Below are positions 1 to 50,017 of a stretch of 50,017 nt of DNA, piece after piece. The DNA lies in the NCBI GenBank assembly GCA_018398765.1, contig JAHBMJ010000323.1, forward strand, positions 1 through 50,017, read 5' to 3'. The DNA comes from Chromera velia (Eukaryota). The position numbers and the translations under genes are program-made. The notes below the pieces were generated by a model. It did no database searches. It saw only the letters and a list, made by a program, of their open reading frames with translations, and was not told where the DNA came from. How positions within the stretch are numbered: position 1 is the stretch's first letter; each line of letters begins with the position of its first letter.

Positions 1-3000
1 TGGGGGGGGGTGTTCCTCGGTGAATGCGAACAGTCCTGGCACTGACTCTACAGGCCCAATTGGTGGGTCTGTGAGTGAGAAGGAGACCGGTCATCCTTTA
101 TCTTTGGATGCGCCTGTGACAGTGTCACCCAGTATCGTTGCCCAACAATCCCCTGTGCTCCTCTGTGAGGACGAGAGGGGTCGTGAGGGGGGTGACGAGT
201 TTTCAGAGACTGATTCGTTCTCTCTGGTCTCCCACGGACCGAATGGAGACGGAGACGGAGAGTTGGAGAGGGACGATGACCTGGAGACTGATGGGGGGGA
301 GATGGCAGCTCAACTCGAGGCAGAACTCCAGCAGGGTGCGTACACAAGTTTGGCTTCTGCTTTTCGGAGAGAGGTAGACGTCTCTCGAGAGAAACCCGGA
401 GAGGGTCGAGAGGGAGTGGTCACCAAAGGGGTGGCAGTGGTGTTGGGGGGGGATGGCATAGTGCTTCCTGAAAATGGCACCTCAAAGGCACCCCCCTCTG
501 TTGTGGTTGGAGAGGTGAGTGTCGAGAAGTCGAGTGCGCCTGTGCCAGCCACCGCCGCGTCTGCTTCCGCAGCAGCGGCCCCGACCACCCAGGCTGTCCG
601 CAAGGCCTCGATCCTGCACTGGCCGTGGGTGCTCCAGGAAGTGCGGATTCTTCGCAGAGCACTGCAGCATGTGTCGAGTCCCCGCCCGATGGTTGCGTTT
701 GTGAACACAAAAAGTGGGGGGCAGGTGGGGAGGAAGCTGCTCCACCAGCTGTACGCGTTGCTGAACCCTGTACAAGTCATCGACATTCAGGTGAGGGGGT
801 GGGAAGAGTTGGGGGGTCCGTCAGCAAGGGGGAGAGTTTTGATTTGAGTCGCCTCTGATTTTATGCCGAATCTTCGGCCAGTTTGCGCTCTGAAATCTTT
901 CTTTTCTGATATTAAAAGAGAGAACCTGCGCTGCTGTGAGTGAGCGACTCAGTATGTCATACCTCTCTGGTACGCCTTCCCAGTTTCCGCCATTTCGCCG
1001 CAAATTTATTTGCCTGTGTGCCTTGATTGCACTCTCCCTTGCCCTTCATCTTTTCGTCTCCGTTGTTTTGCCTCGCTTTTGCATCCTCCTTTCCACCCCC
1101 TGTACTTTCTTTTTCCACTGTCCGCTCCTTCTTTGCTTCACTGCAGGCCGAAAAAGGTCCTGGTCGAGCATTGGAGCTGTTCAGGAAGCTGGCAGACGGC
1201 AGCTGCAACACAGGAAACAACGCAGCGGGACACTGCCAGATGAGGGTGCTCGTCTGTGGGGGGGACGGGACTGCAGGGTAGGTTGGTGTGTGTGTCTGTA
1301 CTTAGGCTGTGAGCGTGATTCAATTGAAAGTTTGAAGCTTGCTGTACGTCCGTTCTCGACTCCTCAATCACCCACTTTCTCACGCTTTCACTCGCTCACC
1401 GGGTCCTCATTACCTCTTTCCCTCTCTCCTCACTCTTGCACCGTACATCGTACATCAATCAAAAGGAAAGAAGAAACAAAAGAATGAAAGGAAAGGAAAG
1501 GAAGGTTTCGATAACTCTCTTTCGCCCTTCATAGCCCACTCCTCCGCACTTTTCTTCAGGGATGGTTTCTTTTATCGTCAGGGTGAAAGCGCAGACTTTG
1601 TACTCACATGCCTGTCCATTTGTTTTCTTTCTCAGTACGTCCTTTTACCTTGTGTGTCGTGCCTGTGTCTGTGTGAATAGGCTTTGAGGCTGCCTCTGTG
1701 TATCTGACTGACTCTGCCTTCTTTCTGTCTTGTCTGTCTGACTGTCTGACTGGTTAATGAATGATGCAGGTGGGTGATGGAAGAGATGCACAAGAGGTAC
1801 GGGCACTCCCTAGCGAGGCCTCACCCCCCCATTGCGATGCTCCCCTTGGGGACAGGCAACGACCTTGCCAACGTGTTGGGGTGGGGGAAGACCTTCGAGG
1901 GGGACCTCAGACACGTCCTGCGACAAGTGGAGAACGCACACGTGGGGGGACTCGATCGGTCAGTGGGTGCACTGATGGGGTTTGGGGGGGGGCATGATTG
2001 GTTGATTGATTCATGTCTGGGTGGATGTGAAGCAGGGAGGGTGGCGGTCCATGTGGGACTATGTGTTGGGGTTTGTTTTTGGACATTCGGCTTATAGACT
2101 GGAGAGGGAGAGCTGAGCATATAGTAATGCAGTACGGGCACAGAGAAAGAGATAGAACGAGGAATATGGTGACAGACAGACCCGAAAGCCGGGGGGCAAG
2201 AATCAAAGATGGCCCTTCGATCGCCTCTCTTTTTTGCACATGTGTCAGTTTCGGGGTGGAAAAGAGGGAATTATTTTTTTTTTTCATGGGATTTTCCTTC
2301 CCTGCGTGCCTGCCTGCAGGTGGGAGGTGACAGCCCGTGACCAGTCAGGCAGAGAATTGTTCCGATCGACGTTCAACAACTACATGGACGTTGGCATTGC
2401 TGCGAGGATCGCTCTGAAGTTTCACCTCCTCAGAGAATCCCATCCAGAGCTCTTCAGGTCGCAGCTGGGAAATAAGATGCTGTACGGAGAGGTCAGTCAG
2501 TGAGATTGAAGCAAACCGGATGCATGAGGAAAGAGGGAGAGTTGATAGCTGCGCATGAGATCCGTGGTCAGAAAATAAGAAGTTCCACCACAGTGTTTGG
2601 GTTGCACCTTGTGCGTCGCTCCTTTGGCCTGTCACCCTTGCCTGTTTTTGTTTCTTTCTTCCTCCTTTGGGGAGGCCATTCATTTAGCTTTTCTCCCCTG
2701 TTCCTTCCCCTCTTAATTGTACTCGACCAGATCCCGAAAGGTCTCGTGAGGCCGTCACAGTCCTCATTCATTCATTCCTCTCGCCTGTTTGTTTGCCCAG
2801 TGAGGGCAGGGATGTGTGTTTGTTGACCTCAGCTGCGATTGTGAGTGTATCCGTATGTGCATTGATGAATGGATGCGTGATGTTTTCATACATGTTTGAT
2901 CCAACATATCAAGACGCAAGGATACATGTACGTATGTATCTGTGTATGTGCTGTGTGTGAACACGATGCAGGTCGGATTTCGGGATTTCATCGGTGACTT

Positions 3001-4689
3001 CGTGACGAACAACGCGATCGACCTCTCTGGGTGCCGAATCTTCTGTGACGGCAGGCTTGTGTGCGCCCTGCCCGAGAAGAACGCGAAGAGAAACGGTGCC
3101 TCTCCCAGTGGCAGGGGAGGAATGGCGGGTCTGAGAGGGAACAGACCGAACAGCGCCAGTCAGAGGGGACTCCCAACGTCGCACTCTGTCGGGGTCTCGC
3201 TGGATTCCCTTGCAAATGCGCCCCAGTTAGTCGATCCCCTTCTTCGTCTGGAGGGTCTAATCCTGATCAACATTCCCTCCTTCGCGGGGGGGGTGAAGCT
3301 CTGGCAGGTCAACGAGGAAGGCCAGGGCGAGTTCTCTGCACCGCACCACCACCGTGCGTTTGCGGGACTCCCCCACTCCCCCGCCCTGCCCGGACGGGTG
3401 CCCCATCACGCCTTCCCACCCGTTCACAGGGGATCCGCAGACGGGGGGGACGAGCATTCTGACTCCTCTGCCACCACCGTCCACAGATGCAGTCCTCTGC
3501 AGGGGGGGGGGCAGTCTCCTTTTGCCCATGCAGGAGCGTTCACAGAACAGGACGGGGATGAGAGCGCGATGGAAGGGGAGATGAGATCAGGGCACATGAC
3601 GGGAGCGGCAGCAGTGGCTGCTGCAGGTGGGATGATTACGTCTGGAGACAACTTGAGTGAGACGGACATGTCGGGAGTCGATGCGGGGGGGGAGAGAGGC
3701 CGTCGGGTGAGTAATCGGCACACTAGGTCTTTCGCTGAAGGGGGGCGGCATGGGGGTGTGCCATCGCCTACTTCGGCAGTTGCGCGCTCATTTGAAAGTG
3801 CGACGGTGGCTTCTCACCTTCCATCAGGTCGTCCTGCCATAGGGCGCATTCCTTGGGGGAATGGGTTGGCCGGTCGTACGTTCTCTAGGTGGAGGGAGCA
3901 GAGGACAGATGACAGAATGATCGAGATGGTCGGGGTCAAATCCCTCTTCCACCTGGGGCAGGTGCAGGTGGGGCTTGCGGAGCCGATCAAAATCTGTCAG
4001 GGGTCGGAGATCAAGATCGAACTCCAGAATGACCTTCCCATGCAGGTCGGTTGGGTGGCCGGTGTAGTATTTGTTTGTTTAGGTGTCTGATTGGGGGGTT
4101 GGTGTCCCAGTGAGTTTTATTTTTCGTTACGGGAGCACAGGAAGGAGTGAGTACGGGAATGCATTGACGGTGCGTTGTGTGCAAAAAGGGGAGGTCCGCT
4201 GTTTCTCCTCTCGGTATTCTCGTGACAATATCATGATCTCGTGCGTCCGAACCTTTGGATGGATGTATGAGCTCGATTGAGGCTCCTTGTCCCCCCCCCT
4301 TCGTGTGTTTTGGCGTTCGTTCACGAGTTTCCGTGGTTTTCTCTCTTATTCACATGCGAACCGTAATAAAGCCAGCGTCCTATTCCCATGAAAGAAGCCA
4401 GTAACTGAATCCTTTTTCCCAGAGACACAGGCAGACACTTAATTAATTTCGCATTTCTGCATGCATGCAGGTCGACGGGGAGCCCAGGATGATGAACCGT
4501 CCGTGCACCCTGCACATCACGTACAAGGCAGAGGGAGTGGTGTTGACAACAACCCCTCCCTGTCCGACAAAGCCAGTGAAGGAGGCGTTCAAGACCATGA
4601 GGGAGGTCCTGGAGACGGCTGTGGACAAGGGGGTCATCTCACAACAGCAAAGCTCCGTGCTCATGAAAGAGTTCAGGCGGAGATTGTAA
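1..4689 (+). CDS. DGK: Diacylglycerol kinase (catalytic + accessory domains), 5' end outside window
   Basis: Exons by GT-AG and phase: <1-790, 1147-1277, 1770-1958, 2320-2491, 2972-4045, 4471-4689 (TAA). Motifs FVNTKSGG, LLNPVQV, VCGGDGT, LPLGTGNDLA, FNNYMDVG, NIPSFAGG, MQVDGEP. Confidence 0.93.
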
Positions 4690-6802
4690 AATAAAGATTG
4701 AATTTAATGCAGCGTGACTGACTATATCTGAATGAGTGCAGGACTACAAGTTGATTGAGCGTGCTTGTTTTCTTCCTCGGCGGAATCCTCGCATACATGA
4801 ATGGATGGAACTTTTCGGTGAATTTGCTGAAGCGAAACTAAGAGCTAGTTCTAGCTAGTTGAAAAAGACCATGCACAAATTCAAAAAGGCTTGCAAGTTG
4901 CTGGCTGCAACCCGAGCCCGCCCAGTTCAAGTTAATTGTCTACTTAATTGTGTAACGTCTAGTGTAACGTAGTTTTTCACTAGCTAGGTTAGAGTAATTA
5001 CTACTAGTAACTCAACTGTGGTAGTAACCATACTGTGTATAGTTTTTCAAGCCTAGTTTTAAGCAACACTGTGCAATACTCTTTGCAATATCTGAACAAT
5101 ACTCTAGCAACACCTTATAATAACACTAGTAACAACACCTGAATTAACTTAAACAAGTTTAAGAATAAGTATTTAACAGTTATTCTTTATGTATATAATG
5201 CTCTTTATAATCATAATACTCTTTCCAATTATAACAGCCAACTTTAAAAGTTTTTGAATATACATTTTTAAATACATGCATTTAAAAGAATTTTTTTAGG
5301 TGGAAGAACGTGAAAAAACATAGGAAAAAACAAATGATTAAGTGAAAGCTAGCTACAGGAAAGCCAGAGTGAACGCTTCTCAATTCTACAGTTATGTACA
5401 CTGAAAAAGTTTAATTAATTCAAATGTTAAAGTTTAGGGGCGGACTTTATTATGAAACATAACTTTACTAGTTGCTTTACAGATCAGACCCTAGATCAGA
5501 CCTACGTACAAGATTAAAAATGATTTCGTTCTAGATTTTGTTATACGTATGCAAATGTATCAAACCGTATTCCAATCGATTGGAAATAAGGTGACTTAGA
5601 AGTTCACCGACTAGTTTCAAGTTACCGACCGTAACTGACGTCAGCACGCGGAAAAAGCCGCTGCTAAAGTCAAACGATCCCAGAAACGATCGATTGAGCA
5701 TACCAAAATGAGACCAAAAGTGGCCTGTCACTGCAAAACTGCGCGGCCGTCCTCAGCGCCCGTCCGCTTCAAACAAATGACAAGAAATCTATACAAAAAA
5801 TGCACATGCTCGTCTTGCCATACATGGATGGGGCTGCTGAACTGCACTGCGTGGCATTGCAAGAGTTAACAAAAAAACTGATGAACACTGATGCCATACG
5901 AGCTCAAACTCGGAAGGTTTCTCGACGTGGAGCAGGACACTTACGCCATCTCTCCCAAGTCTCTCTTTCTCTCTCTCTGTGTACTTACTTTCAGTGCGCT
6001 ATGCTGTACTTTTCTTCTGTCTTTCTTCGATTGCCCGAGTCTAAGTGCCTCTTTGCCGGCCTTCCTGTCTTTCTAACCGTTCGATCATCTGCTCTGATGG
6101 TCCATTCGGGGCCGAACTCTTTAGAGCTTTCACTCAACTGTACCCCCCGATGTCTCTCTGTCTCCCTCTCTTCATCTACCTCTGCGGGCTTTTGTATGTA
6201 CAACAACTTGTGAGTCCAAACGAGGAATAAGAAAAAGACGATCAAAGGAATTCAATCAATCAATCGGGTCTTCCTTCCAGCCACACCACAACAGACAGAC
6301 GTCTGCACATGCAGCCTCTCCTTTTCTTTCTTTCTTGCTCCGCTCCTCTGTCTAAGAAGAGCGTGTCATTCTTCACATCAGGTCCTCAAAAGGGAACACG
6401 ACATTCAGGGCCTTTCTGCACACACGTCAGCAAGCAAGCAAGCAGAGAAGCAAACCAACGAGAGGGGAAGAGGAGCAGGAGCTCAGAAGGTAACTCTGCA
6501 TGTGCCATCATGCTGAAATGAAATACTTCGACAGAGGACTTCCGAGAGTCGGCATACACTGGACAAGGAAGGACAAAAGAAGAGCAGCACCAAACGAAAC
6601 GACAGCGTTGTCTGAGCAGGTGGAGGGAAGGCACAATATGTATTAATACTTCATTGCTAGACCAGGACCACCATATGCCTGTGCTTGGGTCACCACAGAA
6701 AAGGAAGAAACCCTTAAAAAGCGATATTCGAACTTGCACAAGCCACGAAACGCCCCCGAGGTACCTAGTAGACCTCCCCTTGCATTCACGCATCCCACCC
6801 AT

Positions 6803-9080
6803 TTACTGAAGGGCCGACAAAAAAAGCGAGCACCACCCCAAACAATCCATCCGACCAACCAACCTTGTGGGCCACCATGCGAACGGCGCAGTTCGTTCCT
6901 TGATGAGGAGGGGAAGAAGAATTCGCGCGCCCGCATGGAGCATCTGTAAGTTGCCCGACAGACACACAGGGAGACGGAGAGGCAAAGTCTCAATGGATGG
7001 CTGAAAGACAAAAATTTGAGAGACCAATCATCCCTTCAGACAGACAACTGACGCACGAATTCTGCAAGTGCGCATGCAAGGACGCTCTCCAATCGATCGT
7101 ACTTGTGAACGGGTTAATTCGTCATCTCTTTCCCCCCCCCCTTCGATTATTCTTTCCCGTCCCGTCTTTCCTTTCACTTCTCCCTTCCCCCTCTTTTTCA
7201 GTTTCTTTTCTTTCCCTCTTTCACTTTTTCGAAGACAGTCAGGCAGTCAGTGAGTCAGTCAGTCAGTCATTCAGCCAGGCACCCAGAAACACAAGTCAGT
7301 GCGGACAGGGAGGACAGAGAAAGAGACGCACACAGTGCCATACAACCTGTGAGTGATCCAGTGACGAGAAGAGACGAGACAGACCTGATAGATGTCCCTG
7401 AGGGCAGACGGGGACACTGCGCCCATTCCCCTCTCCAAGCAAAAGTCCCTCAAGGCAAACACGACCACAAGGAAGAAATGAGTGGAGAGCACCCACGGCT
7501 TCTCACACAGTCCTGACAAGAGACCTGCATGCACGCATGCACTCTCCCATTTTATTTTGTTTCTGTGGACACATAAGCTATGGCAGAGATGCCTGACGCA
7601 CTCCTTCAGTGAAGAAAGGTACATAGATTGCTTGAGATGATCCCTCTCACATTCTTTAGCGCCTTTTCTCTTTCCCCTCCCACCGACTTCTGCGGATAAT
7701 GTGCAACAGAAAGAAAATAAGACACAAGAAGTGAGCATGCCGCTGCCCAAGATGCTCATAAAGAGAAGATGAATCAGATAAACATTCTCTTTCTGTATCC
7801 AAACAAAACGAAGCGGCTACACATGAAGATAGGAAGCAACAGAGACAGTCTGATCTCATCTCACTCATCTGTCCATGCTCATCCAAGCCACTCATCGAAA
7901 TTAAAAAAAAAAAAAAAAACTCACCCATGGGACCTGCAGCGCAAACACCCCCGTTGGACAAATACCTGCATGCATGCAAACAGGTAGTATAGGAGGCGGA
8001 AAAAAGGAAAAGAAAAGAAAAGAAAGCGCGGGATGCACCCTTCTGACGCTCCCCCCCTTCACCCTTTTCCTCGGTTCAACTGTCCATTCACCATGCAAGA
8101 GGGCTACTGAGAAAAAGAACCGTTCGCACGGCTGGTTGTGAATCACAGGGGTTTTGAAGACAGACTATTCTGCCGAAGGAAAGAGAAGCAAATTACTAAA
8201 AACGACAGACATGCAGAGACGGGAAGGGCAAGGAAAGGAAAGGAATAGAAAGCAGGCAAGTCAGACCTGAAGCATGCAGTGCGGATGCGCGCCCTTGCCC
8301 TGTCCCCCCCTGGTGGAGCGAAGACTTGGTGGAGTGCATTCGCGAGGGTGTTCAGCGTGCTCGCATAAGGACAACGACGTCTGTAGACAAAAAAAGGGGA
8401 CAGACAGAGAAGAACCGAGCAGAAAAAGGAAAGGGTCTTCTCCATTCATTCGTTGTCTGCTTTGCTATCATTGCATTTGCTGAAGTGAGACGACAATCTT
8501 TCAGTCGCACCGCCTCACTGCACTGCATCCGGCTGTCTGACACTGCACGAGGATCACAGACTCTTTGAACATGCAGATTTGTTGTCTGATGTTGGCGTGG
8601 ACACGTCGGTAGGCTCATGCACACAGCCACCACCCAAAAATGTACAAACACAACATTGTTCGCAAACAGGAGGGAACAGGACCAAGGCAGGAGGACATTC
8701 ATGACCGCCATACATCGATAGTGTTTTTCCGACTTGACAAAGACTTCAATGTCTGCACTTAAGGAATCGTGGAGAAGACACATGGCCCCGCGTCCAGCCT
8801 TCCAAATTTCCTCCCTCTGACTCACCTGAGAAATTCTGATTCGATCTTTCGCGTCTCTACAGGGATGCCCTTCCCGTCTCGAGTCAGAAGATCCGAGAGG
8901 TTCTCCACGTCTCTGCAGGCAGGCAAGGAAGGAGGCAGGATCCTCATCTCATTTTATTTTATCTCGGCGTGCAAAGAGGATGTTGGAAGACTCGATGGAA
9001 CACGAGAAGAAAATTTGCACAGGGAACACCCATACACACAGACACAGACACAGACACAGACACACACACCTACACACACA

Positions 9081-9122
<42 letters not shown>

Positions 9123-10547
9123 AACAAACACCCCCCCTCGCCTTCAGGGATCGATTTTTCGCGAATGCAGGCACTCTGAAGAAAAACGGCCCGTGAATCC
9201 AATTTTCAAAAGCGCCTTCGGCAAGGAGGATCAAAAGACAAACACAAGAGAGAGTGGGTCCAAGCCTCACCATCCCGCAGCATTTTGTAATTCAAAAAAC
9301 AAAAACAAAAGTCTCCTCCGGGCCTCCCTCACCCCCCTGCAGGACTCACCGAAGGCCCACAGTCATGCCACACCCCGTCAGAGCATGCCTCAGATTCAGA
9401 GCGTCCCCCAGCATCAGAACCCCCTCCCTGCCCACTGCCAAGCTGCTCCCCTTCCTGCCTGCCAGGCGTGCGTCATCTGCAGGGGTGAGGGAGTAGGAGT
9501 TCTTCAGGGAGATAATCGACGACGCCCCTGCCGTCCCATCAGCAGAAGATGCCAGGAGCTCTCGGAAGGGCCCCCTCGTCTCCTCAGGAAGTTGGGGAGC
9601 CACCACGTCTCTCAGGTAACTGTACACGGCCCCGGAGGAAGGGGCGTCTCCACCGGACCCAGAAGGCAGATGTGCGCTGCCGTGGTCGTCCACACACACA
9701 AGCACTCGAGTCTCCGTGGGAGAGATCTGCGCATTCATTTGACAGAGGGGGGGAGGCATGAGGGGTGGGTAGGTCGAAAAGAAAGGAAGCCAAGTAAGGA
9801 GAAGAGAAATGAGGTTGACTTCTTCGGAGCCGTCATGAGTCAAATGAGAGAGAGAGAAACCGAGAGAGAAGGGAGGCAAAGCCAGGGTGAGTAACAGGTG
9901 TAGAGGGAACGAGAAAGAAAGAGGTTGGGAGGACCGCTATATGACAGTTCCAGAGACAAAGGTGGGGAGGCGAGCAAACAAAAGAAGGGAACCCTACGTG
10001 GAGCACGATCTCTCCCCCCCCCCCCCCCNNNNNNNNNNNNNNNNNNNCCCCCCGCGCTGAGTGTGCGTGCATGTGCAGAAAGGGGGGGGAGGGAAGGGAT
10101 CAGACAGACGGCGGATGAAACCAATCCCCACCCCCTCCAGACAGACCTGATAGATCAATACAGGGGACGGGGTGGCCAGCACGACGTGGCCATGGCCTGC
10201 CGAGGGCACGGGCGGCCTCATACTTTCGTGATTCAGTAGCACACCTGCATGCACTCAGTACAGGACAAGATGATTCGATCAGTTTTCCTCGTGCAACGCT
10301 TTTTTCCCACGCAGAGCTGACGAAAAGGGGAATTTCGCTGACGTCCTTCCGACAGAGGAAGGTAATCGAGCAACACATAATAAAACTTCTGTGTATGGAG
10401 GTAGGTGAAGGAAGGACGGAAGAAAGAGAATGAATGAATGAAAAAATGAATGAATGAATGAATGAATGAATGAAAGAAGGTAGGAAGGAAGGAAAGAAAG
10501 AAAAGAAAGAAAGAAAGAAAGAAAGAAAGGAAGGAAGGAAGGAAGAA

Positions 10548-10578
<31 letters not shown>

Positions 10579-10745
10579 GAAGGAAGGGAAGGAAGGAAGG
10601 AAGAAAGAAAAGAAAGAAAGAAAGAAAGAAAGGAAGGAAGGAAGAAAGAAAGGAAGAAAGAAAGAAAGAAAGAAAGAAAGGAAGGAAGGAAGGAAGGAAG
10701 GAAGAAAGGAAGGAAGGAAGGAAGGAAGGAAGAAAGAAAGAAGGA

Positions 10746-10784
<39 letters not shown>

Positions 10785-10873
10785 GAAGGAAGGAAGAAAG
10801 AAAAGAAAGAAAGAAAGAAAGGAAGGAAGGAAGGAAGAAAGGAAGGAAGGAAGAAAGAAAGAAAGGAAGGAAG

Positions 10874-10907
<34 letters not shown>

Positions 10908-10908
10908 A

Positions 10909-10940
<32 letters not shown>

Positions 10941-13030
10941 GAATGAAAGAGAGAGAGGGAGAGAGAGGAGGGACGATCGTAAAAAGCTCCTGTGTGGTGG
11001 TACCACAAAGCTCAAATAAAAAACCAGCCCCCCACCTGCCCAAGTGCTCAGACGGACGGGACCTCCCCTTCGGACTTCTTTTCGAAGAGCGAACCCTGCA
11101 CGGAGGGAGGAGGCAGGGCGGTACACACAGCGAGAAAGAGTACGCAACCACACAGAGACGCACCAAGCTATGGGGGGGTTGAAAGAGGAAAGAAAGCAAA
11201 AGGATCTCAATCAAACCAGCCACCAAGAGGATGAGAACAGGAGAAAAGACAGAGAGCATCTATGGAACAGCGAAGAAAAATTTGGAAGGAACCACAGAGC
11301 AGTGCAGGAATCAGAGACTCAGCACATGACCAAAGGAAGCAAGAGGGATGTCAATTACTCCCCTGCCATATGCGGGAGAGGAAAGAGACGGACATGCCAA
11401 TCAGACTACAAAAACGCCGCAGCAAATGCTGCCCCCCCCGAGCCTCTCCCTTCAGTAGACGATCGACTGACTCACCCGACGGTTGTCCTCCATCGCACAC
11501 AACAGTGAGGGGAGCAGAGAGGCAGGCTGCCTGCGGATCACCAGGCACTGGTCCCTTGGCATGGATCGCGGCCTCGGCCCCAAATCCTAGAATGCCGCCC
11601 CAGTCCACCTCCTCTGTCGCCTCATGAACCGACTTATCCAGCTCAACTCCAACCACCCTCTCTGTCTCCCCTTCTCTCCTGATTTTCAATTTCTTCACCG
11701 AAGCCTCCAAGAGCGTCACATTGCCACACGCAGCTGCGTGCTTTCGAAGCTCCTGAACGAACCTGCCGTTGTGGTACGCAAATCCAATCGGAGACCCGGT
11801 CTCGGCTGCGCGACGGGCTGCTGCCTCTGCAAATGTGCCCCCATAGGAAAGGGAGTCTGATTTCTCTCCCTTCTCTCTGTCCTGTTGATGTGAGGGTCTC
11901 TCGCTGAGTCCGCTTCTCCCAAGAGAGGACGTGACCGTCGTTTCCGTCTCTGCATCGCTTCTCTGGCGCTCACACTCCCTTCCCTGGTTCTGATTTGCTT
12001 CGAGAAACCCCATCATTTCCTTCCATGTTGCAGGGTCTCTGTCAGGATAATACAGAGAGGTCTGTTGAGGTTCCAGGACAGGCACGCCCTCCACCGACCC
12101 AAGGGAGCCTCCCCCCTCGGCGTCGATGCCTTCAGGTACCACAAGGAGGTAACCTGCCGGAGGAGGGAAATGAAGTGAGGGCAGGGGTCTAGAATGAACA
12201 GAGAGAGGGCAGGGGTCTAGAATGAACAGAGAGAGGGAAGGAAGGGGAAGGAGTGGGGGGAACAAGGTCGAGGAGCTCAGCAGGCATGTATGCAGGAGGA
12301 TATCAGTATGTAAAAAGAGCAGAGAAGTGGCAGTAAGGAGAAGACCTACAGAGCAGACAGAAACCGGGAGGCATCAGTCCAATTCCCAGACACACAGACG
12401 GAAGGGGGTAGCGTGATGTAGCGCCACTATAGGAGAGAGGGAGAGGACGGCTTTGCCGACAGAAGCAGAGCACACTTGAGTTAGGAGACGGCCAAAGTCA
12501 CGGAGACGGAGGCACTACCCAGGTACGGACCTGCAGACGGCACAGCTCCGATATTCTTCGTCACGCACTCGTCAAGACCCAATCGTTGAAGACACCGAAA
12601 GCCTGCGGGCTGGAGATACTCCCCGATGATGCGGTGCTGGAGTGAAAAACTTTTGTCAACCAGAGCTACCCTCTTGCCGCTCTTTCCCAATTTGACTGCC
12701 AGACTGGCTCCTACAGTTCCTGCACAAAGGCAAGACAAAAGAGGGGAAAGTGATTGGTCTTCATGAAGTGGCGCTGATGATAACACACCGAGAGGAAGTG
12801 TACCGACCAGCACCGACGATGATGACATCAAAGCCTCCTTTTGTTTGCTCGTAACCATCAGATACAGCTGCGTTGGCCTTTCTCCTCATCCAGACGCGAT
12901 GACACAAAAAAGAAGCGGGGATGCTGCAAACTCCAGCAGCAAGTGCACTGCACAAAACCCAGTTAGGAATGCTCAAGAAGGACTTTTCCTTCAAAAAGGG
13001 TAGAACACTCTCCAGGGAAAACTTGTCCAT
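6803..13030 (-). CDS. SQE: Squalene epoxidase/monooxygenase (FAD-dependent, ERG1/SQLE family); last exon uncertain
   Basis: Phase-consistent exons 13030-12808, 12719-12531, 12153-11476, 11095-11036, 10244-10147, 9726-9350, 8912-8826, 8380-8267, 7965-7925, 7524-7385, 6943-~6803. N-terminal hydrophobic segment, [95 protein letters not shown]. Confidence 0.92.
10405..10970. repeat. Compound (GAAT)n/(GAAA)n/(GGAA)n microsatellite in an SQE intron
   Basis: About 500 nt that is almost purely purine on the + strand. Confidence 0.95.
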
Positions 13031-13720
13031 CCTTTGACAGTCAGGAAGACCCAAAGAAACCCGGAGTGAACTGAAAGGCAATCCCACTCGGCTTAGAAGA
13101 CACAGCTAGCGCTCGGTAACTTCTACCTCCCTGCTGTATGCCGACCGCTGGCTCGTCTTGTAGAGGAGATGCAAGCGACTACAAGACTTAGTACAAGTTT
13201 TCATTTTGCATTCAGTTCGAAGCATGCGATCTTCGTCGTGCCGCAGACTGAGCCGCTGGCCGAAGTTTTTGACGCACGCAAAATGAGCCAAAGTGCCCAA
13301 TCGGCTTATATAGGAAGGGTTTTTTGGATGCCGCGGCATGTCCAGAAAATATATATAATTTTCATTTTACATATCTATATTTTCGAGAGTGTGCGTATAC
13401 CGAGCTTCCGGGGGCCACGTCACGTGCATGCACGCGTGAAAATCGCGTATACGAGTGGCCGAATTCGCATGCATTCGGCAAAGGTGTTGGAAGGAAGGGC
13501 GAATCTGCTGTCCTTGTATGATGCCCCTTTGACATCAACATTCGTTTAGCACCTCCAGAATCGTACAGAGCCCCCGGCAAAGAACTGAGGCATCCCTAGG
13601 TTCCACATTCTGTACACCAAAAGTCAGGTAGACTGTCGTAATCGGGTGAGGTGAAACCGCTGTTCTCTCCCCCCCCCTCGAACAACCTTCCAGAACCGGC
13701 TTCTCCGGCTTCTTCTCACA
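13031..13720. promoter_or_regulatory. Putative bidirectional promoter between SQE and PP1
   Basis: Divergent ATGs 690 nt apart; palindrome CGTGCATGCACG (13423-13434) overlapping CACGTG. Confidence 0.5.
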
Positions 13721-16644
<2,924 letters not shown>

Positions 16645-17791
16645 GGAGAGAGAATGTTGAAAGGAAAGCAGCGTCGGCAGTGCCTTTGGGAAAGGGACGG
16701 AAATGGGAAGGCGGGAGTGATGTGAAGTGAGGGTGGGTGCATGTGGGGGCATTTGCCTACGCTGACGACGACAGTGTCCGTTGATGTGTGTAGGTGGTAA
16801 CTTACTTGCTCTGTGCATGCATAAATGAATGAATGAGAAGATGAATGGACTATTCAAAAGAAAAGAAAGAAGAATCGCCGAATTCGTTCACTCGTTCGTT
16901 TTGCTTCAGTCTTGTCTTCCTGTCATGTCTTTCTATTTACACTTACGTTAACGTGAAGGAGAGGACCGAAAGCCCGAGTCCCTTCCTGATCCTGATCGAT
17001 TTGCATGGAAAAGAGAAGAGAGGTGAGTCGAGTCAAGGATTGAATGGACTGGGCGGGAGGTGTTGGGGAGCACGGTTGCATATGCGAAAACAGGGCATCG
17101 CAGCGGTAGTCCCCTCAGGAGCGGCACCTCTAGCTGTATTGCGCCCCTCCTCTCTCTATGCATGGTTCTCTTCTCTGTATACGGAGAAGGGACAAAAGAA
17201 GGTGAGCAAGAGAGGAGAGGGTATCTATTTCCAAAGCCAGCCAGCGTCAGCTTGTCTGTCGTTCTGATTTCTGTTTGTAAAAGAGGTCGGCGTCTGATTA
17301 GAGAGTGAGGGAGGGAGGGAGGGGAAAGGAAAGGAGGCAGCAAGCAAGTTTTCACTCTTTTTCGACTGACTGACAGGGACAGAGACAAGTCGGTTGGTTG
17401 GTTGATTGTTCCATGTAAGAGAATTCAAACATCGCATCGCACGTGTGCAAAGCTGCGACCGAGACATCTAATCTCATTCTCAGCCTCAATCAGTCTCCAC
17501 AACTTTTTCTTCACTCCGCCTGTCGCTCTTCCCCGCCACCTTTCCTTGTCATCCTCCGTTCCTTCCCCCCTTCACCTCAAGGAAAGGCGACCCATTTGAT
17601 CCACTTCTAACGGTGCAGGGCAGAAAAAGAAGAAACCAGAAGGGAAGGAAGCTAGGGCTACACGCCACGCAATGAGACAAAAAAAAAAAGTCGGTGTGTC
17701 TGCCTTTCCCTTCGCCTCATCGCAAACTCGACTTACTGGAAGAGAAGGATTCAGTTTTCGAAGGACGGTCAAGCTGTTTGCAAACCGATTG

Positions 17792-17830
<39 letters not shown>

Positions 17831-19690
17831 CATGCCTGCAAGATCAAACCAGACCAGACAAGAAGAGCGGTCCATGCACCCTTCTGTGGCACTCCAAATG
17901 CCCAAAGACAGTCGGAAGGGGTTGGGGAGAGTGATGCGTTCTCTGTTATTTACTGTTCCTTCTTCTGGACCAAACAACGAATCCAAGCACCTCCGGAAGG
18001 CCCGTTGGTGCTCAACTTAGGTAGAAGAGAAATGGTCGCTTCACACCTCCTGCAATCGTATCAAAGCCGCAGAAGAGAAAAGTCATCTTGAGGGTCTTAC
18101 AGGACCGTTAGATACTCTGGGGCATGCATTTCGTCAATGAACGTGTCGGTCGAGATCGCGGCTGTTGCAGCCCTTCAGAATTAGGCTGCATCCCTCTTTC
18201 TGCATGCTCCGCTAAACCTTCATCTATGAGTCGGCTTGCTATGTCAAAATAGTGAAAATAGTAAAAATGGTGACTATTTTTACTATTCGCTACGTCGAAT
18301 AGTAAAATAGTTCATAATAGTTAGCCATTTTTATTATTTTAATAGTAAAATAGTGCTTTTACTATTAAAATAGTAAAAATAGCTAACTATTTTCTACACA
18401 GTACGGTTAGGAGTTACTAGAGGAGTTACTACCGGGCCCTTTGGGGGGGCGGCGAGTTACCGTCACTTTGGTAACCATGGGGCGGTAACTTAGGGGCCCA
18501 AGGGCCCCTACCACTACGGTGGTAGTTCGGGCCAAGACCCCGGCAAAGGATACAAAAAAAGCGTGACGTATGCATGGATTGAAAAAAAATCCGTCTCCTT
18601 CAAATCCGTTTCAACTTTCGAATTCAAAATCAATTTTCAAACGAAGGTCAACCTTACTTATGGTCAAAATTATGGAATCGTTTCTCTTCTGTCCCCTGTT
18701 AGAGCAGACAAACAATTGACGAAGGCTTCAGTTCGGCAGTGATCAGTGCTTTCTCATGCGCACTGTATGTGGAAAACTGGGAAACAACACTGAGTAGTCC
18801 ACTTTTTCCTAGTTTACTGTTCACTGTGTCTAGCGGTTTTCGGTTTTTTTGTCTTGTCGTGAGATGCAGTGTAGTGAAGTTTTTCCTTCCTCCTCTCTCC
18901 CCTCTCATTCTTCGTTCTTCTTTTTTCTTTCCTGTGTTTTTGCGGCCCGCTTCTTGATTCCTTCATTCTTCGTTCTTCTTTTTTCTTTCTTGTGTTTCCC
19001 TCCTGCCCAGAAGAGGCAAGCCACGCATCCACTTCAAGGCTGACCGGCCGCATAAGTCTGGGTAGAAAGGCAGCGACATACCGATCTCCCAGTCACCCCT
19101 CAATGTTGCATTCGTTAGCTAGATTCGTTGGAGTTTGAGTCAGAGCGGAAGTGCAGTCACTGCACAGTTATTCATGTGCATCGCGGTGCATCCCAGACAT
19201 ACCAAAGCCGAGCCTTGTACGGCAGGCTCATACAGTTCTCATTCAATGACGTTGGTCTTCTTATGAGGAAGTGTAGTTACGGTTACTCAACACACTGAGC
19301 TGAGTACAGAGGTCGACGCCTTGCACAGCCCTAACAGGCCTTACTAAGTGACCTTGACTGTCTGGTTTACACAGTCCGGACATTCATATTATGCATCATC
19401 ACACAGTTGGACAATCAACGCTCGCACTGCAGCATCATAATGCCATTCTTCATAGACTTTGAGATAGATTAATATCTTAGACCTAAGAGTTTAACAACAT
19501 TGGCGTTTACTCTGTAGCCTCTGTTGATTCTAGATTTGATGGTAAAACTAGGTAAAACAGGTTTAAAGTTGACTAGTATTATAGAAAATATGCAGTACTA
19601 CCACTACCATGGTCATGGTACTAAAAACTACTACCGTAACCGTGAAATTGGTAACCCGGGTGGCCGTTAGCATCCTACTATCGTTACTCC

Positions 19691-19926
19691 AGAAATAATA
19701 TGGATTAATCTGGACGACTATCAGACACACGGACTCTCATATGCAAAGTCGTTACGACTGGTAAGAGACTGACATTATGACAAGGTACAACGATCCTTCT
19801 GTATCTTGCAGGTATCTGTATCATATGATTGATAATACAGATCCTATGAGGATAACGTCAGATTCAATCATCCCTGGCACCCCTGACATCTCCATTCTGA
19901 GACTGTCATGAATCTAATTCACAACT
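19691..19926 (-). repeat. 3' LTR
   Basis: Ungapped match to 24572-24807, about 21 mismatches in 236 nt by eye. Confidence 0.93.
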
Positions 19927-19958
19927 CACCCCCTCATGACAGGCGAACGATCCACACT

Positions 19959-22900
19959 TCAATCATAGATCGATTGACCAAAAGCAATAGGCTTGGTGAG
20001 TGGATTGGCTGCCTGAATCTCATGAGGGATCCAAACAACGATGGCAGACAATTGCTTGCATCTCTGAATGCACCAGTCGAGAACATGCTGCATCTCCGTG
20101 TCTGAATCTGCCACCCCCGATCTAAACTGATCATGCAAAGGGTTACAGTCAATCAAGAACTGAACGGGTATGTCTTTCTGAAAATTCCGGCCAAAAGAAA
20201 TCAGTCGAGGCACACGCTTGAGGCACTGCTCAAACCCAACCAATTCTGAAGCTGTGGAGCTGCCCAGCTTGACGGTCGAACGCATCGAACGCCATGTGAA
20301 AATGTTGAACAATTCATCTCCTGGCTTCCAGACATGATCAACGAGAAGAACAATCTATGCATGCCTTCCTTCGTATGTGTCTTTCTCATGAGAGGAATCA
20401 ATGAAGAAAACCATCTTAAGAAGAGGAGAGCGAGACAGACGGCAGAAATTCAGACCTTCTAGATCTTTCTTAATTTCGTGCAGGATTCTGACAGCAATCA
20501 CGAGATGCCTGTGGGTCGGTGTCTTCCCATAGCGAGAAAAAACATCGTACCACACACGACGGAAAGGAGAGAGACGTCCCCCCCAACCCAGACACCCGAT
20601 CATACTGCTGTAGATGTCTTTCAGAGACAGATCTGGTTGCTCACCTTCCTGTAGATGAAAATCCTTTTCTTTGCATGAAAACGTGCCCCCCACTCCTCCT
20701 CGAGGGATCTTGTATTCTTGAAACAGTTTGTCTGTGTCCACCCCCTCAAGATACGAAGACATCGAGACTCTGCACTCCCCTTTGTCTCCTTCAAAGTCCA
20801 TTCCCACATACTTGAATTTGTATAAAGCCATATCAAGCTTCGTCATTTTCCCAAACTCCATCTCCCCCTGCAGATGTCGTATCACCCTCTCAACCTGCCC
20901 AAAAGCAATCAGACCAAAAACGTCATCAATCCAATTGATGAGAACATTCTTCTCTTTATCAACTGCAATCCCTAACTCTATTTTCTCAAACCCTGCCCGC
21001 CCCGTTGTCCCAACCCACTTGTTGTCAAAAAGTTTGGACAAGATAGGCATGCCGTAGAGACCGCGAACAACCTCTCGGATCTGTCCAGGCAAGAGAGATC
21101 TGGCGTACTCTTTCACTCTCTCCCACTTCTTGGGCTTCATGTCTGGACAGGGGCATACGTCTGGGATCGGAGGCATCCACATAGGCATGCGCGTGTAGAC
21201 TCTCTCTGCATTCGTGTCGGTAGACTGAAGGAACGCCCCCTTCACATCCCCTACAAAAATCTACAAAGCGCACGCGAGTGCCCAGATCATGCAGAAAAAG
21301 ATCAAAGCAGGGACAGGAGTACCTGTGAAGGTATCGATCTTTCTCTTATCCTGGAAACCCTTCCCGAAGCATCGGGCTTTTAGCACTCTCTTTGTCGCTG
21401 TGGGGGGAGAGTGACTGGGAGATGGACTTCCGTTCTTTCCTTCCTTCACCTTTCCTTTCTCTGTCTCTTTCTCCTTCCATGTGAGCCTCCAGCTAAGATC
21501 CATCGCCATCTTGGCCTCTTCCCTCGGAACCGCCCTCCCAAACACCTCCTGCCCACAGATGTTCTGGAGCCACTCATCTCTCATCGCCTTATTGAACTTC
21601 CCCTCCCTCACCTCTTCTTCCTTTACTAGAATGTTGGTGGAGCCTTTCTTGAAATCAAAGGCTGCCAGCGTCTCCAATAATTCCGAATACATTGACCCTT
21701 GTTCTGCCCCCCCCTCGTGCTGAGGATTTCTGAGAAGGTCGGAACCAAACAAGGAGTCATCAGGAGGAATGCCATCAGGGTGAGGGGCTGCGGGTATATC
21801 CCCACCTGCGTCTGGCGGCACCCCCTCATTCACAACACCCTGCTGCTGTGCGGACAGACCGACACCAATCGGAGGGGGGCCTGGAGAGACTTGGGATTCG
21901 ATCTTGGCAGGCAGACGGTCGTCTACGAAATCGAAATAACGCAGTACTTGCTGTTTCTGAATGGGATTCGGCGCTATTCCCTCTGCACGCCACTTCTCAC
22001 TCCCATCCCCCACTGGCTGGAGCCATGCTGCAGGGATGAACTTGTGATACGCTTTCCCTGTCTGCATCATCACAAGACACCTGCCATTCGCTTCCACAAG
22101 CAAACCTGTGTACTTCCTCTGGCTATCTCCCGAAGGGCCCGCTCCCTGCTGTGGAACCTCTGCCTGGACTTCTATTCCCAGATCCTGGTCGTCGCCTCCT
22201 ATGCCTGCTGCACCCCTCCCGTCCTCTTGAGCAGTGGCTGCCCCCCCCTGAATCGCACCGATCTGCAGAGGAGCCCCACAACCCTGTGGATGGGCGGCAG
22301 GAAGGTTCTGACCAGAAACCTGATTCCGTTGAGTGCGGATAGGTCTCTCAGCGAACCCCAAAATCCTTTTGATTCCAGTCGGGGCCCTTTCTGGGAGGAT
22401 GGGTGGGCTGAACGACCTGCAGGTTTCGATGAACTTACTCCCAATCAACTCGGGGCCCCTGTCTGTGAGGATCTTCTTAGGAACGACACCGTAGTAATCG
22501 ATCCAATCCATCAAGGAATCTGCAGCATCACGGCGGCCACGCATCGGAGTGTCAAACTTGCTACAGATGTGGAGATCTGTCCAAAGATTCCCATACAGGA
22601 ACCCACTGACCTCTGTATCCTCATTCCTAGGAAACCACGTGTCCAAATACACCTCATCCCCGAATTCCTTCACCTTGCTTCTTCGGCTCTTCTCCCAAGT
22701 CGTTGCCCTCAACGATTTGTTAACTGCCTGCTTCTGCTGGCAAGTCCGGCAAGTGGCAGTAATCTCTGCTGCCATGGCTGCTGTGATGGACTTTCCGTCC
22801 TTTTCGAGGGTGAGACGGAAATATTTAGCTCCTGAATGGATGCCGAGACGATCGTGCTCGACTCTCGCCTCCTCTATGTCCAAACGACGCAGCTCAAGCT

Positions 22901-24524
22901 ACACACACAGAGCCTACCTACCACCACCCCACTCACGGTCGAACTCTGCTTCCTTTTTCTTCGCATTAACAGGGAGAGGAAAGGAAAGGATCTGAGAGCA
23001 GCAGTGGCCATTCGGTGCATCAACAGTGACACGATGTATAATACCACGGACATCTCGCACATCAAAGTACGACGGCGTCTCACCTGACCTATCAAACGCT
23101 GCGCAGGCATCATATGTGACCAACGTAGGAACATCGTCATCTGTGAGGTAGAGATATGTGTGGAACAGCCCACCCGTCTCGTTCTCTAGAATCATGGTGC
23201 CGATCCCATTGACATTGATCCAAACACGCTCAGACGTTTGGCGGCCATCGCCGTCGCACTTTGCAACGCCGACGCGTGCGGAGTACGGCTGTTCCTGAAC
23301 CAGAACTCCAGCTCTCTGCAACCTCCCACGATTCCCCGTTCCCCTCTCGGTACCCGTGTCTACCATGGCCCGTCCGACATCATGCCGACAGTTCGTACAC
23401 TGATATGTGACACAGTTTGATGATTGCTGGAAATCAAACGCTGTGTGAGGGGAAGGGCGGAAGTTGGGCATATCATACTCTCCGATGACGAACTCACCCG
23501 GGTTACCCGGATCTCCTCGAACATGGTTGACTGTTTGTTTCTTCTTTGACTTGGGTGGGGCGGCATTCTTCTCTACCATACACCTGCTGCACCTGCAGGT
23601 TGGCTTCTAGTGGCCCAGACGACCACAGCACTTGCACTCATTCCCCTCTTTGAGTGATTCGCATGTACTGGGGTTCTTGCAGCTGCTCCGACCACAATGC
23701 CAACACTTCTTTTCGGAATTCGAGACAAGGTTGCCTTTCGGCTGAGACGAGTTGTTTGACTTCTTCGGGAGACGGGTGTTGTTGGGTTTTTCTTTGTGTA
23801 GGAGTCCCATCCCACCTCCAACAAACAGTGCAATCTCTTCTTTCACGACGGTCTGTATATCCCCCTGCTTCTTGGGTGCAAGCCCTTCCTTCCGCGGGGC
23901 AAACTCATCTCCGTGTACTGTCTTGCACATCTCAGTGAGTTTCTGAATGAGTACATCTGGATCCTTCAGCTGTGCGGATGTGAGAGTTGCCGACCAGACA
24001 TCCTGCATCGACTGGGACAGGGATCTGAGTACTGCATTGGCCCTCTTCCTCATGAGAACTTCCCTTTTGAGACTATCGGTACGGGTTACCAGGTTTCTAT
24101 ATTGATTAATCACCTCAGTCCCGGTTGATCTGCTCAAAGCGGGGAAAGTCTCCCATTCTCTTTCTACCTTATCGCGTTTCTTTTCATCGTTATCCTCCCC
24201 CGATGACTTGAGGGTATCAATAAGGGCCTTTTTATACTTATCGTACTCAATACTCCCGTTGGCATTGTCATAGTCACCCGCTTTCCCCTTCTAAAATACG
24301 TTGTCTATGACCACCCCTACCCTAGGGTGTCCTTTTGTTGACCGATAGAGCTGGTCGCATGTCCAACGATCCAGCTTCACCCCGTCAAGGTCTACTTTTC
24401 CATCCAAAATCGAAAGGAAGGAGTCGTAAAACCTCGAAAAGGTATTGACCTCATTGACTGCCAAGTCTTTATCGGGTTTGTCGATGAAGAGAGGGAAGAC
24501 GAGCTTCCCGTCCGTTGCAAACAT
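19959..24524 (-). pseudogene. Gag-Pol polyprotein in one frame with six premature TAG stops
   Basis: Zn knuckle CKCCGRLGH*KPTC; protease VDTG; integrase HDRLGIH..CRTC, DTW, TDRGPE, AERPIR; RT LKARCFGKGFQD, DVKGAFL, GLYG, WIDD; RNase H FIDSS, STASEL, IDC, NPLTK. Confidence 0.9.
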
Positions 24525-24571
24525 TTGCACAGCCTACTCCAAACCTCTTTTACTCTCACTGGCGTCATACC

Positions 24572-24807
24572 AAAAATAATATGGGTTAATCTGGACGACT
24601 ATTAGACACTTGGACTCTCATATACAAGGTCGTTACAACTGCTAAGAGACTGACATTATGACAAGGTACAACGATCCTTCTGTGTCTTGCAGGTATCTGT
24701 ATCATATGATTGATAATACAGATCCTATGAGGATGACGTCAGATTTAGTTACCCCTAGCACCCCTGATATCTCTATTTTAAGACTGTCATAAATCTAATT
24801 CACAACT
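24572..24807 (-). repeat. 5' LTR
   Basis: Direct repeat of 19691-19926; followed on the minus strand by a PBS-like sequence. Confidence 0.93.
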
Positions 24808-25101
24808 ACTCCTAAGCGTATTGTGTACTATTTTCTAACTATTTTACTATGTGGCGTAGCAAATAGTATAAATAATAACTATTTGAACTATTTTTACTAT
24901 TTTTTTAACTATTTTTACTATTTTAAATAGCTTGCCGAGTCAATACCGACTCATAGATATTAATTCTATATTCCTACTTATTGTTAATATTATTTTATTT
25001 TTTTAAAAGAAGTTTAAAAGAACTGTAGTGATAGTGAGAGTGATTTAATTAGTGCCCTATAGCTAGGTAGAGCACTGTCGCCATTCTATCAGATTCCCGG
25101 C

Positions 25102-26395
25102 CTGAAGAATGTTTGGTAAAAAAGTCTAGTTATACCAGACATTTTGACTTACCTTTTTGAAAAGTTAACTCACCATTTTGAAAAAGTCCAGTTGATGGAT
25201 TTTGAGAAGTGTATAGAGTATGAATTAAGCTGAAATTTTGCGTACAAAGTGGGCTTAAAGCGGCTAGAAACAAACATTAACTTTTGGGAGAAGCACATTT
25301 TAGGTCCGTTTCTAGCATGTCCGCCTCATTTTTAACCTTCCTTCCATCTACACAACAGTGCAACACTCCTCGCTACATCGCAACACACTAAGTTCTATTC
25401 GATCAATCACTCTTTTGTGGTTCTGAATCAGTCGTCCATGAGGATAAGTGCGCTGCTGAATCTACCCATCTCTCCCCATTCGCGTGCATGGCCTCGCGTG
25501 TTCCTGATACACGCACTTACTGCCCGTAGATGGGCAACTTGCAGCCGTGCTCAGATTTGTGCACACACCTTCCCATACCCCTGCCTCCACTTTTTATTCA
25601 ACAGTCCCGCCAGCCTGCACAGCAATGTGTTGGCTTCCTTGTAGAGTGTGTCATCCACCAGGCTCATTAGTGGGATAAAGTCGTATCCTTTGTCCTCACA
25701 TGCCCCTGCGTGCTTCGTTTTCTTCTCTTGGGCTTGGAAAGAGAGGACGGCGGTCCAGGGGGTGTCGTCTTTGGAAGTGGCATACGGGTTGCTTACCCTT
25801 GTATCGAAAATTGCCTGCCTCTGTCGGACGTACGCCCCCCGCATCTGGAAGTCCCCTTTTAACACTGGGTATCCCGACACTTCTCCTTCCTCCCGGATAA
25901 TAGGTTCACGACCATTCACTGCCCGCTCTGGGTACGCGTCAGCTGCTAGTCCAGCCTAGATGGCGTTGACATCATTGTGGCGCAGGGTGACAAACCCCCC
26001 CACCTTACAATTCAGGGTATGTTCGTTTAAAGGCCTTTGCCATTTTTTTTTTTTAATTTTCATAACTAAAACTAGTCTAGAAGAAATGTTTAGTTGTCAA
26101 AAATGGTAACTTAATTACCAAAATTTATTAATAAAATTCCGGTAAGTTGTCTTTTTGATTTACCATTTTGGATAACCGGACATTTCTTATAAAAGGCCTT
26201 TAAAAGTTAATGTTTGTTTCTAGCCGCTGTAAGCCCGCTTTATACATAAAATTTCAGCTTCATTCATACTCTATATACTTTTGGAGATCCACCAACCAGA
26301 CTTTTTCAAAATAGTAAGTTGACTTTTCAAAAAAGTAAGTCAAAATGTCCGGTAACTGGCCTTTTTTGCCGGACATTCTACCGGACATTCTTTAG
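25102..26395. mobile_element. Foldback/MITE with ~180-bp inverted arms, interrupted by a non-LTR fragment
   Basis: 25106-25285 is the reverse complement of ~26202-26379; the left arm resumes (AAAGGCCTTT) after the insertion. Confidence 0.75.
25286..26025 (-). mobile_element. 5'-truncated RLE-type (CRE/R2-like) non-LTR retrotransposon: end of CCHC, restriction-like endonuclease, 3' UTR
   Basis: EHTLNCKVGGFVTLRHNDV, KGDF, IFDTRV, EKKTKH, FIPL, I*ARLQVAHLRAVSACIR; two stops; possible TTT TSD. Confidence 0.8.
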
Positions 26396-27386
26396 AGAAG
26401 TCGCTCCTGCATCAGACCTGCGAATGGTAAAGGTGCGCCCCATAATGGCCCCCATTGCTGAGGCTTCAGTCCGTACCCCGCAGCCTGCCTAGGGGTTCCT
26501 CCAGACCGTCAACGACCAACATTCTTTGTTAATTCACTTTGCACTGGCATGTTCTTGGTTAGGAAATTGGGAACTGATTGCTAATGCATGCTGATTCAGA
26601 ATCTAAAGATCGATCCAATCGAATCCAATTGCAAACAATGCCTGGACATCTGTGCTTTCTGTACACGCTAAATTTCAATCTTCTCTTTCACCTTCCTCCT
26701 TCTTTGTCCTTTAATTCTTCTTGCTTCTTCCATTTGATCCAGTATTGTTTTGTATTCCTTTCTTCTTTGAAGTTCTTTCTTCCCCCTCTCTCTAGCCCTC
26801 TCTTTTTCTCTTTGTGATGGCTTTATGCTTCTGCGCTAACACTGTCTCATCTAGCTAATAGGCTGTTTGCCCCATACCATCCCCATATGTTCCCGAACTT
26901 TCTTCAAACACTCGTCTCCTGAATGCTACGTTCCCCAAATTTAAAATTCATCCACCACTGCATATCGTTCGTTCAGCAGAAATGCAAAAAGAACGTGTGT
27001 ATCCTAAATTTTTTCTTCTTGTCTACTGTTTTTCCTTTCTCTGTATGCCTCTCTTGCCTTCAGGCTGTCTTCTCCTCGGCGGAAGACATTAAAAAATAAA
27101 AGATTAAATACATGTCAATTTTTCATTTTGTTTTTATTGATTTATTGACCTCGTTCGACTTCGTGTCAAAGAGAAACAGACTAGAAGATCCACTCGTTTG
27201 GTTGGTGATGCTACAGGACATCAGAGGCTAGATGATGGTCAACTAGAAGGCAGATATCAGTGATTGACTTCTGTTGGCAGTGTTGGTAGTCAGAGCCGTC
27301 TCCAAGAGTTCAGGTCTAAGGCTAGAGTCCAAAGACAATCTGAATCCATCTGAATCTAAAATTTGAACGAATTTGAATCATGACGA

Positions 27387-28223
27387 TCCGCATCACTGAG
27401 ATAACTTAATAATAATTATTTCATATTATAGGAAATGTATAATTATTATTGCATTATTATTTAACGACTATAATAATTATTTAAAGAACATTCCTGAAAA
27501 TCGATAATAATTATTTCTATTACATAATGGATGTAATAATTATTTATACACTTCAATGAGTCTCAACTGATCAAAAACGATCTGTATGATAATCATGATG
27601 ATTTATTTGACTAGTCATTTGAAAAAGTTTAATCCTAGATTTTACCATGTCATTTCTATCACTTCAGTGAAATCCATCAATCTATCCTCTAAGTTTGCTG
27701 CGGCTGTCTGCATCAACTCGATTGTCTGGCATGATTCGGATACGATCTTTCACAGAGCAGACAGGGAAAACTGCATGGTCCCTAAGCTCTACATACTTAC
27801 ATGTCGGAATAAGTTTAAACCTCGGCCAACTTTTCCTTTCATGTTTTCCGCAGATTCTGCTCAATTATGGAGGGGCGGAAGGAATTACACTTCAACCGGG
27901 AAAGCCCGTTTCGTTTTTTACAAACATGTACGCAAAGACCCTTGAGTAGGGCAAGATGCTTCCCGAGTGTTACTTCAAGACCGTTGCGCCTGATAGGTTT
28001 AGGGGGGTGACTGCGTCGGAGACAGCATCAATGATCCTTTATGTCGCGAAGGTTAGGAAAAGGTAGAAATCTGTCTGGCTCCCCCTCTCTCTAAGACTTC
28101 CTTCCTTCTTTCCTACCTTCCTTCCTTCCTTCCGGCCTTCTTTCCTCCCTTCCTTTCTTCCTTCCTTCTTTCTTTCTTCTTCTCTCTCTCTCTTTTTCCC
28201 CTCTCTGTGTGTGAGTATGCATG

Positions 28224-28263
<40 letters not shown>

Positions 28264-29662
28264 TGGTCTGTGCCACTTTTTTTATCTCAATGCAGATCAT
28301 CGCAGGAGAAAACCCTTGTCAGAGGGGATGGGGGCGGGATGTCTTCGGCCTGATGGATACAATCGAGTTCCTTCAAGAGGCGCTCGCAGATACTCAGTCG
28401 AGACTTTGGGAGGATATGCAGGGAGCATGTGTTACCCGCGAGTTATTTCGTGAGGAGCGGGATGAACTGAATGAAAGGGTCGCGGCCTTTGCACAGTTCT
28501 TAAGAGAGCATCTCCTGCCCCCCCGTTCGAAATGGACAAATGGGACCATTCCTCTGCTATGGAAACGGAACACCAATTTTTTTTTATGCGCCAAACAGGG
28601 AGAGAGGGGAAAAGGGGGCTCTGATGGGAAGGGGGGTGGAGAGGAGGTCCTGGAAGAGCGGCAGGGATGGGAAAGAAACGCGGGTCAGGAAGACGTGGAG
28701 CAGGCAGTTGTGCAGCTTGAGGAGGAAGAGAGAGAACTAGAGAGAAAGCTGCGCACTTTTAGAGACAAAAAGAAGCAGTCATCAACCTCTTCCGCTTCTT
28801 CTTCCTCCTGCTCCTCCTCTTCAGCTGCCTCAAAAAGGGGGTTGCGGTTGAAGGGGCGGAAGGGGGGCGGTCTCATTCGTCCCTCCTCTCAGTCAGGTTC
28901 CTCTTCCGGGCCGCGCTCTGCGGCTGCGTCTTCCTACGTGTTGAGGACATACACATAAAAGGAAAAAGGAGAAAGCAAAGGAAAGGAAAACAAAGAACGA
29001 GCTCTTTTCCTCCCCGAATCGATCCCTTTCTTTCTACCTGTCTATCTATGTGTCTCTCTCTCTCTCTTATGGATCTACTTGTCTTTCTATCTTTTGAAGG
29101 TCTACCGTCTTTCTTTCTTTCACATGCGCGAATTTAAAATTTCTGAGGGGGAACAGGAATGATCCAGGGGGACGCCATCAAATCGCACAGTAAGGCCTTC
29201 CTTACCTGATTCTTTGAGTCTCTCATGAAGAAGGAAAAGAAAAAGAAAAAGAGGGAGAAAGAAAAAAAGTCATTTCTTTTTGTGCTTCTTATGTGGATCG
29301 CAATAATTTGTTCCTCTTTCTCTTTTCTTGACCCTAGCTCTCGACCAGTTTATCTGCCGAAGTCCGTGATGTCGGCGTCGTCGAGAGGTCGTGCATACCA
29401 GGTCACTCCTTGCCTGCCTGGTCGTTCTCTTTACTAGTGCGGAAGCAAGCATCGACCAGCCATGAGGACTTTTATTATTGAAAGCCACTCCTGTGTCTGA
29501 ATAATTATTATTTTGATGTATAATGATTATGTCTGTCAGTGAATAATCATTATTGATATGAATGATTATCATATTGGTCAATAATAATTATTCTTAAATA
29601 GTGGTTATAGAGTTTCAATAATTATTATGCAAAACATCTTTGAGTTATCTCAGTGATGCGGA
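27387..29662. mobile_element. TIR element (20-bp perfect TIR) with AATAATTATT subterminal repeats and captured coding sequence
   Basis: TCCGCATCACTGAGATAACT (27387-27406) and AGTTATCTCAGTGATGCGGA (29643-29662); no TSD recognised. Confidence 0.75.
27853..28958 (+). pseudogene. Spliced gene fragment of unknown function inside the TIR element
   Basis: Putative exon ~27853-28051 (one in-frame TAG at 27947-27949), GT-AG microsatellite intron, exon 28296-28958 with coiled-coil-like and Ser-rich tail. Confidence 0.45.
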
Positions 29663-30389
29663 GTACCTTCTGATTTTTATTTCAGCCTTCATCTGAAGTA
29701 ACTTAGAGTTTTTCATACATTTCTTCTTTTGCTTTTCAGACCCATATTTGCGGGTTCAAACCTGCATTTGCGGGTGCAATACTTGCCAGACATCGTATCG
29801 CATCGAAGTCGTATCGTGTCTCAATAAGGATGACAGACTGCCCTTTCCAGCCTTTCCTATTTCTGGCAAGAATGAAAAAAAGAGGCAGTCAAGACTCGAA
29901 CCCAAGACTGTTCGCTTATAAACCATATATTTTAACTACTAGGCCAATTGACTAGGAAAACCACTTTTAAAATTTAGTGTTTAGTACAAATTTGAAGTTA
30001 CTTTCATTCTAAAACTGAAACTATTTAAGACATAAAATTTAAAGCTTTTTAGTTCAACATAACACGTCCTTCTTGCTCAAAACCGTATTCCACGACGGTT
30101 TCCTTCAAGATAATGCGTTCCTTTTGCTTACTTTCAATTCAAAATTAAATGTCAGAATAAAAGGTGACTGGAAAGAACCGACGCATGAATTTCAAAGATT
30201 CATTCTCGAGTGAGAAAACTTGAATTCAATCCTACGGGGCCACACTGTATGCGGCCTATGGTAATGCCTACTTGGTTCTTAGTATAAAAAGTGATAAACA
30301 GATTCTGTCTAAAAAAAAATTGATCAAATAGAATATAAGATAATGTCTGAAAAGTTTATTCTGACATGTTTTAGCTTGGTTGTTGACTG

Positions 30390-31020
30390 GCAGTTCCTAC
30401 TAGTTCTCATGCAAAAAGTAGGTGTCCAGTGTTTTGGTTTCTAAGTTCCTAAAATACGGTTCCTGACCACTCTGAACTGAGGCTGCCACAGGAACGACAA
30501 AGGACCTAAAGTAAGTATATGAATACCAAAATTGCTAAAAAGTTAAACAAAAACCTTAGAATCTATGGAAGAACCCTAAAAAACCAGTAGGAACCGTATG
30601 AGAACCAAAGAATTATGTAGGAAGTTACTAGGAACTGCCTGGAGGACTACAAAGAATTCAGTCCCTCAATTGGCCCAAGACGCTCCTGGTGCTTATTAAG
30701 TGATACTAGTGCTGTTTGCTTCTTTAGACTGGGCAAGAGGGAAGCTATCTTCCGGGGGGGAGCCAAAGAGGATCGATGGAAGCGTGTTTGTAGATAGGAG
30801 CGAGCTAACATGAGCTGGTACGACTTGTGTCTGCATTTAATCAGTTGTAAACTCATCTACAGCCTCTTTCGAATGCATTTCTTTACAGAGAAATGTTAGT
30901 TTTTATTGGTTCTTGATGGTTCCTTCCGGTTCCTTCATGGTTCCTAAAAGGCGGTTCCTAGGCTTTTTGGTCAACGTGAGAACCAAAAGCTCGGACATGA
31001 CTTTATCGTCGGGAACCAAC
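30390..31020. repeat. Degenerate GGTTCC/GGAACC-rich repeat, probably a MITE remnant
   Basis: Many GGTTC and GAACC words in both orientations in TpA-rich context. Confidence 0.4.
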
Positions 31021-31042
31021 ATCAATCTCTCATCTAAGTCTA

Positions 31043-32160
31043 GGGTATGACACCTAAAAAAAAAAATAATATAATTTAATTACAAACTCTAGGGGTATGT
31101 GTCACCCTGATTAGCTATAACTCTAAAAAGTGGTTTTTCAAGGTTTTTAGGATAAACTGACCTTATTCCTATGATAACACAACTTTTTAAATTAAATCTC
31201 ATGACCTTTTATATATAGGAAAGTCAATTCGCCCTCTAAGGTTTGCAAACGCTCATGACGTCGGTTTGTAAACCTAATCCCCCAACCAGGTCCTGACCAA
31301 ACCTGATCAAAGTGTCACCAAACCTGTCTAAACCTGTCTAAACCTGGTTCCAAATGGCTTTTGCATAAACACAGAGAAGATGCAAAGCAAACACAACCTG
31401 GCATTTTACCAGGAAACATCAGATAAACCGATTATTCAACGAATGTAGGATGAAGTCAAGAACATAAAAGCTGTCTTCATTCTTTCACACTTCAACAGAC
31501 TTCGCCAGAGGTACAATTTCCTTTTCAAACGCCTGGTCAACTTGCTCCGATTCTCTATCTTCAATTCGTAAGCCGCCATCAATATTTAATGCAGTGGGTT
31601 TCCAAATTCCTCAATCATATATGTGGTTTCCACGGAGAGGCGATCAAGCAAACAAAGATCGTGCCAGGAAAGAAGAGAGGGGAAAAGGGCGCCGGGGAGG
31701 GGTAGGACAAGGAGGATGCAGCGGCTGCTGTGAATGCTGATGCAAGCGAGGCTGTATCCCCTTCTTAAAACACTCATGCACAAAGTGTCACAGACATGGT
31801 CCTGCCGGCAAAAACGTATAAAATGTGCTTTTAACAGATTATTCACATACAGATTTCAGAAGTTTGACCAGGTTTGGACAGGTTTGAAGAGGTTTGGAAG
31901 GTTTGAGTCTGGTGCGACCATGGTTTCCAAACCAATTCTAAACTTAATGTAGCGAATGGGTTTTAAACTCATCTAAACCTACCCTAACCTACCCTAACCT
32001 TAGCTACTTAACCCCCTTTTAGCGTTAAACTTTTTTAAGCTTTTCTAGCAAAATGAGCTCTAAAAAATTCCAAAAATCTCTTTTAAAACATCAAAAATTT
32101 AAGTTTTTATTGAAAAACCTAACTTCAAACCTAGGGTACCCTCACAAAGTGTCAGACCCT
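31043..32160. mobile_element. Non-autonomous TIR element inserted at CTAG
   Basis: TCTAGGGTATGACAC (31039) and GTGTCAGACCCTAGA (32149-32163); inverted internal AAACCTG / CAGGTTT arrays at ~31295-31350 and ~31860-31905. TA vs CTAG duplication is ambiguous. Confidence 0.6.
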
Positions 32161-32643
32161 AGATCTAGGTATAAGGAACTCTTAGGAACTTGAATCAACA
32201 TGTTGTAAAAAGCTTAAAACAAACGTTTTTAGAGGCTAGATTAACAGTAGACTTAGTAGTCTGTACCTATATCTAATCTAGGGTTAGTAAGAACTACTAG
32301 GAGTGCGAGACCGTAGATTCGATCAGATTCTTTTGAATCTGTATGAGACAAAATCATCGCTGGGTCACCTTTTCCCTATTGTTGAAAACCCATTCCCTCT
32401 TTCTATTTACTGATAAGAACCAGCGTGTCAGCCCCTCAACCACCCCCAATAACCCTTATTCAAAGCACCTCATACTTGCAAACCAAAGTAAACCAAGATT
32501 CAGTGAAGACCGGTGAAGACCGAAGACAGAGAAAAAAAAAAAAACAGAATGAGAATGATACGCAGGAAGGTAAACCGGATATACACAAGCCCAAAGCGCC
32601 CCAATTCCCCCCCCAAAATTTAGACCCCCCTGGATTACTTCGG

Positions 32644-33141
32644 TCATTCCTCCCACAACCCCCGTTGCTCCCGATTCCCAACTGACCTAACCACAAAGTC
32701 GAAAAGTCTTTGCTGTCTGCTGAGACCCTCTGTGTCTTTGTCATCTGCCAAGAGTACTTGGAACTTTTTCTGAAGGCGGGCCTTCTCTACTGCCTCAAAG
32801 AGGACTTCCTCGAAGGTCCTTCTGCTAAGCTTCAGAAGGAGAAAGGAACGATAAAACGATAGCTGGAGAATCCAGTTTACCGCCAAGTAGTCCTGATGCA
32901 GGGAGAGGAGGGAGTAAAAAAGGATAAAATGGTCTACATGGAGTAAGCAACACATGGCAACACTAATCGGATACGGACATTGTATGCCCATACAGACTTG
33001 AATGAGCTTGCGGAGCTGGCGGTTGACGCGGAGAGCGAAGGAAACGTCCTGGCCCAACATATCGATGATGGCACCCACGAGGGGATTGTGCTCACGGAGA
33101 AGTGACACAAGAGCCGACGAATTCTCCGGTTGGTCAGTCAT
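32644..33141 (-). CDS. Hypothetical protein divergent from the RlmN gene; 3' end uncertain
   Basis: ATG at 33141; likely in-frame 105-nt intron 32997-32893; a further GTCAGT donor near 32685; no recognisable domain. Confidence 0.45.
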   Translation of the reverse strand: MTDQPENSSALVSLLREHNPLVGAIIDMLGQDVSFALRVNRQLRKLIQVCMGIQCPYPISVAMCCLLHVDHFILFYSLLSLHQDYLAVNWILQLSFYRSFLLLKLSRRTFEEVLFEAVEKARLQKKFQVLLADDKDTEGLSRQQRLFDFVVRSVGNREQRGLWEE

Positions 33142-33817
33142 AATCGGATATATAGCTTTGTGTTGTTTGGACTAAGTCGATAGTATCTATACGGCCGGAG
33201 TTTTCCGCTTGCAACTCACTCGAAATTCTCCCGCACAACAACGAAGGACAGAAATGGGGGGGGCGCAGATCAGTTGTGAGTCAGTGATAGGACCGGATCC
33301 CTGGAGTCTGTCAGATGAAGGGGCCGGGTGATAAAGAGATCGACAAAACGTACGCATACGTTCGATGCAGCTAGAAAGCTGGAATTTTTGAAAGCTGCAT
33401 GCATGCATGTTGCGACGGCATTTCGATCGGCCGATGGACCGCGGGGCCGGCCCGCGGCTCCGCGCGCGCGGCCGGGGCTTTGCGCCAGCGCCCGCATGCA
33501 GCCACCCTAGCTTAATTTCGAAGCAATTAACACCCGCTGCCAGCCGGATTTTTTTTTCCCGCTAGCTGTACATCCTCCAACGACCGAAATCAAACTCATT
33601 CAAGCGCCTGAGAAAGCAAGAGGAAGTGAGCGGACAGCAGTTGCTCGTGTGCATCGATCCTTGCAGTTCAGTCCACTTGCATCATCCGCTGTGTGTTCTT
33701 GCAGCGTTGGGTTGTCTGCTGGTCTGCGGGAAACCCGGTTCAGTCTTCTCCTTCGTTGATCTTGCGTCCATACTTTTGAACCTGCCAGATCTATATAGGC
33801 TGTTTTCGTGTGGAAAA

Positions 33818-34788
33818 ATGAAGGTTTATGCAAAACTGCTTTCTTTCGTGGCATGCGCCTGTCTTGTGAGAACATGCGAAGGCTTTCTCCTCCCATCACC
33901 CTCTTTGGAGACGTGCGCAAATTCAGCTAGCCGTCTCCGTCGATGTTCACGGCCGTTGAGTCTCTCCATGCAAAGGCACGCGCAAGGAATGAGAGGGGAC
34001 AACAAGCGGGAGTCAAAAGGCACTTCAGGAAAGGGCAGTACTGAAAGGTTGGCTGCAAAACGCAACAGAGAAGAGAGGGAGACAGGGCGGGATCCAAAGA
34101 GCAAGAAATGGGGGGGGCAAAATATTTTCGCATTGACATCAGAGCAACTTGAGCAGATGGTGAAAGACATGGGCCTGCCTGCGTACCGTGCCCGTCAGAT
34201 TTACTCCAATTTGTACGAGAGAGGTGCCTTGTCGTACGAAGAGATGACAGACCTTCCGAAGAGTCTTCGGCAACGGCTAGAGACGGAGACTGTTTTTGGG
34301 TCTCTCAGTGTTGCTGATGAACAAGTGAGCAGAGACGGGACAATCAAGAGAGCTTATGCACTGCGAGACGGCCAACTGATAGAGACGGTGTTGATGCCCT
34401 ACAGTGACAGCAACAGGAGAACAGTGTGCATCTCGTCTCAGGCAGGATGCGCACAGGGTTGCAAATTCTGTGCTACAGGTCTGTCTGTCAGTCTCTCTGA
34501 TTGTTCGTCTGTCTTTTGAGCATCCGTTTGAGCTTTCTACTCGTTCCGTCGCGTCCTGCCTTGTCTTCCTGCGTCTGATACTGCAAGCCCATCGCGCTGC
34601 TTCTTTCTTCTTTGGTTCATTTCCTCCGTTCGTTTGAGCGTTCTGCATGTGATTTTTCCTTTCCTTCCTTCTTTCCTTCCTTCTTTCTTTCCTTCCTTCC
34701 TTCCTTCCTTCCTTGCTTCCTTGCTTGATTGCTTGTTTGTTTCCTTTTTTTTCTTCTTTTTCTTTTCTTTTCTTTTCTTTTCTTTTCT

Positions 34789-34829
<41 letters not shown>

Positions 34830-36099
34830 CTTTCCTTCCATCCATCCTTCCTACCTGCCTCTCCCCACATGTGTGTCTGTCTGTCTTTCTGACATTTTTT
34901 TGTCTCTCTTCTTCATTTCGTTCTTTGTCTGTTGTGTACGTGTAGTCCATTGTGCACATGGAGAGAAAGAGCGAAAAGAAAAACGCATACAGTCTCTCTG
35001 TATATCTGTATAAGTTTGTATGGAGTGCCAGATACCGTCTTTTCTGCTTTCTCTTGTCTTGAGTGGAAGTGGCTGGAAGTAACGTTCGAATTCAGCGGTC
35101 ATGTGAAGTCATGTCGGGAGGTGTAGAGGCATAGGGCGCTTAGCTGCACACTGTTTTAGTCTGTCTCTCTTTTTCTCCCCCCCTGTCTCTCCCTCTCTCC
35201 CTCTTTGTCTCCCCTGTTTGCTTGCTTCCGTGCTTCCTCCTGTTCCTTCGTCAATTCGTTGTCCTTTGGTTGTGCTTTGCTGTGCGGTGTTGCCTCTGTT
35301 TGCAGGTCAGATGGGGTTCGCACGGCAGCTGCGTCCCGAAGAAATCTTTGAGCAGGCCGCCCGTGCTTCGGCATGGCTGCGGAAGAGGGGGGAGAGGTTG
35401 TCGAACGTGGTGTTCATGGGAATGGGGGAGCCTCTTGCAAACTACGACAATGTGATGGCGGCCGTGGACAGGCTGCAGGCGGATCTGGGCATTGGGGCTC
35501 GGCACATCACGATCTCGACAGTGGGCCTTTTGGATCGTATCCGAAAGCTCTCACTTGAGAATCGTCAAGTGACCCTCGCTGTCTCCCTGCACTCAGTGAG
35601 AGACAGAGAGCGAAGCGCGATGATTCCAGCCAACCAAAAGGCGAGTGTAAGGGAATTGTTGGTGACCTGCGGTACCTACGCGTCAATGACGGGCAGGAGA
35701 ATAACGTTCGAGTGGGCGTTGATACGCGGGAAGAATGACACACCCGCGGAGGCCGAGTTACTTGCGAAGCTTCTTCGCGCCCATCTTCCGCGTCACATGT
35801 GCCACGTGAACGTGATTCCTCTAAACCCGACTCCGGGATTTGCGGAGAGGGAGACGGGTACAGAGGGGGTGAGGAAATTCCTTGACGTTTTGGAGAGACA
35901 GGGCATCAGTGCGACGTGCAGAGTCCGACGCGGTTTGGACATCTCTGCAGGCTGCGGTCAGCTTGCGACAGAGTTGGAGAGATTGAAGAATAAGGGGGTT
36001 CCTGTGGGGGTGGGAGACATGTATGAGGACTATGACTTAGGGAAGATCCCCTCCAGGGAAATATTTCAAGAAGACATTAGCGATTTATCTTTTAGTTAG
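33818..36099 (+). CDS. rlmN: RlmN/Cfr-family radical-SAM RNA methyltransferase, predicted plastid-targeted
   Basis: Exons 33818-34478 and 35306-36099. YRARQI, SRDGTIK, IETVLMP, CISSQAGCAQGCKFCATG, MGMGEP, ITISTVG, LAVSLH, NVIPLNP, RRGLDISAGCGQL. N-terminal signal ending CEG|F then Ser/Arg-rich transit-like peptide. Confidence 0.93.
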
Positions 36100-36977
36100 T
36101 GAAATTGAGAACGATTCTCTTTGCCGTTAATTTGTAAGACTTTCGTACAGTGCGGTTCAGTAAAAATTAAATTAATGGAGAACTTTCTGCACAATTAGTG
36201 ATTAGTGATTAGTGATTAGTTATTGAGTTCATTTCTAGTTTATATGTCATCATCATCATCATTCACCATCGCTGTACCTTAGTCTATTACGGCCCGGGCC
36301 ATAAATACCCATCAATGGGCGTTTAGCGCTCGGCTGATTCGAGCCAGGGTTCGAACTTCTACAAAAGAAAACAAAATGTACGTCAATGTACGTAGATGCT
36401 AGTATATGCATATAGACCATGCATGTCTACTAGTAGAAGTATTGCAAAAAAAAACGTTTTAAATTTTCAGTTCAAAAAAGAAAAAAAAAAAAATGCTAGA
36501 AAAACGATAGAAGAATATTTTAGGGAGGATGTAGGTAGTATAACTGCTAAGTTACTACTTTAAACCTATAGTTTTAAACTCCAGTCCCTTGTATTTCCCT
36601 ATATGTCAAATTATATCGAATTAATGATCCATATTTTATTTTTAATTATTTTTGGATTAACGATATAATTAACTGACTCAAACTGATTCAAACTGATTAA
36701 TTATATTCTACCGCGATACCTACTGACTATTAGTAGCAGTGACTACCACTGACGGTCAGTAATGCTAAGTAATAGTCAGTAATTATCAGTAATATCTGTT
36801 TTCCCCCTTCCCCCCTCACCCTTTACCCTTCTCCTTCCTGTTTCAATAGGCCGCGGAGGGCACCTTTAAATTTCGTTGATAATCGAGGATTAGGGTGTTG
36901 TCATACATGCCTTTAAGTGTCTTTTAATTGTCTCTCGCCAACCGGCGGCCGGCACCTTGATTTTCGTTTTGCAATTA

Positions 36978-37527
36978 CCGTATATTTCACCATACTTTGC
37001 CCATTGGGGTTTCGGGTCCTCCACCTAAACATACCAAGTTTAAAAAAACTCCAGATAAATCCATGTAAAGAGCCTGTCCAAAAGTGAGGGGGCACTCATG
37101 CATTGCAGCCTACAAGAAGCGTGCACTGCCTCAGTCACAGCTCAGGATTCCTCAATCTAACCTAGAGAGAGAAAAGAGTCGTCAGCCTCCCGGGTGGACG
37201 GTCTGGTGGGTGCCCTGCAGAAAGAAGAAAACGACACATATGGACAGAGGGGCATGCAGGGAGACAGATGGGCAAATCTTTCAGTTCTTATCACTTCAAT
37301 AAAAATTTGATGAAAAAGGCTGTTCTATGGACCCCCCCGACCTCAAAGATGTAATCAGCAACTTTGGAGACCCCCATTTGGTCATTTGAGCTGTGACCCA
37401 AGATCTCCCCCTGCCTCGACTTTGCACGATCTCTCCAGCCAGAAATTTAAAGAGACGGCAGAGAAATGCATGCACGGGCGGCCCCGGAAGGCAGTGCGAA
37501 AGTGGGCAAAGTATGGGTGAATCTGGT
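36978..37527. mobile_element. MITE copy 1 (~550 bp, TA flanks)
   Basis: TA|CCGTATATTTCACCATACTTTGCCCA ... TGGGCAAAGTATGGGTGAATCTGG|TA imperfect TIRs. Confidence 0.75.
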
Positions 37528-37857
37528 ATCTGAAGAAAAATTCGTATGGGACGTCATAGAAGGAGGCAGGAGGCAGGAACGGCATATGAACAGGAAAGGG
37601 TCTCATGGTATACAGAAAACAAAAAACGCCATCTCTGGCCAGGAAAGCATGGCACAGCCACACAGAGTAGAATGAAAGATACAGAGGGGGGGGCACGTCT
37701 AACGCTTTGCTGACCTGCCTTCCTCTCTCACCACAGAGAAGAGGAGAGATGCCGAGGGAGTGCACCTGTAGAGGGCATGCATGCACCAATATATACACTG
37801 AGTGACAGGCCCCTGCCGCTAGTAAATTCAGCCAAGGAAGAGAAACAAACAAGCATA

Positions 37858-38407
37858 CCGTATATTTCACCATACTTTGCCCACTGGGGTTTCGGGTCCT
37901 CCACCTAAACATACCAAGTTTGAAAAAACTCCAGATAAATCCATGTAAAGAGCCTGCCCAAAAATGAGGGGGCACTCATGCATTGCAGCCTACAAGAAGC
38001 GTGCACTGCCTCAGTCACAGCTCAGGATTCCTCAATCTAACCTAGAGAGAGAAAAGAGTCGTCAGCCTCCCGGGTGGACGGTCTGGTGGGTGCCCTGCAG
38101 AAAGAAGAAAACGACACATATGGACAGAGGGGCATGCAGGGAGACAGATGGGCAAATCTTTCAGTTCTTATCACTTCAATAAAAATTTGATGAAAAAGGC
38201 TGTTCTATGGACCCCCCCGACCTCAAAGATATAATCAGCAACTTTGGAGACCCCCATTTGGTCACTTGAGCTGTGACCCAAAATCTCCCCCTGCCTCGAC
38301 TTTGCACGATCTCTCCAGCCAGAAATTTAAAGAGACGGCAGAGAAATGCATGCACGGGCGGCCCCGGAAGGCAGTGCGAAAGTGGGCAAAGTATGGGTGA
38401 ATCTGGT
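37858..38407. mobile_element. MITE copy 2, direct repeat 880 nt downstream of copy 1
   Basis: Near-identical to 36978-37527 (about 7 differences, all transitions); own TA flanks. Confidence 0.75.
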
Positions 38408-39040
38408 ATAATGTTTTACATGCATGCATGTATCATCATCGTTGCTATATAATTCGCTATACATGCCGGCAGTCTGAACGACATAAAAACTTTTGAAGCT
38501 TTAACTGGCTCACTATAGAGACCAAGAAGTCAAGTTGTTAGAAAAATCCCAAACCTGAAGGTTTTCCATTTAAAATCGTGTAACAAAGACAGCCTCAAGC
38601 TGAACCGACGTCTCGAAAAACCCTGTCACCTTAATTGCCCAATGTTCCGTCTCTGTCCATTTCTTCTTAGCGTGTCGGCATCGGCACATTTGCTTTCCAG
38701 AGGCATTGAGAGACGCGGTCCGACTTCTGGTCCCCAAAATTCGGTGGTCAGTCAGTCAGTTGGTCATTCGGAGCCCACTGCGCTGAGACGGTTTTCCAAA
38801 CTTCTGTAATTAACAAAAGGTACTCTTGTTCCGCATATTGCGCAAACCGCTTACACCTGCTTGCAAACCCGTGCAGGGTAATTGTTTCGGGAAGGGCCAT
38901 GCAGCTTGCCGTTCCGGCATGCGTCGGTGAAAGTCTCTAGGGTAAAAGTATTACTATGTGATTCCACTGCCCTTTGCACCTTTTCTCACTGCATCTTCCC
39001 TCAATTTTGGTTGCAGATTAACTTTCTTGAGGCATCTAGT

Positions 39041-40640
39041 ATGCTAGACGAGATTTTGAAATCGACAGAGGAAATTGATTGGAGTGGAAGGTGGGTGTGC
39101 GATGCCGGTGTGGAGAGGCTTGCAAAAGCGCTGCAGTCAAAGGGAGCGCCCAACCTTAAGAAACTGAACCTTGCCTCCAACGGCATGGGAAAAGAGGGTG
39201 CAAAGGCCCTTGCCGAAGCCCTGAAGTCAGGCAGTGTGCCCGAGTTGTCAGTGCTCGACCTCTCTTCGAATGAAGGTGGGGGGACGTTGGAAAAGATGAT
39301 TGCAGAAGCGCTTCCATTAGTGCCCAAGCTTTCCAAATTGGTCCTCTCTGATAATCAGATGTGGGGCGGTGGTAAGCATCTTGGAGACGCCTTACAGAAA
39401 AGTGCCGCTCCGAACTTGTTGGAGTTGTTCCTGTCGAAAGAAGGTGTCGATTTCGACGGGTGTCTATACATTGCAGCCGCCCTCAAGTCCGGCAACCTCC
39501 CCAAATTGACCACCCTTGACCTCAAGTCAAACAATCTGGACGACAACTGTGTTGTGAAGTTGATACAGGCCCTGCAGTCAGGCAAAGTCCCAAACCTGAC
39601 TGATCTCGACCTTGCAGATAACAGACACGGCTTTATTAAGGAAAAAGGTTCAGAAGCTGTCCTGAATGCCCTCGACTCCGATATGCCCCCCCCTTTAACC
39701 AAAATTGTTCTTTGGAAAGCCGAAAAAGACTATACAAAATTCAGATACGATAGCCCCTTTCGAATGCTTACCCGTCTGATCGAGAAAGGCAAGCTGCCAG
39801 CCGTGACTTCCCTAAATCTTGCACGCCTTGGAGTCCACATGAGGGGATCTCTATGAGGCCCTCGAATCGGAAAACATGACAGCGCTGACGAAGCTGAATC
39901 TTCGTTTCACTCGTTTGAATACAGACAGGTTTGCAAAGGTGCTTCAGTCTGGCTCCCTGCCAAACCTGGTGGAAATCGATTTGTCCCGTAATTACATGAA
40001 TAAACCGATCACAGAAGCGTTCCAGTCCGGAAAAGTCCCCAACCTGACTAAACTATACCTTGACCACATCGACTGCAGATTGGGTACCGAATTTGCCGAG
40101 GGAATCGCTGCAGCGGCCATACAGGGCGGAGGAATTCTAAACCTCTCAGAGTTGGACCTTGTGGGGACAAGGTTCTACTTCGAGGGTGCTAAAACGCTCG
40201 CAGCAGCAATGTTATCCGGCAATCTGAACAAATTGACCAAACTCGACATTGCCAACAACCGCATCCCTGCCGAAGGCATCATAGAAATTGCAGAGGCAAT
40301 GCAGGCAAGCACTGTTCCTAATCTTTCGGTGCTGCAAATTTGGGGTGCAGGGTATGAGTCATTTGGTGACGAGGGTGCGAAAGCCCTCATGTGTGCCATT
40401 CAGTCCGGCTCCCTGCCAAACCTGTTGGAGATGGATTTTGAAGGAAATGAAATCGGCTCAGAGGGGCGAGAGGCGCTCAGAGAGGCGCTGCAGTCCGGAA
40501 AAATCCCCAACCTGACTAAAATCAACCTCTTTGGAAACCGAATTGACAGAAAGGGCATAGAAAAACTTGCAACTTTGCCCCAGTACCTTCCAAGACTGTC
40601 GAAATTCATACTCATAGATCATTACGATTCAATCATATGA
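39041..40640 (+). pseudogene. RNI-like leucine-rich-repeat protein with a 1-nt frameshift (or sequencing error)
   Basis: Repeats of ALxSGxxPNLxxLDLxxN in ORFs 38882-39856 and 39876-40640; removing one G from GGGG (39843-39846) joins them as ..HMRDLYEALES.. Acceptor at 39016 suggests an upstream exon. Confidence 0.8.
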
Positions 40641-43039
40641 GTTAAATTGAACCCCGTATGGATCAAAGTTGAGAAGGCACACAGCCGTCCAGAAACGTGC
40701 TGCGGTTGACTGATTGAAGTCAAACTTATGGAAAAGAAGTTAGTCAGAAGCCGGGTAAGAGGGCCGAAGGGCTTAGGGCTCTTTAGGAGGCAAAAAGGTT
40801 AAGAGACTTGAAGAAAGCTACCAGGGCGGTTCCAGTCAAGTGACTTGTACACAGCTTGCAGAGCTGTCAAGCTGGCAGATCGAAGTCTGATCAAAAAGTC
40901 TAGCTGCAGGTATACCAGTGACAAAACGGTTATTGCAGGCTTAATCTGCATCGTTCATATTCACTGTATCATAGCTCACAACAATAAAACCTTTAATTGA
41001 CAAACCTAACGTTGCATAGTATATAATGTTTATGATTTAGTTGAGTTATATATAGGTTAGGATTTTAGATGATTTTAGATTAAATTCCCCAAAATCCTTA
41101 ATTTTTAGAGGCAAAACGAGAATGAGTTAGATATTTATATTAATGGTGCTCATGGTTTTAATATACTAGTTAATGTAGAGCTAGAAGTACAGTTCAAGTA
41201 CTATTAAAATCGTTTCCCAATTCAGTATATAGTCACGGCTAGCTTGCAAGACATTAACCTTTAAACCTTTGATCATTGGTTTAAAATCTGAGCTATAAGT
41301 AGAAATATTAAATGAAAATCTAATAGTCCGCTAGATTTCTATATAGCTTCCTATAAAATTTGGTAAAATCTTTTTATAGTTTTTGAATGGAAAGGGGTTG
41401 ACAATTATAAAAACCTGGCTAAAATTCCATAAAATTTTTTAAACTCCTAGCATAAAATCCTATAACACCCTAGCTGTATTTGCAGTATTGTGTTAAACTT
41501 TAATTTCTATAGTCTTCAAACAGAACCATGCAGTTTTGCATATATTTTTATTATTAAAATTTAAAACTAGACTTAAAATTGATTATCAATATTATACATT
41601 CTACATTGCCGTACAGTTAGCTGTGCAGTACCGTAGTAATTAACGTGATACTAGGGCCTAAGCTCTGCGTGCTGGTCTAGGTGCTGGTAAGCTAGGCTGT
41701 TAAACCAGCGTAACCGCATGTTACGTAAACTTCTTTTCAATTAAATTAGGTAGAATTCAGCCAACCTGAGCCATGAAGAGATGCTGACCACGCCGAAAAT
41801 TGGCCCGAAATGGCTTACATTTGCTTTCGATTACAGGATTCAATGATCAAAGGATTGTTGTTGTAACATTCAATGGTCGATCTTGTTTGGAAGAGTAATA
41901 GTAAGCCACCGCTTGTGCTCTGGCCGCAAGCTATTCAAGTCCACGGCCTAGTCCATCGCAGAAGGCCCCAACTCCTCTTCATATCTTTTGAGTGCCCCAG
42001 CAGATCGAGATCGAATTAAAGGGCCACTGTCATTGGCATGTACCACTGCAGGCACTCATGACCGACTCATTCTGCTGCCCTGCTGAAGTTGAGCCCGTGT
42101 CTCTCTCTGTCAACATGAGAGGTTTCTTCACAGGTGAGAGCAGTGGAATGACCGAGCTCCCTGAAGGTCCTCTGCCCTTTTCGTCCCTTGAACCAATGTG
42201 CGTTTTTGGGAGAGGCAAACTCAACTCCCGCTCTCTGCTTTCCAGAAATTTCAGCAGGACCTCCTGTTCTCCTACACCACACGGAGAGGCATCCGAGGGG
42301 GCAGCCTCGGCGGATGGGCTCTTCCTCCTCTTGACCTGCCAGCTGTCGGACGCTCTGTTGGTCTCTCTGAAGCGGAGGGATCTCCTTGGGGTCCACGTTG
42401 AGGTCTTGGGGTGAGTTCTTCGCTTCTTTCTTCTGGGTTTGGAGGGCGGCTCCGTCGGGGTGCGTCTGGCTGATGTTCTTCCCATCGGCTTGGGACAAGG
42501 CTTTGGTCTCCTGTGGCTCAGCTGAACCCTCTTTGTTGGAGAGAGGAGGAGGGCGGGCTGTCGAGTTGAATTTCTCTTTGGGTGAGGGGGATCTCTCTTC
42601 TGATTCTGTCCCTGTCTGTGGGTCTATCTGAATCTCTGCTCGCAGCTCGTCCAGAAGAGAGGACCGCCACCCGTCCGCAGCGTTGGAGGAAAAATCGGCG
42701 TCCTCGAGGAGGGAGGCGAAGAGGAGAGAAGCCTGTGAGGAGAACGAGGGGAAGAGTGAGACGTGCATGTGGAAAGGCAAAGCAGGTCCTTCTGTAATCC
42801 ATCATTATCCATGCTGCAAGTGACGGTCAAACAGCACTGTTGTGTGTGTGTGTGTGTGTGTGCCTGTGTGCAAGTGAGCTGGCGAGCTCCCCACGCTCAC
42901 TTCAGTCTGCTTCTGTAACGCCCCGGTTCCCTCTTTGAATGATGCATCGAAATGTTTGCACTCTTCGATCTGTAGCATGATGCTGCCGGCTGAGTGAAAT
43001 GAACGAAGCGACAGTCTGCATGTCACTTCATGCACTGAC

Positions 43040-44257
43040 CTGATTCTCCTGCTTCAGCTGCCCATGCTTCTGTTCTGCCCTGATCGGGGCACCAGGGTAA
43101 GCAGGAGCTTGGTTGGCCCTGATATCTGTCACTGCTTCCTCCTGTGCTGCCACAGGACCCTCCCCCCCTGTTCCGGGAGTAGACTGAACCTCCCCTCCGA
43201 AGAAGGCCGACCAAGAGAAGGAAAGGGAGAACGGCCACCACACGGTGGATGCCTGCAGCTGGTTCCGTGAAGTCCCTCTCCGAGGCAGTTCACCCAGACT
43301 TCCACTGCGGGGATATGGGACCCCGATGGCACGATTGGTTGCTGAATTCGTTCTCCCGTGTCGGAGGTCGGACACACGTTCCGGCATGAAAGTGATCTGC
43401 TCCTCATAGTCGACCGCGCGGATGGAGCCATACGTCCCGCCTCCGTCTACCTCGTATTCTGGTTGAAACTGGTAGGCGTACGAGTCGTACGGTGACATGC
43501 TGGAGAATCCTCCAGTGTACCGAGCTTTCAACGAGCCGATACGAGTTTGGGAGACCATTGTGGAGAGGTCCCCTATGCCTTCGTGAGGCGTGTAGCTGTT
43601 GATCCTACTTCTGATGCCATACGCATTCGCTTCTCTGTGAAAGATTGCTTCAGTCTGAAGACCCGCAGCGACGTAGTGGAAGGCCCAGCCAGAGTTGTTC
43701 TCCCGGGCAGAGATGAGCCTCTTCACGCTCTGTCGTGTCTGGGTGACACTTGCGTTTTCATGTCCGTCAGTCAGAATGGCGATAATGACTTTGGGCTCAG
43801 TGGTGTTTGGGGGAAGAGAATCAATGATCTGGTCTGTTGTCTGGATTGCAGACGCGATCGCATCGCACAGGGCCGTTTGGGACTTTGTACGGTAGTTTTG
43901 ATTGGTCAGAGGAGGCACGTCGTTGATGTCGAGGTTCCTGTACATGGCGGAAGGGGTGTTCGAGAAGGTAATCAGAGTCATGCGGGGAGGTGCCAAACCG
44001 CTTTCCGGAGTTTGGAGGAGCTCCTGCTCCTCCACGAAGCGGTTGAAGCTCTCGATGGTCTCCCGTTTTGTCGACTCCATGCTGCGAGAAGAGTCCAAGA
44101 CGAACGTGATGAAGGTAGGAGTCGAGGTAGGTGGCTGGGAAGGCAAGGGAGCTTCGTTCGAAGTTGCAAATGCAACGCGACTGGTACTCGGGGGCTCCCG
44201 ATCTCCCGCAGTCTTGCCTGGTTTAGTTCTGCCGAAATCCGAGTTCTTGTTTGACAT
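43040..44257 (-). CDS. von Willebrand factor A domain protein (first exon; low-complexity downstream exons toward ~42000 unresolved)
   Basis: MIDAS motif FVLDSSRSM, TALCDAI, IIAILTDGHENAS, WAFHYVAA; CAG|GTCAGT donor at 43040. Confidence 0.8.
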
Positions 44258-44636
44258 CCTTTAAAGATTGGTTAGAGCACACTGAGAGCAGTGGACTTCA
44301 CAGGAAATTCGGATGTACTACGGACTGTCAATGAGTCATGCATGAAACAACGAAATTTAATCCTGTTGTTGCATGCAGTGTGTAACTCCAAAAAATACGA
44401 GCAAATATCGGCTGCTGGAAACAGACTGTGTAAATCGACTTTGAGAAGACTTACGGAGAGAGGAACATACTCAGCTCTGTACGTAAAAGAGGCCTTTTTT
44501 TCAAAAACCGTCAGCATGCATGCATGCATGTGCACATGTGTACGTGATACACGCAACTTGTTGGGTGAGTGCCTCGCGGGGCCCGGGGGCACCGGTGGTT
44601 CGAATTATATATCGTGATCCTGCGCACGCGGCCGTG

Positions 44637-45926
44637 CATCGCCTCGGGGGGCAGCTCAGCTCTGCTGAGATCAGCCGAGAGGCCCTGAGATCGCACGGAT
44701 CCGCATAACGCATTTTTTCATTTTTGGGGGGGGGGGGTTCGGTTCTGTCTCTGTCCGTCCGTCACGGTATCGCCCAAATCTGACGTAAGCAAGCTTGCGA
44801 ACGGCCCCGGAAAGCAAGAAAAATGAGAACTGCACGATTGACGTACGCCGGCCATGGTGCTGCATTGCATGGTGCATACATGGTAGCGCCGANNNNNNNN
44901 NNNNNNNNNNNNNNNNNNNNNNNNNNNNNNNNNNNNNNNNNNNNNNNNNNNNNNNNNNNNNNNNNNNNNNNNNNNNNNNNNNNNNNNNNNNNNNNNNNNN
45001 NNNNNNNNNNNNNNNNNNNNNNNNNNNNNNNNNNNNNNNNNNNNNNNNNNNNNNNNNNNNNNNNNNNNNNNNNNNNNNNNNNNNNNNNNNNNNNNNNNNN
45101 NNNNNNNNNNNNNNNNNNNNNNNNNNNNNNNNNNNNNNNNNNNNNNNNNNNNNNNNNNNNNNNNNNNNNNNNNNNNNNNNCCCCCCCCCCCGTAAGAAAA
45201 AAACCCGGGGTTGAGCAGATCTGAAACCCGGCCATCTGACGCATGCATAGCGTAAATCCAGCCTTTCGGGGCCGGGTTTTTGACAAAAGACTAGCGTGCA
45301 TGCATACGGGCTGGGGTATTTTTGTTTTGTAAGTGCCCCCCGCTTCGCTTTCTAGAGCCATTCCAAAATGTGCCCCTCAAGCAAGTCGCACGGAGCAGCG
45401 ATCACATTATAATTACTTCGCTCCTCATAATACGTGCCCCTCAAGTAACTCGCATAGAGTTGTACATGCGTGGCCCCAAAAAATATATTTTGCGCACATT
45501 GCCGTAGCCCCCGTCACTTTATACAGGCAAGACATGCCCAAGTCCTAGGCCCAAGTCGATCCTTGATGTTTTGCATCAATCAAGTTGGCCGACCCCCTAA
45601 ATGGCCCCCCAAGGCACTCACCCAACTGGTTGGGTGTATCCTGTGTTTATGCATGTAAGTATATGCAATCTTAGGGCCTCCGCAGGCCGGGTTGAGCTGC
45701 CCTCCGAGGCGAAAAGTATTTGGTCTATTACTCCATGCGAGCTGCTTAAGGCGCACTTTTCACTAATGACGATATGGTTTATGACAGACAGAGACATGCA
45801 GAACCAAACTAAACCGAACCCCCCCCCCAAAAAAAGAAAAAATGCATTATGCGACTGCGTGCAATCTCAGGGCCTCTCGGTTGATCTCAGTAGCTAGCTA
45901 GAGCTGAGTTGCCCCCCGAGGCGATA
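44637..45926. mobile_element. TIR element with ~120-bp inverted arms, CATC termini, TG flanks; spans an assembly gap
   Basis: CATCGCCTCGGGGGGCAGCTCAGCTC.. versus ..GAGCTGAGTTGCCCCCCGAGGCGATA; arms ~44637-44755 and ~45790-45926. Confidence 0.7.
44893..45180. other. Assembly gap (N run); smaller gap at 10029-10047
   Basis: N bases. Confidence 1.
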
Positions 45927-46664
45927 TGTGTTTTATAGGTATTTACGCGCCGTCGCGTGCTCGCCCAGCTGCAGGAATGCGCTCGAGCAAATTTCCTACA
46001 TGTAGGCAGAGTTGGCTATATAGGTGTTAAGTGAGAGTGCGACAACATTCACAAACAAAAGGATAGCAAAAAACCCCGCCCACTACTGCCTACCTAACAC
46101 CAAACACCTGAGCCCTATATGACTGCATGTGGAAAACTAAGGAAAACATACACCATACACTAGCTGCTGTATGGTTAAACTTTATAATACTAACTCAGAA
46201 AATAAATGTACTACTTTAATATAGTGTGATATAGTATGACCTATTGTAAATTTGATTGCAAGGTGGGTTCAATCGATACTACATTCGATGAGTTTTCCAG
46301 TTGAGAGAGAACGATAGAGAATAAAAATATGCATACAACCTTTTTAGGGGCAGACTTGCATATTTCTGAGTAACTCCTCATCCAAAAAAGGCTCACCGAC
46401 TTAGTTGTAGCTCAGAGAACGCTGTTCTAGGCAGAAAACAATAAAAAAAGTTCTAAAGGTAGAAAATAAAAAATATGTAAACAAGTAATAAGTTATACTA
46501 ACAACAGGTGTTGTAGGGGCTGTGCGCAAACAACCATATTCTAAATGAGTTCATACTATTACACACCCCTAGACACACCCTTAAGTTCTATACATTAATT
46601 TTATGTATGGTACCGTATAGTACTAGATATGATAAAGAAATGATTGACTTATTGATATGATAGG

Positions 46665-48558
46665 TGTTGCGTACCACTCAAATGGCCCGACCTGCCGTGT
46701 CGGCGCCTGTGATCTGCGTGCACTTCAGCTTGATAGGACTGAGCGATTTATACCGTCTCGTGTATCCTACGGCGCCCTTAAGCTACCGATCGATCGACCA
46801 AATTGTCTGAGTGAAGATCGTATCTGAAGTCTAGCTGTTTTGAGGTACTATTCTGTCTGAACGCTAGTCTGAACGATGAACTGACACTCTTAGGAGTCCG
46901 GATCTGATATTAACTTAAAGGCCTAATAAACTGTGAGTTGACTTGCGCTAGCCCTATATATAAGATAGTAGCAGAGCTTGTCTATCGCCGCTCTTTTGAT
47001 TTCTAAATGCTAGCCACTGCCCCGGAGTTATTTGTTTTCCCTTCTGACTTCGGAAAATAAGAACAGTTGAGAGTTGATAGAGAGAAAGACACGACTTAAA
47101 AGTATCTTACTCTTCCCGTCTCCTTTTTAGAACGAGACTCGTTTGCGCGCTCGACAAGATTTTCCCTCATAGAGAGTGATGGATGGGAATCTTCCGAACA
47201 AGAATGCTTCATCGTCATCAAGATCAACAGAGAAGACGTGGAAGCCGACCAGGCTGAGTCTCAGATCTGGGCTCAGATTGTGGCCTCGCGTTACTGGTAG
47301 CTTTTTCTTCTTCTCGTACTCAGTTAAGCTGGCAGTGCACATCCTGACAAAACCCGCGAATGACTTTTTGTTTTGCAGTCACTTCATTTATATCGATTAG
47401 ACGCTGCTGGTTGAATCGAACTGCACCTCACCCGACCTCCCTGAACCTAACTACCACTTAAAAGTTCAAGCCGCATTTTTGGATAAGCTTGAAAGTCCAC
47501 ACCGCAGGCATGGATCATTTACATTGTCTTGAAAGCCAAAGCCACATATCTGGACGGTGTTTTGACCGTGTACGCTGCAAGTGTAGACGGTCTCCTGAAA
47601 AATGATGCCGCAGATAGAGATCATCTTGATTATATTTTTTGAAGTGAGACTTAGGTTCAGGGAAGTTCCTCACCCTAGCTTTGATTTGAAAGCTTGCCTT
47701 GATTTCTTTTCTTTGCCTCTCTTTGTCCACCTTCCTGAGAATGAAACAAAACTCTGACTGTCACAGTATTCTGCAAATGTGCGCGTATGCTAGCGTATGC
47801 CCATAAAAGACACGGCCGTTCATACCGCTTTTGCCATAAAGTTTTCTGTAATACATGCTGCATCCCTGATATAGCATTTCGAGAAAAGAATGAAGTAGAA
47901 AGAAAATGAAGGATGCAGTTCTTCCTTTATCCGTTTCCTTCTTGAAAGCTTCTGTACATCCATGCTGATCGCATTCACTTCAGTATCAAGCGTGCAAGAA
48001 AGGGGGGGTTATATACATACACTCGCAAGTAGGCTTTTTTGTTGCCTTACTTCAAGTTGCCCGAGGTTGCCATGGTCAGAAAGGAGGAACCGGAAGCTTT
48101 TGGTTGTCTAAGCAACTTGCTTTGCTTCAAGTTGCCTAAGGTTGGTCAGAAAGGAGAAACCTGTTTTGCTACGAGTGTTTCATATCCCTGCCTGATCTAC
48201 TTCCTTCGAGTTACCACCTGGTTTGGCCAGAAAGGAGAAACGTTTCTCATATGACTGATCTGATGCTGGACTCCCTTTTTTCCCCCCTCAATTCAACTTC
48301 CTCCCTCCTTCCTCGAATCGCATCCCTCTATATTTCAAAAGACAAATCGAGAAAGAAAAGAATGGACAATCTGTGTTGCCACTGTTGCGTACCGCCCGAA
48401 TGGCCCGACCTGCCATGTCGGCACCCGCGATCTGCACGTACTTCAGCCTGATGGGATTGAGCGATTTATACCATCTCGTACGCCTTACGACGCCAACTCA
48501 CGGCGCCCTACCGATCGATCAACCAAATTGTCTGAGTCAAGATCATATCTGAAGTCTA
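46665..48558 (+). repeat. Diverged ~170-bp direct repeats starting TGTTG (46665-46833, 48383-48558); possible degraded LTR element
   Basis: Both copies run TGTTGCGTACC..AATGGCCCGACCTGCC..TCTGAAGTCTA; differences mostly transitions. Confidence 0.65.
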
Positions 48559-48647
48559 TGCTAGCTCTGTAAACAACAATAGAAAAGGTCTAGGGAAAAG
48601 TTCTGACACCTTTTGATACCTAGGCCCTAGCCTAGGCCTGGGGCCCT

Positions 48648-49059
48648 CCCTACAAAAAAACATGGAAATCTGTGGAAAATGTGTGGAAAATCATAGTGAA
48701 AGGGGGAAACCGCATTTAAGATCCGTTCCTAGCATGTCCGCCTCTCTCTTACTCTTCCTTCCATTATCCCTTCCATCTACGCACCGTTGCAACACCTCTA
48801 GCTATATTGCATCACGCTAAGTTCTAGTTGATCGATCAGTCTAGTGAAATCCAAGGGAAATTGATGAGAAATCTAACGTGGGAAATAAATGGAAAAAGGA
48901 TCGGAAATTAATGGAAATCCTAGGGAAATCTGTAGGAAATTTCAGCCCAGATTTCGCATCAATTTCCCATAGAATTCCCTAAGATTTCCCTTGGATTTCA
49001 TTAGGAGTTCCCATCAACTTCCCACAGATTCCCTACGATTTCCATATTTTTTTGTAGGG
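48648..49059. mobile_element. CMC/EnSpm-like MITE (CCC...GGG, 2-bp CT TSD)
   Basis: CT|CCCTACAAAAAAACATGGAAATC ... GATTTCCATATTTTTTTGTAGGG|CT; internal GGAAAT/ATTTCC repeats. Confidence 0.75.
48702..48841 (-). mobile_element. 140-bp 3'-terminal copy of the RLE non-LTR element with 8-bp TSD
   Basis: Similar to ~25286-25410 (CTAGCATGTCCGCCTC, CCTTCCATCTAC, CTAAGTTCTA); TAGTGAAA at 48694-48701 and 48842-48849. Confidence 0.75.
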
Positions 49060-49324
49060 CTGAAAGGTTGCTCTAAAACGCTCTATCTACATCATTGCAG
49101 GTATCTGAACCACCTCTCACCGGTGCAAATCGAAGCCCGGCAGTGGACCGCGGAGTAATCCGGAACATTAGTTCTATCCTATCCTAATGGACTTTTTTCT
49201 CCCAATTTCTATTAGCTTTATTACTTTAATTAACTTGTAGACAACACACACACGCACACACACGCACACACACGCAAACGCACGCACACGCACACGCACA
49301 CGCACACGCACACGCACACACACA

Positions 49325-49368
<44 letters not shown>

Positions 49369-49408
49369 ATACACAAAGGTTTTTCTCGCGCAGTTAGCGC
49401 GTAGAGAG

Positions 49409-50017
49409 TTAGCAATTCACTACGTCAGGCCACCCCTTCCTCAGGACCGCTTTCGCTGGTTCTCGAATTTTGTTATCTCCGATGCTGACTTTGGAGAGAG
49501 AGGGGATCCTTCCTGACCCTAGGAGGTCTGCCAAACTCTCAACCACTCCCTCGGAGAGGTTGTTCGAAGAAACGTCGAGATGCTCCAATGGTGGGGGGCA
49601 CTTGCTCTTCCAGGCATCGGTTAGTGCCTTCAGCCCCTCGTCAATGAGGGAACAATGAATGAGTTTCAGGGTGCTCAAGCGGGGGAGCTTCTCTTCGTCA
49701 AGAGTAGCAGAGAGCGCCCCTGCCTGCGTCTCAAGGCAGACATCATTCAGGGTCAGCTCGGACAGGGAAGAGAGCTTCCCACTCCCAAGCCCTGCACAGA
49801 GGCAGAGAAGACCAGGGACGTCCCCAATGGTTCTCACCTTCAAAGCCTGCAGTTTGTTCAGGTGCGGGGAGGCTAGGGAGACGCAGAACGCTGAGATCTT
49901 CACGGGCACATTGGGATCATAGGTTGCAAGCTGGAAGGAGACATCAATGCTTCGCAACGAACCTGCGTGGGGAGAAGCGAGGCTCAAGGCAAGCGCTTGG
50001 CATTCCTGAATTTGGGC
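49409..50017 (-). CDS. C-terminal part of an RNI-like LRR protein (5' part outside window)
   Basis: [56 protein letters not shown]. Confidence 0.8.

What the first reader, a model, noticed from the sequence alone, without database searches (positions are those of the whole stretch)
19691..24807. RIP-like CpA->TpA hypermutation of repeats in a non-fungal (probably chromerid) genome
Seen: the two LTRs differ at about 21/236 sites without indels; 19 are transitions, 11 of them CA/TG vs TA and only 2 in CpG context. TIR ends show the same change (GATG->GATA at 24959 and 45926; CTCAA vs CTTAA beside the 27387 TIR). Repeat blocks (e.g. 4850-5500, 41000-41700) are TpA-rich while neighbouring genes are GC-rich and intact. 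Known: CpA->TpA mutation of repeats is the hallmark of ascomycete RIP (RID/Masc1-type methyltransferase). Inference: an analogous repeat-directed mutator, or heavy CpA methylation with deamination, acts here. I am not aware of it being described in this lineage but cannot check.
Basis: partly seen in the sequence, partly recalled or inferred. Interest (0 to 1): 0.88.

Follow-up and report, generated by a model that had tools for sequence, protein, structure and literature searches.

The report
C-to-T decay of Chromera transposons
Transposon copies in the reef alga Chromera velia are worn down mainly by C-to-T changes, about equally at CG and CA steps, which is likely slow repeat-biased damage rather than the fungal RIP defence, and is puzzling because a published survey lists no ordinary DNA-methylating enzyme in this alga.

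Summary
The window is Chromera velia DNA; the element is a Copia-type retrotransposon nested in a DNA transposon. CpA is not favoured over CpG. In ten other loci of the family, C>T changes per opportunity were CpA 4.5%, CpG 5.0%, CpC 1.2%, CpT 1.6%, against 0.25% for the reverse change. Both strands are hit, with no strand runs, and the load follows other changes, as for gradual decay rather than RIP bursts. A second family and two read-layings show CpG but no clear CpA excess. Host genes and introns are strongly TpA-poor, so the CpA part is probably repeat-restricted; the direct control, mutations in unique DNA, was not obtained. A published survey lists no RID/DNMT4, DIM-2, DNMT1, 3 or 5 in C. 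velia, only four DNMT2. Verdict: a real, strong GC>AT decay of transposons with CpG+CpA preference, probably methylation-like, not RIP proper. The scan noted similar patterns in fungi, none in this genome.

The parts
24560..24804 (-). 5' LTR of a Copia-type retrotransposon (TG...CA ends; alignment runs on to 24807); carries most of the TpA states of the pair
   Evidence: 9 of 41 CpA sites changed vs 23 of 364 in the interior, p=0.002
19679..19923 (-). 3' LTR; its terminal TG reads TA at 19679-19680; flanks CCTAC (19674-19678) and ACTAC (24805-24809) are a likely 5-bp target duplication with one mismatch
19959..24524 (-). Single gag-pol frame (gag, two Cys/His knuckles, protease, integrase, RT, RNase H in Copia order), no frameshift, six internal TAG stops (24293, 23609, 22916, 22901, 21263, 20357); a seventh in-frame TAG at 24536 lies upstream of the first ATG
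   Evidence: weak Pfam Retrotran_gag_2, E=0.004, below cut-off; UniRef names of paralogues: Ty1/copia RT, integrase; other copies have Q (4) or W (2) at the six stops; domain order partly read from motifs I recall
18221..24959 (.). DNA transposon remnant that hosts the Copia element; 14-bp inverted ends 18221-18234 and 24946-24959 differ by one CpA/TpA change
   Evidence: multi-copy depth in runs X1, X2
25106..26379 (.). Element with 180-bp inverted repeats (86% alike): CpA 8/19, CpG 4/6, CpT 3/21, CpC 1/7
27386..29662 (.). Element with inverted ends; CTTAA vs CTCAA difference between the arms
44637..45926 (.). Element with inverted ends around an assembly gap: CpA 1/9, CpG 2/14, CpT 2/13, CpC 1/21, plus the terminal CpA/TpA change
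46665..48558 (+). Repeat pair 46665-46833 / 48383-48558 in which CpG dominates: CpG 11/29, CpA 4/17, CpC 3/16, CpT 3/17
36976..38409 (+). Two linked 554-bp MITE-like copies, 98.7% alike; 7 differences, all transitions, no CpA or CpG excess (CpA 2/83, CpG 0/30, CpC 1/85, CpT 4/77)
4850..5500 (.).
41000..41700 (.).

Best explanation
Transposon copies in Chromera velia accumulate C-to-T changes on both strands about eleven times faster than the reverse change, three to four times faster at CpG and CpA than at CpC or CpT, and the likely cause is a cytosine mark laid on silenced repeats (most plausibly 5-methylcytosine at CpG and CpA) that deaminates gradually, not a one-off RIP event. Shown: the spectrum, its polarity, both strands, no strand runs, a constant context ratio across copies of different load, and the contrast in composition between remnants and genes. 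Inferred: that the process is restricted to repeats (from composition only), that a base modification is the intermediate, and that it is gradual. Unknown: the enzyme; the four DNMT2-class proteins listed for this alga are the only candidate I can name, and DNMT2 is normally a tRNA enzyme.
For: Ten other loci (20 protein models) compared with the window's codons, polarised by majority, 1286 codon sites: CpA 64/1436, CpG 54/1070, CpC 21/1782, CpT 22/1363; A/T>G/C transitions 15/5885; 25 transversions; 9 multi-step. CpA vs CpC+CpT p=1e-9, also by distinct sites (57/280 vs 42/643, p=3e-9). With neighbours fixed inside the codon: CpA 14/371, CpG 26/422, CpC 13/905, CpT 7/459. The window copy's own changes: CpA 23/364, CpG 19/233, CpT 13/291, CpC 9/395; all six internal stops are CpA-type. 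Runs X1/X2: 955 of 1185 and 932 of 1149 variant places are transitions; against runs X5/X7 the window more often holds the A/T state (176 vs 82; 235 vs 195). No preference for the 5' base at CpA/CpG, no strand runs (83 vs 80 expected, p=0.33), CpR:CpY ratio even across loci (p=0.43), CpR rate follows CpY rate (rho 0.68, p=0.03). Host C/T ratio before A is 3.4 (gene bodies), 3.9 (two RNA-confirmed introns, 779 bp), 104:25 (fourfold sites), against 0.40-0.62 in remnants; the Copia rates would settle near 0.06-0.07 before A, a gap of about 50-fold, against 4- to 14-fold for the other contexts (my arithmetic). Precedent: Dim2 gives mitotic C>T at CpA in Zymoseptoria transposons (PMC8016269, abstract).
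Against: No DNA-type methyltransferase is listed for C. velia, and the same paper says species with only DNMT2/DNMT6 have undetectable 5mC (PMC12344493). No methylation data were found. No mutation spectrum for unique DNA was obtained. The CpA excess is uneven: a second Copia family (9 loci, amino-acid classes only) gives CpG 12/159 but CpA 1/97, CpT 7/165, CpC 5/369 (low power, p=0.22 against family 1); the 40 listed rows (40 of 1524, not a random draw) give CpA 7, CpG 8, CpC 10, CpT 9 of 34 transitions; the 40 of 248 rows give CpA 7, CpG 9, CpC 6, CpT 9 of 31; non-LTR repeat pairs CpA 17/65 vs CpY 22/143, p=0.08; the MITE pair shows none. The reverse rates rest on 2-5 events per context. TpA avoidance in transcribed DNA may be selected, which weakens the composition argument. 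The 5' LTR is more mutated than the interior (p=0.002) and load differs among loci (p=4e-10), which age alone may not explain.
Confidence: 0.5

Rival explanations
1. No targeting: this is the genome-wide spontaneous spectrum (AT-biased, CpG and CpA hot), seen bare in neutral transposons, while genes and introns are held GC-rich and TpA-poor by selection or biased gene conversion.
For: No DNA-type DNMT listed; clock-like, strand-even pattern; host CpG is mildly depleted too (o/e 0.71); for CpC, CpT and CpG the gap between Copia equilibrium and host composition is similar (4- to 14-fold), as one context-blind force would give; CpG can be mutable without methylation in S. pombe, though there mainly C>A (PMC4704713, abstract).
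Against: CpA is the most C-rich context in host introns and fourfold sites (3.9; 104:25), the opposite of what a genome-wide CpA>TpA bias predicts, so an extra roughly ten-fold force against TpA in introns is needed. Composition flips within a few hundred bases at element borders.
Confidence: 0.28
2. A true RIP analogue: homology-triggered, burst-like C>T mutagenesis of duplicated DNA with a CpA+CpG preference, as reported for Aspergillus and Tuber.
For: Transition:transversion far above 2 (176:25 nonsynonymous; 22:4 in the LTRs); CpA+CpG signatures are accepted as RIP in some ascomycetes (PMC4352252, passages); linked LTR and inverted-repeat pairs are the most changed; 10 differences cluster in 46 bp of the 5' LTR; load varies strongly among loci.
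Against: No RID/DNMT4 or DIM-2 listed and DNMT4/RID described as confined to fungi; no strand runs; load of only 2-15% of CpR sites; one locus has 1 change in 661 codons; a linked 554-bp pair at 98.7% identity, an ideal RIP target, shows CpA 2/83 and CpG 0/30; the genome holds about 30 Mb of transposons (PMC4501334, passage).
Confidence: 0.1
3. Unmethylated cytosines deaminate everywhere, but uracil excision or mismatch repair is weaker in transposon heterochromatin.
For: Needs no methyltransferase; even CpC/CpT C>T (1.4%) is five times the reverse transition (0.25%).
Against: Gives no clear reason for the 3'-purine preference; loss of mismatch repair should add T>C changes and frameshifts (established knowledge), yet the 4.6-kb frame has 78 amino-acid changes at scored sites and no frameshift.
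Confidence: 0.09
4. Reverse-transcriptase errors or APOBEC-like editing of the element's cDNA.
For: One locus shows 14 G>A vs 2 C>T (p=0.04, one of ten tests).
Against: Both strands are hit at equal rates (CpA 23/483 vs 41/953; CpG 20/466 vs 34/604), the context is set by the 3' base and not the 5' base, and inverted-repeat DNA elements show it too.
Confidence: 0.03

Closest known systems
Repeat-induced point mutation (RIP) of Neurospora and other Pezizomycotina (RID, DIM-2)
   Same: C>T on both strands of repeats, TpA-rich AT-rich remnants, nonsense codons from CAG and TGG, high Ti/Tv.
   Different: CpG is as hot as CpA; light, age-like load without strand runs; a linked near-identical pair is spared; no RID or DIM-2 listed; no link to sex shown.
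Dim2-dependent mitotic C>T at CpA in Zymoseptoria tritici transposons (PMC8016269, abstract read)
   Same: Gradual, transposon-biased C>T with a CpA component that needs no RIP event.
   Different: There the enzyme and the 5mC are shown; here no Dim2 is listed, no 5mC is measured, and CpG is equally hit.
CpG(+CpA) transposon signatures of Tuber melanosporum, Aspergillus and basidiomycetes (PMC4352252, passages read)
   Same: Mixed CpG and CpA signature in transposon copies.
   Different: Those fungi have RID/Masc1, Dim2 or Masc2 enzymes; this is an alveolate with only DNMT2-class proteins listed.
5mC deamination decay of methylated transposons in plants and animals (recalled, no call)
   Same: Slow GC>AT erosion of repeats led by CpG.
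   Different: CpA reaches the CpG rate in the main family, with no CHG (CAG) preference: CAA 13/275, CAC 17/326, CAG 16/374, CAT 18/461.

Membership tests
RIP (RID/Masc1-dependent) | Strong excess of C:G>T:A transitions in repeats (Ti/Tv > 2) | tested here: met
   176 transitions vs 25 transversions among nonsynonymous changes; forward 2.8% vs reverse 0.25%
RIP (RID/Masc1-dependent) | CpA preferred over all other contexts (classical signature) | tested here: not met
   CpA 4.5% vs CpG 5.0%, p=0.51; pooled window pairs CpA 30/106, CpG 29/77; family 2 CpA 1/97, CpG 12/159
RIP (RID/Masc1-dependent) | Confined to repeats, unique DNA spared | tested here: inconclusive
   Composition fits; differences in unique genes exist in runs X7/X10 but their sites were not listed
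RIP (RID/Masc1-dependent) | Many changes per event, in strand-coordinated runs (recalled feature) | tested here: not met
   83 same-strand neighbours vs 80 expected, p=0.33; even context ratio across loci; several RIP rounds could hide runs
RIP (RID/Masc1-dependent) | Any long, linked, near-identical duplication is hit | tested here: inconclusive
   554-bp pair 880 bp apart, 98.7% alike: CpA 2/83, CpG 0/30; one case, may be too young; no close host paralogues found
RIP (RID/Masc1-dependent) | A RID/Masc1 (DNMT4) or DIM-2 methyltransferase in the genome | not testable with these tools
   No genome held. Published table lists 0 for both in C. velia; that table has misses, e.g. 0 DNMT2 for P. falciparum although PfDNMT2 papers appear
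RIP (RID/Masc1-dependent) | Acts before meiosis in the sexual cycle, triggered by homology | not testable with these tools
   Needs crosses or introduced duplications
5mC-deamination decay of silenced transposons | C>T excess led by the methylated context, gradual and on both strands | tested here: met
5mC-deamination decay of silenced transposons | 5mC present on the transposons | not testable with these tools
   No methylome found in searches
5mC-deamination decay of silenced transposons | A DNA-acting C5 methyltransferase (DNMT1/3/5/DIM-2/orphan) | not testable with these tools
   Published table lists none, only four DNMT2
Ty1/Copia LTR retrotransposon | TG...CA LTRs, target duplication, integrase before RT | tested here: met
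   Pfam did not detect the RT or integrase pieces at E<=0.01

The most novel reading that the evidence does not exclude
Chromera velia has its own repeat-directed cytosine mutator that marks or deaminates CpG and CpA in transposons without RID, DIM-2, DNMT1, DNMT3 or DNMT5, possibly through repurposed DNMT2 paralogues: a genome defence that converged on a RIP-like outcome in the closest free-living relative of apicomplexans.
Probability: 0.2. Interest if true: 0.85.

Novelty: new variant of a known kind. Interest (0 to 1): 0.52.

Why it matters
Transposon-biased C>T erosion is familiar from fungi, plants and animals, always with a DNA methyltransferase to blame. C. velia shows a methylation-like scar but is listed with DNMT2 only. 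If a methylome confirms CpG/CpA marks on its transposons, it bears directly on the disputed question whether DNMT2 can methylate DNA in vivo, or reveals an unlisted enzyme, and on how the apicomplexan lineage controlled and lost its transposons. If the spectrum proves genome-wide, it is an ordinary but useful estimate of the mutation spectrum of a chromerid. Either way public data can settle it.

Tried and rejected
No whole genome is held, so no genome-wide RIPCAL or DNMT search was possible. The search for related loci in metagenome contigs: 99 pattern matches, none confirmed. No run is on record as RNA: no RNA holder listed; X5-X10 are guessed RNA, so nothing is claimed about expression. Control on host paralogues: the LRR gene gave only 31-37% hits and three host frames were not in the collection as exact sequences. 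TAG reassignment as the cause of the in-frame TAGs: rejected, since other copies have both Q and W there and 2625 host codons hold no internal TAG. All-TAG stops as evidence by themselves: weak, p about 0.11 for seven CpA-type stops under flat C>T. CHG-type (CAG) preference: not seen. UV signature: not supported, the hot contexts need no neighbouring pyrimidine. Rows dropped before counts: P0011 and P0029 (the window's own gene models), P0003, P0004, P0021 (too distant), sites with fewer than 4 sequences, no 60% majority, or in poorly aligned stretches. Stop-creating changes are invisible in other copies' protein models and were left out of their denominators. [quoted passage not shown] Supplements of PMC9998398: 12 of 23 files searched, no Chromera row; the other 11, and bioRxiv supplements, were not seen and may list its methyltransferases.
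Full report
What was checked. All counts hold: 21 of 236 sites differ, 19 are transitions, 11 at CpA and 2 at CpG; the three end differences are there; the two named blocks have GC 0.31 and TpA/ApT 1.42 against 0.53 and 0.47 in gene bodies. Per available site, however, the LTR pair gives CpA 13/41, CpG 2/12, CpT 4/30, CpC 2/16: CpA beats CpC+CpT (p=0.04) but not CpG (p=0.47).

What the DNA is. Relatives of the element's proteins are Chromera velia CCMP2878 gene models, and one, Cvel_16650, matches the window at all 670 aligned residues. The element lies on the minus strand with LTRs at 24560-24804 and 19679-19923 and a likely 5-bp target duplication; it is one gag-pol frame of about 1520 codons in Copia order, without frameshift, broken by six TAG stops. 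Other copies have Q at four and W at two of these, so each is a CpA>TpA change on one strand or the other; alone this is weak (p about 0.11 for seven). It sits inside a DNA transposon with inverted ends at 18221 and 24959. Read depth shows nearly the whole 18100-27700 stretch to be multi-copy, and single-copy pieces of runs X1 and X2 match the window (0-1 differences in 312-532 bases), so the differences are not assembly errors.

The family spectrum. No genome is held, so I used 20 protein models from 10 other loci, aligned to the window's codons and polarised by majority at 1286 sites. Nonsynonymous C>T or G>A changes per opportunity: CpA 64/1436 (4.5%), CpG 54/1070 (5.0%), CpC 21/1782 (1.2%), CpT 22/1363 (1.6%); reverse transitions 15/5885 (0.25%); 25 transversions; 9 multi-step. 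CpA equals CpG (p=0.51) and both exceed CpC+CpT (p about 1e-9). The result holds in gag, integrase and RT parts, by distinct sites, and with neighbours fixed within the codon (CpA 14/371, CpG 26/422, CpC 13/905, CpT 7/459). Thirteen changes are shared by two loci and may be counted twice; contexts across codon borders use the window's neighbours. The window copy's own changes follow the same order (CpA 23/364, CpG 19/233, CpT 13/291, CpC 9/395). Both strands are hit alike, there is no 5' preference at CpA/CpG and no CAG preference.

Burst or clock. Load differs among loci (p=4e-10), from 1 change in 661 codons (Cvel_15104) to 23 of 174 CpR sites (Cvel_3176/7), but the CpR:CpY ratio is even (p=0.43), CpR follows CpY (rho 0.68) and changes show no strand runs (83 vs 80, p=0.33). 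That is what gradual decay of copies of different age gives. Against a pure clock, the 5' LTR has more CpA changes than the interior (9/41 vs 23/364, p=0.002), with 10 differences between the LTRs in the 46 bp nearest the AT-rich flank.

Results against a CpA rule. The other repeat pairs of the window give CpG 27/65, CpA 17/65, CpC 10/63, CpT 12/80. A second Copia family (9 loci, amino-acid classes only, codon shares borrowed from family 1) again shows GC>AT bias (64 vs 12) and CpG 12/159, but CpA 1/97. The rows listed by the two read-layings (40 of 1524 and 40 of 248, chosen by support) show CpA 7 of 34 and 7 of 31 transitions, no more than its share of sites. Two linked 554-bp MITE-like copies differ by 7 transitions with CpA 2/83 and CpG 0/30. 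So CpG is the steady hot context and CpA is a second one whose strength varies.

Is it confined to repeats? The direct test failed: runs X7 and X10 differ from the window in unique genes by about 0.45%, but those sites were not listed, and no close host paralogues were found. Composition is the only evidence. The C/T ratio before A is 3.4 in gene bodies, 3.9 in two RNA-confirmed introns and 104:25 at fourfold sites, the highest of any context, against 0.40-0.62 in remnants. From the Copia rates the equilibrium before A would be about 0.06-0.07, some 50 times lower than in genes, while the gap for CpC, CpT and CpG is 4- to 14-fold (my arithmetic; reverse rates rest on few events). One context-blind GC-favouring force could close the smaller gaps but not the CpA gap.

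Mechanism. A 3'-base preference on both strands, led by CpG with CpA, is what deamination of a methyltransferase's targets leaves (established knowledge). Zymoseptoria Dim2 produces mitotic C>T at CpA in transposons without RIP (PMC8016269, abstract), and mixed CpG/CpA signatures occur in Tuber and Aspergillus (PMC4352252, passages). RIP proper needs Rid1 (PMC12543289, passages). But the survey in PMC12344493 (supplementary table rows and passages) lists for C. velia no DNMT1, DIM2, DNMT3, DNMT4/RID, DNMT5, DNMT6 or orphan enzyme, only four DNMT2; it calls DNMT4/RID confined to fungi and says DNMT2-only species lack detectable 5mC. The table has misses, so this is not proof of absence. I put a repeat-biased cytosine mark with slow deamination at 0.5, a bare genome-wide spectrum at 0.28, a true RIP analogue at 0.1, weak repair in heterochromatin at 0.09, and RT or cDNA editing at 0.03.

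Prior work. The genome paper (PMC4501334, passages) reports about 30 Mb of transposons and has no occurrence of 'point mutation'. [quoted passage not shown] The Tetrahymena paper (PMC1557398, passages) mentions RIP only as a comparison. Earlier notes of this scan describe CpG+CpA decay in early-diverging fungi; none concerns this genome.

Verdict. It is best filed as a new variant of transposon C>T decay in a lineage where none was reported and where the expected enzyme is missing. Interest 0.52.

Noticed in passing
window gene bodies (900-17900, 33566-36099, 42000-44260): Very strong TpA avoidance in host genes and introns: TpA o/e 0.32-0.38; at fourfold sites G:A after T is 127:14 and C:T before A 104:25. 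A force removing TpA from genes may deserve its own look.
   Followed up: partly
Cvel_15104 (P0034), another locus: Near-unmutated copy of the same Copia family (1 change in 661 codons), so the family moved recently.
   Followed up: partly
39041-40640 +: Leucine-rich-repeat gene split over two overlapping frames at about 39850; best longer relatives found are only 31-37% alike, one from Mortierella. Possible pseudogene or assembly slip.
   Followed up: partly
36976-37529 and 37856-38409: Two young MITE-like copies with imperfect 28-bp inverted ends; related copies in runs X5-X10 differ with many transversions and no CpA excess.
   Followed up: partly
33604-36123 and 41737-44330: Runs X7 and X10 differ from the window by about 0.45% in unique genes while X5 and X6 nearly match: a second strain exists in public data and is the needed control.
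   Followed up: no
family-wide: Among CpC/CpT sites, those preceded by A almost never change (1 of 579 vs 42 of 2566).
   Followed up: no
24536-24559: No obvious primer-binding site next to the 5' LTR; the flank is purine-rich on the coding strand. Not examined further.
   Followed up: no
25551-25955 -: Open-frame fragment carried inside the 25106-26379 inverted-repeat element, high copy by depth, no Pfam match; looks like a non-LTR retrotransposon tail (recalled resemblance).
   Followed up: no
2900-4090, 11351-12885, 13655-15200, 33566-36099, 41737-44260: Ordinary host genes: diacylglycerol kinase, squalene-epoxidase-like (recalled resemblance), protein phosphatase 1, radical-SAM RlmN-like, vWA-domain protein.
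   Followed up: no
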